Positions 1 through 31,912 of a stretch of 31,912 nucleotides of DNA are shown in pieces. A program made the translations under genes and the position numbers. Positions within the stretch are counted from its first letter, which is position 1. The number at the start of each line of letters is the position of its first letter. The DNA is taken from assembly GCA_041670605.1 (NCBI GenBank), contig JBAXYW010000001.1, positions 1 to 31,912 on the forward strand, read 5' to 3'. Source of the stretch: Lentisphaeria bacterium. GTDB taxonomy: Bacteria > Verrucomicrobiota > Lentisphaeria > Oligosphaerales > Oligosphaeraceae. The notes below the pieces were generated by a model, which searched no databases, was not told the DNA's origin, and was given only the letters and a program-made list of their open reading frames with translations.

Positions 1-38
1 CTAAAGCCTTTTTGAAATTGGATCGGATTCTTTTTCAT
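1..38 (-). CDS. IS1595-family transposase, N-terminal 12 codons only (partial)
   Basis: ATG AAA AAG AAT CCG ATC CAA TTT CAA AAA GGC TTT = MKKNPIQFQKGF, with an RBS upstream. Too short for the ORF track. Confidence 0.7.
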   Translation of the reverse strand, partial: MKKNPIQFQKGF

Positions 39-118
39 GCCACGATCTCCTGTCAGTTCATAGCTTTCATTGGACTAGCAGGATGCTCGTAAGTTGCTGA
101 GGGTCGTGGGTAATCAGG
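1..118 (-). mobile_element. Left end of an IS1595-family insertion sequence (runs off the window start)
   Basis: Minus strand from 118 reads CCTGATTACCCACGACCCTCAGC, resembling IS1595-type termini as I recall them. It is followed by an AGGAG RBS (47-51) and an ATG at 38 encoding MKKNPIQFQKGF, matching the IS1595-family transposase N-terminal motif (N.IQFQ.G.S). Confidence 0.75.
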
Positions 119-733
119 AAATTCTTTGATTAATCCTCTAAGCCAGAATTCATTGCCGATGATCAGTAAAACGTCGAATATAAAGCGAGCTAGATAATGA
201 GTATGACCAATGTTATTTTTTAGCTGTGCTTTATGCCAATACAGGACTAATGCGGTCAGGCTGTCTAAATTCCCGACCCTGACAAGTTTTCGATAAAAGA
301 TTAAAGAGAACTTTTCGTTTAAGATTTGCTCCGCAGGACACCGTATTTTTGGACTAAACACAATCGCTTTGACTTCCGAATCAAGTTCATTGAAATATTC
401 GTCAAGATTTCTTAAGCCTTTACCGTACAGACCGAGCACTTTCCATAGCGGGTGATTGATTTCCCGCGCTGATCCTTCGATTTCTTTGTCTACAGTGCTG
501 ACCAGGCGAGGTTGAGGGGTGGTCTTGCCTAACTTATAACGATTCCATTTACCTGGCGGATCCTTTTCCATGAAATTAGGGTCTTCCTTGAGTCCAAAAT
601 AGCGTTCCACCTGTTTGGCCTGAGTGTAGCCCAATCCAATCTGTACTCCTTCGTACCAAAAACGCACACGAAAGATTTCAAGCTGATCGCTGGCCCTTGG
701 TATTTTTTTATTAATTGATCGACGAGTAGGCAT
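53..733 (-). pseudogene. Putative DNA-binding/regulatory protein, 3'-truncated by the IS (205 native codons; last 21 aa are IS-derived)
   Basis: 226-aa ORF divergent from a small HTH gene. The tail PDYPRPSATYEHPASPMKAMN begins exactly at the IS terminus (CCT GAT TAC at 118). The regulator function is inferred from context only. Confidence 0.6.
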
Positions 734-737
734 AAAA

Positions 738-763
738 ATTTTAGCCGTAGTTGCGGCTAAAAT
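738..763. promoter_or_regulatory. Perfect 10-bp inverted repeat (operator or RBS-occluding hairpin)
   Basis: ATTTTAGCCG-tagttg-CGGCTAAAAT, 4 bp upstream of the minus-strand start codon at 733, within the AT-rich divergent intergenic region. Confidence 0.5.
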
Positions 764-892
764 AAGGATTTATTTGTAAGTGTATGATAAATATTTAATT
801 TATAGGTTTATAACCCAAAAATCATTCCTTTGAGCTAGGTAATCCAATTATTGTACGCTTATTCAAAACGACTTCACGTTACTGGGCGCAAC

Positions 893-1183
893 ATGCAAAC
901 CAACGTTACCGAACCATTAGCACAGGAAATACGGGATGATTTAATCCGATTGTACGGACCATTGTTGACAAGTCGGGATCTGTGGAAAGTGTTGGGTTAT
1001 GCGAGTCCAGGCGCTTATCGGCAAGCCCGATTACGGAAACGTGTGTCGGTACCGGAATTTGAGATTGAAGGACGTAGTGGTCATTTTGCGTTAACGATTG
1101 ATGTTGCACGCTGGTTGGCAAAGCAGCGTATGTCCAATCCTCAAACACATTTACCAGAAGAAGGAGAAAAAGATATGACCTAA
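893..1183 (+). CDS. Small excisionase/AlpA-like HTH DNA-binding protein (~96 aa)
   Basis: Motif LYGPLLTSRDLWKVLGYASPGAYRQARLR resembles a Xis/MerR-like wHTH. ATG 893 is preferred over TTG 851. Lies directly upstream of the tns operon. Confidence 0.65.
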   Translation: MQTNVTEPLAQEIRDDLIRLYGPLLTSRDLWKVLGYASPGAYRQARLRKRVSVPEFEIEGRSGHFALTIDVARWLAKQRMSNPQTHLPEEGEKDMT

Positions 1184-1220
1184 GTAATCTGTTTTGACTG
1201 AAACACAGGCTTAGAAAAAC

Positions 1221-1253
1221 AAAAAGCCTAGGGTTGGCGCCCTAAGCTTTTTT
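1221..1253. terminator. Bidirectional intrinsic terminator-like hairpin
   Basis: AAAAAGCCTAGGG-ttggcg-CCCTAAGCTTTTTT: 13-bp arms with one C/A mismatch (a G-U pair on the minus strand), flanked by A and T tracts. Confidence 0.7.
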
Positions 1254-1410
1254 ATGAAACCGTCGAGAATTTGGCAATCCAGACAGTTTCATTGTTGATC
1301 TAAATATCGCGGGTGTCAAGCCTGCGGCCTGTTTATGCGAACCATTTTTTAAACGCATTACTCAGGGCGCAGGATTTATGCGCCCTGAAATTAGGTTAAC
1401 GGAGACTAAT

Positions 1411-2133
1411 ATGTCCTCAAATCTTTGGCAAGGGCGCTGGCGTGGTGTGAAGCCATCCGGTGATAATCATCGCCGAGCCCGGAATGTCATCACTCCATCA
1501 GGCGGCATTGTTCGCGGTAAATTCCCCAGCCGCAAAAATGGCCGGATGGTCCACCATGAAGGCTTGTTAGAGCTCGAAGCCATTTACCTCTTCGAGACTT
1601 CCCCTCGTATCGTTCGATACCGAGAACAACCAAAAACGATCAACTATCCAGACGGCGCTCGATTGCGGCGATATACGCCGGATTTTGAATTGGTGTTGAG
1701 CACCGGCGAAATTGTATTCATCGAAGTCAAACCGGTCAGCAGTCTTAAGCATGACGATGTGCAGCACAAACTCGACCGTGTGACAGAGTACATGCGCCGC
1801 TCGGAAACCGCTTTCGTCATTTTGACTGATCAAGTCATTCGGCAGGAGCCGCGTTTATCCAATTTGCGGTGGATTTATCACCGGGCTTCCCGTATCCCAC
1901 CGACCTCAGACGCAATGACTGTTGCCACCAATAGATATCGCAACTGCCTGCCGTTATCGCTGACGGTGGCATCAAATTTATCAGATGTCGGGGGCATTGA
2001 TCCCTACAGTTTGTTATTGGCCGGACATCTGCGCTGTTCCTTGGATCAGCCGATTTCTCAAGAAACTTTAATAGAATTGAATATGGAGGCAGACAATGGC
2101 TGGTTTTGCATTGCACAAGAACAGGGTTTTTAA
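1411..2133 (+). CDS. tnsA: TnsA-like heteromeric transposase endonuclease subunit
   Basis: GKFPSRKNGRMVHHEGLLE...YREQP...YTPDF...FIEVKP, a TnsA N-terminal PD-(D/E)xK pattern. GGAG RBS precedes ATG 1411 (ORF track start 1378). Confidence 0.9.
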   Translation: MSSNLWQGRWRGVKPSGDNHRRARNVITPSGGIVRGKFPSRKNGRMVHHEGLLELEAIYLFETSPRIVRYREQPKTINYPDGARLRRYTPDFELVLSTGEIVFIEVKPVSSLKHDDVQHKLDRVTEYMRRSETAFVILTDQVIRQEPRLSNLRWIYHRASRIPPTSDAMTVATNRYRNCLPLSLTVASNLSDVGGIDPYSLLLAGHLRCSLDQPISQETLIELNMEADNGWFCIAQEQGF

Positions 2134-4102
2134 TTGGAACGGTACCGATTATCGAATTGATCGTATCCAACCGAATGGAGATTTGCTGTTGGAACGCATG
2201 AATGACGGCCATTTTTCGGTGATCGGTCGTGAGCAACTGCTCACTGAGTATGGGGCAGGCAAAATTTCCGCGAAGACTATTGATACTGCTTCTGCTACTA
2301 CCTCGTTAGTACCTTCATTTTCACGACCGCTCGATGAACTATCCGAAGGCGTCAGAAACGCCGTGAAGCGGCGTAAACATTATCTTGAAAGTATTCTCGA
2401 TAATGGTAATCCGATTTTTACACCGGAGTATTTGAAGCCGTTGATTGGGCAGGCCGCTACGGAAATCGGAGATTTAACCCCGCCGGGCGTAACTACCGTA
2501 TATCGTTGGTATCGTCGATTTAAATCAGTAAATGACCCGCGGGCGATCATTCCGAGGATTGATCTTCGTGGTCCCAAAGAGTTGCGGCAAAATGATCGTA
2601 TTCTCCAACTGGTAGCAGAAGCTTTGGAGGAGGCTTTTAAAGCTTCACCGCAGGCAACATGCAGTGGTGTTTACACGCGCTTACTTGGCAAAATCGATAT
2701 TGAGAACCAGCGATCGATCGGAGGCGAACCCATCAAACCACCTTCCTTACGTACCCTATACCGATTGGTTGAGCGTGCTGAGGCATACGAACTCGTGGTA
2801 TTAAAGGAAGGTAAGGCGGCTGCCGATAGGCGTTTTAGGATCGGCAAAGCCGGTGTAAAAACCTCTCGTATCCTTGAGCGTGTTGAAATCGATCATACAC
2901 CGCTCGATCTATTCCTCATTGACGAAAGAACTTGGCTACCTCTCGGCAGGCCAACGCTAACCGTGATTATCGACCACTATAGCCGGATGTTGCTTGGGTA
3001 CTATTTGAGTTTCGATAGCCCTTCGACTGCGGCGGTGATGGGGGCATTACGGCATGCCATTCTGCCCAAAAAATTGGCAGCTCCGGTCATACCAAACCTA
3101 AAAATCGTCAATGCCTGGTCTTGTTACGGTCTTCCTGAAGTCATGGTGGTCGACAATGGCTTGGAATTCCATAGCAATGACCTGGAAAGTGTGGCTTACG
3201 ACTTGGGAATTCGTATTCAATACTGTCCGAAGCACGCACCACGCTTCAAAGGGGTGGTCGAGCGCCATTTAAAAACGATCAACTACTTCTTTGCTCATCA
3301 GCTGCCTGGTACCAGTTTCGCCAAATTTTATCTGCGCGGCGATTACGATCCACAAAAAGCGGCGTTGTTAACCTTTGCGGAATTTAAGCAAATCTTCGAA
3401 AAGTGGGTAGTCGATGTTTATGCCCAGGACGAACATCGAGGACTCGGTAAAACAACGCCATGGGCTCGTTGGCAAGAAAGTATTGCGCATTATGAACCGA
3501 TACTGCCTGATGATCTGTGTACTTTGCAGCGCCGAATTGGGTTAGTTGAAGAGCGTTCATTACGACGCGATGGCATTTTCCTGCATGGCATCCGCTACAG
3601 CGGCGATGAGCTCGGTCCCATCCTGCGTGGATTTGGTGAAGGGGTGAAAGTTCGGTTGGTCTACGACCCAGAAGACTTGGGTGAAATCCAGGTCTGGGGC
3701 CCCAATGATGCCGAGCCGGTTACGGTAAAGGCACTCGATTACGAGTTTGCTCATGGACTCACCGTCAAACAAAACGAATTTATTCGTCAACATCTGCGGG
3801 AGCAAGGAGCGGAAGTTATCGATAAAGTTGCTCTCGAACGGGCTCGATATGAACTGGCACAAGCCATTGAAACGTTAATGACTAACCGCAAACACCGCGC
3901 AAGACGTCGTAGTGCGGCTTTACGGGGGATCAGTAGTAGTAAACCCAGTGGATCGGAGCCATCAACCATCGCTAATCAGGATTCAGCCGAGGTAATCAAG
4001 CCCACCAAATCAACACCGTCCTCAGATGTCGACCAGAATGCGGAGACGAAGTCAGAGGACATCATCAAATCGTTCCAAATTAAGCGCCCAAAGGATGATT
4101 AG
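2096..4102 (+). CDS. tnsB: TnsB/Mu-like DDE transposase
   Basis: RVEIDHT, VDNGLEF and KGVVER catalytic triad motifs; N-terminal HTH (PPGVTTVYRW); Mu-transposase C-terminal region; overlaps tnsA by 38 bp. Confidence 0.93.
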   Translation: MAGFALHKNRVFNWNGTDYRIDRIQPNGDLLLERMNDGHFSVIGREQLLTEYGAGKISAKTIDTASATTSLVPSFSRPLDELSEGVRNAVKRRKHYLESILDNGNPIFTPEYLKPLIGQAATEIGDLTPPGVTTVYRWYRRFKSVNDPRAIIPRIDLRGPKELRQNDRILQLVAEALEEAFKASPQATCSGVYTRLLGKIDIENQRSIGGEPIKPPSLRTLYRLVERAEAYELVVLKEGKAAADRRFRIGKAGVKTSRILERVEIDHTPLDLFLIDERTWLPLGRPTLTVIIDHYSRMLLGYYLSFDSPSTAAVMGALRHAILPKKLAAPVIPNLKIVNAWSCYGLPEVMVVDNGLEFHSNDLESVAYDLGIRIQYCPKHAPRFKGVVERHLKTINYFFAHQLPGTSFAKFYLRGDYDPQKAALLTFAEFKQIFEKWVVDVYAQDEHRGLGKTTPWARWQESIAHYEPILPDDLCTLQRRIGLVEERSLRRDGIFLHGIRYSGDELGPILRGFGEGVKVRLVYDPEDLGEIQVWGPNDAEPVTVKALDYEFAHGLTVKQNEFIRQHLREQGAEVIDKVALERARYELAQAIETLMTNRKHRARRRSAALRGISSSKPSGSEPSTIANQDSAEVIKPTKSTPSSDVDQNAETKSEDIIKSFQIKRPKDD

Positions 4103-4103
4103 C

Positions 4104-5078
4104 ATGAATTTCAAAGAAATTTTCGACGAGTTACAACGTTTTGATGAAGAGTACATTCCCTTTCCACCCTTTGTCGTCGCGGTTGATGCGGTTAAAGCGA
4201 ATCTTGCGCTGTTTCGCGAGACGGGCATTGCCCAGCATTTGCTAGTGCTGGGTGAAAGCGGTGCCGGAAAAAGCAGTCTCTGCCGCTGGATCGAGCAGCA
4301 ATATTCCAAATTTACGTTGCCTGATCGGGATGTTACACCGGTACTGATTGTGTCGGTTCCCTCGGCGGCTACTATTTCAAGCGTGGCCTCGGCCATGCTT
4401 GAAAAACTGGGTGATCCGGCTGCGACCACCGGAACTGTGTCGGCGAAAACGTCGCGGGTAATTAAGTTATGCCGCGCCTGCCGGGTGGAAATGATCTTGT
4501 TCGACGAAGCCCAGCATATTCACGACCGAGGCAGAGCCACCACGCATTACATGGTGGGTGACTGGTTAAAATCGTTAATCGATCAGACCGGCGTGCCGAC
4601 CGTGTTTCTTGGTCTGCCTCGCCTCGAACAAATCTTACAAGTTAACGAACAACTACGGCGACGCTTTTCGCGGCGTATTCGTTTGGCTTTGGGCCAAAGT
4701 GACAAAAATTCCATCCATGCCGAATGCCTCCAACTGTTCCGATCTCTGGGCTCCTGCTTGCCATTACCATTGTTGTGTGGTCGGTATGGCTGGGATGAAC
4801 TGGGTATGCGTCTACACTACGCCAGTGATGGTCGTGTTGCGTATATCAAAAAACTCTTGGCATCCGCGTTGCGGCTCGCATTGGAAACTGAAATAGTGGA
4901 GATTGGCCCAACACTGCTGGAACAAGCCTTTACCGAGGAAATATGGTGGGAGGGTGTGGGCAAGCTAAATCCTTTCAATCCTGCTTTCGAGTTTCGCCGC
5001 CTGGATCGGGGTAATGAGCCGTTCGAATCTGGTAATTTCAGTAGTGCTCGTAAGGTCCGCAAGGAGGCGGCATGTTGA
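4104..5078 (+). CDS. tnsC: TnsC/TniB AAA+ ATPase
   Basis: Walker A GESGAGKS, Walker B ILFDEAQH, arginine-finger region QLRRRF. ATG 4104 lies 1 bp after the tnsB stop (ORF track start 4026 overlaps tnsB). Confidence 0.9.
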   Translation: MNFKEIFDELQRFDEEYIPFPPFVVAVDAVKANLALFRETGIAQHLLVLGESGAGKSSLCRWIEQQYSKFTLPDRDVTPVLIVSVPSAATISSVASAMLEKLGDPAATTGTVSAKTSRVIKLCRACRVEMILFDEAQHIHDRGRATTHYMVGDWLKSLIDQTGVPTVFLGLPRLEQILQVNEQLRRRFSRRIRLALGQSDKNSIHAECLQLFRSLGSCLPLPLLCGRYGWDELGMRLHYASDGRVAYIKKLLASALRLALETEIVEIGPTLLEQAFTEEIWWEGVGKLNPFNPAFEFRRLDRGNEPFESGNFSSARKVRKEAAC

Positions 5079-5743
5079 TTCCATTTAACGACTATCCGGT
5101 TCGACCTCAGGTAGCGCCAGGGGAAAGTCTGATGGGGTATGTTTACCGGTTTTATAGTGTCAATGGGTATCGTATACCTTACACCGCCAATAAGTGGATA
5201 CGTACCTTATCACGAGGCTGGGCAGAAGACTTCGATGAGGCTTTCAAGGCCACACAATCGATCTTTGGCAATGTTGCCACCCTTGATCGCTTTGGCTGGA
5301 TTCGAGTTCGCCAACATATGGATTCAAATCGATCTGAAACTATGGCATATAGGATTGAGCGAAGTCATCAGCCAGCTGGTTTTTGTCCAACATGCTTGAA
5401 TGAGTCTGGTTTTTATTACGAATTATGGGAATACCTCAAAGTTGAGGTATGTCCGCTTCATGTCTGCAAGTTGGTTACCCGTTGCCCAAACTGTTTAAGT
5501 AATTTTTCCTGGCGCCGGCTTTTAACCGATTGGAGATGCTTCTGCGGGCTAGAGATGACCACTGTACCTACAGAGCCCGTCATGCCTTATTCATTCTCGT
5601 CGACCAATAAAGTGGCATTTATGGTTTTTCCTGAATTGCCCATCACATTGAAACATAACTTGGAGCGGGTGTTAGCGCCTTATGCCGAGGATAGGTTCCT
5701 GCGTGAGTGTAGAGCGAGACGGGAGGACATGACCCGTCGATGA
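5072..5743 (+). CDS. tniQ: Short TniQ-family protein (223 aa)
   Basis: P.RPQ..PGESLMGYVYR N-terminus; Zn-binding FCPTCL, CPLH, CPNC, CFCG; AAGGAGG RBS; overlaps the tnsC stop. Confidence 0.8.
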   Translation: MLIPFNDYPVRPQVAPGESLMGYVYRFYSVNGYRIPYTANKWIRTLSRGWAEDFDEAFKATQSIFGNVATLDRFGWIRVRQHMDSNRSETMAYRIERSHQPAGFCPTCLNESGFYYELWEYLKVEVCPLHVCKLVTRCPNCLSNFSWRRLLTDWRCFCGLEMTTVPTEPVMPYSFSSTNKVAFMVFPELPITLKHNLERVLAPYAEDRFLRECRARREDMTRR

Positions 5744-7590
5744 TGAACGTTGCGACTTACTGTACCTTACCCATGCGTCCGCGTCCCATTGACGGCGAAG
5801 CGACCGTGGGTTTTCTAATGCGAGTGGCCCGAGCAAACGGTTATGAGAGCTTACGACAGTTAGGAAAGACATTCGGCAGTTTTGAAGGGCTATGCCAAGC
5901 ATTGGGCTTGTTAACGGAGGAAAGGCTGGTTCTGTTTGGTCCTTACCCGAGCTTTTGGGGCTCGTCCGAGCTTTCGGACGAGCTAGCCATCTCTGACTTC
6001 AATCATAGCCATTTACGCTGGTGTTCACGCTGTCTTCACGAATCGGCCCATATTCGCGGATCATGGCTGTTAAAAATTAGTTGTGTCTGCAGTCGTCATG
6101 CTGTCCAGCTACAGGACCGGTGTCCCAATTGCGGCAGTGTTCAGCGCCTAGACCGAGTGAACTTCGAGCAATGTGACTGCGGAGCATGGCTTGCCGGTAC
6201 CCAGGGGCAAGAGGTGGCTCATGACTCATTAGTGTGCCTCAGCCAGGCGGTTGAGGCCGCAATTGCCGGTACATCGGTATTGCGGAGCTTCCCCTCCCTG
6301 TCGCTGCCGGAATGGTTGAGATTGATCAGTTACTTGGGCCAGTTCTCGGAAACCTGCCAGCCCAGTAAGCCGGGAAAGCTCGGAAACATGCATCAACTGG
6401 ATACGGCCTTTGCATTGATGCTGCAAGCAAGTTGCTTACTCGACAATTGGCCGAAAAATTTCCATGCCCTTTTGACTGCAATTCAATGTCAGGCGGGAGT
6501 TGAGGTTAAGAACAATACACGCATCCGCGATACGTTCGGCACGCTGTATCATGTCCTTTATAGCGATCTCTCGGACCCTTGTTTCCAGTTTCTGCGCGAC
6601 GAATTCGAGCGCTATTTGCACAAGCATTGGTCGGGTGTAGTGAATAAACGCCACCGAGCGTTTAAGCCAGAGACGATTGCCAGACATCCCCGCGTGACAT
6701 TGAAACAAGCGGCCAAAAAAGCCGGTGTGGCTTTGTCGACCGTTCGCCATTTTGTTCGAGCGGAAGTCATTGCCGGAAATCAGATTGAATTGCCATCTGG
6801 TCGTAAGATGCGCTCAGTGGATGAACAGAGTCTTGGGCAAATCGCGGTTCTGGCTAAAAGCTGTATCATCCTTGATCAGGCTGCCAAACAACTAGCACTG
6901 CCGGAATGTCGGGTTAGGGCGTTAATTTCGGCTGGCATCTTAAAGCCGCTGGTTTCAAGAAAACTCGGCAATGCCGCTACTTGGTTGATTCCCAGGCAAC
7001 AAGTGCAAAGGCTGTTTTTCGCCGGTACTGAAGCCAGTCATTTGCCACCGATAATCAGTGTAAGACACCTCCTCAAGCATTGGCATTTGCGCGATGGCGA
7101 ATTAAAGGCTTTGGTGCTGGCACTTTTGGAACATCAATTCGAGCTGGTGGGTAAACCGACTGAATCCGTACCGCTCGGGAATATCCTATTGGATGAGCAA
7201 AAGGCTCGCCAATGGTTGGTGGAAAAACGCTTTGATGGCGGCGCCAGTATCTCGGTGGATGAGGCAGCACATAGGCTCGGTTTGAAACAACAGGTGGCTT
7301 ACGACTTGGTGAAGTTGGGATTGCTGTCAACTATCCAAGACGATCTTCCCGGTCGGCGAGTCACGCAAGCGAGTCTTGAGGCATTTCAAGCCACCTATAT
7401 CTCATTGGCTGAATATGCCGGGTCATTAAAACGAGCGCCGCGATGGCTATTGAAAACGCTGCCAGTGCAACCTGTTTCAGGACCCATGATCGATGGTAGC
7501 CGGCAGTATTTTTTTCGGCACACCGATCTCAGTAGTCAGAGCCAGCCAACGGATAGTCCGATCAAGCCAAAATTCTTACACGATCCATAA
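5740..7590 (+). CDS. tniQ: Long TniQ/TnsD-like target selector with C-terminal HTH repeats (616 aa)
   Basis: LPMRPRPIDGEATVGFLMR; WCSRCL, CSRH, CPNCG, CDCG Zn motifs; several ..AA..LG-type HTH segments in the C-terminal half. Confidence 0.85.
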   Translation: MMNVATYCTLPMRPRPIDGEATVGFLMRVARANGYESLRQLGKTFGSFEGLCQALGLLTEERLVLFGPYPSFWGSSELSDELAISDFNHSHLRWCSRCLHESAHIRGSWLLKISCVCSRHAVQLQDRCPNCGSVQRLDRVNFEQCDCGAWLAGTQGQEVAHDSLVCLSQAVEAAIAGTSVLRSFPSLSLPEWLRLISYLGQFSETCQPSKPGKLGNMHQLDTAFALMLQASCLLDNWPKNFHALLTAIQCQAGVEVKNNTRIRDTFGTLYHVLYSDLSDPCFQFLRDEFERYLHKHWSGVVNKRHRAFKPETIARHPRVTLKQAAKKAGVALSTVRHFVRAEVIAGNQIELPSGRKMRSVDEQSLGQIAVLAKSCIILDQAAKQLALPECRVRALISAGILKPLVSRKLGNAATWLIPRQQVQRLFFAGTEASHLPPIISVRHLLKHWHLRDGELKALVLALLEHQFELVGKPTESVPLGNILLDEQKARQWLVEKRFDGGASISVDEAAHRLGLKQQVAYDLVKLGLLSTIQDDLPGRRVTQASLEAFQATYISLAEYAGSLKRAPRWLLKTLPVQPVSGPMIDGSRQYFFRHTDLSSQSQPTDSPIKPKFLHDP

Positions 7591-7593
7591 TCT

Positions 7594-8244
7594 ATGAAAA
7601 CCATCACCTTTATTCGTCATGGCCAAAGTACGGCGAATGCCGGCGGTATCACGATGGCACACGATGCCATTCCGCTATCGGAATTGGGTATACGTCAGGC
7701 CAAGATTTTGGCTGATATGCTCAAACTGCAACCGTCGGCGATTTATGTATCCGAATTTGTTCGGACTCATGAAACGGCCAAACCGTTTTGCGAAAAAGTA
7801 TCGATGCCAGCGACAGTTCAGCCGTTGCTCAATGAATTATCGAGTATCGATCCAGCGTTGATACAAGGTATGAATGGCGAACAGCGCCGTCCTATTGCCG
7901 ATGCTTATTGGCAAGCGGCAGATCCAACTAAACGCATGGGCAAGTGCGCCGACACCTTCGTTGAATTCGAGCAGAGGGTTGCTGCGTTCACCTCCGAATT
8001 AGATGCTTTGCCGGATAACTCGGTGCTATTTGGTCACGGCATTTGGTTTGGCATGCTGACTTGGAAATTACTGGGGTTCAACGCCAGGGATAGTCAGAGT
8101 ATCAAAGCCTTCCGCCGGTTCCAGATGGGATTGCCGATGCCGAATTGTGCGGTGTATACGCTTGACTCTCCGGCTCCCTGTCATTGGCGGGTAAGGGTTA
8201 ATGAAGAAGTGATGCACAGGATATTAGCGTTGGCGTCTAAGTGA
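7594..8244 (+). CDS. Histidine phosphatase (phosphoglycerate mutase-like) family protein
   Basis: N-terminal FIRHGQS motif, RT.ETA, and a C-terminal FGHG catalytic His. Starts 3 bp after the tniQ stop. Confidence 0.9.
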   Translation: MKTITFIRHGQSTANAGGITMAHDAIPLSELGIRQAKILADMLKLQPSAIYVSEFVRTHETAKPFCEKVSMPATVQPLLNELSSIDPALIQGMNGEQRRPIADAYWQAADPTKRMGKCADTFVEFEQRVAAFTSELDALPDNSVLFGHGIWFGMLTWKLLGFNARDSQSIKAFRRFQMGLPMPNCAVYTLDSPAPCHWRVRVNEEVMHRILALASK

Positions 8245-8290
8245 GATGGGTATCCATCAATCTCTTTTCTATTGGGTGAGGAATATGAAT

Positions 8291-8689
8291 ATGCAATATG
8301 AATGCTTGCCAAAATCGGATCTTCAAAGGCTAAAGCAAGAAGTCCTGGATCAGCTGCCCGAGGCTGCATTACCCGCAAATTTGCCGGATCATTGGTTGGA
8401 TATGATTGCTCGCGATCTGGAAGAAACAGTCGGAACTGGAGGGCATGGTGGTGACTCGTCGTCCTATGCATCGGCTCCTTTAGCGCTTATCGTGCATATT
8501 ATGGCCGCTAAAACTTCGAGCGAACGTCTTGAAATTTCACTTGAAACTTTGCATCGCTATTTCTGTGATCTTCGTATTGAAGTCAACCTGGAAATCGTAA
8601 ATCGTAGAACTGAGATCAAAGTAGAGTCGGCAACGCTGGAAACCATTTTTTCGAATCGGGATGTCAGAATACTTAATCGAAGAAGATAA
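8291..8689 (+). CDS. Hypothetical protein (~132 aa)
   Basis: Open frame 8246-8689; a GAGG RBS fits ATG 8291 best. No recognised motif. Confidence 0.7.
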   Translation: MQYECLPKSDLQRLKQEVLDQLPEAALPANLPDHWLDMIARDLEETVGTGGHGGDSSSYASAPLALIVHIMAAKTSSERLEISLETLHRYFCDLRIEVNLEIVNRRTEIKVESATLETIFSNRDVRILNRRR

Positions 8690-8907
8690 GTCTCAATATT
8701 GGGAGGTGAAATCAAGTAGGATCAAGCCGGCATGACGCGTTAATGGTAAATAAATTGCAGACCCTTGGAAACCAACGCTTAGAAATATGATTGTTCGTGA
8801 TTTGGAGTTCGAATAATAGAGCAGCTCTAGCAGTGCTGCGAGCAGATTAATGCCATTCATTAATGGGTTTATAGTAAGGAATTTAGGCTGTTTCAGTATG
8901 GCTAAAA

Positions 8908-8937
8908 TCGACTGCCTGGATAAGGGGCTGATACAAT
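8908..8937 (+). promoter_or_regulatory. Candidate sigma70 promoter for the AlbA_2/ATPase gene
   Basis: TCGACT (8908-8913), 18-bp spacer, TGa-TACAAT extended -10 (8929-8937). Confidence 0.35.
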
Positions 8938-8984
8938 CGCCTGTTGAATTACGACTGGTAGTAATTCATCTTGAATAAGGCATA

Positions 8985-10634
8985 TTGGAGCAAAATCGAT
9001 TGAGTCAGGAAGGACAGCTGCTCGACAAAAAATCCCTTCGGTCAGTGACCGGAAAGACAGCTGACTGGAATGAGTTGGCTAAGGATTGTATTGCCTTTGC
9101 AAACGCTACCGGCGGTCGGTTGTTGATAGGTATCGAAGATAATCAGGCGTCCCCAGACGCCAACCAGATTATTCCTGACGACCTCCCGGACACCATTCGA
9201 CGCAAGCTAGCCGAGCGTACTGTCAACGTCACCTCGCTGCCAGTCATTGTTACCGATCCAAACGGTGGACGATATATAGAATTGACCATTCCTCGATCCA
9301 TAGCTGTAGCATCTACCACGGATGGACGTTATTTCCTCCGTATTGCCGATCAGAGCAAGCCTATAACTGGCGATGATGTCATGCGGCTTGCAGGTGAACG
9401 ATCAGCATTACCTTGGGAAACCCAAACCAGCCTAAATGTTGGTCGTGATAATGTTGACAGCGACAAGCTTGAAAAACTGATTAACGACCTTCGAGCTTCG
9501 GATCGAGTGAAATCGTCGGTAAAAGAAAAATCGTCAGCAGAGTTACTTGATCACTATCAGCTAGCACAGGGACAATTTCTGACAAACCTGGGTATTCTTT
9601 GCGTTGGTCAACAACGGCACCGAGTCCAGCTAGCCACGGCGCCCGTTATTCAGTTCATCAAGTACGACGAACAAGACCAGAAAGTAAACAAGCTGGTATG
9701 GGATGATCAGACTGCTAACCCGATGGAGTTAATAGAATCCGTCTGGCAAGAGATACCTGATTTTCGTGAACGCTATGAATTGCCCGATGGCCTTTTTCGC
9801 CAATACATTCCGGCCTTTGACGAGATTGTAATTCGTGAGCTTCTGGTCAATGCACTGGTTCACCGACCCTATACCCAACGAGGCGATATTTTCCTCAACC
9901 TGTTTCCGGATCGGCTCGAAATCGTTAACCCAGGACTGCTGCCTTTGGGCGTTACACCCAAAAACGTGCTTCACACCACGGTGCGCCGTAACGAAAACCT
10001 GGCCAGGTTATTCCACGACCTAAAGCTAATGGAACGAGAAGGCAGCGGCTTCGATAAGATCTATGAAATCTTGTTGTCGCAAGGCAGACCGGCACCAGAG
10101 TTAATCGAAACGCACGACCGTGTTCAGGTTACAGTGCGCAGGCGCATCCTAAAACCCGATGTCATCGACTTTATAGCGAAAGCAGACCAGACATACCAAC
10201 TCACTCAACGCGAACGCATTACCTTGGGCTTATTGGCTCAACGTGAAGCCCTTTCCGCTCGAGAATTGATTGCTGCATTAGAACTTTCATCAGTCGATGC
10301 ACTTCAACCCTGGTTATCCAGGCTGCTTGATTGGGAAATTGTTCGCAGTATTGGCCGCACCCAGGCCACTCGCTATTACATTGATCCCGCGCTATTGAGA
10401 AGTCTGGATTTTGTTGGTGGCACCACGCTCAAGCGTATCGAACCCCATCGATTACTGGCCCTGATTGTGGAGGATGTCAGGCACTATCCGTTATCCAAAA
10501 TAAGCGACATTCACCAGCGCATTGGACCCGAGATACCTCGTTCGCGCATCAGGCGTAGTATTGAACAATTGGTTAATGACGGCAAGTTGCAGGCAGAGGG
10601 GGTGCGAAGTGGCACACGCTATCGTCTCCCATAA
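8985..10634 (+). CDS. AlbA_2/Schlafen-domain protein with RecG-C-like ATP-binding domain and C-terminal wHTH
   Basis: EGQLLDKK and IAFANATGGRLLIGIED (AlbA_2 signature); IRELLVNALVHRPY, NPG, RRNENLA, EREGSGF (HATPase_c_4-like); C-terminal wHTH ending GVRSGTRYRL. The TTG start is uncertain. Confidence 0.85.
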   Translation: MEQNRLSQEGQLLDKKSLRSVTGKTADWNELAKDCIAFANATGGRLLIGIEDNQASPDANQIIPDDLPDTIRRKLAERTVNVTSLPVIVTDPNGGRYIELTIPRSIAVASTTDGRYFLRIADQSKPITGDDVMRLAGERSALPWETQTSLNVGRDNVDSDKLEKLINDLRASDRVKSSVKEKSSAELLDHYQLAQGQFLTNLGILCVGQQRHRVQLATAPVIQFIKYDEQDQKVNKLVWDDQTANPMELIESVWQEIPDFRERYELPDGLFRQYIPAFDEIVIRELLVNALVHRPYTQRGDIFLNLFPDRLEIVNPGLLPLGVTPKNVLHTTVRRNENLARLFHDLKLMEREGSGFDKIYEILLSQGRPAPELIETHDRVQVTVRRRILKPDVIDFIAKADQTYQLTQRERITLGLLAQREALSARELIAALELSSVDALQPWLSRLLDWEIVRSIGRTQATRYYIDPALLRSLDFVGGTTLKRIEPHRLLALIVEDVRHYPLSKISDIHQRIGPEIPRSRIRRSIEQLVNDGKLQAEGVRSGTRYRLP

Positions 10635-10635
10635 T

Positions 10636-10773
10636 TTGGCTCAAAATCGGCTCTATCGGCCAAGCTTGAGTCAAACAGCTGCGCTAAATAGCCAGCATTT
10701 TGAAATAAGTGATTGTAATAAAATGTATTTTTTTTGGCTCACATTTAAATCATGAACCAAGTTGACGAGCCAA
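10636..10773. repeat. Array of TTGGCTCA-like 8-mers in both orientations
   Basis: Exact forward copies at 10636 and 10734; reverse 7/8 copies at 10667, 10753 and 10766; 6/8 copies at 10647 and 10656. Confidence 0.55.
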
Positions 10774-10829
10774 AATGGGCGATACTCCAGAAGTTACGGT
10801 ATACAACGCGGCAGGGAAGACGGTAACGC

Positions 10830-13628
10830 ATGTCTAAATCCGAAGCACAAACGCGCGCAGAGCTTATCGATCAGCACCTTGCCCAATCTGGCTGGAATGT
10901 TAAAGACCCTACACAGGTCGTCGAAGAATTCGACATCTTGACGGGTCTGCCAGAGGGCGTGGATGAACCACGTACGCCTTACGAGGGTCACCAATTCAGC
11001 GACTACGTCCTGCTGGGCAAAGATCGTAAACCACTGGCCGTCATCGAAGCCAAGAAGTCCAGCCGTGATGCCGCCATAGGCCGTGAGCAAGCCAAGCAAT
11101 ACTGCTACAACATTCAGAAGCAGTTGGGCTGCGAGTTGCCGTTCTGCTTTTACACCAATGGCCTCGAAACCTACTTTTGGGATCTGGAAAATGCCCCGCC
11201 GCGCAAAGTGGTTGGCTTTCCTACCCGTGATGATCTTGAACGCTTTGCCTACATCCGTCGCAATCGCAAACCATTGACGCAGGAGTTTATCAATACATCT
11301 ATTGCTGGCCGAGATTATCAAATCCGTGCCATCCGTGCTGTGCTGGAAGGCATCGAGCAAAAGAAGCGTGATTTTCTTTTAGTCATGGCCACCGGCACCG
11401 GCAAGACCCGTACCTGTATTGCCATGACCGATGCCTTGATGCGCGCTGCTCATGCCGAAAAGGTGCTGTTCCTCGTCGACCGCATCGCGCTGCGCGAACA
11501 GGCACTACTGGCCTTCAAAGAGCACTTACCCAACGAACCACGCTGGCCCAACGTGGGCGAAAAACTGATTGCCAAAGATCGCCGCATTTACGTGGCCACC
11601 TATCCCACGATGCTCAACGTCATACGGGATGAGACCCAACATTTGTCACCGCATTTTTTCGACTTCATCGTGGTCGATGAAAGCCACCGCTCGATTTACA
11701 ACACCTATGGCGAAATCCTCGATTACTTCAAAACCCTCACCCTGGGCTTGACGGCGACACCGACCGACATCATAGACCACAACACCTTCCAGCTTTTTCA
11801 CTGTGAAGATGGTCTGCCAACCTTTGCCTACACCTTTGAGGAAGCCGTTAACCGGGTGCCGCCTTACCTCTGCAACTTTCAGGTCATGAAGATTCAGACC
11901 AAGTTCCAGATGGAGGGCATCAGCAAGCGCACCATTTCACTGGAAGACCAGAAAAAGCTTATTTTGCAAGGCAAGGATGTCGAGGAAATTAACTTCGAAG
12001 GTACCCAGCTCGAAAAGCAAGTCATCAACAAAGGCACCAATACCCTGATCGTCAAGGAGTTCATGGAGGAGTGCATCAAGGACACCAATGGTGTACTGCC
12101 CGGCAAGACCATTTTCTTCTGCTCATCCAAAGCCCACGCCCGCCGCATCGAAGAAATCTTCGACAAACTCTATCCGCAATACCACGGCGAACTGGCCAAG
12201 GTCCTTGTGTCTGACGATCCTCGCGTGTATGGCAAAGGTGGCTTGCTGGATCAGTTCACCAACAATGACATGCCGCGCGTCGCCATCAGCGTGGATATGC
12301 TCGATACTGGTATCGACGTGCGCGAGATCGTCAACCTTGTTTTCGCCAAGCCGGTGTATTCATATACCAAATTCTGGCAGATGATCGGACGTGGTACCCG
12401 GTTGCTCGAAACCAGCAAGCCCAAACCTTGGTGTACCGAAAAGGATGTGTTTCTAATTATCGATTGCTGGGATAACTTTGAATACTTCAAGCTGCAACCC
12501 AAAGGCAAGGAACTGAAACCGCAGTTGCCGCTGCCGGTGCGCCTGGTCGGACTGCGCCTGGACAAGATTGAAAAAGCCATTGACAGCGGCCGTGCCGATG
12601 TTGCCGAGAGAGAAGTTGCCAAACTGCGCCGGCAGGTCGCCGCACTACCCAAGGAATCCGTGGTAATCAAAGAGGCCGCCACCGCGTTGGCCCGCCTCGA
12701 CGAGGAAAACTTCTGGATCAGCCTGAACCATCAGAGGCTTGAATTTCTACGCGCCGAGATTAAGCCCCTTTTTCGCACTGTTTCCGAAGCCGACTTCAAA
12801 GCCATGCGTTTCGAGCGCGACCTGCTTGAATATTCGTTGGCTCTGCTAAATGAAGACAAGGAACAAGCCGACACCCTCAAGGATGGCATCGTCGAGCAAA
12901 TCAGTGAGCTGCCGCTCTCGGTCAGCTTCGTAAAGCAGGAAGAAACCCTGATTCGCGCCGCGCAAACCAACCATTACTGGGCCAAGGCCGATGAAGACCG
13001 TTTTGACGAAATGGTAGAAAAACTCGGCCCGCTGATGAAATTCCGCGAACAAATGACCGGTCCCGGCCCGGTGCATCTCGATCTGACCGATGTACTGCAC
13101 AACAAGGAAATCGTCGAGTTCGGCCCGCAACACGAGGCCGTCAGCATCAGCCGCTACCGCGAGATGGTCGAAGCCTTAATTAACGAATTGACCGCGCACA
13201 ACCCAATACTGCTGAAGATCAAGCACGGTGAAGCGGTCACGCTAGACGAGGCCGATCAACTGGCCGAACTGCTGCACGATGAGCACCCGCACATCACCGA
13301 AGACTTGCTGCGCCAGGTCTATAAAAATCACAAGGCCCGCTTCATCCAATTCATCCGCCACATTCTCGGTATTGAAGTACTTAAGAGCTTTCCCGATGAA
13401 GTCAGTGCCGCATTTGCCCAGTTCATTCGTGCCCATACCACACTCACCAACCGTCAATTGGAATTCCTCAACCTATTAGAGAAGTTCATCATCGAACGCG
13501 AAAAAGTGGATAAAAAAGATCTGATCAATACGCCCTTCACGGTCATTCACCCGCAAGGTATCCGTGGTGTATTCAGTCCTGCCGAAATCAACGAAATCTT
13601 GCAGTTAACCGAACGGTTGGCTGCGTAA
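10830..13628 (+). CDS. hsdR: Type I restriction endonuclease subunit R (EcoAI/EcoEI-like architecture)
   Basis: SDYVL...VIEAKK nuclease motif, MATGTGKT, DESH, LTATP, QMIGRGTR, and an EcoEI_R_C-like C-terminus. Confidence 0.95.
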   Translation: MSKSEAQTRAELIDQHLAQSGWNVKDPTQVVEEFDILTGLPEGVDEPRTPYEGHQFSDYVLLGKDRKPLAVIEAKKSSRDAAIGREQAKQYCYNIQKQLGCELPFCFYTNGLETYFWDLENAPPRKVVGFPTRDDLERFAYIRRNRKPLTQEFINTSIAGRDYQIRAIRAVLEGIEQKKRDFLLVMATGTGKTRTCIAMTDALMRAAHAEKVLFLVDRIALREQALLAFKEHLPNEPRWPNVGEKLIAKDRRIYVATYPTMLNVIRDETQHLSPHFFDFIVVDESHRSIYNTYGEILDYFKTLTLGLTATPTDIIDHNTFQLFHCEDGLPTFAYTFEEAVNRVPPYLCNFQVMKIQTKFQMEGISKRTISLEDQKKLILQGKDVEEINFEGTQLEKQVINKGTNTLIVKEFMEECIKDTNGVLPGKTIFFCSSKAHARRIEEIFDKLYPQYHGELAKVLVSDDPRVYGKGGLLDQFTNNDMPRVAISVDMLDTGIDVREIVNLVFAKPVYSYTKFWQMIGRGTRLLETSKPKPWCTEKDVFLIIDCWDNFEYFKLQPKGKELKPQLPLPVRLVGLRLDKIEKAIDSGRADVAEREVAKLRRQVAALPKESVVIKEAATALARLDEENFWISLNHQRLEFLRAEIKPLFRTVSEADFKAMRFERDLLEYSLALLNEDKEQADTLKDGIVEQISELPLSVSFVKQEETLIRAAQTNHYWAKADEDRFDEMVEKLGPLMKFREQMTGPGPVHLDLTDVLHNKEIVEFGPQHEAVSISRYREMVEALINELTAHNPILLKIKHGEAVTLDEADQLAELLHDEHPHITEDLLRQVYKNHKARFIQFIRHILGIEVLKSFPDEVSAAFAQFIRAHTTLTNRQLEFLNLLEKFIIEREKVDKKDLINTPFTVIHPQGIRGVFSPAEINEILQLTERLAA

Positions 13629-13642
13629 TACAAAGGTAAACC

Positions 13643-15349
13643 ATGCTCCAAAACAACCCCGAACTCAAAAGCAAGATCGACCAGCTCTGGAACAAATTCT
13701 GGAGCGGCGGCATCAGCAACCCGCTTACCGCCATCGAGCAAATCACTTATTTGCTATTCATGAAGCGGCTCGACGAACTGGACCATAAAAAACAGGCTGA
13801 CGCCGAATGGACGGGAGAGCCCTACACATCCAAATTTAAGGGTACATGGATTCCGACCGAATACCGGGCGCGGCGAGAAGAAAAAGATACGGATGCTGAA
13901 TGGTTGAAAAAGCTCGAAGATGAGCAGCGCTACGCCATCGATAAAAACACTCTGCGCTGGACTGAATTCAAACACATGCAGGCCGAAGAGATGCTGCAGC
14001 ACGTGCAAGGGAAGGTGTTCCCATTTCTCAAAGACCTTAACGGCGCCGAGTCCAACTTCACCCACCACATGAAAAACGCGGTGTTCATCATTCCCAAGCC
14101 AGCGTTGCTGGTGGAAGCGGTGAAGACCATCGACGAAATCTTCGCAGTGATGGAGAAGGATTCGCAGGAAAAAGGTCAGGCTTTTCAGGACATCCAGGGT
14201 GATGTCTATGAAATGCTGCTGTCGGAAATCGCTACCGCCGGAAAAAACGGCCAGTTCCGCACCCCTCGCCACATCATCAAACTGATGGCCGATCTTGTAC
14301 AACCGCAACTGGGCCATAAGATAGCCGATCCGGCATGCGGCTCAGGTGGTTTCTTGCTCGGTGCGTATCAGTACATCGTCACTCAGCTCGCCATCAAAGC
14401 AGGCACCAAAGACCTAGCTCCAGATGAAGATGGCTTTGTACGCACCTCGGTCGCCGCCGCGCTCACCGAAAATGCCCAAGCCATTCTGTCCGGTTCGCTT
14501 TGGGGTTACGACATCGACGGCACCATGGTGCGCCTGGGGTTGATGAACCTGATGATGCACGGCATCGACGAACCGCATATCGATTACAAGGACACGCTCA
14601 GCAAGAGCTTTGTCGAAGAGTCCGAATACGACATCGTGATGGCCAATCCGCCGTTTACCGGCAGCATCGACAAGGGCGACATCAACGAAAACCTGCAACT
14701 GGCCACTACCAAAACCGAGCTGCTGTTTGTTGAGAATATCTACCGCCTGCTAAAAATAGGCGGTACCGCTGGTGTGATTGTGCCGCAGGGGGTGCTGTTT
14801 GGTTCTGGCGGCGCCTTCAAAACCCTACGCCAGTTGCTGGTGGAGCGTTGCGACCTCAAGGCCGTCATCACCCTGCCCAGCGGCGTGTTCAAACCCTATG
14901 CCGGGGTCAGCACTGCCATTCTGTTGTTTACCAAGGTCTGGGGGCCGAAAGACAAAGTCACCCAGCCTGCCACCAAACACATCTGGTTTTACGAAATGGC
15001 CGCCGACGGCTATTCGCTGGACGACAAACGTAGCAAGCAGGAAGGCAATGGCGACCTGCAAGACATCATTACCAAATACCACGTCCGCAACTCGGCCACC
15101 GACACTGACCGCACGGCGAAATACTTCATGGTGCCGCGTACCGAGATCGCAGACGAAAAGAACAACTATGACCTTTCGCTGTCACGCTACAAAACCGATG
15201 TGTTCGAGGAAGTACACTACGACGCGCCGGGCGTGATTCTGGATCGGTTGATTCAGGCCGAGGTAGGCGATGTGGACGAGACGGGACTTGCCAAGGTGCA
15301 AAGCGGAATCGTGCGCGAGTTGTTGGAATTGAAGGGGATGGTGGGATGA
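13643..15349 (+). CDS. hsdM: Type I R-M methyltransferase subunit M
   Basis: GQFRTPRHII, DPACGSGGFL (motif I) and NPPF (motif IV, N6-adenine). Confidence 0.95.
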   Translation: MLQNNPELKSKIDQLWNKFWSGGISNPLTAIEQITYLLFMKRLDELDHKKQADAEWTGEPYTSKFKGTWIPTEYRARREEKDTDAEWLKKLEDEQRYAIDKNTLRWTEFKHMQAEEMLQHVQGKVFPFLKDLNGAESNFTHHMKNAVFIIPKPALLVEAVKTIDEIFAVMEKDSQEKGQAFQDIQGDVYEMLLSEIATAGKNGQFRTPRHIIKLMADLVQPQLGHKIADPACGSGGFLLGAYQYIVTQLAIKAGTKDLAPDEDGFVRTSVAAALTENAQAILSGSLWGYDIDGTMVRLGLMNLMMHGIDEPHIDYKDTLSKSFVEESEYDIVMANPPFTGSIDKGDINENLQLATTKTELLFVENIYRLLKIGGTAGVIVPQGVLFGSGGAFKTLRQLLVERCDLKAVITLPSGVFKPYAGVSTAILLFTKVWGPKDKVTQPATKHIWFYEMAADGYSLDDKRSKQEGNGDLQDIITKYHVRNSATDTDRTAKYFMVPRTEIADEKNNYDLSLSRYKTDVFEEVHYDAPGVILDRLIQAEVGDVDETGLAKVQSGIVRELLELKGMVG

Positions 15350-16890
15350 AAGTTAAATCCCTAAACGAAATTACAAACCCAAAGCAATGGAAGAACCTTC
15401 CAATCTCAAAGCTGAAAGATTCAGGGTTCCCTGTGTATGGGGCAAACGGAATTATTGGTTTTTTTGACGAATACAATCATGCGAATCCCACCATCGCTAT
15501 TACATGCCGAGGCGCAACGTGCGGAAATATTCACATCACTCGTGAAAATTCCTATATCACTTCAAATGCGATGGCGCTTGATGACCTCGACGAAAACGAG
15601 TGCGAGCTAAATTATCTAGCACAGTACCTTCGATATCGTGGCTTGAGTGATGTAACGACGGGCGCAGCGCAGCCGCAAATAACCAGAGCAAATTTAGAAA
15701 AAGTAACAATACCCCTACCGCCCCTCGACGACCAAATCCGCATTGCCCATCTTCTCGGCAAAGTGGAAGGGCTGATCGCCCGGCGCAAACAGCACCTGCA
15801 ACAACTCGACGACCTGCTCAAGAGCGTGTTTCTGGAGATGTTTGGCGACCCGGTGAGGAATGAGAAGGGGTGGGTCACCAAAACGCTCCCTCAACTTGTT
15901 CTTCCAGGAAAGAATTCCTTAAAGCGGGGGCCATTCGGGGGAGCTCTAAAGAAGGAAATCTTTGTTGAGACGGGCTATTTGGTTTATGAACAAAACCACG
16001 CCCTAAACAATGATTATTCATTCGCAAGGTACTTTGTAACAGAGGAAAAATATCAAGAGTTAATCGACTTCAAAGTCGTGCCTGGAGATGTATTGATTAG
16101 CTGTTCGGGCGTCTATTTGGGAAAGCTATCTATAGTCCCTGCAGATGCGAAGCCTGGGATCATCAATCAGGCGCTACTTAAGGTTTCGTTGGATCCTCGA
16201 AAGATTCGGCATAGGTTCTTTGTTCATGTCTTTGGGAGTCCGCAGTTCAAAGGAAAATACTTCCCCTCAAATCGTGGTGGGGCTATACCGAACCTGCCGC
16301 CAATGTCGGTAATGAAGGAAATCCCGTTTATTTACCCGCCACTTGAGTTACAGCAGGATTTCACGGACCTTTTCGAAAAGGTGGAGTGGCTCAAGTCTCA
16401 GTACCAGCAAAGCCTCACCGATCTGGAGTCACTTTACGGCGTAGTGAGCCAGCAGGCATTCAAGGGTGAGCTGGATTTGTCGCGCGTACCGCTACCGACC
16501 ATGCCGCCCGAAGGAGAACAACCTATGGCTATCGAGCTATCACCACCACAGACCGAAGAAATCGCCATCAATCTGCCCGATAATGAATTAATGTTGATCG
16601 CACTGGAGAATCCAGAGCAACGCCCAGCACTGCTCGGCCACTGGCTGGAGGCTTATCGCGGGCAGCTCGGCGACGCCCCCTTTTCCTTGGAGCGCTTCAT
16701 GGCTGCCGCGCAAACCCGGCTCTCTGAATTGCATCCGGACACTGACTTTGAGTTGGGTTCTGACGACTACGAGCACATCAAGACATGGGCATTTGAGGCA
16801 CTGGCCTCCGGCAAATTGATGCAAGTACTTGACGATGACGAGAACCTAATTAAATTGCGCAAGCGATCTGATCAATGGGGAAGTTGGTAA
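15346..16890 (+). CDS. hsdS: Type I R-M specificity subunit S, two TRDs plus a ~138-aa C-terminal extension
   Basis: TRD1 (PVYGANG...AQPQIT), conserved PLPPLDDQIRIA...FLEMFGDP, TRD2, then PPLELQQDF...AFKGEL ending at 16473, followed by extra sequence. ATGA overlap with hsdM. Confidence 0.92.
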   Translation: MKVKSLNEITNPKQWKNLPISKLKDSGFPVYGANGIIGFFDEYNHANPTIAITCRGATCGNIHITRENSYITSNAMALDDLDENECELNYLAQYLRYRGLSDVTTGAAQPQITRANLEKVTIPLPPLDDQIRIAHLLGKVEGLIARRKQHLQQLDDLLKSVFLEMFGDPVRNEKGWVTKTLPQLVLPGKNSLKRGPFGGALKKEIFVETGYLVYEQNHALNNDYSFARYFVTEEKYQELIDFKVVPGDVLISCSGVYLGKLSIVPADAKPGIINQALLKVSLDPRKIRHRFFVHVFGSPQFKGKYFPSNRGGAIPNLPPMSVMKEIPFIYPPLELQQDFTDLFEKVEWLKSQYQQSLTDLESLYGVVSQQAFKGELDLSRVPLPTMPPEGEQPMAIELSPPQTEEIAINLPDNELMLIALENPEQRPALLGHWLEAYRGQLGDAPFSLERFMAAAQTRLSELHPDTDFELGSDDYEHIKTWAFEALASGKLMQVLDDDENLIKLRKRSDQWGSW

Positions 16891-16893
16891 GCG

Positions 16894-18690
16894 ATGAAAC
16901 TGCTGCGCCTCAAGATTACCGACCCGGCAGGATTTCGCAGCCTTACCTGTGGTTTTGAGCATCACTTCCGCACCGAATGGTCGTTACAGGAAGAACTGAC
17001 CAAGCCCGAAGGCTTCGCCCCCTTCGTCTGCGCCGGACCCAATGGCAGTGGCAAATCCAATCTGCTTGAGGCCCTGGCGGCGATTTTCTTTCAGTTGGAA
17101 ATATTGCGCGTGCGGCGCAGTTTTCTGCCAGAGGTGTTGCAAAGCGATGAGCTCGATTATTCTCCCAAAGGTTTCGAGCTGGACTACCTGATCCAAGTGC
17201 CGCCCGAATACATCAGACCAGATGGACAGGTGTGGGCTAAAGTTGGCGTATGGAAGAATCCTGGAGAATCCGTTCGATTGAATTGGGAGAATCAAGGTGA
17301 TTTCGATACCGATATATACGAGGTCTTCAGGGCTGGCTTTGCGGATATTTTGTTACCCCAATACGTGTTGGGATACTCGTCAGGCGAGAACGAAATCCTG
17401 AGCTTGCCATTCTTCAAGCTGCGCTTCGTGCAGTTCGACGAGTACTGGAATGCTCTGACCCGGCAGTTGCCTTATCCGGGGCACCCGGAAACTCGGCTGG
17501 CCTATCTCGACAATGGTTTTAGCCAAGCCATCCTGTTGTGTAATCTGCTATTTCAGGACGCCGCCACACTGCAACCCTTTCGCGAGGATATCGGCATTGA
17601 GGCGCTGCAGGAGTTTCGCATCATCATCAAGCGCAGCATTGAGGTTTCAGTCGACGTCGCCGAAGGTTTTATGGCGGGCGACTATGTCGAGAAAGGATAT
17701 GTTCAGGACGACTACACTACCTCAAATCCAGCACTGAGAAAGGATAGTGAATCCGGTCGCTACACCATCAATCTGATGCAGCTGCTGGAAGCTAGTTCAA
17801 ACTCCGCAAAGAATTTCGATCCCTTGGTCACCCGCCTGAGGCGCTGCGCCACGCTGAGTTATGTGGACGACGCGAACGACACGCTGATTCTTGACTTTTG
17901 GGTCAATGAAGAAACAAAAAAGGCATTCCGGGCCAATTTTGAAGATGACCCACTGATGCTGTTCCAGGCTTTTCAGGTGTTGCTGACACTCAATCTGTAT
18001 TCCGTGAGTGATGCGCTCAAGTCCGACCTGTACCGTTCCACCAGCCACTACGCCAGTGAAACGGTGCCGACGCTGGCGTCTGACCAGCGCATCATGCGCT
18101 TCAAGTTCGTGCGTTTCAGCAAACAGGGTGTGACACAGCCGATGATGCTCAAAGAATTGTCGGACGGCGAGCACCAGTTGCTGCACAGCCTGGGCTTGTG
18201 CCTGTTGTTTCGAGAGACCAATAGTCTGTTCCTGCTGGACGAGCCAGAGACTCACTTCAACCCAGACTGGCGCGCCAACTTCATCACCCGCCTGCGCCAG
18301 TGCCTCCCCGGTACGGGGAATGTGGGGCAGGAAATGCTGATCACCACCCACACGCCGTTTTTGATTTCGGACAGCAAACCGGACAAGGTGCTGGTGTTTA
18401 AGAAGGACAAAAGTACCGGTGAAGTCAGCATCAGCCGCCCGGAATACAACACGCTGGGGGCTTCGATCAACAAGATCACCATGAGCACCTTCGGCAAGCG
18501 TGAGACCATCGGTGGGTATGCGCAGGAAATTCTAGACCGGCTACGTACCCGCTTCGATGCCGGCAACGAAGAGGCATCCGTATTGATTGAAGAAATCAAC
18601 CACGAACTTGGTGACTCGGTGGAAAAAATCCTGTTGATCAAGGCCATTCTTGACAAGGTTGAGGGTCCGCAATCGGAGGGCAAAGGCTGA
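16894..18690 (+). CDS. Restriction-system-associated ABC/AAA ATPase (PtuA-like)
   Basis: Walker A GPNGSGKS, signature LSDGE, Walker B LLDEPETH, H-loop TTHTP. Starts 3 bp after hsdS. Confidence 0.88.
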   Translation: MKLLRLKITDPAGFRSLTCGFEHHFRTEWSLQEELTKPEGFAPFVCAGPNGSGKSNLLEALAAIFFQLEILRVRRSFLPEVLQSDELDYSPKGFELDYLIQVPPEYIRPDGQVWAKVGVWKNPGESVRLNWENQGDFDTDIYEVFRAGFADILLPQYVLGYSSGENEILSLPFFKLRFVQFDEYWNALTRQLPYPGHPETRLAYLDNGFSQAILLCNLLFQDAATLQPFREDIGIEALQEFRIIIKRSIEVSVDVAEGFMAGDYVEKGYVQDDYTTSNPALRKDSESGRYTINLMQLLEASSNSAKNFDPLVTRLRRCATLSYVDDANDTLILDFWVNEETKKAFRANFEDDPLMLFQAFQVLLTLNLYSVSDALKSDLYRSTSHYASETVPTLASDQRIMRFKFVRFSKQGVTQPMMLKELSDGEHQLLHSLGLCLLFRETNSLFLLDEPETHFNPDWRANFITRLRQCLPGTGNVGQEMLITTHTPFLISDSKPDKVLVFKKDKSTGEVSISRPEYNTLGASINKITMSTFGKRETIGGYAQEILDRLRTRFDAGNEEASVLIEEINHELGDSVEKILLIKAILDKVEGPQSEGKG

Positions 18691-19775
18691 TGCTGTTTGC
18701 CTACACCTACGTTCCGCACAAGATGGAGAGGATGCAAGAGTTCATCGACTTTATCTTTTTTGAGGTGTGGTGCAGAGCACCAATCGGCCTAGTCTTCCAC
18801 CCTGATCTTTTCGATGGCAATCCCGACCTCAAAGCAGTTATGTCAGAGTTCGGGTTTTCTGCGCGAGCGGCAGAGCGCGGAAAGACGTTTTATAAAGACG
18901 TGAAAGCAATCTACGAACTTTTTGCGCCACTCTCGGCACAGGAAATTGATCAATTCAAGCAGTGGTACCTGGGCAACAACGACATTGAGAAGGTTTGTGC
19001 GAACGATCCAGCTTCACCGCTCCTGCGCTACGTCGATATTCCGGCAGCCCACCAAGCCTTGAGCGAGCAGCTCGCGTCGTTCTTCAAAGGGCTGTATTCA
19101 TCGCTACTCGACCTAGTCGCACTTCAAGAAAAAATAGGCAACATCGACGATCACTACAAGACCTTCGTGCAGACCAACAAAGCAGGCAAGTGCCCGTTCT
19201 GTGGAATCAGTGACCTGTTCAGTGAGTATCACAGCAAGCGTGAGGCTTACGATCATTACTTGCCCAAGGCGTTATACCCGTTTAACTCGATCAATTTCCG
19301 AAATCTTGTCCCGGCTTGCCACCACTGCAACAGCAGCTACAAGACCAGTAAGGACCCAGCCTATCCGCCAAAAGACCCGGCGCGGGCGGCTCAGCGCCGC
19401 GCAGTCTTTTATCCCTACACGGCAACGCCCTATGCCATCGAACTGCAAGTGACTTTGCAAAATTCGGATATCGAAAAATTGACGCCGGCGGACGTCAACC
19501 TGCATTTTGGCCCTGCCTCCCTCGACGAAAAAATCGACACTTGGAAGGACGTGTACGGCATTGAAGAGCGCTACAAAGCCAAGTTCTGCAGTAGCGATGC
19601 ACTAGACTGGTTGGAGCAGGTTCGCATCTTGGATAGAGATCACAGTGTCGCGCCTACAGCCTACCTCGTCAGCCTCGAAGAGCAAGCACAAAAGTCTCCC
19701 GTCGCGAATTGCAATTTCCTCAAGAAGCCGTTTCTCGAAGCCTGTAACCAGATTGGCATCTTCGACGCCATGTAA
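18690..19775 (+). CDS. HNH endonuclease (PtuB-like, with a long N-terminal domain)
   Basis: CPFCG...DHYLPK..YP....NFRNLVPACHHCN; TGATG coupling to the ATPase. Confidence 0.85.
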   Translation: MLFAYTYVPHKMERMQEFIDFIFFEVWCRAPIGLVFHPDLFDGNPDLKAVMSEFGFSARAAERGKTFYKDVKAIYELFAPLSAQEIDQFKQWYLGNNDIEKVCANDPASPLLRYVDIPAAHQALSEQLASFFKGLYSSLLDLVALQEKIGNIDDHYKTFVQTNKAGKCPFCGISDLFSEYHSKREAYDHYLPKALYPFNSINFRNLVPACHHCNSSYKTSKDPAYPPKDPARAAQRRAVFYPYTATPYAIELQVTLQNSDIEKLTPADVNLHFGPASLDEKIDTWKDVYGIEERYKAKFCSSDALDWLEQVRILDRDHSVAPTAYLVSLEEQAQKSPVANCNFLKKPFLEACNQIGIFDAM

Positions 19776-20054
19776 AACGCCTCGTTAGCTGGCTGTAAGC
19801 CGAATGGGGGGCTAGTCTTATCTTAATCCTCCGATTTTAGCTTAGAAAACCTGACGAATTGGAAGACAGCGTCAGACTTTTGCTAGTTTTTTGCTAAAAT
19901 GGATTATAGTCCTTACCGGAAATGATTTCTATCTAATTGAATAATATATAATTTATATTTCTATTAGATGCTAAGCCTCACTCATTTGTGGAAAAAATTC
20001 GAAGCCGTTTTCCAATAGTGGCATTTATCTTTAGGATTGAAAAATTAAGCCAAT

Positions 20055-21041
20055 ATGGGACGTGAAGGCCAATGGATCGACCAGCCTGTCGATCAAGCAA
20101 TAAATATCGCAAATTGGAGAGGTGATGATGAATTTGAAATTTATCCAGAGGGTGCACGCGACAAATCACTTCTGATAAGCCCAAATCAATCCAGATATGA
20201 TTTTCTGATCCCTGGTCATCGGTATTTATTCAAGCATGCTTTTCAGAAGGGAAAGCGGTGCCATCCTGATCAATTCTGGGCGGAAATCGTCGCCTATCGA
20301 ATTGGTTGCATGTTGGATGTGCCGGTGCCACCCGCTTTTGTAGCATATAATAGTGACAATAATGTTTGCGGCGCCTTGATCGAATGGTTTTTGAATTACC
20401 CCGATCAGCCAGAAGAGAGGCGGGTTCCTGGCGGCGACATTATGGTGGACATGATCCCAGGTTATGACCGTAAAAAGGGTAAGGAGCATAACTTTGTAAC
20501 CATAGCTCGTTATTTTGCGGTTGTAGATAGAAATTTCTCATTCGAACCCAATTGGCTAATTTTCTGGTGCGATATGCTCTTGTTTGACGCCATAATCGGT
20601 AACACGGATCGCCATCAGGACAATTGGGAATTGTTATGGAACCAAGTACAAGCTAGGCACGTCAGAATGTCGCCTGTTTTTGATAATGGCACGAGTCTTG
20701 GTTATGAAATATTGGAGTCGAAAATGGACGATTTCTACCAACCAGATAAAATGGCGGCCTACATCAGAAGAGGCAGACACCACCTTCGCTGGCAGTCAAA
20801 AGACGAACTGCAATGCCGGCATGTGGACCTCCTACTGGACTTAGCAGTAAAATTTCCAATGTTGAACGGTCGTATCAGAGAAAAACTGGCTTTATTTGAT
20901 CCCGATCGATTACGTTCTATCATGGAAAATTGCAGGCAATATTCCGTGCCGGTTCCATTAACCCAAAAACGTGCTGATTTTATTTGCCATTTAGTTATAT
21001 CCAGATATAGAACCATTGAAGCAGAAGTAAACCAACTGTAA
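20055..21041 (+). CDS. HipA-like/CtkA-like Ser/Thr kinase
   Basis: YLFK, WAEIVAYRIG, FDAIIGNTDRHQDNW (catalytic loop) and SPVFDNGTSLG (Mg-binding motif). Confidence 0.88.
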   Translation: MGREGQWIDQPVDQAINIANWRGDDEFEIYPEGARDKSLLISPNQSRYDFLIPGHRYLFKHAFQKGKRCHPDQFWAEIVAYRIGCMLDVPVPPAFVAYNSDNNVCGALIEWFLNYPDQPEERRVPGGDIMVDMIPGYDRKKGKEHNFVTIARYFAVVDRNFSFEPNWLIFWCDMLLFDAIIGNTDRHQDNWELLWNQVQARHVRMSPVFDNGTSLGYEILESKMDDFYQPDKMAAYIRRGRHHLRWQSKDELQCRHVDLLLDLAVKFPMLNGRIREKLALFDPDRLRSIMENCRQYSVPVPLTQKRADFICHLVISRYRTIEAEVNQL

Positions 21042-21763
21042 TGAACCTGATACGCCATGTTCACCAACCAAGCCGCTTGTTATTGGTTTGGCAATCACCA
21101 GAAGGCAAATCTCGGAAAAGATTTGTTGTTGGTGAGATATGCCTGATCGATGGTAATTGTGTGTTTCGCTATTTACCCAATACCGATGACTTTAACAATG
21201 CTTGTGTCGAAGGATTTATGTGCTATCCGGCATTTCGCAAGCTAAATCAGGAATACAGCGAGAATGTTTTAGAGACATTTTTGCGTCGTATACCTCCCAG
21301 AAGACGTGGCGATTTTAATAAATATCTTGAGCAATGGCGACTGGTACCCGATGCTGTTATATCTGACTTCGCGTTGCTAGGCCACACAGGAGCAAAATTG
21401 CCTAACGATGGCTTCTCACTAATAAATCCATTTGATGGCATTAGTGCACCGTATGAGTTTTACATTGAAGTAGCTGGCTTTCGTTATCAGAAAACCATTT
21501 CTTTAAACGATATTACAGTTGGAATGCCTGTTGCTTTTGTTGTTGAGCCGGAAAATGAACATGATCATCAAGCGGTGAAAATCGAGGTTATGGGTAGAAA
21601 AATTGGCTATGTAAATAAAGTTCAGAGTCCTGCCTTCATTCGTTGGTTAGATAGCAATATAGTTACTGGCGTAATTGAACGTATTAATGGAACCGAAGAT
21701 CGGCCTTTGATTTATATCTATGGCTGCGTTAGTTCTAAACATGCTGATCGGATTGCGGCTTAA
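21041..21763 (+). CDS. HIRAN-domain protein (N-terminal HipA-N/HipS-like region plus C-terminal HIRAN)
   Basis: VAGFRY...EPENEHDHQAVKI...KIGYV (HIRAN signature); N-terminal YPAF...FLRRIPPRRRGDF; TAATG coupling to the kinase. Confidence 0.85.
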   Translation: MNLIRHVHQPSRLLLVWQSPEGKSRKRFVVGEICLIDGNCVFRYLPNTDDFNNACVEGFMCYPAFRKLNQEYSENVLETFLRRIPPRRRGDFNKYLEQWRLVPDAVISDFALLGHTGAKLPNDGFSLINPFDGISAPYEFYIEVAGFRYQKTISLNDITVGMPVAFVVEPENEHDHQAVKIEVMGRKIGYVNKVQSPAFIRWLDSNIVTGVIERINGTEDRPLIYIYGCVSSKHADRIAA

Positions 21764-22084
21764 TAAAACGGATAGGTGCGGGGTCTGATTTTGATAGAGG
21801 CACCCGCATTCTCATATCTGATTGTGTACTGGCAGCTACACATTTATAGGGGTCTGTGATCTTGTGCCGGGACTCACTAGCTCAAAACATGCATCAACTT
21901 CTTATGTAACAACAAAACATCTAGATAGCTTTGATTGGATAGAGCCTTCCGAAGTATGGGAAGTACTATCAAGTTGGCCGCGCGATACCTAGCAATATGC
22001 TTAAGCACCCATGCCCTCCAAACTTTCATTGCTCGAACCTTGCCGTTTAATATCAGGGTATGTTTCGATTTCCACCGCCCCGAA

Positions 22085-22250
22085 ATTTTTCACTATTAGT
22101 GGCACAAAATCCGGATTTTTTCATTAATTGTGTCAAAAGTGGGTATGATGGCTGACATAAATAATGAAAAATCGCTTTAAAATCAATGGACCATTTTTCA
22201 CTAATTCTGTCACCCAACAACTTGGAAGCCTGACACAGATATTGAAAAAT
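22085..22250. repeat. Five imperfect copies of a 20-bp motif TGACAnAAwTArTGAAAAAT
   Basis: 22085-22104 (rev, TGCCACTAATAGTGAAAAAT), 22116-22135 (rev, TGACACAATTAATGAAAAAA), 22153-22172 (fwd, TGACATAAATAATGAAAAAT), 22193-22212 (rev, TGACAGAATTAGTGAAAAAT), 22231-22250 (fwd, TGACACAGATATTGAAAAAT). Confidence 0.85.
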
Positions 22251-22459
22251 CCAGTGCTGCTAAATGTGTTCTTTTTCCATGGGGATAGCACAGCAAATTA
22301 CAAAGCCAAGTGATAGCTCGTGAAGGCTACTCAATGGATTATGCGGATTTTCTGGCTTTGTCTCTAAGGCTTAGGAAATAATGGCGTTTGAATACCTGCT
22401 TCTCTTTAGTTAGTGCAAGCGTGATTCAACAATATGATTTTGATCTAGTGGTTATATGA

Positions 22460-23464
22460 ATGGCCTATGAAAAACCTTGGAAAAGTTACGAAGACCAGTT
22501 GAATCAGTTGATTCAAAGAAGATTGGTCGTTACTCATAGAACTAAAGCTTTAGAATATCTCGAGCGGATTGGCTACTACCGCTTAAGTGGTTACTGGTTT
22601 CCCTTTCGTGAACGCAGTGGAACATGCTGTCCGCTAATCGCACCCATTGGCAGAAAGAAATTTAAACGTGGTGATACTGATCGGTTCGTGTTGGATACGT
22701 TTAAGGAGGGAGCCAGTTTTCAAAATGCCGTCAATTTATATGTGTTTGATAAGAAGCTGCGTTTGCTGACTATGGATGCGTTGGAGCGTATCGAGATTGG
22801 CTTACGGGTTGATATTTCGCATTCGCTCGGTAAAAAAGATTCATTCGCCTATCTGAAACCCGAGTTATTATTTGACGGTTTTGCGAAGAAACTCGATGAA
22901 AAAACGGGCTTAACAGAACATCACGAATGGCTGAGCAAACAAGCGGCGTTGATTTCCCGGTCAAAAGAGGAGTTTATCAAGCACAATAAATCCAAATATG
23001 GCTTTCCTTTGCCTATCTGGGTAGTCTGCGAAATCTGGGATTTCGGGACTATGTCTACTTTATTTGCTGGAATGATGGAAGTCGACCAAGATGCAATCGC
23101 TAAAAAATATGGGGTGAGTAACGGCCGTGTTTTTGCGTCTTGGTTGCGTAGCTTGAATTATCTGCGCAATGTATGTGCCCATCACAGTCGACTTTGGAAT
23201 CACAATATTGTTGATCAGCCCAAATTATCTCATTTAGGTGAAGTGACATGGATTGATCCATTCCATGGCAATGCCCCTCATAGTCTCGCCCGTCCTTTTT
23301 TATTGCTCTGCATCGCCAAGCACCTGCTGAGTATCATCAATCCATGCTCTGAATGGGGAAAGCGGCTGAAGTTGTTGCTTTTAGAGTTTCCCGATTTACA
23401 ACATTTGGGTCTGAACCTAGCTGGTATGGGTGTTATAGACGGTTGGGAACAGTGGGACTGGTGA
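22460..23464 (+). CDS. Abi family (Abi_2, AbiD/AbiF-like) HEPN RNase
   Basis: LERIGYYRLSGY, LY.FDKKLR...LERIEIGLR, P.W.V.E.WDFG, and the HEPN motif LRNVCAHHSRLWN. Confidence 0.9.
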   Translation: MAYEKPWKSYEDQLNQLIQRRLVVTHRTKALEYLERIGYYRLSGYWFPFRERSGTCCPLIAPIGRKKFKRGDTDRFVLDTFKEGASFQNAVNLYVFDKKLRLLTMDALERIEIGLRVDISHSLGKKDSFAYLKPELLFDGFAKKLDEKTGLTEHHEWLSKQAALISRSKEEFIKHNKSKYGFPLPIWVVCEIWDFGTMSTLFAGMMEVDQDAIAKKYGVSNGRVFASWLRSLNYLRNVCAHHSRLWNHNIVDQPKLSHLGEVTWIDPFHGNAPHSLARPFLLLCIAKHLLSIINPCSEWGKRLKLLLLEFPDLQHLGLNLAGMGVIDGWEQWDW

Positions 23465-23489
23465 TATGGAATACAAAACGGCAGGCAAT

Positions 23490-23550
23490 AAAAAACCCCT
23501 AGGCGGAGTAGCCGCCGAAGCAGCTAAACCGGAAGGGGCCGTGTTGGCGG
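23490..23550. ncRNA. Candidate structured small RNA downstream of abi (possible type III antitoxin)
   Basis: A6-CCCCT(23496-23500)...AGGGG(23534-23538) outer stem enclosing a GGCGG-agtag-CCGCC hairpin. On the minus strand it ends in stem+U6, with TTGACA (23581-23576)-N17-AAGAAT upstream. Confidence 0.45.
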
Positions 23551-23641
23551 GCATTCTTAATTAAACTTGGCCAATTGTCAAATATAACAATGAGATGAAC
23601 CGCTCATAATATCGATAAAATTTGGAAATAGCAATGCCTTA

Positions 23642-23689
23642 ACACTATATGTAGTGATTTTTAAAAATTTACATCACTATATAGAGAAA
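23642..23689. promoter_or_regulatory. Tandem NrdR-box-like sites
   Basis: ACACTATATGTAGTGA (23642-23657; 14/16 to acaCwAtATaTwGtgt) and TCACTATATAGAGAAA (23674-23689; 11/16), 32 bp apart start to start. Confidence 0.45.
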
Positions 23690-23928
23690 TACAGTTATCT
23701 CTAACTAGTTATCAAAATGAAGAATGAATGCCAACGCACACTATTTGGAATATTTGTCTTCGCCGCTGTTCGCAAACGCATCGGGGGCGAAATTCGCCAA
23801 AACAAGTTAAAACGTGCTTTTGTTAGCAAGGGACAAATACAATTCGAAGGTGTTAGCACTATTAAATTATAAAAGACAGCAAGGTCGCGTAGGCATCACA
23901 ACCTAAGCATGCCATTCAGGACATACAA

Positions 23929-26061
23929 ATGAGCTCAACAACCAATTTCCAGCAACTCGCCAATTTTATATGGTCGGTTGCTGATTTGCTACGAGGGCCT
24001 TATCGCCCACCACAGTACGAGCGCGTCATGCTGCCGCTGACTGTTTTGCGTCGCTTTGATGCTGTCCTTGCGCCGACCAAAGAAGCGGTTTTGCAAAGAT
24101 TTGATTCCTTGAAAGACAAAGATCGGCAATTGGTCGATCGGGTGCTCAACGAGCTGGCTAAGGATGAGGACGGTAAACCACTAGGGTTTCATAATCACAG
24201 CCAACTCGATTTCTACAAACTGAAGGGTGATCCGGATAACATTGGCCGACATCTCACCGACTATATCAACGGCTTTTCTGAAAACATCCGCAAGATCTTC
24301 GAGCGTTTTGAGTTCGAGAAAGAGATTGAAAAGCTGGAAGAGGCCAACCGCCTATACCAAGTGGTTGCTCAGTTTGCTGAGATGGACTTGCATCCTAAGC
24401 ACGTAGACAACATCACCATGGGGTTGGTGTTCGAGGATTTGATCAGGCGGTTCAACGAGGCGGCTAACGAAACAGCCGGTGATCATTTCACTCCGCGTGA
24501 GGTGATCCGGTTGATGGTCAACCTGTTGCTTGAACCAGACACACAAGTGCTCACACAGGAAGGCGTTATCGCCACGATTTGTGACCCTGCTTGCGGCACC
24601 GGTGGCATGCTGGCTGAAGCGCAAAATTGGATTCGTGCCCATAACGAACAGGCCACGGTTAAGGTCTATGGGCAAGACTATAATCCGCGCTCTTATGCCG
24701 TCGCCGCATCCGACCTGTTGATCAAGGGTCATCGCGATAGCCGCATCGAATACGGCAATACCCTGACCAACGATCAATTCCCGGATATGTGGTTCGACTA
24801 TTTGCTGGCCAACCCACCTTTTGGCGTGGACTGGAAAGGCGAGAAAAAAGAGATCGATCGCTGGCCGGATTTCTGCGGTTACAAAGGTAAGCTGCCGCGT
24901 ATCAACGACGGTGCGCTGCTGTTTTTGATACACATGATCGATAAATTCGCTGATTACGAACCGGGGAATAAAGATTTACCGGGTTCCCGCGCCTCCATCG
25001 TTTTTAACGGCTCTCCCCTCTTCACCGGTGGCGCCGGCAGCGGCGAAAGCGAAATACGCCGCTGGATCATCGAAAACGACTGGCTGGAAGCCATCGTCGC
25101 TCTGCCTGAACAGATGTTCTACAACACCGGCATCGGCACCTTCGTCTGGGTACTTAGTAACCGCAAGGAACAACATCGCAAAGGCAAGATACAACTGATC
25201 GACGCCCGCGAGCGCTGGACGCCGATGAAACGCAGCCTGGGCAACAAACGCCGCTATCTGGACGAAGCTGCCATTCATGAAATCACCCGCGAGCACGGCG
25301 CGATGACCCAATCTAATACCAGTAAGGTGTTCGACAATGCCGATTTTGGCTACCGGCGAGTGATTATCCAGCGCCCGTTACGTTTGCGTTTTCAACTGAC
25401 TCAAGAAGCCAAGGAACGCTATCTCGATGCCTGCCCGGAACTTTACAATGCGCTGGTCGCCGTGGAAGACAAACTTGGCCAGGAGGCTTATGACGATTGG
25501 AACAGCGTTTGGGAGCAAGCGCAGGACATTATCAAAGCCTTGCCGAACGACATAGAAGGCTGGGCCAAAGGCGCCAAAGGCACAGCTCAGAAAAAGTTGT
25601 TTCGTGACGCATTCACTGAGGTCGACCCCGAGGCCAAGCCGGTCGTTGCCAAACTGCACAAAGCCGATGCACCGGATACGGTGGCCTTGTTTCCCGGCCA
25701 GACTTTGCAGGAATTGCAATCCAATGTGCTGCATAGCTTGCTGGGCCAGTATGAGGCTGGCAAAGGTAAGTTTTACGAGTACGAAGCCGATCTGGCTCTG
25801 AAGGATTTTGAAAACATTCCGCTCAAAGAAGCTGTTATCAGCTACGTCGAAGGCGAAGTCTTGCCCTATGTTCGTGATGCTTGGATCGATCGCGAAGCCC
25901 TGGACGAACAGGATGGCGGTATCGGTACGGTGGGTTATGAAATCAACTTCAATGGAGAATTCCCGAAAGATAAGATTCAACGCTCTCTCCAAGAAATCGA
26001 TGCCGACTTAATCATGGTCGAAAGGCAAATTAATGAATTCTTGCGGAGGGCTTCACTGTGA
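23929..26061 (+). CDS. hsdM: Type I R-M methyltransferase subunit M (long form)
   Basis: FIWSVADLLRG, GDHFTPREVI, DPACGTGGML, NPPF, and C-terminal VGYEINF. Confidence 0.95.
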   Translation: MSSTTNFQQLANFIWSVADLLRGPYRPPQYERVMLPLTVLRRFDAVLAPTKEAVLQRFDSLKDKDRQLVDRVLNELAKDEDGKPLGFHNHSQLDFYKLKGDPDNIGRHLTDYINGFSENIRKIFERFEFEKEIEKLEEANRLYQVVAQFAEMDLHPKHVDNITMGLVFEDLIRRFNEAANETAGDHFTPREVIRLMVNLLLEPDTQVLTQEGVIATICDPACGTGGMLAEAQNWIRAHNEQATVKVYGQDYNPRSYAVAASDLLIKGHRDSRIEYGNTLTNDQFPDMWFDYLLANPPFGVDWKGEKKEIDRWPDFCGYKGKLPRINDGALLFLIHMIDKFADYEPGNKDLPGSRASIVFNGSPLFTGGAGSGESEIRRWIIENDWLEAIVALPEQMFYNTGIGTFVWVLSNRKEQHRKGKIQLIDARERWTPMKRSLGNKRRYLDEAAIHEITREHGAMTQSNTSKVFDNADFGYRRVIIQRPLRLRFQLTQEAKERYLDACPELYNALVAVEDKLGQEAYDDWNSVWEQAQDIIKALPNDIEGWAKGAKGTAQKKLFRDAFTEVDPEAKPVVAKLHKADAPDTVALFPGQTLQELQSNVLHSLLGQYEAGKGKFYEYEADLALKDFENIPLKEAVISYVEGEVLPYVRDAWIDREALDEQDGGIGTVGYEINFNGEFPKDKIQRSLQEIDADLIMVERQINEFLRRASL

Positions 26062-26633
26062 AGTACCAAATGACACGTGTTAAATACATTTGCCGACTCG
26101 GCTACGGTGACTCTCTTCCAAAAGATGAAGGCAGTGATGGTGATATTCCAGTGTTTGGCTCTAATGGACAATACACCACTACAGCAACACGAAATACTGA
26201 AGTACCGGCAATAGTTCTGGGCAGAAAAGGTTCCTATGGCAAGGTCAATTGGGCACCGAATGGATGCTTTGCATCAGATACCACATTCTTCATTGATAGC
26301 AGACTTACCTCAGAAAATTTGCGGTGGCTATATTGGGCTCTTCAAATTCTCAGGTTAGACGAAGGTTCCCAAGAAGCAGCAGTTCCAGGGCTGAACAGGG
26401 AAACCGTTTATGAGCAGCGCTTGCCTATTCCATCAGACATAAATCAGAAACTGATCGCCAACTATTTGGATCGAGAAATTGCGCGCATTGATTCAGCTCT
26501 TGATCTTGCCGGAAGCCGGTCAGCCATCAACTTCAAGGAAGGGTCGTTGTTAGCACTGCTCTTCGAGCGCCGTTCTGCGCTTATTACTGCCGCTGTCACT
26601 GGCCAGATTCCCATGGAGGAGATGGCAGGATGA
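26058..26633 (+). CDS. hsdS: Half-size type I specificity subunit (single TRD, 191 aa)
   Basis: One TRD (GDSLP...PVFGSNG...GRKGSYG...AVPGLN), then P....QKLIANYLDREIARID...ERRSALITAAVTGQI. GTGA and ATGA overlaps on both sides. Confidence 0.85.
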   Translation: MKYQMTRVKYICRLGYGDSLPKDEGSDGDIPVFGSNGQYTTTATRNTEVPAIVLGRKGSYGKVNWAPNGCFASDTTFFIDSRLTSENLRWLYWALQILRLDEGSQEAAVPGLNRETVYEQRLPIPSDINQKLIANYLDREIARIDSALDLAGSRSAINFKEGSLLALLFERRSALITAAVTGQIPMEEMAG

Positions 26634-28045
26634 AACTGAAAAGTTTAGGGCTGACAAATTTTCGGGGCTTTGATCGGCTGGATATAGATTTTGACGACCG
26701 GATGACTGTGATTGCAGGTGTCAATGGGGTTGGTAAATCAACAATCCTTCAAGCCATCGCAACGGCGTACTCCCACACCTTGCCGGAGTTTACTGTTTCG
26801 CGTGAGAAACCGTTGCCAATTCTTAACACAGACATCCAGCAAGGCAAATCCTCCTGCATCATCCAGATGGAAAGTACCGACTTGTCGGCAGCAAAGTTAA
26901 TCACTTTTCTTTCCAAGGAAAGCCTTAATCACAACGAAAAGCTTTCTCTTGAACACCAACAATCCCTAATGAAAAAGGAATTGCCTCTTCTTGAAAAAGG
27001 GTCGCCCGCTTACAAAAACCTGGATAATGAAATTACCTGGATCGACAAACGACTGGAGGGAAATTTCGAGAGTCGTTTAAACTGGCTATTTACCGATAAG
27101 CATGAATCAGAAGCGCAGCTGAAGCGGCACTGGAAGAACAGCCCAACTCAACCGCTTGTCATTTATTACTCGACAAACCGTTTGCTGTCGAGGTTGCCCC
27201 CAACACTTAAGAGTGAACTACCTTTCAAGCAGGCGGCTGCATTCGCAAAATCCCTGACACAGCTGGAAATATCACTCAACGAGTTCGCTAAATGGCACCG
27301 TGCCATGAATTCGCCTCGCGTAATTAGACAAGACAGTCAAGATGTTTCACGAATCCTGAATTTTCTTCAAGAGGCGATTACTGGCCTCATGCCCCAGATC
27401 AAAGAATTTTGGCTCCATGAGGGCCCCCCTCTTCGCTACTCGGTCATGAAAGACGCGACAATAGATGAGCAGGTGAACAACGGGAAAACAGGAAAGCAGC
27501 TGTTTTTTGAACAATTATCCGACGGAGAGCGTGGCTTGATTGCTCTGGTATTTGACCTTACTCGCCGCCTTGCCATTGCCAACCCGGACAGTGATAACCC
27601 CATTGCCGAAGGCGTGGCGCTGGTGTTGATCGACGAGGTCGAGTTGCACCTTCACCCCAAATGGCAGCGCGATGTACTTCCACGTTTGCGGGATATTTTC
27701 AAGGGCTGCCAGTTTGTTGTTACTACTCATTCGCCTCAGGTTATTGGTGAAGTTGAGGCGAAGTGTGTGCGTTTTTTAGAATACGTTGATGGCAAGGTTA
27801 GTGTCACCATTCCAACAGAAGCTTACGGTATCGATTCGAATCGCATCCTGCAGGAGTTCATGGGGGCTCCGGTGCGCAACCGGCAGGTGGACGGTCAATT
27901 GAAAGCTCTCTTCGATCTAATCGACCAAGAGCGTTTCGACGATGCTCGAGCAGCGATTGCGGATCTCGAAAGCAAGCTAGGTGAAGAGGAACCCGAACTC
28001 ACCCGTGCTAATTCGCTGATCCGCTTTCTGGAGGGGACCGAGTAG
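26630..28045 (+). CDS. ABC/AAA ATPase, PtuA (Septu)-like
   Basis: Walker A GVNGVGKS, LSDGE, LIDEVELHLHPKWQ, TTHSP, and a PtuA-type C-terminus GIDSNRIL...EPELTRA. Confidence 0.9.
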   Translation: MKLKSLGLTNFRGFDRLDIDFDDRMTVIAGVNGVGKSTILQAIATAYSHTLPEFTVSREKPLPILNTDIQQGKSSCIIQMESTDLSAAKLITFLSKESLNHNEKLSLEHQQSLMKKELPLLEKGSPAYKNLDNEITWIDKRLEGNFESRLNWLFTDKHESEAQLKRHWKNSPTQPLVIYYSTNRLLSRLPPTLKSELPFKQAAAFAKSLTQLEISLNEFAKWHRAMNSPRVIRQDSQDVSRILNFLQEAITGLMPQIKEFWLHEGPPLRYSVMKDATIDEQVNNGKTGKQLFFEQLSDGERGLIALVFDLTRRLAIANPDSDNPIAEGVALVLIDEVELHLHPKWQRDVLPRLRDIFKGCQFVVTTHSPQVIGEVEAKCVRFLEYVDGKVSVTIPTEAYGIDSNRILQEFMGAPVRNRQVDGQLKALFDLIDQERFDDARAAIADLESKLGEEEPELTRANSLIRFLEGTE

Positions 28046-28714
28046 ATGCGGACAATCTGTAAGGGCAACGAACCATCCTGTTTGACAAAACATCGGCAGC
28101 AACCACATTCGGATTACGATAACTACACCAATGAGATAGACGCCAATACTGGCAAGAAGATACCGAACACAGGTAAGGATGCCCTGCGACAGGCATTGGT
28201 GATGGAACAACGTGGGTTGTGTTGTTATTGTCAGTCCAGAATCCATCCGAATGAGGATAAAATGAAAATTGAGCACTGGCAGAGTCAGACTGGCTTTCCC
28301 CATCGCCAATTGGATTATAGCAACTTGCTGGGCGCGTGCCTTGGCGGTATAGGTCGCCCTAAGAAAGATCAGCATTGCGATACTCGGAAAGGCGATTCCG
28401 TCCTTTGTTTCAGCGTCAGTGACCCAGCCCACCCCATTGAACGACAAATCAAGTTCTTGGGTGATGGAAGTATTGCTTCTGGGGGTGCTGCGATCAACTC
28501 GGCCTTGAACGATGTGCTCAACCTCAACTCGCCACGCCTCGTGAGTAATCGCAAGGCAGTGCTCGACGCGTTCAAGCAACGACTGGGAAGGGGGAACCTT
28601 AATGCCGCGCAAGAGCTCAGGAAATGGGATGGTTCCCAAGCAGGTGATCTCCCTGAGTTTGCGCAGGTAATGGTGTTCTGGTTGGAAAAACGAATCGTAA
28701 GGCAAGCTCCATGA
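28046..28714 (+). CDS. HNH endonuclease, PtuB/TIGR02646-like
   Basis: LRQAL..EQRGLCCYCQ.RI...KIEHW..Q...LDYSNLLGAC...HCDTRKG. Confidence 0.88.
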   Translation: MRTICKGNEPSCLTKHRQQPHSDYDNYTNEIDANTGKKIPNTGKDALRQALVMEQRGLCCYCQSRIHPNEDKMKIEHWQSQTGFPHRQLDYSNLLGACLGGIGRPKKDQHCDTRKGDSVLCFSVSDPAHPIERQIKFLGDGSIASGGAAINSALNDVLNLNSPRLVSNRKAVLDAFKQRLGRGNLNAAQELRKWDGSQAGDLPEFAQVMVFWLEKRIVRQAP

Positions 28715-31700
28715 AGTCTACCTCCGAAGCAGCCTTCGAAACCGCCATTGAGTCAGCACTATTGGCCGATGGCTATCAACCGCTTCTATCCGGCTACTTC
28801 GACCGCGAGCGGGCCATTTTCCCTGAAGCGGCGCTGGATTTTATCCGCGAAACTCAAGCCAAGACCTGGGAGAAGCTGGAAGCGCTTCACGGTGACGAAA
28901 CCGGCGAACGGGTTTTGCAAGCCTTGTGCAAATGGCTGGATACCCATGGGGTTTTGTCCACCCTGCGCCATGGTTTCAAGTGCTTCGGCAAGACACTGCG
29001 TATCGCTTTTTTCCGCCCGGCGCACAGCCTTAATCCGGAACTGGAGACACGCTATAAAGCTAACCTCTTGGGCCTGACCCGGCAACTGTACTTCAGCCCG
29101 AAAAGTCAAAAATCGCTGGATGTGGTGTTGTCGGTCAACGGTATTCCGGTGGTAACGCTGGAGTTGAAAAACCCACTATCCGGCCAAACGGTGGCCAACG
29201 CCATTCATCAATATCGCCACGACCGCGACCCGCGCGAACTGATCTTTCAGTTTACCAAACGCACACTGGTACATTTTTCGGCGGATACCGAAGAAGCTCA
29301 TATGACAACTCGCTTGGCCGGAACCAGCACGCACTTTCTGCCTTTCAACAGAGGCAACCAGGGCGGCGCGGGCAACGAGCCAGACAAGGAAGGCCGTAAC
29401 TACAAAACAGCGTACTTATGGGAAGAGGTGCTGTCCCGTGACAGTTTGCTCGATCTGCTGGCACGTTTTCTTCATCTAAATATTGAGGAAAAAATGTCGG
29501 AGGATGGCAAAAAAATCCGTAAGGAAAGCATGATCTTTCCTCGCTATCACCAATTGCAAGCCGTGCGGCAAATGGTTAATTCGGCAGTGCGTGAGGGGGT
29601 TGGTCATAACTATTTAGTCGAGCATTCTGCCGGTAGCGGAAAGAGTAACACCATTGCCTGGCTGGCCCATCGATTGTCCAGTTTGCATAGTGCAACGGAC
29701 GAACGCATTTTTGACAGTGTTATCGTCATCACCGACCGGGTGGTACTTGATAGGCAATTGCAAAACACAATTTATCAATTCGATCATCGGCAAGGTGTCG
29801 TGCAAAAAATCGATGAAGATTCCCGGCAATTAGCGGAAGCGCTTGAATCCGCCGTGCCGATTATCATCACCACCTTACAGAAGTTTCCGTTTGTTTCCGG
29901 GCAGCTGGCAAAGTTGAACGAAGAGTGTGGCGAGACCGGTAGCCACTTACCCACACGACACTATGCGGTCATTATCGACGAGGCGCACAGTTCGCAATCC
30001 GGTGAAACTGCCACGGAACTTAAAGGGGTGCTTGGCGGAGCCGAACTGCGCCGTAAGGCTCAGGAACTGGCAAAAGAGGATGGTGAGGGTGAGTTGGAAC
30101 GGCTCTATCGTGCAATGGCTAAGCGCGGCCAGCAAGCCAATATGAGTTTTTTCGCTTTTACCGCTACGCCAAAGCATAAAACCCTGAAAATCTTTGGCCG
30201 AAATGGCGAACCGTTTCATCGTTATACGATGCGCCAAGCGATTGAGGAAGGGTTCATTGAAGATGTGTTGCGCAATTATGTTACCTACAAAACCTACTAT
30301 AAGCTGATCAAAAAAGCGGAAGATGATCCTAATGTAGAGCGCCAAAAAGCAGCCAAGGCGCTGGCTCGGTTCATGCGGCTGCACCCGCACAACATTGGGC
30401 AGAAGACGGAAGTGATCGTTGAACACTTTCAACACTTCACCCGGCACAAGATTGGTGGCCATGCCAAGGCTATGTTGGTAACCGGTTCGCGTCTGGAGGC
30501 AGTGCGTTATAAACAGGAGTTTGATCGTTATATCAAGGAAAAAGGCTATTCCATTAAGAGTTTGGTGGCATTTTCAGGTACTGTCGAAGATGACAAGTGT
30601 CCGGAAAAGACCTATACCGAAGTCGAAATGAACGATGGGCTAAAGGAAAAAGAGTTGCCGGATACCTTCGCGAAGCCGGACTTCCGGGTATTGTTGGTTG
30701 CTGAAAAATATCAGACGGGTTTTGATCAGCCACTGCTGCACACAATGTATGTGGATAAACGGCTTGCCGGTATCCAGGCCGTGCAAACCCTTTCTCGCCT
30801 CAATCGTACTCATCCGTTAAAGGACGATACATTTGTTTTGGATTTCGTTAACGACCCTGCCGAAATACAAGAGGCATTTCGCCAATATTACGAAGGGTCG
30901 GTAATGGGCGAAGACGTCGATCCTGACCGGCTCTATGAGGTAAAAGCAGAGCTTGATGCTTCATCGATTTATCTTCAAGAAGAAGTCGATGCGTTTGCCA
31001 AGGTGTTTTTTGCGCCTAAACGCCGCCAGAGTCCATCCGATCATAAAACGATGAATGCGATTTTGGATCAGGCTGTTGCCCGATTTACCGATTTGCAAAA
31101 ATCTGAAAATGAAGCAGCTGAACTTTGGCGTGGCAAAATTCAGGCATTTAGAAATCTGTATAGTTTTTTAAGCCAGGTCATTCCTTATCAGGACAGTGAC
31201 CTTGAAAAACTATTTACCTATTTACGTCATCTGGCGTTGAAGTTGCCGAAGCGAAAAACTGGAGCCGGTTACCAATTCGATGAAGAAATCGACCTGGAAT
31301 ACTATCGCTTACAAAAGATTAGTGAAGGATCTATTAGCCTCAATGAAGGGTATGCCAAACCGCTCGCTGGTCCACGAGAAGTTGGATCAGGCATGGTCAG
31401 AGAGGAACAGGTTTCGCTTTCCAGGCTTATTGATATTATCAACCAGCGCTTCGGCGGCGATTTAAACGAGGCCGATCAGTTGTTTTTCGACCAGATTACC
31501 GAGGCTGCCAGCCAGAATGAATCGTTGCGAAAAGCAGCTGAAGTGAATTCGCTGGATAAATTTCAGCTGGTATTCCGACAAGTGCTTGAGTCCTTATTTA
31601 TCGAGCGAATAGAACTGAACGAGGACTTGTTTACCGATTACATGAGTAAGCCGGATTTACGGGAGCTTGTCTCCAAATGGCTAGGAAGCCAGGTTTATGA

Positions 31701-31722
31701 AAGACTGTCTCAGTCGAAATAA
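28711..31722 (+). CDS. hsdR: Type I restriction endonuclease subunit R
   Basis: LDVVL.VNGIP...LELKN, FLPFN.G, PRYHQL, HSAGSGKSNTI, DEAHSSQ, FTATP, QTLSRLNR. Confidence 0.95.
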   Translation: MKSTSEAAFETAIESALLADGYQPLLSGYFDRERAIFPEAALDFIRETQAKTWEKLEALHGDETGERVLQALCKWLDTHGVLSTLRHGFKCFGKTLRIAFFRPAHSLNPELETRYKANLLGLTRQLYFSPKSQKSLDVVLSVNGIPVVTLELKNPLSGQTVANAIHQYRHDRDPRELIFQFTKRTLVHFSADTEEAHMTTRLAGTSTHFLPFNRGNQGGAGNEPDKEGRNYKTAYLWEEVLSRDSLLDLLARFLHLNIEEKMSEDGKKIRKESMIFPRYHQLQAVRQMVNSAVREGVGHNYLVEHSAGSGKSNTIAWLAHRLSSLHSATDERIFDSVIVITDRVVLDRQLQNTIYQFDHRQGVVQKIDEDSRQLAEALESAVPIIITTLQKFPFVSGQLAKLNEECGETGSHLPTRHYAVIIDEAHSSQSGETATELKGVLGGAELRRKAQELAKEDGEGELERLYRAMAKRGQQANMSFFAFTATPKHKTLKIFGRNGEPFHRYTMRQAIEEGFIEDVLRNYVTYKTYYKLIKKAEDDPNVERQKAAKALARFMRLHPHNIGQKTEVIVEHFQHFTRHKIGGHAKAMLVTGSRLEAVRYKQEFDRYIKEKGYSIKSLVAFSGTVEDDKCPEKTYTEVEMNDGLKEKELPDTFAKPDFRVLLVAEKYQTGFDQPLLHTMYVDKRLAGIQAVQTLSRLNRTHPLKDDTFVLDFVNDPAEIQEAFRQYYEGSVMGEDVDPDRLYEVKAELDASSIYLQEEVDAFAKVFFAPKRRQSPSDHKTMNAILDQAVARFTDLQKSENEAAELWRGKIQAFRNLYSFLSQVIPYQDSDLEKLFTYLRHLALKLPKRKTGAGYQFDEEIDLEYYRLQKISEGSISLNEGYAKPLAGPREVGSGMVREEQVSLSRLIDIINQRFGGDLNEADQLFFDQITEAASQNESLRKAAEVNSLDKFQLVFRQVLESLFIERIELNEDLFTDYMSKPDLRELVSKWLGSQVYERLSQSK

Positions 31723-31800
31723 ACCAGGCTAGGACAACAGCGAACCTTTACGGATTCAAATTTGAGACCAAGGCTCAATGCCAATCATTCTCAGAAAATA

Positions 31801-31844
31801 TAACCCATTGATTAAGCGTAGTTATTGAGGAATTTTGGTATAAT
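31801..31844 (+). promoter_or_regulatory. IHF consensus site plus extended -10 promoter for the next gene (beyond the window)
   Basis: Reverse complement of 31801-31813 = AATCAA-TGGG-TTA, a perfect WATCAANNNNTTR match. TGgTATAAT at 31836-31844. GCTGCACG/CGTGCAGC inverted repeat at 31846-31887. Confidence 0.45.
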
Positions 31845-31912
31845 TGCTGCACGAAAAACATGCCATTAGCCTCAAAAACCGTGCAGCCATGATTCGAACC
31901 ACGAGCTCAAAA

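Follow-up and report, generated by a model that had tools for sequence, protein, structure and literature searches.

What does a short TniQ protein do in a Tn7-like transposon that offers it no CRISPR system as a guide? The question is raised by contig JBAXYW010000001.1 from a MAG of 593 contigs. The whole of this 31.9-kb contig was analyzed and is referred to here as the window. To our knowledge, dual-TniQ Tn7-like elements without cas genes are common, and nobody has shown what the job of the small TniQ is. The window contains most of such a CRISPR-less Tn7-like transposon, which measures at least 22 kb; we hold this identification with high confidence. The earlier note on this DNA had described an element of this kind, with a short and a long TniQ and no cas genes, and for this contig the description stands, with all of the genes in place in the Pfam analysis (Table 1).

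Table 1. Coordinates of the element and its neighboring features in the window.
Feature	Position	Strand	Description
OrfX	53..733	-	226 aa (284-331 aa in relatives); conserved in the tnsA-side region of the sub-lineage
OrfY	893..1183	+	96 aa; divergent from OrfX; the "upstream HTH protein" of the earlier note
tnsA	1411..2133	+	240 aa; endonuclease subunit of the heteromeric transposase; PF08722, E 2.5e-10; ORF open from 1378
tnsB	2096..4102	+	668 aa; DDE transposase; Mu-transpos_C (PF09299) above cut-off
tnsC	4104..5078	+	324 aa; AAA+ adaptor, TniB type; PF05621, E 2.2e-26, also AAA_22; ORF open from 4026
short tniQ	5072..5743	+	223 aa; PF06527 (TniQ), E 2.9e-11
long tniQ	5740..7590	+	616 aa; TnsD-like; PF06527 and PF12728 HTH_17 (residues 505-551); TIGR01764 excisionase-like
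Cargo	7594..21763	+	His_Phos_1 (216 aa) and 147-aa ORF; Schlafen/AlbA-like; type I R-M; PtuA/PtuB-like; PDC-M03A/B
Transposon end distal to tnsA	22085..22219		Four of the five predicted 20-bp TnsB-binding sites; consensus TGACAGAATTAGTGAAAAAT
Fifth, lone TnsB-like site	22231..22250	+	11 bp beyond the end; tnsA-side orientation

TnsA, TnsB and TnsC are encoded together and are accompanied by a selector of the TniQ/TnsD family, as is typical of Tn7-like elements. The tnsA product also matches NF033179 (TnsA-like) with a score under the curated cut-off, and the rve domain (PF00665) in TnsB reaches 29.9 bits, under its Pfam cut-off of 32.6. The best solved relative of TnsC is VchTnsC from the type I-F3 CAST Tn6677 (E 1.3e-20), and TnsC is 90-98% identical among close relatives. 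Both TniQ family profiles likewise score best against I-F3 TniQs among the solved structures. The proposal that the two TniQs are translationally coupled can be read directly from the start and stop codons: tnsC and the short tniQ overlap in ATGTTGA, with the ribosome-binding site AAGGAGG just before it, and the short and long tniQ overlap in ATGA. The two proteins share 27% identity, confined to the N-terminal ~150 residues, and they contain the only two TniQ domains found by a profile search of the whole MAG.

The end distal to tnsA has the structure of a Tn7-like end, with several TnsB repeats and a 5'-TGT terminus. Read inwards, this terminus is TGT-TGGG-TGACA (TGT-N4-TGACA) and it ends at position 22219; the TnsB motif has five matches over 22085-22250 versus 0.01 expected. 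The lone site beyond the end is probably what is left of an earlier element that belonged to a tandem array. Stacking of two elements occurs in Methylobacter tundripaludum: a single scaffold carries the related loci L047 and L026 at a distance of ~28 kb, and gyrB lies upstream of L047. On the tnsA side, repeat searches of positions 700-1450 and of the whole window detected no TnsB sites, so the window begins within the element. In five of the related loci (L002, L003, L009, L012 and L013), neither alignment nor repeat finding yielded termini that were convincing.

Next we consider where elements of this family land. Each of the 13 relative loci that include gyrB has a tnsA-side terminus beginning with TGTCG and containing three sites, located 2-20 bp past the gyrB stop codon; these loci come from Gamma- and Betaproteobacteria. 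In L007 the TnsB motif of the distal end also forms the gyrB-side end, which starts 4 nt past the stop codon of gyrB. Relatives that carry the long TniQ only (L040, L044, L045, L047, L049-L052) are also located directly behind gyrB, with the same offset, and for this reason the long TniQ is probably the selector for the gyrB 3' end. Its excisionase-type HTH modules would read the 3' coding end of gyrB, and the protein would then recruit TnsC. TnsD does the same job at glmS in prototypic Tn7. Because the tnsA-side end and flank of the present copy are off the contig, its own insertion at gyrB, which we infer, rests on the relatives. The sole gyrB of the MAG (contig C273) is unoccupied, with gyrA directly after it. 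The earlier note had suggested mapping the insertion sites of related elements in search of a second targeting pathway; all relatives with a readable flank lie behind gyrB, and no second insertion site was seen among them. Nothing in the literature that we searched describes gyrB as a Tn7-like attachment site; such a description may nevertheless exist elsewhere.

The element shares with prototypic Tn7 (attTn7 behind glmS) a heteromeric TnsA/TnsB, an AAA+ TnsC and a selector with a TniQ domain which, here probably, recognizes an essential gene by its 3' end; in both, the ends combine several TnsB sites with a 5'-TGT terminus. It differs from Tn7 by a short TnsC, by the extra short TniQ, by HTH_17 modules in the C-terminal region of the selector, by the insertion 2-20 bp past a stop codon and by the lack of TnsE, for which no match was detected in the window. 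A combination of TniQ and TnsF as in Tn6022, where the short TniQ shares its operon with a ~500-aa TnsF (an inactivated protein like a tyrosine recombinase) and tnsE is encoded on the other strand, was rejected on the basis of sizes and families: the next genes here are those of a His_Phos_1 protein (216 aa) and an ORF of 147 aa.

The landing site bears on the idea that the short and the long TniQ form a heteromer, with both proteins being required for the gyrB complex on TnsC; this would mean a single pathway with a two-subunit selector. Such a heteromer is consistent with the coupling of translation by the ATGA overlap and with the order of tnsC, first TniQ and long TniQ, which is conserved in most relatives. 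Precedents exist in the I-F3 Cascade complexes, which hold two copies of TniQ (chains I and J), and in the solved Tn7 TnsC:TnsD:DNA complex with its 7:2:1 stoichiometry (title of PDB 8glw). However, relatives with only a long TniQ are found at gyrB with the same offset, and hence the long TniQ seems to be sufficient. Furthermore, a gap of 31-57 nt replaces the overlap between the short and long genes in L023, L024 and L027, and the pairing is not fixed: this element and L002 are 48% identical in the short TniQ and 72% in the long one. We consider the heteromer improbable.

The absence of CRISPR components needs closer attention. No cas genes were detected among the large ORFs of the window with Pfam and PADLOC, and searches of the window with Tandem Repeats Finder and Rfam gave neither a CRISPR array nor a matching RNA family; the window also has no tRNA. 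The features that define a CAST, namely linked genes for a nuclease-deficient cas effector and a short array, are thus missing from the window. Since the tnsA-side end is off the contig, the absence of cas genes is established for this contig only, and the element might be a CAST after all, with its cas genes and array past that end. The window is indeed a whole contig that starts within the element, Cas1 genes occur on four other contigs of the MAG, and the core genes are related to those of I-F3 CASTs; in addition, one branch of the dual TniQ-TnsD elements has both acquired and lost I-F Cascade according to Faure et al. 2023 (PMC10293859). Against this, cas genes in CASTs are usually located 3' of tniQ, a position that is filled by unrelated cargo here and in all relatives. 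The tnsA-side region of the relatives contains OrfX/OrfY, a DEAD helicase or HTH genes, and no cas genes were seen at these loci. In profile searches the MAG had no Csy3, no DevR/Cas7 and no Cas12-type TNB domain, and Csy3 (I-F Cas7) was absent throughout four of the five genomes with relatives, including two carriers of the short TniQ. The Cas1 genes fit ordinary adaptive systems, because co-opted CAST systems have mostly lost the genes for spacer acquisition (PMC11406308). A CRISPR scan of the MAG revealed a probable array adjoining Cas1 on contig C363, and the ends of contigs contained many tandem repeats of 48-50 bp; no link between either of them and the element was found. An off-contig CAST is therefore, on these observations of gene content, extremely unlikely.

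The element corresponds to a known architecture. Faure et al. 2023 (PMC10293859, Mol Cell) catalogued 998 dual TniQ-TnsD loci, mostly without cas genes, and already proposed that the small TniQ serves an unknown selector; the arrangement is thus not unusual. As in those loci, two TniQs follow tnsC in tandem, one of >400 aa with a DNA-binding extension (here 616 aa with HTH_17) and one much smaller (here 223 aa), there is no cas gene and no tnsE, and the cargo serves anti-phage defence. The latter includes an ATPase-HNH pair (PtuA/PtuB-like) with the type I R-M system, and a HipA-like kinase with HIRAN (PDC-M03A/B). The small copy differs in that it is no close duplicate made in situ from the large one, the identity of 27% being confined to the N-terminus; it is a truncated third type, namely a ~460-aa I-F3-like TniQ.

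A second group of known elements inserts at parE, the paralogue of gyrB. I-F3 CASTs of the Tn7017/Parashewanella type and their parE-homing relatives without cas genes (Petassi et al. 2020; Faure et al. 2023) share a related TnsA/TnsB/TnsC (~325 aa) backbone with the element, and the target is in each case the 3' end of a gene for the B subunit of a type IIA topoisomerase. The Tn7017/Parashewanella type also has an adaptor-type TniQ beside a TnsD-like TniQ. In comparison with Tn7017, which was made by description, the present element has no Cascade, it is associated with gyrB and not parE, and its adaptor-type TniQ is reduced to the N-terminal module.

In addition to the first helical domain, the short TniQ has two zinc sites, one formed by C105/C108/C127/H130 and the other by C138/C141/C156/C158, and it ends in a short helical tail. 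All eight zinc ligands (the Cys/His columns of the alignment) and the N-terminal motif are invariant. An AF2 model of the protein (pLDDT 83) has its top Foldseek matches in the TniQ of the type V-K element ShCAST (8bd5_Q, 7oxd and 8ea3_Q; target TM-scores 0.53-0.57). The model thus points to a minimal TniQ with a V-K-like fold, which has neither a second helical domain nor a DNA-reading extension, and the earlier suggestion of a TniQ of the size of a CAST adaptor agrees with it. The type V-K TniQ (PDB 7oxd, 8bd5, 8ea3) also consists of the first helical domain and zinc fingers only. It works, however, with Cas12k, an sgRNA and uS15, which have no counterparts here.

This likeness does not extend to descent. 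In a search of 1.8 billion representatives the nearest relatives of the short TniQ were mostly ~450-470 aa long, and in L009, L013, L025 and L028-L039 a TniQ of ~460 aa takes its place, flanked by tnsC and the long tniQ. The phylogenetic tree placed the clade of 216-224-aa short forms within the ~460-aa TniQs, with seven short forms being sister to a 464-aa protein (SH-aLRT 98). The alignment indicates a clean truncation near residue 225, and the ~460-aa form is predicted to resemble the I-F3 TniQ over ~355 columns. Judged from these sequence comparisons, the short TniQ is a C-terminal truncation of a ~460-aa I-F3-like paralogue, which fills the same slot in most relatives. The truncation took away the second helical domain, the region of partner contact in I-F3 TniQ. 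Because the short TniQ groups with I-F3-like TniQs by sequence, its likeness to the V-K TniQ is a convergent reduction in size, and the notion of a CAST-type adaptor by descent has to be replaced by that of a truncated I-F3-like TniQ. The alternative that the short forms are in-frame internal deletions retaining the old C-terminus was ruled out, since the C-termini are unrelated.

A protein that has lost more than half of its ancestral length may simply be a non-functional and dispensable leftover of the ~460-aa gene, with its deletion pending. The same gene is broken in L026, where an insertion of ~1.5 kb splits it. In L011 and L012 a related short TniQ comes after the long TniQ, and the extended C-terminus of the latter matches the 3' end of tnsC; this arrangement looks like recombination debris. 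The short TniQ is also the fastest-evolving of the core genes. Its dN/dS values of 0.19-0.28 in unsaturated pairs are nevertheless not those of a gene drifting at ~1, and they lie near the values of the long TniQ (0.13-0.24), which places the short TniQ under purifying selection. Intact ORFs of 216-224 aa persist in at least four allelic lineages with 40-50% identity, neither the eight zinc ligands nor the N-terminal motif vary, and the overlaps of start and stop codons have been retained along with the ribosome-binding site. It had been conceded at the outset that a degenerate, dispensable duplicate would undo the idea of a second pathway; this objection is weakened by the selection on the gene, and we regard a mere leftover as quite unlikely. 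The first-TniQ slot is exchanged by recombination in the manner of a cassette. Conservation extends to the tail (residues 170-223), which contains an ELP motif and could serve as a docking surface for a partner encoded elsewhere; the fast divergence and the swapping of the slot would also fit a specificity determinant.

Candidates for such a partner were sought in the neighborhood. Neither OrfX nor OrfY has a match in Pfam or NCBIfam. OrfX is 32-88% identical to its counterparts in L002, L003, L005 and L007 and 44% to that in L026, its C-terminus diverges left of position 119, and in L007 it lies within the element. OrfY is 72-100% identical among the five relatives compared, and on its 3' side lies a hairpin (1221-1252) that includes a T-run; other relatives have an HTH_31 gene in its place. 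The suggestion that the upstream HTH protein is a specific partner is not borne out: OrfY, and also OrfX, are found whether the first TniQ is short or ~460 aa long, and the HTH_31 module likewise has short forms beside it. Moreover, the identities do not covary. L002 and L003 are 83% identical in OrfX and 45% in the short TniQ, while this element and L003 are 49% identical in OrfX and 81% in the short TniQ. The genes 3' of the long TniQ vary among the relatives; only sporadic clusters were found there (the 147-aa ORF in four loci, His_Phos_1 in three and an 80-aa ORF in three), and none is common to all carriers of the short form. Hence no conserved partner gene of the short TniQ was found across the relative loci, and the short TniQ is, as had been noticed, without a known guide partner: the window has no cas gene, CRISPR array or co-occurring gene for this purpose.

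These data can be set against the view that the short TniQ is an adaptor, which couples TnsC to a non-CRISPR selector from the element itself or from its host and so opens a second, e.g. plasmid-directed, pathway. Faure et al. 2023 (PMC10293859) advanced the same hypothesis for dual TniQ-TnsD loci. Two pathways are the paradigm of Tn7, the V-K TniQ shows that a TniQ with only the helical and zinc parts is able to serve as an adaptor, and purifying selection, the conserved ELP motif in the tail and a slot that is swapped like a specificity cassette are all in line with this view. But the second helical domain, with which I-F3 TniQ contacts its partner, is gone, no gene co-occurs with the short form on either side, and every relative with a readable flank sits behind gyrB. 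A plasmid search with the short TniQ returned five distant matches only, all with <33% identity, and gave no sign of plasmid-borne copies. The adaptor is unlikely on this balance, albeit the most plausible of the alternatives. Its stronger form, a working adaptor to a new kind of non-CRISPR selector that is perhaps host-encoded, with swapped alleles standing for different specificities, is more doubtful still; if it were true, the gyrB-homing family would gain a second targeting route.

The reading that we favor, with a probability of roughly 0.4, is that the short TniQ modulates gyrB homing at the level of TnsC, as may be inferred from its domain content. It is preferred because the gene is under purifying selection and no conserved partner gene was found; an independent target selector is less likely. 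Of its ~460-aa ancestor the short TniQ has retained just the N-terminal helical and zinc module, and the N-terminal domain of TniQ binds TnsC, binds DNA non-specifically and promotes the oligomerization of TnsC (PMC12372198). The short protein could thus load, cap or compete for TnsC and in this way tune the homing of the long TniQ to gyrB. [quoted passage not shown] The short TniQ might also interfere with rival elements that are stacked at gyrB.

As far as the evidence goes at present, the locus is a typical example of an architecture that has already been catalogued. Its family nevertheless offers a natural series at one landing site, in which elements have the long TniQ only, an additional ~460-aa adaptor-type TniQ, or a conserved stump of 220 aa. 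This three-way series could tell if the additional TniQ brings in a further pathway or acts by tuning TnsC, and the answer bears on how CAST and Tn7 systems can be engineered, their activity being limited by the contact between TniQ and TnsC. Finally, landing at gyrB explains the stacked defence islands by the replication-origin region in methanotrophs and Betaproteobacteria.

The window comprises all 31,912 bp of contig C1, one of 593 contigs in a MAG that is 86% complete. Pfam domains identified five core genes, and scans of the window for cas genes, a CRISPR array, tRNAs and Rfam families found none; therefore the observations of the earlier note, which had described a cas-less Tn7-like transposon with two TniQ proteins, are all real. 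The junction of tnsC and the short tniQ reads ATGTTGA, with AAGGAGG just 5' of it, and that of the two tniQ genes reads ATGA. Over roughly 150 N-terminal residues, the two TniQ proteins are 27% identical. A profile search of the MAG returned no Csy3, DevR or Cas12 TNB domain; Cas1 genes are present, on contigs other than C1. Csy3 was also absent from four of five genomes carrying relatives, two of them carriers of the short TniQ. A hidden CAST is thus extremely improbable. The element is one of the dual TniQ-TnsD transposons, a class already catalogued with 998 mostly cas-less loci (Faure et al. 2023, PMC10293859). The interpretation given in the earlier note is supported in part; the arrangement is not new.

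Features of the window
Feature	Position	Strand	Domain or content
OrfX	53-733	-	no family
OrfY	893-1183	+	no family
TnsA	1411-2133	+	PF08722
TnsB	2096-4102	+	Mu-transpos_C above cut-off; rve below cut-off
TnsC	4104-5078	+	TniB/AAA_22
Short TniQ, 223 aa	5072-5743	+	PF06527, E 2.9e-11
Long TniQ, 616 aa	5740-7590	+	PF06527 + HTH_17
His_Phos_1 gene and small ORF	7594-8689		
Cluster of 20-bp motif	22085-22250		five copies
Lone outward site	22231-22250		20-bp motif
Genes beyond the element end	22231-31912		AbiD/AbiF gene; second type I R-M operon with embedded PtuA/PtuB pair

The cluster contains five copies of the 20-bp motif TGACAGAATTAGTGAAAAAT, where 0.01 would be expected. Among the inward-facing copies, the outermost one defines the terminus TGT-TGGG-TGACA, which ends at 22219. 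Window positions 1-1400 hold no copies, and the tnsA-side end therefore lies off the contig. The lone outward site fits a remnant of a stacked neighbor element, and the defense genes beyond the terminus probably represent cargo from an older element of the same array that has since decayed.

A TnsC-alignment scan gathered 42 loci of relatives, 13 of which include gyrB in the fetched flank; their hosts are Gamma- and Betaproteobacteria. In all 13, three sites follow a TGTCG... terminus that starts 2-20 bp past the gyrB stop codon. Mapping of related insertion sites, which the earlier note had proposed, places every relative with a readable flank behind gyrB. Methylomonas defluvii OY6 (L007) carries the motif three times, starting 4 nt past the stop codon that ends a recF-gyrB pair; between this gyrB-side end and tnsA, the element contains OrfX, OrfY and a gene for a DEAD-box helicase. 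A protein of about 390 aa without family match also recurs between this end and tnsA in related loci (L002 3531-4694, L003 3551-4741, L029, L043); in the window this region is off-contig. Elements can stack: a single Methylobacter tundripaludum scaffold carries both L047 and L026, separated by about 28 kb, and gyrB lies upstream of L047. Cas-less relatives homing to parE, a paralogue of gyrB, have been described (Petassi et al. 2020); no mention of gyrB as an attachment site of Tn7-like elements was found in the literature searched. Relatives with only the long TniQ (L040, L044, L045, L047, L049-L052) are at gyrB with the same offset, which suggests, by analogy with TnsD at glmS, that the long TniQ alone is very probably a sufficient selector. 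A heteromer of short and long TniQ is a quite unlikely explanation of the second protein.

The sole gyrB of the MAG (contig C273; locus L022, 1760-2494) is directly followed by gyrA with no insertion. The close relatives of the element are all from Methylococcales, and 46 further genomes from the family of the MAG contain no relative of the window TnsC or short TniQ. Contig C1 was probably mis-binned or recently acquired, and may not come from the binned organism. In the MAG, dozens of contigs also carry at their ends a tandem repeat family (48-50-bp period, containing GGATCCGGAGCTGGAAGCTCCGGG; e.g. C6 7986-8084, C125, C143, C341), which probably causes the fragmented assembly.

Close relatives of the short TniQ are few. 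In an exhaustive search its nearest kin were mostly 450-470 aa long, and such proteins of about 460 aa fill the slot that follows tnsC and precedes the long tniQ in L009, L013, L025 and L028-L039. A tree groups seven short forms (170-224 aa; full-length 216-224 aa) as sister to a 464-aa protein; the SH-aLRT support of 98 refers to this eight-member set. In the alignment the short forms end near residue 225 of the larger form, and their C-termini are unrelated to those of the latter. A model of the larger protein (pLDDT 89) best matches I-F3 CAST TniQ over about 355 columns. In the short TniQ model (pLDDT 83), the first helical domain is accompanied by two zinc sites and three short helices; the best structural match of this model is V-K TniQ. 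The nearest solved structure to TnsC is VchTnsC. Tree, alignment and models together indicate that the short protein is an I-F3-like TniQ of the adaptor type whose second helical domain has been lost. The earlier reading of its length as adaptor size agrees with the V-K match, but tree and alignment make it a truncated I-F3-like form. In L026 (10969-13909) an insert of about 1.5 kb splits the larger gene into ORFs of 259 (N-terminal) and 225 aa (C-terminal).

The short TniQ is the most divergent core gene: the window and L002 share 48% identity here and 94% in TnsC. The divergent patch has sharp borders (window 5160-5832 against L002, 5176-5756 against L009), and the slot is therefore swapped by recombination. 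In a separate gyrB-homing lineage (L011/L012, 6001-8663; TnsC only 36% identical), a 220-aa short TniQ, 43% identical to that of the window, follows the long TniQ with the same 7-nt overlap. This long TniQ has 668 aa versus 614 in its kin, and the additional C-terminus resembles that of the window-type TnsC; a segment of the tnsC 3' end and short tniQ seems to have been grafted via inter-element recombination.

That the short TniQ is a dispensable remnant, a degenerate duplicate in the terms of the earlier note, is improbable: its eight zinc ligands are invariant in 57 of 57 sequences, and its dN/dS of 0.19-0.28 in unsaturated comparisons, which is far under 1 and similar to the value for the long TniQ, indicates purifying selection.

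A further selector that the small TniQ would serve has been hypothesized (Faure et al. 2023, PMC10293859). We searched for partners among the neighboring genes. OrfX/OrfY and an alternative HTH_31 module each occur with short and about 460-aa first TniQs. OrfX and OrfY were rejected because they accompany both sizes and their identities do not co-vary; the upstream HTH protein (OrfY), suggested earlier as partner, thus has no specific link. No gene 3' of the long TniQ is common to all short-form carriers. An adaptor for an unknown selector is, in our view, rather unlikely. A His_Phos_1 gene and an ORF of 115-147 aa directly follow the long TniQ in a few elements that are distantly related to one another (window, L005, L032, L033, L036), and might be more than random cargo. 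OrfX has 226 aa, versus 291 aa in L005, a 94% identical relative; nucleotide homology to L005 breaks off at position 119, so close to the contig edge that 118 bp remain, which suggests a rearrangement, insertion or assembly break within the gene.

The N-terminal domain of TniQ binds TnsC and, non-specifically, DNA, and promotes TnsC assembly (PMC12372198); co-expression of TniQ depresses the TnsD pathway (PMC9881144). Because only the TnsC-binding module is left, is under selection and has no linked partner, the short TniQ is most simply, though tentatively (probability about 0.4), seen as a modulator of TnsC. Cut down to its N-terminal module, it would act on TnsC itself.

Follow-up and report, generated by a model that had tools for sequence, protein, structure and literature searches.

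The segment at 22082-22219 of the window (i.e., the whole stretch of 31,912 nucleotides that was analysed, which is an entire contig of a 593-contig MAG) is very probably, at about 90% in our estimate, the left end of a Tn7-like transposon whose tnsA-tnsB-tnsC-tniQ-tnsD genes lie at 1378-7590. The evidence for this reading comes from sequence comparison and consists of the repeats themselves, a layout conserved among relatives, the limits of similarity between these relatives, the target duplications found around some of them, and the link to homologues of TnsB.

The Repeat Array and Its Terminus

Five copies of a 20-bp unit, TGACANAAWTARTGAAAAAT, each with 0-2 mismatches, occupy 22085-22250 in the order reverse, reverse, forward, reverse, forward. 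This arrangement had been described in an earlier note on the same DNA, and direct reading, a repeat finder, and a pattern search now agree on it. The start-to-start spacings across the five copies are 31/37/40/38. With the consensus given in the earlier note and up to 3 mismatches allowed, exactly these five copies are found in the window, where 0.03 matches would be expected by chance; moreover, five copies were obtained in 0 of 100 dinucleotide-preserving shuffles. A weight matrix built from the sites of relatives revealed no further sites in the 31.9-kb window. The search for the motif in the rest of the genome, which the earlier note had proposed as a check, gave no second cluster in the 593 contigs (4.2 Mb) of the assembly at up to 4 mismatches.

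On the plus strand, copy 4 runs directly into CCCAACA; the minus strand accordingly reads TGTTGGG-TGACA, with the tip at 22219. The earlier note had placed a terminus at this base, and it is there that the similarity among relatives ends. The features of the array are as follows:

22082-22219, minus strand: very probable complete left end (LE) of the Tn7-like element, a conserved block with sharp inner and outer limits
22085-22104, minus strand: L3, innermost predicted TnsB site (copy 1 of the earlier note), from pattern search and family alignment
22116-22135, minus strand: L2, predicted TnsB site (copy 2), from pattern search and family alignment
22153-22172, plus strand: Li, inverted internal site (copy 3), from family alignment
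22173-22192, no strand: Li-L1 spacer of 20 bp containing AAAATCAATG, which is conserved in the Methylococcales copies and not in Aquabacterium
22193-22212, minus strand: L1, terminal predicted TnsB site (copy 4), from pattern search and family alignment
22213-22219, minus strand: 7-bp tip TGTTGGG, aligning with the tips of relatives, with the predicted transferred 3' end ...ACA at 22219
22220-22224, no strand: ACTTG, candidate 5-bp target-site duplication, at the same position as the verified duplications in relatives
22231-22250, plus strand: copy 5, a solitary R3-type site outside the element, from its match to the R3 sites of right ends

Of the IHF consensus, the Li-L1 spacer contains the WATCAR half and lacks the TTR half; given this incomplete match and the lack of conservation of the spacer in Aquabacterium, a host-factor (IHF-like) site at this position is only a guess. 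Scans of the array for promoters, terminators, and Rfam families returned nothing except a chance hairpin match.

Conservation of the Left End in Relatives

Relatives of the TnsB protein were sought by a scan of species-representative genomes. They were found in Methylomonas and Methylobacter (73-91% identity) and in Herbaspirillum and Aquabacterium (56-62% identity); none of the 60 searched relatives of the MAG has the intergenic DNA or a close TnsB homologue. The motif of the earlier note is present at all of the Methylococcales loci, where it is always clustered and lies at element boundaries, and a diverged version with the same layout is present in the two Betaproteobacteria (Herbaspirillum and Aquabacterium). 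Altogether, the motif is borne by 11 complete left ends, the one in the window included, and by twelve right ends, from eight other genomes or plasmids.

These 11 left ends, which are linked to homologous TnsB genes, come from the window, Methylomonas sp. TEB (two), M. methanica R-45363 (one), M. defluvii OY6 (three), M. methanica NCIMB 11130 (two), an Aquabacterium MAG (one), and a plasmid of Methylomonas sp. DH-1 (one). They align without gaps with 22085-22219, and all 11 have the order L3(-), L2(-), Li(+), L1(-), the spacings 31, 37, and 40, and a 7-bp tip ending in ACA. The mean column identity is 0.86-0.89 in the four sites and 0.88 in the tip; it is 0.64 in the 17-bp spacer between L2 and Li, in which no column is invariant, 0.43 in the 20 bases outside the tip, and 0.55 in the 20 bases inside L3. 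This sharp drop in identity on both sides defines the conserved block as 22082-22219, and the same limits were obtained with a MAFFT alignment.

The inverted site Li is conserved to the same degree as the direct sites (mean identity 0.89, with 11 of 20 columns invariant), and its position is unchanged throughout the 11 complete left ends as well as in two fused ones; in the Aquabacterium element, this position is kept despite the changed sequence of the neighbouring spacer. The mixed orientation of the copies, which had been raised as an objection to a transposon end, is therefore a feature of the left end in this family and no argument against an end.

Might the array instead be the operator, the resolvase res site, or the replication iterons of a lost gene, as the earlier note had in part suggested? 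Repeated 20-bp units of mixed orientation in an AT-rich intergenic region are what such sites could look like, and the repeat finder showed that copies 2/3 and 3/4 form imperfect palindromes. Nevertheless, this explanation is hardly credible. Across 13 related loci, the neighbouring genes vary but the position of the boundary, the duplications, and the link to tnsB are constant; the array there forms the edge of variable cargo and is never found beside a conserved regulator, resolvase, or rep gene. The earlier note had named its occurrence upstream of unrelated regulator or resolvase genes as an observation that would speak against an end, and this was not the case at any of the 13 loci. Moreover, the same site builds the direct-repeat right ends after gyrB (see below), 5-bp duplications flank the arrays, and no promoter-like site is present inside the array. 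We therefore reject the operator or res alternative in favour of an array that marks the boundaries of a transposon. Plasmid iterons in particular were ruled out by the mixed orientation, the uneven spacings (31/37/40/38), and the lack of a rep gene in the window.

Target Duplications and Transposase-Less Elements

The left-end tip in the window aligns with the TGTCGRR and TGTGGGA tips of the relatives, which are bounded by 5-bp duplications. Exact duplications of this length were found around four elements of the family, and they fix the tips to the base:

CTAAT: 2.2-kb element after gyrB in strain TEB
TGATT: 9.7-kb element in M. defluvii
TATAA: 17.3-kb element in M. defluvii
TGACG: Aquabacterium element

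The element end proposed by the earlier note at 22219 is thus supported by 11 homologous left ends, by the limit of similarity, and by the duplications in four relatives.

The 2.2-, 9.7-, and 17.3-kb elements contain no tns genes and, consequently, must be moved in trans. Transposase-less elements with ends of this family and exact 5-bp duplications (L019:1977-11721, L018:1053-18321, and L030:6942-22000) bear genes for metal resistance and molybdate transport, namely, those of a CzcCBA-type efflux pump together with a P-type ATPase and, on the DH-1 plasmid, a modABC unit; these elements are inserted in AT-rich DNA away from gyrB.

The Transposition Genes and the Cargo

The genes to which this left end is assigned, and the cargo that follows them, are:

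1378-2133, plus strand: tnsA (Pfam, Tn7_TnsA-like_N)
2096-4102, plus strand: tnsB (Pfam, rve and Mu-transpos_C; PDB search)
4026-5078, plus strand: tnsC (TnsC/TniB; Pfam, TniB)
5072-5743, plus strand: short tniQ (Pfam, TniQ)
5740-7590, plus strand: long TniQ + HTH gene, TnsD-like (Pfam, TniQ)
7594-21763, plus strand: cargo between the tns genes and the left end (Pfam)

All five tns reading frames are full length and are 73-94% identical to those of Methylomonas and Methylobacter elements. In a PDB search, the best matches of the TnsB protein were the solved TnsB proteins of type I-F3 CASTs (E 8e-71 and 5e-67), with TnsB of ShCAST (1e-37) and TnsB of Tn7 (4e-23) further away. The scan of 22 predicted proteins (from 23 ORFs) in the window found no cas domains, and the window has no CRISPR array. 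A CRISPR-associated transposon of type V-K or I-F3 was rejected on the basis of the absence of a cas domain in these 22 proteins and the presence of tnsA.

According to Pfam, the cargo encodes a histidine phosphatase, a Schlafen/AlbA protein, a type I restriction-modification (R-M) system with an ATPase, and a HipA-like/HIRAN pair. Downstream of the array are an Abi_2 gene (22460-23464) and then a second type I R-M operon. Given that the tip of the left end is at 22219 and that copy 5 is not part of the element, abi and the second R-M system are outside the mobile unit; this bears out the earlier note, which had placed both beyond an element end. No tns genes are present to the right of the array as far as the end of a longer contig (see below).

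If the left end is correctly identified, the element is more than 22 kb in length, from an unassembled right end to 22219, and carries one type I R-M system, an ATPase module, and the HipA-like/HIRAN pair, while abi and the second R-M/ATPase operon are older, neighbouring DNA. This distinction matters for any reading of the defence genes in the window.

Right Ends, gyrB, and the Predicted Partner End

The twelve right ends of the family differ in architecture from the left ends: a TGTCGRR tip is followed by a pair of abutting 20-bp sites and then, after a gap of 3 bp, by one more site, and all three are in direct orientation. The tip of the right end is 3-8 bases (mostly 3-5) after the stop codon of an 805-amino acid gene that Pfam identifies as gyrB. 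This location was found in seven genomes, from Methylomonas (three species), Methylobacter, Herbaspirillum, and Aquabacterium (relatives' loci, e.g., L006:4418-4500, L010:4110-4200, L008:590-710, L011:4195-4275, and L029:180-260). Insertion after gyrB in these relatives appears to be directed by the TnsD-like protein. In the literature searched, no paper names gyrB as an attachment site of a Tn7-like element. In strain TEB, two identical copies of the right end lie 188 bp apart just after gyrB (L014:6230-6490).

The right end of the relatives is 4.8-7.4 kb upstream of tnsA, with variable cargo in between and no site nearer to tnsA. Among this cargo are a Gabija-like OLD-ATPase/UvrD pair, found in strain TEB, and, in another relative, an M24 peptidase (L007:1890-9316; L006:4424-9280). 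An XRE-type HTH gene directly precedes tnsA in two relatives, and the window has instead an ORF of 110 amino acids (851-1183), which is 82% identical to the neighbour of tnsA in an M. defluvii element. In the Herbaspirillum relative, a tnsA/tnsB segment is duplicated (L011:10001-13267) and the N-terminal half of TnsB is matched twice, so tnsB may be disrupted there.

A partner right end was found neither in window 1-1377, nor in the MAG, nor in a longer, 37.6-kb ENA assembly of the same DNA. The earlier note had counted the lack of a partner end in 119-1410 as evidence against a transposon; the answer is that a right end placed as in the relatives would be 4.8-7.4 kb upstream of tnsA and that the contig breaks sooner. 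Indeed, 947-1377 matches, at 93% identity, the internal sequence that immediately precedes tnsA in the M. defluvii element, and, on the basis of this match, window 1-1377 is interior to the element, with the right end expected a few kb to the left. Leftward, both the contig of the window and the 37.6-kb assembly stop in the start of an IS-like transposase gene; the N-terminus at this edge (window 1-52, minus strand, and L024:10682-10751) is one that we take to be IS1595-like. Past the right edge of the window is a DDE_Tnp_1/DUF772 transposase gene (L025:13179-14846). The assembled region thus runs into IS genes on either side, which explains the breaks in the contig.

Copy 5 and Tandem Junctions

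The fifth copy lies beyond the tip, and the earlier note had considered this, too, as an objection to a terminus at 22219. Copy 5 has the CAGATA variant, which is found only in R3 among the sites compared, and it is followed by CCAG, as are some R3 sites. It matches 20 of 21 bases of R3 in a right end of Methylomonas methanica; when 22220-22460 is compared with the interiors of right ends, only this 21-nt site matches, and the 11 nt before copy 5 do not align clearly with R2.

Junctions between neighbouring elements are recurrent in this family. The left end of one element abuts the right end of its neighbour, with a 5-bp duplication between them, in strain TEB, in M. defluvii, and at two NCIMB 11130 contig ends; such abutments occur in at least four relatives, and fused or truncated junctions occur in three more. 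The junction in the window (left-end tip, 11 nt, copy 5) resembles that in the DH-1 plasmid (tip, 13 nt comprising the tail of R2, R3). This resemblance, together with the R3-type sequence, leads us to interpret copy 5 as the one site that survives of a neighbour's right end: most likely, a tandem element of the same family has decayed there and left this relic, and a copy beyond the terminus can thus be accommodated. The truncation beside copy 5 may have arisen by a deletion or by insertion into a resident end. In Methylobacter KS41, two junctions (L008:3548-3700 and L016:1632-1780) consist of the inner portion of a left end joined to R2/R3 of the adjoining element, with both tips lost. One of the KS41 breakpoints is at Li, which has the same orientation as R3 and a near-identical sequence. 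This observation suggests recombination between Li and R3.

The recurrence of tandem left-end/5-bp/right-end junctions in four relatives and the R3-type sequence of copy 5 could also mean that copies 3-5 belong to a second live element, which would run rightward through abi and the second R-M system, so that the array would be the junction of two live ends. We consider this very improbable, given that neither a TGT tip nor R1 nor R2 precedes copy 5 and that copy 3 sits at the position of Li that is conserved in all 11 left ends. Moreover, no matching left end is present in the 5.6 kb beyond the window, nor are there any tns genes downstream.

A second, different end-like sequence was also encountered at junctions. 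Two left ends at NCIMB 11130 contig breaks (L009:14789-14816; L021:1-30) are abutted by TGTCGGA followed by TTGTCAGATCTCATAATTT, and a similar string occurs in the insertion of about 500 bp that splits a right end on the DH-1 plasmid (L030:6971-7040). This sequence may come from another Tn7-like family or from a MITE.

Host, Location, and State of the Element

The longer assembly extends 5.6 kb past the window and contains hsdR, an IS, and then hxlR, an SDR gene, and an RND pump. The chromosomal genes on this contig (L025:15300-18845) encode proteins that are 82-91% identical to those of Methylomonas and are syntenic with two Methylomonas genomes, whereas two genomes from the MAG's own genus give matches of only 27-37%. 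The contig is therefore probably Methylomonas-like DNA that was binned into the wrong genome. The gyrB gene of the MAG is 56% identical to that of Methylomonas and is directly followed by gyrA, without an insertion; since the chromosomal flank of the contig is Methylomonas-like, this uninterrupted gyrB-gyrA pair is irrelevant. In complete Methylomonas genomes, the hxlR flank follows pmbA and is not beside gyrB, and no sites of the family are present at the variable spot after pmbA in the two syntenic genomes. IS elements may have rearranged the region around the element in the window.

These data bear on a further possibility, namely, that the array, although descended from a left end, is today a dead fossil, in an island made immobile by the changed tip, the IS hits on the element, and the loss of the neighbour's end. 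The tip, TGTTGGG, differs from the usual TGTCGRR of the family at position 4 (and at no other), IS-like genes are present at both ends of the assembled contig, the chromosomal flank is not beside gyrB in relatives, and decayed and fused ends are common in this family. However, the Aquabacterium element, which is flanked by a perfect duplication, also varies at position 4 of the tip, where it has G; in the weight matrix, all four sites of the left end in the window reach the scores of sites from elements whose duplications are intact; and the five tns frames are full length and close to those of the relatives. A fossil is consequently unlikely, and we infer that the element with its left end at 22082-22219 may still be mobile.

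A Model for Transposition

By analogy with Tn7 and type I-F3 elements, TnsB would bind the four left and three direct right sites and pair the ends (PMC8649781; PMC9371665; bioRxiv 10.64898/2026.07.09.737429). The 3' strand would be cut by TnsB after ...ACA at 22219, and the 5' strand by TnsA. TnsC and the TnsD-like protein would then steer the insertion to a few bases after the gyrB stop codon, where the insertion would duplicate 5 bp of the target, which here is presumably ACTTG. As for Li, it may help to fold the left end or to tell left from right.

A bolder reading, which we consider somewhat less likely than not, is that the element belongs to an undescribed family of Tn7-like elements that targets the 3' end of gyrB in Gamma- and Betaproteobacteria, and the left end of which needs Li; the role of Li would be architectural, and the recurrent junctions between tips and truncated right ends would reflect weak target immunity. 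If so, Li would fold the left end in a different way from that of the related I-F3 CAST, in which an all-direct left end is bent by IHF, and the junctions in the window and the DH-1 plasmid would result from insertion into or beside resident ends. The family lends itself to experiment: its attachment point after gyrB is precise, its duplications are verified, transposase-less derivatives occur in nature, and an inverted site is conserved in its left end.

Comparison with Known Systems

A Tn7-like end with an array of TnsB sites is a well-known kind of element; the conserved inverted site is unusual. In Tn7-like elements, conserved arrays of sites among close TnsB homologues have served as a criterion for ends, and adjacent insertions create multiple ends (Benler et al. 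2021, PMC8649781); the motif of the present family is absent from the part of the supplement to that study that we consulted. The family resembles Tn7-like elements with TnsD/TniQ-directed sites in its tnsA, tnsB, tnsC, and tniQ/tnsD genes, in its TGT...ACA tips followed by arrays of sites of around 20 bp, in its 5-bp duplications, in the asymmetry of its ends (sites spaced on the left and contiguous on the right), in its insertion directly after a conserved gene, to which the right end is the closer of the two, and in its defence cargo and tandem accretion. It differs from Tn7 itself in the number and orientation of the sites: the left end of Tn7 has three, all direct, and its right end four, whereas the left end here has four, one of which is inverted. 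Moreover, the attachment gene of the family is gyrB, cargo of 4.8-7.4 kb lies between the right end and tnsA in the relatives, and the element in the window has two TniQ-family genes and no tnsE.

ShCAST, a type V-K system, was the likeness proposed in the earlier note, on account of the TGT-N4-TGACA layout. At each end of ShCAST, an 8-bp terminal sequence adjoins the duplication, and the TnsB sites are four in number and unevenly spaced (PMC9371665). The general resemblance between the ends therefore holds, but a closer kinship does not: ShCAST lacks TnsA and uses Cas12k, whereas the element in the window has TnsA and no cas genes, and its TnsB is nearer to that of I-F3 CASTs, with ShCAST TnsB a more distant relative (E 1e-37).

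Mu and Tn402/Tn5053, the transposases of which belong to the same DDE superfamily, also have several transposase sites per end, the number, spacing, and orientation of which vary. In Mu, R3 has the opposite orientation to R1 and R2, and the repeats of Tn402, which are 19 bp long, form arrays. These elements differ from the present family in their proteins (there is no TnsA), in their choice of target, and in their replicative pathways.

The closest solved TnsB proteins are those of the type I-F3 CASTs (VchCAST/Tn6677 and PseCAST), in which the pairing of the ends is under active study. The ends of these CASTs have a terminal sequence followed by 20-bp sites, of which three, unevenly spaced, are on the left, and in VchCAST, a bend-inducing IHF site is present in the gap between LE1 and LE2 (bioRxiv 10.64898/2026.07.09.737429). 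No paper in the literature searched describes an inverted TnsB site, be it for Tn7 or for VchCAST. The element in the window differs from I-F3 CASTs in having neither cas genes nor a CRISPR array, its targeting being presumably the task of the TnsD-like protein. It also differs in the LE1-LE2 gap, where VchCAST has its IHF site and the present family has Li and the spacer. An inverted site in the place of an IHF site is a useful natural variant for the study of end pairing rather than a new principle.

What the first reader, a model, noticed from the sequence alone, without database searches (positions are those of the whole stretch)
22460..23581. Abi_2/AbiF HEPN RNase with an adjacent structured RNA: candidate type III toxin-antitoxin
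The HEPN R-x4-H motif (RNVCAH) is intact and no protein antitoxin gene is adjacent. 25 bp after the stop is a nested stem structure (23496-23538) with a minus-strand TTGACA-N17-AAGAAT promoter and a U6 end, predicting a ~55-60-nt RNA. AbiF-family proteins have been reported to be held inactive by a cis-encoded ncRNA and to be related to Cas13 ancestors.
Basis: partly seen in the sequence, partly recalled or inferred. Interest (0 to 1): 0.65.

Follow-up and report, generated by a model that had tools for sequence, protein, structure and literature searches.

The report
AbiF toxin with convergent partner RNA
A phage-defence RNase gene of the AbiF family is followed, on the opposite strand, by a small, strongly conserved hairpin-RNA gene with its own promoter and terminator; this RNA is most likely the antidote that keeps the toxin silent, it is not in the RNA catalogues, and lone copies of it also occur in phage genomes.

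Summary
ORF 22460-23464 (+) is a full-length AbiF/Abi_2 HEPN protein with an intact RNVCAH motif. It is homologous over its whole length to PbAbiF, which was solved bound to its ncRNA (PDB 8VZ6).

The hairpin 25 nt after the stop is a conserved ~56-nt RNA gene on the opposite strand (23546->23490). It reads 5'-CAACACGG, three-tier hairpin with a UUCG loop, U6. Its promoter is TTGACA-N17-AAGAAT (23581->23553).

- **Conservation:** every homologue of 49% identity or more with downstream DNA (62 loci) carries it at the same place and strand.
- **Structure and strand:** 11 of 20 pairs show compensatory changes. G.U versus A.C counts assign the fold to the minus strand. The -35/-10 boxes keep their position although the surrounding sequence drifts.
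- **Two layouts:** more distant Abi homologues carry a related RNA either downstream/opposite or upstream/same strand, as in classic type III toxin-antitoxin systems. This argues for a trans-acting RNA partner rather than an mRNA element.
- **Catalogue status:** Rfam, including the abiF motif, does not match it.
- **Phages:** solo copies occur in phage contigs, so they may be decoys.
- **Limits:** no RNA-seq data could be found, and antitoxin function is inferred.
- **Earlier scan notes:** the scan noted similar Abi-plus-RNA pairs on other DNA.

Verdict: a new variant of the known AbiF-ncRNA kind.

The parts
22460..23464 (+). abi gene: AbiF/AbiD-family (Pfam Abi_2) HEPN RNase, 334 aa, the putative toxin
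   Evidence: Pfam Abi_2 E 9e-56. PADLOC AbiD E 1e-62. The family profile matches PDB 8VZ6_A (PbAbiF) at E 2.5e-44 over residues 3-330. More than 3400 homologues were found.
23165..23182 (+). HEPN catalytic motif R-x4-H (RNVCAH, residues 236-241)
   Evidence: Translation. R236, N237, C239, A240, H241 and H242 are invariant in 27 homologues.
23490..23546 (-). Predicted small RNA gene (~56 nt). It reads 5'-CAACACGG, P1 (23540-23534 with 23500-23494), P2 (23531-23529 with 23506-23504), P3 (23526-23520 with 23515-23509) capped by a UUCG loop (23519-23516), then U6 (23495-23490).
   Evidence: Fold. Model R1 scores it at 77.8 bits, E 7e-18. Covariation. Strand assignment by G.U versus A.C counts.
23553..23581 (-). 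Sigma-70-type promoter of the small RNA: -35 TTGACA (23581-23576), 17-nt spacer, -10 AAGAAT (23558-23553). The predicted start is 7-8 nt downstream, at CAACACGG.
   Evidence: Promoter scan, 10 of 12 matches. The -35 TTGAC and -10 TAnAAT boxes keep a fixed distance from CAACACGG in 32 distinct loci, while the spacer is not conserved.
23466..23564 (+). Spurious 32-codon ORF overlying the RNA gene. Homologous stretches are called as 72-94-aa genes in other assemblies. It is not part of the system.
   Evidence: Start codon and frame are not kept. The distance between the two invariant flanks varies by 1-2 nt (53-62 nt). Third codon positions are invariant.

Best explanation
This is a two-part toxin-RNA defence module of the AbiF kind.

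**Proposed mechanism**
- abi encodes a HEPN RNase.
- The convergent gene 23546->23490 is transcribed from its own near-consensus promoter and ended by its own hairpin-U6 terminator. The product is an abundant ~56-nt RNA.
- This RNA binds the AbiF dimer and blocks the HEPN site, as AbiFr does in PbAbiF and RCd22 does in C. difficile.
- When phage infection cuts the supply or stability of the RNA, or titrates it, the RNase is freed. It cleaves cellular and phage RNA and aborts the infection.

**Why the RNA gene sits downstream and inverted**
- Seen from the + strand the element is an A-run followed by a hairpin, which does not terminate transcription.
- The module can therefore sit inside + strand operons (hsdM-hsdS-abi-RNA-hsdR in the closest relatives) without breaking them.

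**Shown**
- Protein family and intact motif.
- RNA conservation, structure, strand and promoter.
- Tight co-inheritance with abi in two layouts.

**Inferred**
- Transcription of the RNA, RNA-protein binding, neutralisation, the trigger, and the operon rationale.
For: **Protein**
- Abi_2/AbiD hits and an intact RNVCAH motif.
- The family profile aligns end to end with PbAbiF of the AbiF-ncRNA complex 8VZ6, E 2.5e-44.
- RNA antitoxins are established for AbiF (PMC12373285; PMC13064643; PMC12737573).

**RNA is real**
- About 120 nt after the stop are ~80% conserved at the DNA level, although the proteins are only 60-80% identical.
- Model R1 finds the element right after abi, always on the opposite strand, in all 62 homologous loci of 49% identity or more that have downstream DNA. 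It also finds it in S. meliloti, Rhizobium and Methylobacter plasmids.
- 82% of cells are paired and 11 of 20 pairs show double changes. The covariation score is 0.268 against 0.179 in shuffles (0 of 500 as high) and 0.05-0.10 in slid controls.

**Strand**
- G.U 57 against A.C 18 overall, and 45 against 2 in the well-supported pairs. The loops are UUCG-type.
- RNAalifold gives -15.1 for the minus strand against -7.8 for the plus strand.

**Promoter**
- -35 TTGAC and -10 TAnAAT keep a fixed position in 32 loci.

**Trans-acting partner**
- Abi homologues of 35-47% identity carry a related RNA (5'-CAAYAYGR, P1, CUCU, P2, AC, P1', U-rich).
- It lies downstream/opposite in some loci and upstream/same strand in others.
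- In one alignment of both layouts, 92% of cells are paired and 9 of 12 pairs show double changes. Covariation is 0.548 against 0.178.
- Model R2 also hits the window's element weakly at the same spot.

**Co-evolution and autonomy**
- RNA subtype tracks protein clade.
- The module occurs inside type I R-M operons and in unrelated contexts.
Against: - No transcript evidence exists. No public RNA run holds the locus.
- No binding or toxicity data exist for this clade.
- The RNA does not match the Rfam abiF model. Its topology differs from that consensus, so homology to the characterised antitoxin RNA is not shown.
- The hairpin plus U6 is also a plain intrinsic terminator.
- In the convergent layout the RNA is perfectly complementary to any abi read-through transcript, so an antisense effect cannot be excluded.
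- Many close relatives sit in type I R-M operons, where control by the R-M complex (as for PrrC) could add to or replace RNA control.
Confidence: 0.65

Rival explanations
1. Cis-antisense regulator. The minus-strand RNA, or the act of transcribing it, acts on the + strand transcript. It pairs with the abi 3' UTR or the abi-hsdR intergenic RNA, or causes transcriptional collision, and so sets abi or downstream-gene expression. It does not bind the protein.
For: The genes are convergent and the RNA ends 25 nt after the abi stop. In some distant loci the RNA tail overlaps the abi stop codon. In close relatives the element lies inside a + strand operon, between abi and hsdR. From my own knowledge, 3'-overlapping RNA antitoxins are known in Bacillus type I systems.
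Against: The same RNA family lies upstream on the same strand in 11 loci, where it is antisense to nothing. Pure antisense pairing does not require invariant single-stranded flanks, a conserved fold with G.U pairs, or tetraloops. Solo copies in phages have no abi transcript to pair with.
Confidence: 0.12
2. R-M-guarded latent nuclease, as for PrrC. Abi is held in check mainly by the neighbouring type I restriction-modification complex and fires when phage anti-restriction proteins attack it. The RNA is accessory, for example an insulator.
For: The closest relatives have the order hsdM-hsdS-abi-hsdR with overlapping stop and start codons. At least 28 of 108 loci have type I R-M genes beside abi. 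In the window, abi lies 465 nt upstream of hsdM. The PrrC/EcoprrI precedent is from my own knowledge.
Against: Most loci show no R-M neighbour in the crude screen, yet they keep the RNA. One example is Rhizobium SU303, where the neighbour is a TIR-domain gene. In the window, abi is outside the R-M operon. The two controls are not mutually exclusive.
Confidence: 0.1
3. The RNA is not an inhibitor. It is a cofactor, guide or sensor needed for Abi activity or targeting, in the way crRNA serves Cas13, or it mimics a phage RNA that the protein senses.
For: AbiF is reported to be the ancestor of Cas13 (PMC12737573). RNAs of the same family occur in phages. The FEMS review reports that the AbiF upstream RNA region is essential for the antiphage effect (PMC13064643).
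Against: There is no variable, spacer-like segment. The variable part is a paired stem. The characterised AbiF RNAs are inhibitors (PMC12373285).
Confidence: 0.08
4. No RNA gene at all. The element is an ordinary bidirectional terminator or leftover, or the start of a small protein gene (GNKKPL...GAVL).
For: The shape is that of a terminator. Gene callers place 72-94-aa ORFs there in relatives.
Against: The sequence beyond the stem is invariant (CAACACGG, UUUUUUAUUGCC) and the promoter keeps its position. On the + strand there is no U-run. There is no minus-strand gene to terminate, either in the window or in the operon-embedded relatives. ORF start and frame are not kept, the indels are not multiples of 3, and wobble positions are invariant.
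Confidence: 0.05

Closest known systems
AbiF-ncRNA type III toxin-antitoxin systems: PbAbiF-AbiFr (PDB 8VZ6; Zilberzwige-Tal et al., Cell 2025, known to me only through PMC12737573, PMC13064643 and PMC12373285) and C. difficile AbiFCd-RCd22 (PMC12373285)
   Same: The protein belongs to the same family: full-length homology to 8VZ6_A, the Abi_2 domain and the HEPN Rx4H motif. A small structured RNA with a GC-rich stem and its own terminator is tightly linked to the gene. In distant relatives of the window's protein, the RNA sits upstream on the same strand, exactly as in these systems.
   Different: In the window the RNA gene is downstream, on the opposite strand, with its own promoter. The RNA is a single three-tier hairpin that doubles as the terminator, not two abiF motifs followed by a terminator. 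It is not recognised by Rfam RF03085, whose consensus has a different topology. The hosts are Proteobacteria and Verrucomicrobia rather than Bacillota and Bacteroidota.
Classic type III TA systems (ToxIN, CptIN, TenpIN, AbiQ)
   Same: The logic would be the same: an RNase toxin neutralised by a cis-encoded RNA, with excess RNA ensured by a terminator or a strong promoter. There is also the ToxIN precedent of a phage escaping through a pseudo-antitoxin RNA (my own knowledge), which parallels the solo phage copies found here.
   Different: The toxin fold is unrelated (HEPN, not ToxN/AbiQ). There is no tandem repeat array processed into units: the window holds a single copy and some relatives hold two different copies.
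PrrC/EcoprrI and RloC: nucleases embedded in type I R-M operons
   Same: The closest relatives of this abi occupy the same slot, hsdM-hsdS-X-hsdR. The window's abi lies next to a type I R-M operon.
   Different: The protein family differs: there is no ABC-ATPase or anticodon-nuclease domain. A dedicated RNA gene travels with abi, including outside R-M operons.
Rfam abiF motif (RF03085)
   Same: It is a short hairpin RNA linked to Abi_2 genes, with a GC-rich outer stem and a CUCU stretch.
   Different: In RF03085 the CUCU lies in the terminal loop after a 3-bp inner stem, with a CAAAUC 3' bulge. Here a pyrimidine stretch lies between P1 and P2, and the invariant CAAYAYG leader has no counterpart. 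The abiF model gave no match in the window, either at its gathering score or, for 22000-24100, at E up to 10.

Membership tests
AbiF/AbiD (Pfam Abi_2) HEPN proteins | Abi_2 domain over most of the protein | tested here: met
   PF07751 E 9e-56, covering profile positions 1-184 of 184. PADLOC AbiD E 1e-62.
AbiF/AbiD (Pfam Abi_2) HEPN proteins | HEPN R-x4-6-H catalytic motif | tested here: met
   RNVCAH at residues 236-241, invariant in 27 homologues.
AbiF/AbiD (Pfam Abi_2) HEPN proteins | Full-length homology to a structurally characterised AbiF | tested here: met
   Profile A2, whose first row is the window protein, matches 8VZ6_A at E 2.5e-44, residues 3-330 against 7-296.
AbiF-ncRNA toxin-antitoxin system | A conserved structured ncRNA encoded next to abiF | tested here: met
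   Models R1 and R2 find the RNA beside nearly every homologue, with covariation.
AbiF-ncRNA toxin-antitoxin system | ncRNA upstream of abiF on the same strand, with a terminator before the toxin gene | tested here: not met
   In the window the RNA is downstream and on the opposite strand. The feature is met only in distant relatives (L015, L090, L091, L093, L099-L101, L103-L105).
AbiF-ncRNA toxin-antitoxin system | RNA matches the abiF motif (Rfam RF03085) | tested here: not met
   No hit in the window or in its genome. The positive control L112 gave 26.6 and 19.5 bits.
AbiF-ncRNA toxin-antitoxin system | Protein is toxic, and the RNA binds and neutralises it | not testable with these tools
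   This needs expression, rescue and co-purification experiments.
Type III TA (ToxIN-like) | Tandem array of antitoxin RNA repeats processed by the toxin | tested here: not met
   The window holds a single copy. Some relatives have two non-identical copies.
Type I TA (antisense RNA) | Small membrane-peptide toxin whose mRNA overlaps the antisense RNA | tested here: not met
   The toxin is a 334-aa HEPN protein. The RNA ends 25 nt after the stop.
PrrC-like R-M-embedded nuclease | Gene located between hsdS and hsdR of a type I operon | tested here: not met
   In the window abi lies upstream of hsdM, separated from it by 465 nt. The feature is met in the closest relatives.

The most novel reading that the evidence does not exclude
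An uncatalogued RNA superfamily (5'-CAAYAYG leader, GC-rich P1, pyrimidine bulge, capped hairpin, U-tail) is the obligate partner of the main proteobacterial/verrucomicrobial AbiF clade. Its gene can flip between upstream/sense and downstream/antisense positions. Phages carry promoter-driven or tRNA-linked solo copies of the same RNA as decoy antitoxins that disarm AbiF, which would be an RNA-based anti-defence.
Probability: 0.35. Interest if true: 0.8.

Novelty: new variant of a known kind. Interest (0 to 1): 0.66.

Why it matters
- **Scale:** AbiF/Abi_2 is one of the most abundant defence gene families and is the proposed ancestor of Cas13. RNA partners have been characterised only for Bacillota and Bacteroidota members, and only upstream of the gene.
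- **What this adds:** the finding gives the large Gram-negative clade (more than 3400 relatives, including Pseudomonas, Sinorhizobium and methanotrophs) a concrete partner RNA to test, with defined ends, structure and promoter.
- **Gene layout:** the RNA gene can be inverted and moved downstream. This explains how the module can live inside type I R-M operons.
- **Annotation:** small ORFs called over this site in public assemblies are probably spurious.
- **Phages:** the solo copies point to a testable RNA-decoy counter-defence.

Tried and rejected
- **Rfam:** scans of the window at gathering score, of 22000-24100 at E up to 10, and an abiF search of the whole genome gave nothing relevant. Twenty distant loci gave only tRNAs.
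- **Genome repeat (REP/MITE):** rejected. The element is single-copy in the 4.2-Mb assembly and absent from 350 genomes of the same class.
- **Small ORF reading (GNKKPL...):** rejected on frame, start and indel grounds.
- **Plus-strand RNA element or 3' UTR structure:** rejected by the G.U versus A.C counts and the alifold energies.
- **Integron attC-like site:** considered from the hairpin shape, but no core sites are present on reading the sequence.
- **RNA-seq support:** two run searches and one read-laying found no RNA run that holds the locus. This is no evidence either way.
- **E. coli genomes:** only chance-level partial matches.
- **Link to the solved AbiFr RNA:** L113 (gut phage contig) proved no closer to PbAbiF than the window's family. 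The Cell 2025 paper is not held. Homology of this RNA to AbiFr therefore stays open.
- **Chance control for the phage matches:** the reversed pattern gave 8 hits against 50.

Full report
**1. The observation**

The window is a whole 31.9-kb contig of a metagenome-assembled genome. The best protein hits suggest a methanotroph of the Methylococcales.

ORF 22460-23464 (+) encodes a 334-aa protein.
- It matches Pfam Abi_2 (E 9e-56) and the PADLOC AbiD model (E 1e-62).
- It carries the HEPN motif RNVCAH at residues 236-241, which is invariant among 27 homologues.
- A profile of the family aligns over its full length with chain A of PDB 8VZ6 (E 2.5e-44). This is the Prevotellaceae AbiF solved in complex with its ncRNA.

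So the protein is a true AbiF homologue.

The run A6 begins 25 nt after the stop, at 23490-23495. It is followed by a nested hairpin that extends to 23540.
- The minus strand folds better than the plus strand (-26.9 against -23.6 kcal/mol) and has a UUCG tetraloop and a U6 tail.
- The promoter scan finds TTGACA-N17-AAGAAT on the minus strand at 23581..23553.

**2. The element is conserved next to homologues**

The closest homologues (about 80% identity; Methylobacter, Methylovulum and metagenomes) lie inside type I R-M operons in the order hsdM-hsdS-abi-hsdR.
- BLAST of the window's downstream region showed that about 120 nt after the stop are ~80% identical in relatives whose proteins are only 60-80% identical.
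- An alignment shows invariant blocks GGCAATAAAAAACCCCT and GGGCCGTGTT around a variable middle.
- A simple pattern found the element after abi in 37 loci.
- Covariance model R1, built from 32 distinct copies, found it in all 62 homologous loci of 49% identity or more for which downstream DNA was available. It is always on the strand opposite to abi and always just after the stop.
- R1 also found it in plasmids of Sinorhizobium meliloti, Rhizobium, Methylobacter and Methylomonas, where nothing is annotated at the site.
- The element is single-copy in its own genome and absent from 350 other genomes of the class. It is therefore not a dispersed repeat.

**3. It is an RNA, and it is on the minus strand**

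- On the 32-sequence alignment read in the minus sense, 82% of cells form pairs and 11 of 20 pairs show changes on both sides.
- The covariation score is 0.268, against 0.179 for shuffles (0 of 500 as high) and 0.05-0.10 when partners are slid.
- G.U pairs are possible only on the minus strand. They outnumber A.C cells, which would be G.U on the plus strand, by 57 to 18. In the four well-supported variable pairs the count is 45 to 2. The loops are UUCG, CUCG or UCCG.
- RNAalifold gives -15.1 for the minus strand and -7.8 for the plus strand.
- A protein-coding reading fails. Gene callers put 72-94-aa ORFs here, but start codons and frame are not kept. The distance between the invariant flanks varies by 1-2 nt. 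Third codon positions are invariant.

**4. It has its own promoter**

I anchored 32 distinct loci at CAACACGG and compared the sequence upstream.
- That sequence is unconserved except for two boxes at fixed positions: TTGAC at -35 and TAnAAT at -10, with the -10 box ending about 6 nt before CAACACGG.
- With the hairpin-U6 terminator this defines a transcription unit of about 56 nt, 23546/23545 to about 23490.
- No transcript data could be obtained. No public RNA run holds the locus.

**5. A wider RNA family in two gene layouts**

Abi homologues of 35-47% identity carry a related RNA: 5'-CAAYAYGR, a 7-bp GC-rich P1, CUCU, a capped hairpin, AC, P1' and a U-rich tail.
- In many loci it is again downstream on the opposite strand, with a TTGACA-N17-TAnnnT promoter.
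- In at least 11 loci it lies upstream on the same strand as abi. That is the layout published for AbiF (PMC12373285, PMC13064643).
- In one alignment of both layouts, read in the RNA sense, 92% of cells pair and 9 of 12 pairs have double changes. Covariation is 0.548 against 0.178.
- Model R2, built from this alignment, finds these RNAs and also hits the window's element weakly (20.6 bits) at exactly the same place. L089 is an intermediate form.
- The RNA stays linked to abi while its position and strand change, and the RNA subtype tracks the protein clade. It therefore behaves as a discrete trans-acting partner of the protein, not as an mRNA element.
- Some loci have two different copies beside a single abi.
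- The Aromatoleum EbN1 plasmid has an orphan copy with no abi.

**6. Comparison with what is known**

AbiF is established as a type III-like toxin whose ncRNA binds and blocks the HEPN site. These RNAs (RCd22, AbiFr) are upstream, on the same strand, and contain the Rfam abiF motif (PMC12373285; PMC13064643; PMC12737573).
- The abiF model does not match the window, either at gathering score or in the permissive scan of 22000-24100, and it does not match the window's genome.
- In a C. difficile phage AbiF locus the same model gives the expected two tandem upstream hits.
- The consensus shown in that result (CCCGCC-A-AGC-CUCUCA..GCU-CAAAUC-GGCGGG) differs in topology from the RNA described here.
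- The protein therefore passes the membership tests for AbiF, and a linked structured RNA is present. The RNA family, its strand and its position differ.
- This makes it a new variant of a known kind. Whether the RNA is a far-diverged AbiFr could not be tested.

**7. Mechanism**

Most likely (0.65), the strongly promoted small RNA keeps the AbiF RNase inactive by direct binding, and loss or titration of the RNA on infection frees the toxin.

I infer that the inverted downstream placement lets the module sit inside + strand operons. On that strand the element is an A-run plus a hairpin with mismatches and no U-run, so it does not terminate transcription.

Rivals:
- an antisense or transcription-interference role (0.12);
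- PrrC-like control by the neighbouring R-M complex (0.10, and not exclusive; type I R-M genes flank abi in at least 28 of 108 loci);
- a cofactor or guide role (0.08);
- a mere terminator or small ORF (0.05).

**8. Phage copies**

Earlier notes of this scan reported similar Abi-plus-RNA pairs in other genomes, with lone hairpins in phages. I tested this for the present family.
- The pattern AAAAAACCCC-N25-50-GGCCGTGTT matches 50 viral contigs, against 8 for the reversed control pattern.
- 45 of the 50 contigs match R1, but only one of them has an abi gene.
- The copies keep family features that are not in the search pattern, namely the UGCU bulge and CCCCUNUC. Many have a TAGAAT -10 box at the right distance.
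- Eight copies were checked for phage genes nearby, and seven have one: terminase, primase-helicase, DNA helicase, integrase with tail fibre, or exonuclease. One copy starts 2 nt after a tRNA-Thr.
- A decoy-antitoxin role is plausible but untested.

**9. Context**

The contig is a Tn7-like element (TnsA-like, TnsB, TniB and two TniQ genes) followed by defence cargo:
- a Schlafen/AlbA_2 ATPase;
- two type I R-M operons, each with an inserted ABC-type ATPase;
- a HipA-like kinase with a HIRAN protein;
- the abi-RNA module.

Noticed in passing
L115-L164 (viral contigs), e.g. L163:2296-2362, L128:5643-5713, L115:1241-1304: Solo copies of the same RNA family occur in 45 viral contigs without any abi gene. 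Of eight copies checked, seven lie near phage genes such as terminase, primase-helicase, DNA helicase, integrase with tail fibre, or exonuclease. Many have a TAGAAT -10 box at the right distance, and one starts 2 nt after a tRNA-Thr. They may be antitoxin decoys.
   Followed up: partly
L054:2899-2970 and 3022-3081; L052, L067, L074 likewise; L051 and L058 with a second copy further away: Some loci carry two non-identical RNA genes (one R1-type, one R2-type) in tandem on the same strand beside a single abi gene.
   Followed up: partly
L110:3994-4064 (Aromatoleum aromaticum EbN1 plasmid 1): An orphan copy of the RNA (72 bits) lies beside VapBC and other small toxin-antitoxin genes, with no detectable abi. 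It may be left over from a lost toxin gene.
   Followed up: no
window 1378-7590: A Tn7-like transposition module (TnsA-like, TnsB with rve/Mu C-terminal domains, TniB ATPase, and two TniQ proteins, one of them with an HTH domain) lies at the left of the contig. The defence genes may be its cargo.
   Followed up: no
window 10830-19775 and 23929-31722: There are two type I R-M operons. Each has an ABC/AAA_21-type ATPase and an unannotated protein inserted: hsdR-hsdM-hsdS-ATPase-X and hsdM-halfS-ATPase-X-hsdR. These inserts occupy the slot that abi holds in the closest relatives.
   Followed up: no
window 20055-21763: A HipA-like kinase (below the Pfam cut-off) is translationally coupled to a HIRAN-domain protein, directly upstream of the abi region.
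   Followed up: no
L025:4999-5283, L027:1041-1271: Public gene calls place 72-94-aa ORFs over the RNA gene in close relatives. Start and frame are not conserved, so these are probably annotation artefacts.
   Followed up: yes
L082:1986-2039, L084:1063-1116, L086:3970-4028, L088:3952-4005: In several distant relatives the 3' tail of the convergent RNA overlaps the abi stop codon by a few bases, giving a 3'-3' overlap.
   Followed up: no

Follow-up and report, generated by a model that had tools for sequence, protein, structure and literature searches.

A conserved half-length type I DNA-recognition subunit with a clade-specific insert, and its possible mode of assembly

One gene in the window, that is, the whole analyzed stretch of 31,912 nucleotides from a Lentisphaeria bacterium, encodes a genuine, conserved half-length type I DNA-recognition subunit (HsdS½; Table 1). 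Its single conserved region (CR) carries an insert rich in Gly and Ser, which, judging from structural models, probably turns the pairing helix into a hairpin. S subunits of half size are in themselves textbook knowledge. Taken by itself, the gene is one more natural example, but one with unusually good evidence of long maintenance and of exchange between operon backbones. Its added value is a conserved, predicted non-helical insert at the place where the "molecular ruler" helix of S should be rigid, accompanied by a change in the HsdM tail that clamps this ruler. Half-size HsdS is already known from EcoR124I-NT, the EcoDXXI deletions, and NgoAV; a variant with such a hinge appears to be new.

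Table 1. Features of the type I operon and of its half-size specificity gene (window coordinates)
Feature	Position	Strand	Evidence
hsdM, 710 aa, gamma-class N6-adenine methyltransferase, long-HsdM type I family	23929..26061	+	Pfam HsdM_N, N6_Mtase
HsdM C-terminal tail, aa 675-710, variant without the family motif FF.Y.PPR	25951..26058	+	Comparison across operons
Half-size hsdS (hsdS½), 191 aa, one target recognition domain (TRD) and one CR	26058..26633	+	ORF, Pfam, PADLOC, homologues, AF2
TRD, aa 1 to about 125	26058..26432	+	Pfam match aa 3-142; AF2 beta-rich domain, pLDDT mostly >90
CR helices, aa 127-180 (helix 127-155, break 156-160, helix 161-180)	26436..26597	+	AF2 secondary structure
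Insert, aa 149-158, DLAGSRSAIN, specific to the 191-aa clade	26502..26531	+	Gap in all 180-aa and full-length relatives aligned
PtuA-like ABC/AAA ATPase, 471 aa, cargo between hsdS and hsdR	26630..28045	+	PADLOC PtuA E 1.6e-120; NCBIfam PtuA E 1e-76, below its cut-off
PtuB-like HNH endonuclease, 222 aa	28046..28714	+	PADLOC PtuB E 2.5e-68; NCBIfam PtuB, TIGR02646
hsdR, 1003 aa	28711..31722	+	Pfam HSDR_N, SWI2_SNF2/ResIII, T1R_D3-like; TIGR00348 E 3e-63

Gene anatomy and operon context

The hsdS½ gene starts with GTG, preceded by GGAGG 8 nt upstream. Its start overlaps the hsdM stop codon as GTGA and its stop codon overlaps the ATG of the downstream gene as ATGA; both clean overlaps, described in the initial annotation, were confirmed in the DNA. 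The start position is identical in the homologues, and GTG is also used in the three related operons whose DNA was read (L001, L090, and L091).

The initial annotation had proposed a half-size HsdS with a single TRD, and several lines of evidence uphold this. Pfam PF01420 (Methylase_S) matches the protein in one stretch only (E 3.4e-8, 34 bits against a cut-off of 22 bits). The PADLOC Specificity_I profile matches with E 2.5e-29, type I specificity profiles being covered over just half of their length; the NCBIfam profiles assigned no family to the protein. The AF2 model (mean pLDDT 89, pTM 0.87) contains one TRD followed by helices, and its top structural matches are HsdS subunits, with VIA Z scores of 14-16 to 1YDX, 1YF2, and 7EEW. 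By Pfam, PADLOC, and VIA, the 191-aa protein thus has the TRD sequence and fold of a type I HsdS. The canonical architecture of two TRDs and two CRs is seen in relatives of 370-470 aa, whereas HsdS½ has one Pfam stretch and one CR match. Alignment with CR1 and CR2 of the full-length relative P0123 and with the 180-aa half-size S proteins shows this CR to be the start of CR1 joined to the end of CR2.

The hsdM-hsdS½-ptuA-ptuB-hsdR operon is intact and translationally coupled, with hsdM and hsdR on the same strand as hsdS½ and with overlapping start and stop codons, as in a type I context. HsdM matches PADLOC MTase_I PDLC03029 over its full length (E 1e-251) and contains the motifs DPACGTGG and NPPF. 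HsdM and HsdR share 75-87% identity with their counterparts in operons with full-length S subunits; the HsdR identity reaches 87% with the protein of the L017 operon, whose partner is a full-length S. Given these values and the interleaving of half-S and full-S operons on the HsdM tree (see below), HsdS½ appears to use standard M and R partners. A second TRD hidden in the long HsdM C-terminus is ruled out, because relatives with a two-TRD S have an HsdM of equal length (709-743 aa) as its partner.

The absence of a second half near hsdS½, reported earlier for the window, extends to the 4.2-Mb, 86%-complete assembly, where searches with PF01420 and a family profile found no second half-S and no TRD remnant. 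The assembly has just one other S gene, which encodes the two-TRD S subunit of the window's first system (15346-16890). Pairing of HsdS½ with other S subunits had been considered conceivable. For this S it is unlikely, as the TRDs are 24% identical and the conserved regions share no similarity.

Conservation and origin

Ten further protein clusters have a length of exactly 191 aa and are 72-96% identical to HsdS½. The order hsdM-hsdS½-ptuA-ptuB-hsdR is common to four operons, with L001, L090, and L091/L092 carrying the arrangement of the window, and the translational coupling of hsdS½ is kept in all four. The 191-aa hsdS genes are saturated at synonymous sites, with dN/dS values of 0.04-0.2. 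As judged from these alignments, hsdS½ is under purifying selection. A recent deletion remnant, which the initial annotation had expected homologues to reveal if its proposal were wrong, is ruled out by the ten clusters of exact length, the four conserved operons, the saturated dS, and the low dN/dS.

Of roughly 70 systems of this HsdM family that were examined, about 60 have two-TRD S genes. The full-length relative P0123 comes from the same operon type; its TRD1 is 65% identical to that of HsdS½ and the C-terminal tails of the two proteins are nearly identical, so that the deletion junction can be located within the repeated LL.E.R.ALI motif. A natural scenario is that a full-length S gene of this operon family gave rise to hsdS½ when it lost TRD2 long ago, in frame, between its homologous CRs, and that the ten-residue insertion would then have been gained mid-way along the remaining helix. 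On the trees of HsdM and HsdR, the half-S operons are interspersed with full-S operons and do not form a single clade, pointing to exchange of hsdS alleles. The locus was seen only in environmental metagenome contigs.

The insert, the predicted hairpin, and the HsdM tail

The distance between the "ID" and "ERR" motifs is 24 residues in the window protein and 14 in every related half-size and full-length S, so the excess of about 10 residues noticed from the sequence was exactly right. All of the top 150 representative matches are shorter by 10 residues across this region. The insert and its right flank contain two or three conserved glycines and several Ser/Thr residues, whereas most relatives have no glycine there. 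All 11 members of the clade have G152, which lies within the insert, and G162, which follows shortly after its end, and dN/dS over aa 146-165 is 0.09-0.22. A recent TAEL-like tandem duplication was rejected as the source of the insert, since DNA self-identity at the 30-nt offset (0.31) does not exceed the background (0.2-0.33). At the protein level there is a weak echo, with GS at residues 152-153 and again at 162-163, which does not count as evidence for a duplication.

AF2 breaks the CR helix at the insert and folds the CR as an antiparallel hairpin, with pLDDT of about 63 in the hinge and 83-96 in the second helix; 46 of the 57 rows of the underlying alignment lack the insert. In contrast, an insert-free 180-aa relative modeled as a control from the same alignment has one unbroken 44-residue helix with pLDDT 96-98. 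The hairpin geometry is suggested by the VIA comparison, in which the model covers TRD1, the start of CR1, and the end of CR2 of the full-length S structures 1YDX, 1YF2, and 2Y7C, and also aligns to helical hairpins. Because the contact maps are identical, the AF2 monomer model fits a closed hairpin and a swapped dimer with an intermolecular helix pair equally well. It had been suggested that the extra residues could give a longer helix and, through it, a longer spacer. The Gly/Ser-rich composition and the predicted hairpin, compared with the straight control, argue otherwise, and the extra ten residues are probably not additional helix.

HsdM tails and the S conserved regions form a four-helix bundle (PMC9613975). 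The HsdM tail is off-consensus in all four operons with a 191-aa S and in none of the 12 others. The tails are 43% identical between the two groups, against 70% within the others; the block upstream is about 70% identical everywhere. From these comparisons, the tail, which packs on the S helices, is changed along with the hsdS½ insert.

Assembly, alternative readings, and known systems

On balance, we favor a model in which a complex of two HsdS½ and two HsdM recognizes a palindromic bipartite site and the insert serves as a hinge at the dyad. In an M2(S½)2 core of this kind, joined by HsdR, both TRDs would bind identical half-sites in inverted orientation, and the target would be a palindromic bipartite m6A site. 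The insert would form a Gly/Ser-rich hinge on the two-fold axis of the helix pair and not added helix, so there would probably be no simple gain of spacer base pairs. The HsdM tails clamping the S helices would have changed together with the insert. A hinge is made probable by the conserved glycines, the hairpin predicted against a straight control, and the tail covariation. On the other side, a closed intramolecular hairpin by itself would favor a monomer, and with the altered HsdM tail the canonical four-helix bundle may have been lost. Published half-HsdS proteins dimerize and read palindromic sites (PMC3874165, PMC2877798, PMC6158711). Examples are EcoR124I-NT with the site GAAN7TTC (PMC2877798), the EcoDXXI deletion derivatives (PMC3874165), the engineered CC398-1 half-HsdS (PMC6158711), and the natural truncated HsdS of NgoAV (as cited in PMC10030836). 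If the hinge still allows a 2:2 complex, this system tests how much of the coiled coil must be present to set the length of the spacer.

The hairpin and the glycines may also be read in favor of a subunit closed on itself, which we consider rather unlikely. In this case the TRD with its insert-made helical hairpin and the co-adapted HsdM tail would form a self-contained M1S½(R1) unit, in which each S½ binds a single HsdM and a single HsdR. Its target would be short and asymmetric, with methylation of one strand, and the three genes together would amount to a split counterpart of Type ISP and, more broadly, of IIG/IIL enzymes and BREX PglX. Such a unit would agree with the confidence of the AF2 hairpin, its VIA alignment to both CR1 and CR2 segments, the straight insert-free control, whose best match is the half-S domain in the 7EEW fusion, and HsdM tail remodeling confined to the operons with 191-aa S. 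In domain-swapping proteins, moreover, lengthening of the hinge loop generally favors the closed monomer. However, HsdM outside the tail and HsdR are unspecialized, and the AF2 hairpin may merely reflect inter-chain contacts of a dimer. Nor do we know of a classical type I system of three subunits that works with a single TRD and methylates one strand. If the hinge does close the subunit into a monomer, the result is a natural half type I enzyme, with a bearing on the relations of type I, IIG, and ISP enzymes and on the engineering of new specificities. Evolutionary models link these three groups, and an M1S½(R1) unit would be a natural intermediate of the kind they propose (PMC6158711).

A continuous CR helix, longer by 10 residues, would instead extend the coiled coil of a homodimer by about 15 Å and add several base pairs to the spacer compared with relatives. 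The ten-residue excess is real, and in EcoR124I/II the spacer is set by helix length via the TAEL repeat (PMC3874165), but we regard this as improbable in view of the glycines and Ser/Thr residues in and just after the insert, the AF2 break absent from the control helix, and the finding that spacing does not follow simply from CR length (PMC6158711). Still further from our expectation, to the point of being very improbable, is an inactive remnant or a subunit functional only as a heterodimer with another S. The prevalence of two-TRD S in this HsdM family and the incompleteness of the genome leave some room for it; against it stand the exactly conserved length, the saturated dS with low dN/dS, the conserved coupling in four operons, and an assembly with no other S of this family, the second S of the window lacking CR similarity.

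The closest analogues of the dimeric arrangement that we favor are EcoR124I-NT, EcoDXXI deltaC/deltaN, and NgoAV. Like hsdS½, they have one TRD and one CR as a result of a deletion between CRs, and they work with ordinary HsdM and HsdR partners on symmetric sites such as GAAN7TTC or TCAN8TGA (PMC2877798, PMC3874165; for NgoAV, as cited in PMC10030836). Unlike these laboratory or strain-specific truncations, hsdS½ belongs to another type I family, with a long HsdM, and is conserved across diverged environmental lineages; in addition, its helix carries the Gly/Ser-rich insert and the HsdM tail has co-varied. The TAEL variation between EcoR124I and EcoR124II is likewise a length change within the central CR of HsdS (PMC3874165). 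However, TAEL is a helical four-residue unit adding 1 bp, whereas the insert here has ten residues, is predicted non-helical, and shows no DNA repeat at the 30-nt offset. Type 1½ systems (M.AhdI-like) also have a separate single-TRD S that pairs to read a symmetric site (PMC3874165). They accompany a type IIP nuclease (PMC6158711), while the window operon has a full HsdR motor-nuclease and therefore falls outside this type.

Single-TRD gamma-methyltransferases provide another comparison. The HsdS½ model aligns over about 160-170 residues to Type ISP, MmeI/BpuSI (IIG/IIL), BREX PglX, M.BseCI, and CamA, with Z scores of 7-8.6, a range that is not diagnostic. Type ISP, IIG, and the other enzymes of this kind are single polypeptides, whereas R, M, and S are encoded here by three separate genes, which sets the system apart from them. 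In sequence, the PDB entry closest to the TRD is 7EEW (E 1e-5), which is also among the top structural matches. It is an M-S½ fusion methyltransferase from Vibrio vulnificus that, like HsdS½, has a single TRD and one CR helix. In 7EEW the S½ part is fused to HsdM and the CR is one straight helix; in the window, hsdM and hsdS½ are separate ORFs in different frames, joined by the GTGA overlap. The insert-free relative P0012 matches 7EEW end to end (Z 15.9, model residues 1-172), the window protein only to residue 161.

Half-size specificity gene and its operon

The initial annotation had placed here a half-size HsdS with a single target-recognition domain (TRD), cleanly overlapping both neighbouring genes and with no second half nearby, and each of these points was borne out. 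The 191-aa product has one Pfam Methylase_S match (aa 3-142) and covers just half the length of the PADLOC specificity profiles. Its AlphaFold2 (AF2) model, based on a 57-row alignment (mean pLDDT 89, pTM 0.87), consists of one beta-rich domain followed by helices, and its best PDB matches are the HsdS subunits 1YDX, 7EEW, 5YBB, 3OKG, 1YF2, and EcoKI S. The start codon, with GGAGG 8 nt to its 5' side, overlaps the upstream stop (ctGTGAag), and the stop overlaps the downstream ATG (ggATGAaa). Searches of the 4.2-Mb assembly (86% complete) with Pfam PF01420 and an S-family profile yielded no second copy or remnant of the half-size gene. The SAM-binding and NPPF motifs of HsdM are intact.

Features of the operon containing the half-size hsdS
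Feature	Position	Strand	Description
hsdM			5' neighbour of hsdS; 710 aa; HsdM_N and N6_Mtase domains; end-to-end match to PADLOC type I MTase profile PDLC03029
Half-size hsdS	26058-26633	+	191 aa, GTG start
Insert in HsdS	26502-26531		aa 149-158
PtuA-like ATPase	26630-28045		3' of hsdS
PtuB-like HNH protein	28046-28714		3' of hsdS
HsdR	28711-31722		1003 aa

Origin and conservation of the short form

Among the matches listed in an exhaustive representative search, nearly all relatives at 35-65% identity have 360-460 aa and two matched stretches, and the S gene has two conserved regions in ~60 of ~70 loci of the same HsdM family. One full-length relative, P0123 (396 aa), comes from an operon of the same type (hsdM-S-ATPase-208 aa-hsdR); its TRD1 is 65% identical to the TRD of the window protein, and the last 26 residues are almost the same. 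Aligned to P0123, the half-size proteins comprise TRD1, the first part of the conserved-region helix CR1, and the last part of CR2, with the deletion junction inside LL.E.R.ALI, a motif common to CR1 and CR2. Deletion between repeated conserved regions is the classical route to half-HsdS (PMC3874165), and the half-size S described here shares it. A second half-size group of 176-182 aa (e.g. P0012 in loci L002 and L003) has the same TRD1-CR1-CR2 structure with no further change.

In the HsdM and HsdR trees the half-S operons form no clade and are interleaved with full-S operons; the nearest neighbour of the window is the L017 operon from Methylomonas rivi (HsdR 87% identical, S of 468 aa). As judged from these trees, the interleaving indicates that the short allele has been exchanged between operon backbones, as is common for hsdS alleles.

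A word-indexed search yielded ten clusters (90% identity) of exactly 191 aa, with 72-96% identity and 99-100% coverage. Four of them were placed on contigs (loci L001, L090, and L091/L092), which have a common gene order: hsdM, 191-aa S, SMC/AAA ATPase, a ~210-240-aa protein in the ptuB position, and hsdR. The same 4-nt overlaps are present wherever DNA was read. Between the window and L001, identity is 77% for HsdM, 72% for S, and 84% for HsdR. In the four S genes compared, synonymous sites are saturated (dS >1.2 or not computable) and dN is 0.09-0.24; dN/dS, where computable, is 0.04 over the full gene and 0.07-0.2 over the helix. These substitution patterns indicate long-term purifying selection on the short form. 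A recent deletion remnant, the outcome that the initial annotation had set against its own reading, is ruled out by the 191-aa clusters, the shared operon order, and the saturated dS with low dN/dS. The locus was found solely in environmental metagenomes (freshwater, groundwater, landfill, soil).

A truly disrupted S gene, contrasting with the conserved 191-aa form, is seen in locus L060 (8953-11503), where it has broken up into two separate ORFs of 325 and 135 aa. The 180-aa half-S operon L002 has a 329-bp non-coding gap between hsdM and hsdS (7673-8000), two genes that overlap by 4 nt in the 191-aa operons; the gap contains no S-like ORF. The metagenomic P0122 (392 aa) consists of two identical half-S copies, with a TRD ~57% identical to that of the window, joined by a ~45-residue Gly-rich linker. 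Its second copy retains its own Met. This protein could be a natural covalent 'dimer', but tandem genes could also have given rise to it as a read-through or assembly artefact.

Ten-residue insert, HsdM tail, and subunit arrangement

The helix had been described as about 10 aa longer than typical, and this count is exact: 'ID' and 'ERR' are separated by 24 residues here and by 14 in all related S, whether half-size or full-length. Among the matches listed in the representative search, those that align over this region are 10 residues shorter there than the query, with the sole exception of the 191-aa cluster. The insert region is conserved (dN/dS 0.09-0.22 over aa 146-165), with the rough clade consensus (A/V)-G-S-R-S-A-T-G-(I/V)-K-(E/D)-G-S, whose composition is unlike that of a coiled coil. 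Glycines 152 and 162 are kept in 11 of 11 clade members, and a third, at position 158, in most (Asn in the window); the equivalent helix of relatives is glycine-free, with one exception.

AF2 predicts a helix at residues 127-155, a break at 156-160 (pLDDT ~63), and a helix at 161-180 (pLDDT 83-96), the two helices being antiparallel in the model (VIA-align). The model aligns over 181-186 residues with 1YDX (chain 11-372), 1YF2 (17-425), and EcoKI S (8-425), covering TRD1, the CR1 start, and the CR2 end and skipping TRD2; taken by themselves, residues 126-188 match helical hairpins, the seryl-tRNA synthetase arm being one example. As a control, the insert-free 180-aa P0012 was folded with the same 57 sequences and gave one unbroken helix (126-169, pLDDT 96-98). 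The control aligns end to end with the fusion half-S domain 7EEW (Z 15.9, model residues 1-172), whereas the match of the window model to 7EEW ends at residue 161. P0012 also aligns with single TRD+CR units of full-length structures, and its structural alignment gave no hairpin matches. Thus, in AF2's view, with most rows of its input alignment lacking the insert, the hairpin goes together with the insert rather than arising as an artefact whenever a lone helix is folded.

The C-terminal 36 residues of HsdM have a strong family consensus, NR.FF.Y.PPR.L.EID.EL..VE.RI..LL.EVTE, which holds in eleven full-length-S operons and in the operon with a 180-aa half-S. All four operons with a 191-aa S have lost FF.Y.PPR and have a divergent tail, which shares 43% identity with the tails of the other group; within that other group tail identity is 70%, and the block of 70-odd residues preceding the tail is ~70% identical whichever operons are compared. 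In the known structures of type I methyltransferases, the C-terminal tails of the two M subunits pack with CR1 and CR2 of S into a four-helix bundle, and assembly is abolished when the tails are deleted (PMC9613975). Since the change is confined to the tail and restricted to operons with an insert-bearing S, it suggests that the M-S interface has been remodelled. The pattern may owe something to linkage between the hsdM 3' end and the hsdS allele in recombination; with only 49% identity among them, however, the four divergent tails do not represent one recent haplotype.

Known half-HsdS dimerise through the helices of their conserved regions, associate with two HsdM, and recognise symmetric sites (PMC2877798, PMC3874165, PMC6158711). 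Examples are GAAN7TTC for EcoR124I-NT (PMC2877798) and, for EcoDXXI, TCAN8TGA (deltaC) and GAAYN5RTTC (deltaN) (PMC3874165); an engineered CC398-1 half-S supports methylation as well as restriction (PMC6158711). Because HsdR and, apart from its tail, HsdM are typical of a family otherwise using two-TRD S, the most economical reading, and on balance a probable one, is an M2(S½)2(R2) enzyme. Its two S½ copies would read a palindromic bipartite site, and the Gly/Ser segment would form a hinge or bulge at the dyad. The predicted hairpin would suit a closed monomeric S in a one-TRD half-enzyme, but a hairpin within one chain has the same contact map as an antiparallel swapped dimer, so the AF2 model fits either stoichiometry; we consider the half-enzyme rather unlikely.

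The suggestion that the longer helix could lengthen the spacer fared less well. It agrees with the residue count, but the composition of the insert and the predicted break argue against it, and an uninterrupted, longer helix with a correspondingly longer spacer is improbable. In the M2(S½)2(R2) reading, helical segments of ~24 and 18 residues would together equal the 44-residue helix of insert-free relatives, so the spacer need not be longer; there is also a published caution that spacing does not follow simply from helix length (PMC6158711). That the protein is inactive, or dependent on another S, seems very improbable; the sole other S in the assembly is the two-TRD subunit of the first type I system in the window.

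Half-size HsdS are already known, both engineered and natural (PMC10030836 cites NgoAV as a natural truncated HsdS), and a symmetric site is the textbook expectation. A limited literature search found no published description of the insert-bearing variant. What appears to be new is the conserved, apparently non-helical insert midway along the ruler helix, the hairpin predicted there, and the matching change in the HsdM tail.

Variable genes and the defence island

In many operons of this HsdM family (L008, L011, L016, L017, L024, L034, L045, and others) the S gene starts 1-1.7 kb after hsdM, with one or more extra genes in between, such as three ORFs of 164-232 aa in L017. The cargo genes that lie between hsdS and hsdR are exchangeable: the window (26630-28714), L001, L088, L090, and L091 have PtuA/PtuB-like pairs there, and L002/L003 have a Peptidase_M78 protein with DUF4411. 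The PtuA-like proteins of the window and L001 share only 44% identity and their PtuB-like proteins only 26%, compared with 77-84% for HsdM and HsdR. The window is a defence island beside Tn7-like transposition genes (Mu-type transposase, TniQ), as seen from 1378-8689 and 8985-23464. It also contains a Schlafen/AlbA_2 protein, a PDC-M03 HipA-like/HIRAN pair, and an AbiD/Abi_2 protein. The first type I system comprises HsdR with an EcoEI C-terminal domain, HsdM, and a 514-aa S, followed by an AAA_21 ATPase.

Follow-up and report, generated by a model that had tools for sequence, protein, structure and literature searches.

The operon found at 23929-31722 on the + strand of the window, i.e., the whole stretch of 31,912 nucleotides analysed here, is probably an intact type I restriction-modification (R-M) operon in which a Septu of the stand-alone type is nested in the interval from hsdS to hsdR, the two forming defence layers without a necessary physical dependence. 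It consists of hsdM, a half-size hsdS, ptuA, ptuB and hsdR. A complete Septu thus lies between type I R-M genes in their own orientation, which is the nesting that marks embedded defence systems. The layout belongs to a kind of "defence system embedded in a defence system" that recurs and has been reported before. The details added here are one R-M-embedded clade of PtuA and the shuffling of its alleles among R-M backbones. Control of the nuclease by the R-M enzyme is putative, and none of the present results shows it.

Operon organisation and upstream region

The initial annotation had described a translationally coupled M-S-ATPase-HNH-R order, with a Septu-like PtuA/PtuB pair in the position that prrC takes in other type I operons. 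The order, the coupling and the prrC-equivalent placement of ptuAB between hsdS and hsdR hold, and the identities of the Septu and R-M genes are borne out by Pfam, PADLOC and PDB matches; the S subunit, on the other hand, is a half-size protein with a single target-recognition domain (TRD) and not a normal HsdS. The five ORFs agree exactly with the coordinates first assigned to them and are all co-oriented and open, with intact catalytic motifs. On the + strand, hsdM (23929..26061; 710 aa, the long form typical of this R-M family) encodes the type I methyltransferase subunit and is followed by the half-size hsdS (26058..26633; 191 aa), by ptuA (26630..28045; 471 aa) for a Septu ABC-type ATPase of the stand-alone type, by ptuB (28046..28714; 222 aa) for the Septu HNH nuclease and by hsdR (28711..31722; 1003 aa) for the type I restriction/translocase subunit.

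The junctions throughout the operon are overlaps of 4 nt or abutments of 0 nt. The hsdM/hsdS junction is a 4-nt GTGA overlap, the start codon of hsdS being GTG, and both the hsdS/ptuA and the ptuB/hsdR junctions are ATGA overlaps. The ATG of ptuB directly follows the TAG of ptuA, which comes first, adjacent and co-oriented. Ribosome-binding sites of the GGAGG type precede hsdS, ptuA and ptuB. Since the five genes are co-oriented and translationally coupled, they are expected to be made together from the region upstream of hsdM.

This non-coding region (23465..23928, + strand), which we infer to hold the operon promoter, fills the 464-nt gap between abiD and hsdM. It contains an imperfect inverted repeat, I4, at 23645-23686 with 14-nt arms that are 86% complementary. 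Promoter-like hexamers at 23639-23695 are not more frequent than by chance, and promoter- or terminator-like sites within the operon show no excess over shuffled sequence. Neither a conserved regulator gene nor a conserved sequence was found upstream of hsdM in related loci. The operon is part of the defence cargo adjoining a Tn7-like transposition module; no Tn7 right end or terminal repeat common to the pre-tnsA region and the last 260 bases of the contig was detected.

Type I restriction-modification subunits

HsdM is matched by Pfam HsdM_N and N6_Mtase and by PADLOC MTase_I PDLC03029 (1e-251), and its AdoMet-binding and catalytic motifs are present (motif I DPACGTG at 219, motif IV NPPF at 295). 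HsdR gives Pfam HSDR_N, SWI2_SNF2, ResIII and T1R_D3 as well as TIGR00348 (3e-63); it carries a nuclease-like D137...E151-x-K153, Walker A GSGKS at 308 and DEAH at 423, and aligns with its relatives over the full length at 69-87% identity. An Hma system in place of type I R-M was considered and rejected, since HsdR gives type I models only and type I models lead for HsdM (the 25 best of the 33 matches listed).

Relatives of HsdM without PtuAB are also about 711 aa long and align with it end to end, so that the long HsdM is a trait of the family with or without PtuAB. A PtuAB-specific extra domain on HsdM was rejected on this ground. Such a domain on HsdS was rejected as well: the HsdS proteins of relatives are of normal length, and the conserved tail of HsdS corresponds to the ribosome-binding site of ptuA. 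The tail is conserved because the ptuA Shine-Dalgarno sequence overlaps it, the amino acids varying while the purine run is kept.

HsdS (Pfam Methylase_S; PADLOC Specificity_I, 2.5e-29) comprises 191 aa compared with 403-498 aa in relatives. Its residues 6-181 align to residues 6-171 of a 403-aa relative with 66% identity, and its last 24 residues align to the C-terminal conserved repeat of the same protein. This alignment to both conserved repeats indicates an internal deletion between them. Only one TRD and one conserved region are present, not the two TRDs of type I systems, and with such a short HsdS the R-M part may not be of the standard kind; this counts against the explanation preferred here. 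One of the layers could even be inert, with a half HsdS unable to recognise DNA or with PtuAB as a decaying passenger, and have no present function. The shortening of HsdS by internal deletion speaks for an inert layer, which is nevertheless improbable: the five frames are open, their catalytic motifs are intact and the start/stop coupling is kept. Half-S forms also recur in the R-M family, one relative having HsdM fused to a single-TRD half S. In EcoDXXI and EcoR124I, truncated HsdS proteins form dimers with symmetric recognition sites. The half HsdS of the window presumably acts as a dimer.

PtuA and PtuB

PtuA is matched by PADLOC PDLC00271 (1.6e-120), by Pfam AAA_15/AAA_21/SMC_N and by PDB PtuA chains (1e-37 to 1e-40). 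Its ATPase motifs, namely Walker A GVNGVGKS at 30, the signature LSDGE at 296, Walker B LVLIDE at 331 and the H-loop THS at 366, are invariant across 13 relatives. PtuB is matched by PADLOC PDLC00322 (2.5e-68) and by PDB PtuB chains. The HNH protein, first proposed to be TIGR02646-like, scores 50.4 bits against TIGR02646, slightly below the cut-off of 52.15. Its motifs are CCYC at 59, E76-H77, N93 and HCD at 110; C59, Y61, E76, H77 and N93 are invariant in 14 relatives, and the catalytic His and Asn are present.

Judged by its sequence, PtuA is of the stand-alone Septu type. It starts level with the solved stand-alone PtuA 8EE4, the first residues of the two being aligned, whereas in the 550-aa retron PtuAs it is residue 66-67 that pairs with its residue 3; the 65-residue N-terminal extension of the latter is absent. 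[quoted passage not shown] PtuA reaches 259 bits against the 500-bit cut-off of the NCBIfam retron equivalog NF041760, and PtuB 102 bits against the 150-bit cut-off of NF041761. The signature motif of the window's PtuA has E (LSDGER), whereas 8EE4 has L and retron PtuA has Q at this residue.

The absence of a retron, also part of the initial annotation, was confirmed. No RT domain occurs among the window ORFs scanned, the Rfam search of the window gave nothing at the gathering score of any family, retron RNAs included, and RVT_1 has no match in a six-frame search of the whole assembly (593 contigs, 86% complete). It is very improbable that a retron elsewhere in the genome controls PtuAB in trans. 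An RT gene could be missing from an assembly of this completeness; against this stand the negative RVT_1 and retron RNA searches, the lack of the extension that contacts RT and ncRNA, and the equivalog cut-offs not reached by either protein. Moreover, between hsdM and hsdR of the related operons examined there is no unaccounted gene, the one exception being locus L144 with 3.7 kb of uncharacterised DNA between ptuB and hsdR.

Stand-alone Septu works without any retron (PMC12819146, PMC13096335) and defends alone, for which the Walker and HNH motifs are required (PMC13096335). As PtuA is of the stand-alone type and stand-alone Septu needs no retron, no lost inhibitor has to be accounted for, and a locus without a retron is no anomaly. 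The earlier suggestion that the R-M complex substitutes for the retron as inhibitor or sensor is accordingly not supported; it is further opposed by the unrelated defence genes found in the same slot and by the lack of a PtuAB-specific domain on HsdM and HsdS.

Distribution and allele exchange

The R-M family is present in 63 of the 401 genomes sampled, and a full-length match to the window's PtuA in only two of these 401, its own genome included. In related operons, the hsdS/hsdR slot holds GmrSD, Shedu SduA, RhuM, KAP NTPase or Schlafen-like ATPase genes, or is empty. The hsdM/hsdS junction of the family is also used for cargo. For unrelated defence genes, the hsdS/hsdR junction of this family serves as a general landing slot.

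In a survey of the gene order, as proposed initially, the R-M-embedded PtuAs form one clade whose members are R-M-flanked in 55/55 cases, compared with 0 of the 56 judged outside the clade. The clade lies always within this R-M family in two independent collections. PtuA identity to that of the window is only 37-78% where HsdR identity is 69-87%, and by AU tests the tree of PtuA conflicts with that of HsdR (p 2e-4 and 6e-67; rebuilt 20-row trees, with the HsdR clade taken from an earlier 37-row tree and the PtuA clade from a separate tree). These comparisons show that PtuAB alleles have been shuffled among far more conserved hsdM/hsdR backbones. None of the alleles moving between R-M backbones was seen outside such backbones. 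A RefSeq plasmid of Ketogulonicigenium vulgare is annotated with the same layout, and carriers of the operon in culture include Gluconobacter kanchanaburiensis NBRC 103587, Achromobacter insolitus LMG 6003, Pseudomonas sp. GM50 and the Ketogulonicigenium vulgare plasmids. No DNA match to ptuAB was found in complete E. coli genomes.

In a neighbouring PtuA lineage, HsdM-PtuA fusions (six clusters of about 900 aa) and an HsdS-PtuA fusion (one cluster of 872 aa) occur. No full-length HsdM-PtuA fusion was found on plasmids in the plasmid collection searched. Since such fusions exist, PtuA-like ATPases can probably work while physically joined to type I M/S subunits.

A Septu-like pair is also located in an unrelated type I R-M family on an Enterobacter plasmid, and a TIGR04435 pair sits behind R-M no. 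1 of the same window. Septu-like pairs have thus entered type I operons on more than one occasion.

Two readings with dependence between the layers have to be weighed against this distribution. In the first, PtuAB is bound and held inactive by HsdM2S (or M2SR2) in the manner of PrrC or Ronin, and an anti-restriction protein releases it, causing death or arrest; in a variant, the M2S core would carry PtuAB as an alternative nuclease module. Minus the comparison with the retron, this is what the initial annotation had in mind; the reading is possible and is put forward tentatively. It draws on the confinement of the R-M-embedded PtuAs to one clade and one R-M family in both collections, on alleles that move among backbones and are never seen outside them, on the fusions in the neighbouring lineage and on the repeated entry of Septu-like pairs into type I operons. 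PrrC/EcoprrI with Stp, Ronin HsdMS with RonA and PARIS with Ocr serve as its precedents. In the second reading, the embedded Septu clade is an obligate partner, with PtuAB docking on the HsdM2S core either as an anti-restriction guard or as a second nuclease module sharing DNA recognition. It is suggested because the clade is found in the operon without exception, because allele exchange is confined to operons of this kind and because PtuA relatives are fused to HsdM or HsdS; as a whole it is rather doubtful.

The clade exclusivity, a PrrC-like pattern, could indeed reflect dependence rather than linkage, and the fusions can be taken, from their sequences, as a physical union with type I M/S subunits; both count against independent layers. 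However, the fusions fall outside the window's PtuA clade, and HsdM and HsdS of this R-M family bear no domain specific to PtuAB. PtuA alleles down to 37% identity stand beside nearly identical HsdR/HsdM with no sign of co-variation, and autonomous systems such as GmrSD and Shedu occupy the same slot. A single old insertion, then linkage and two later replacements, fits the HsdR tree, and the exclusivity of the clade therefore needs no functional dependence.

Comparison with known systems

Stand-alone Septu (8EE4/8EE7/8EEA; Septu Ec-B88) resembles the window's pair in having an ATPase of about 465 aa that starts at the ATPase core, followed by an adjacent HNH nuclease of about 220 aa, with the same motifs and no retron. 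Unlike it, the pair of the window has no apparent promoter of its own, is translationally coupled within a type I R-M operon and has a PtuA belonging to a clade found only in the R-M context. PtuA and PtuB of the type I-A retrons (Ec78/Eco7) are homologous to those of the window, which differ in lacking RT, ncRNA and the 65-aa PtuA extension and in scoring below the equivalog cut-offs.

According to the available text of Payne et al. (bioRxiv 10.1101/2024.01.29.577857), defence systems are embedded in type I R-M, BREX, DISARM and Hma, with Septu being common within Hma; the only known system named there as embedded in type I R-M is PrrC. In EPEC, DarTG2 lies between hsdS and hsdR, and this junction was suggested to be a recombination hotspot of defence systems (PMC12255303). 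The present operon is like those in these works (10.1101/2024.01.29.577857; PMC12255303): a complete system is nested in the same orientation in type I R-M, at an hsdS/hsdR hotspot of varied cargo. The clade-level exclusivity and allele shuffling found here do not appear in the text of these works consulted.

PrrC occurs almost exclusively within type I R-M (bioRxiv 10.1101/2024.01.29.577857), and the ptuAB of the window likewise lies between hsdS and hsdR in a clade confined to that context. In PrrC/EcoprrI, too, the hsdS-hsdR slot is used and an ABC-type ATPase controls a nuclease. PrrC, however, carries its ABC ATPase and, at the C-terminus, its anticodon nuclease on one polypeptide, whereas the window encodes two proteins with an HNH of the PtuB family; the PrrC family is absent among the best matches listed for the window proteins. 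PrrC is released by T4 Stp, while masking by the R-M enzyme is only putative for PtuAB. In Ronin, HsdM and HsdS are thought to hold the toxic RonA in check until an anti-restriction protein arrives (bioRxiv 10.1101/2023.04.06.535777). This logic of restraint by R-M-derived M and S subunits is what the initial annotation proposed for the window. Ronin differs in being without HsdR and in its effector, a 61-aa membrane protein, whereas the window has an intact HsdR and an ATPase/HNH pair as the effector.

Proposed function and significance

Under the preferred explanation of two independent layers, the R-M enzyme would be the first line and restrict unmethylated incoming DNA. PtuA and PtuB would assemble into a separate ATPase-nuclease complex like that of the solved stand-alone Septu, the assembly of which is PtuA6:PtuB2 and is inhibited by ATP (PMC12819146, PMC13096335). 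The complex would be quiet in healthy cells and switched on by infection; the trigger candidates published for Septu are a phage protein or a drop in ATP. Once activated, PtuAB may cut nucleic acid and stop the phages that escape restriction, DNA nicking and tRNA-Tyr cleavage being the activities reported for Septu. Embedding would then amount to co-expression and co-transfer of the two layers.

If the layers are independent, the operon adds to the documented examples of nested defence systems that are expressed together and move together on mobile elements; such examples help in annotating genomes and bear on the model of the hsdS/hsdR junction as a hotspot. If Septu depends on the restriction enzyme, the guard principle of PrrC and Ronin would extend to a very common family of ATPase-nucleases, and stand-alone Septu would gain a concrete trigger, which has so far been poorly defined. 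Given the exclusivity of the clade, its shuffled alleles and the fusions with HsdM or HsdS, the question of dependence is directly testable, and cultured carriers exist.

Composition of the operon

The five open reading frames proposed in the initial annotation (23929-31722, + strand) were found at precisely those coordinates, and their assignment to HsdM, HsdS, PtuA, PtuB and HsdR was supported by Pfam, PADLOC and NCBIfam. HsdM (710 aa) contains the HsdM_N and N6_Mtase domains (PADLOC MTase_I, 1e-251). PtuA consists of 471 aa (PADLOC, 1.6e-120), PtuB (28046-28714) of 222 aa (PADLOC, 2.5e-68; TIGR02646, 50.4 bits with the cut-off at 52.15) and HsdR of 1003 aa. The translational coupling was likewise as described, the junctions being, in order, GTGA, ATGA, TAG directly followed by ATG, and ATGA, with GGAGG-type ribosome-binding sites for the hsdS, ptuA and ptuB starts lying within the preceding gene. 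The catalytic motifs of the operon proteins are all intact; that either the restriction-modification (R-M) or the Septu layer is inert is considered improbable. Residues about 38-51 of PtuB form a 14-residue insertion absent from all 13 aligned relatives.

The S subunit is present as annotated but only half-size (26058-26633; 191 aa, Methylase_S). Over residues 6-181 it is 66% identical to a 403-aa relative, in a match that spans the first target-recognition domain (TRD) of that protein and its central conserved region; the last 24 residues align with the C-terminal conserved repeat of the same protein. These matches point to a deletion between the two conserved repeats that took out the second TRD. 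Half HsdS subunits can dimerise and recognise symmetric sites, and by analogy this one could act as a dimer on a symmetric site. In the Planctomycetota member Ca. Anammoximicrobium (locus L022, 7243-10011), HsdM is fused to a single-TRD half S (922 aa), with ptuA directly after.

Septu type and the absence of a retron

No Rfam family reached its gathering score within the window, and a six-frame search for RVT_1 found no reverse transcriptase in the whole assembly (593 contigs, 86% complete), which agrees with the retron-less arrangement noted initially. PtuA matches the solved PtuA chains at 1e-37 to 1e-40, and the first residues of the two proteins are paired when it is aligned with the 465-aa PtuA of stand-alone Septu (8EE4). 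Among retron PtuAs (550 aa), by contrast, it is residue 66-67 that corresponds to this start. Their N-terminal extension touches the reverse transcriptase and ncRNA, and they have acquired a helical flap and DNA-binding loops that are missing in stand-alone PtuA (PMC12819146). Both proteins score well under the cut-offs of the NCBIfam equivalog models for retron PtuA and PtuB. Stand-alone Septu protects unaided, requiring both the Walker and HNH motifs (PMC13096335). Given the alignment of the PtuA start, the low retron scores and this published autonomy, PtuAB is, judged by sequence and architecture, an ordinary stand-alone-type Septu. The proposal that the R-M complex fills a gap left by the retron is thus not supported, there being no gap to fill. 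The stand-alone type of PtuA and the lack of RVT_1 among the contigs of this 86%-complete assembly also make control by a retron acting in trans highly improbable.

Distribution of the five-gene layout

An alignment of PtuA relatives served as seed for a pattern scan covering one genome per species. This returned 80 loci, the open reading frames of which were searched with the window's own proteins. In 29 of the 80 the genes run M-S-PtuA-PtuB-R, as far as the contig extends, always with the same R-M family (29/29). The carriers belong to Pseudomonadota, Cyanobacteriota, Chlorobiota, Acidobacteriota, Gemmatimonadota, Planctomycetota, Verrucomicrobiota, Kiritimatiellota, Bacteroidota, Thermodesulfobacteriota and Myxococcota. 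In loci without a PtuB match, the slot is filled by a divergent PtuB-type HNH protein. Another 30 embedded loci came from scanning metagenome contigs.

A FastTree phylogeny was built from 149 full-length PtuAs drawn from the two scans. In it a single branch with 100% local support separates precisely the 55 R-M-flanked proteins from all others. Outside this clade, all 56 rows with enough flank have no R-M gene, a count that refers to the window's two R-M families, the only queries used, so that distant type I families beside these PtuAs may be missed. None of the 38 short-flank PtuAs falls inside the clade.

The M-S-PtuA-PtuB-R arrangement is common in public data and belongs to an already described class. 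One annotated example lies on a conjugative Ketogulonicigenium vulgare plasmid (HsdR 67% and PtuA 32% identical to the window's), where PtuB is named "retron system putative HNH endonuclease". In an unrelated type I family on an Enterobacter plasmid (L112), genes for an ATPase and a PtuB-like protein separate hsdS from hsdR; TnsD/Tn7-like genes adjoin that operon.

The type I family without Septu

The type I system of this family does not need Septu. Its HsdR is present in 63 of the 401 genomes sampled from the phylum; a full-length match to the window PtuA occurs in two, the window's own included, with HsdR adjoining in both. Four of 30 operons from this sample have hsdS directly beside hsdR. 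Several others hold GmrSD, Shedu SduA or RhuM (twice) between these genes, and further cargo includes a KAP NTPase with a partner, a Schlafen-like HATPase_c_4 protein and proteins without a family match. The hsdM/hsdS junction is likewise filled in several operons. The closest PtuAB-less relative (HsdR 84% identical) has an HATPase_c_4 protein between hsdS and hsdR (L082, 1-1485), a domain shared with the window's own Schlafen/AlbA_2 protein at 8985-10634. Such varied cargo fits the published "embedded defence" pattern (bioRxiv 10.1101/2024.01.29.577857) and agrees with the suggestion of a recombination hotspot for defence systems at the hsdS-hsdR junction, of which DarTG2 in EPEC is an example (PMC12255303).

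Operon history and allele shuffling

In the HsdR tree, every PtuAB-bearing operon falls into a single clade (24 rows, 100% support) in which two PtuAB-less operons are nested, so that a single ancient insertion, followed by loss or replacement, suffices. Within it, identity to the window is 69-87% for HsdR and 62-82% for HsdM, and only 37-78% for PtuA and 23-67% for PtuB. The closest PtuA and HsdR relatives of the window are from Pseudomonadota. The HsdR of L083 (genome G071, listed under the window genome's phylum) is identical to that of L019, a Pontiella sp. MAG (Kiritimatiellota). Transfer of the operon across phylum boundaries is evident.

The PtuA and HsdR trees are incongruent. Enforcing the HsdR clade on the PtuA data cost 644 log-likelihood units (AU p 2e-4) and the reverse constraint 436 units (p 6e-67), these p values being optimistic because the groups were chosen after viewing the trees. 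The tested HsdR clade came from an earlier 37-row tree and the PtuA clade from the PtuA tree; the tests were run on rebuilt 20-row trees. PtuA and PtuB types are also mixed, as in an Achromobacter locus (L045; PtuA 70%, PtuB 26%). Owing to this divergence, incongruence and mixing, the operon middle (hsdS TRDs, ptuA and ptuB) is regarded as a variable cassette, probably exchanged by recombination within the conserved hsdM and hsdR flanks. The pattern suggests diversifying pressure on PtuAB.

Surroundings on the contig

The window comprises an entire contig, at the start of which a Tn7-like transposition module (1378-7590) encodes a TnsA-like protein, TnsB (rve and Mu C-terminal domain), TnsC/TniB and two TniQ proteins, of which the second bears an HTH. 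Immediately behind this second tniQ and coupled to it are a His_Phos_1 histidine phosphatase family gene and a 147-aa open reading frame without a family match (7594-8689). A Schlafen/AlbA_2-HATPase_c_4 protein (8985-10634) precedes the first type I operon, hsdR-hsdM-hsdS with an EcoEI-type HsdR (10830-19775 including two trailing genes). The trailing genes, translationally coupled, encode a 598-aa member of TIGR04435, the "restriction system-associated AAA ATPase" family (791 bits), and a protein of 361 aa whose HNH core is PtuB/PDC-M01B-like. Two type I systems, each tied to an ATPase/HNH pair, are thus present on the contig. The order of the first is repeated on a Kovacikia minuta plasmid (L113).

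Further downstream are a coupled pair of the PADLOC candidate system PDC-M03 (20055-21763; a HipA-like kinase fold of 328 aa and a HIRAN protein of 240 aa) and, immediately upstream of the Septu-bearing operon, an AbiD/Abi_2 gene (22460-23464; PADLOC AbiD, 1e-62), around which G+C is about 41-43%, compared with about 50% for the operon. An imperfect inverted repeat (23645-23686; 14-nt arms, 86% complementary), which may be an operator, lies in the AT-rich stretch preceding hsdM, as does a 51-codon open reading frame (23717-23872) with no counterpart in related loci. As the defence genes all lie downstream of the Tn7-like module, they and the operon are probably its cargo; neither transposon end was located on the contig.

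Relationship between PtuAB and the R-M enzyme

The best reading is a type I R-M operon that houses and co-expresses a stand-alone-type Septu, the Septu probably acting as an independent second layer. The main alternative, a PrrC/Ronin-like dependence in which the R-M complex holds PtuAB, appears distinctly less probable. Bearing on it are fusions found among longer proteins: six clusters of HsdM-PtuA (about 900 aa; P0124-P0129) and one HsdS-PtuA (P0133, 872 aa). These show that PtuA-like ATPases can function as part of the same complex as type I M/S subunits. They keep the dependence model alive, but on a tree form a separate lineage outside the window's PtuA clade and so are not evidence for that clade in particular. 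The search also returned SAVED-PtuA fusions (P0121/P0123, 859 aa) and a PtuA-like ATPase fused to a type IIG-like methylase (P0130, 1771 aa).

Within the R-M family itself, no extra PtuAB-specific domain was seen on HsdS, which has 389-498 aa in relatives against 191 aa in the window. None was seen on HsdM either, the proteins (about 711 aa) aligning over their entire length whether or not PtuAB is present. A conserved tail of HsdS (...GQIP-x-EEM) overlies the GGAGGAG ribosome-binding site of ptuA; its residues vary (K/E/D) and the purine run is kept. Related loci have no conserved regulator upstream of hsdM. The lack of a PtuAB-specific domain speaks against dependence, and the probable recombination through the hsdM and hsdR flanks accounts for the confinement of the clade to this operon with no functional tie required. 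The points worth following are the exclusivity across the clade, the shuffling of alleles and the fusions of the neighbouring lineage.
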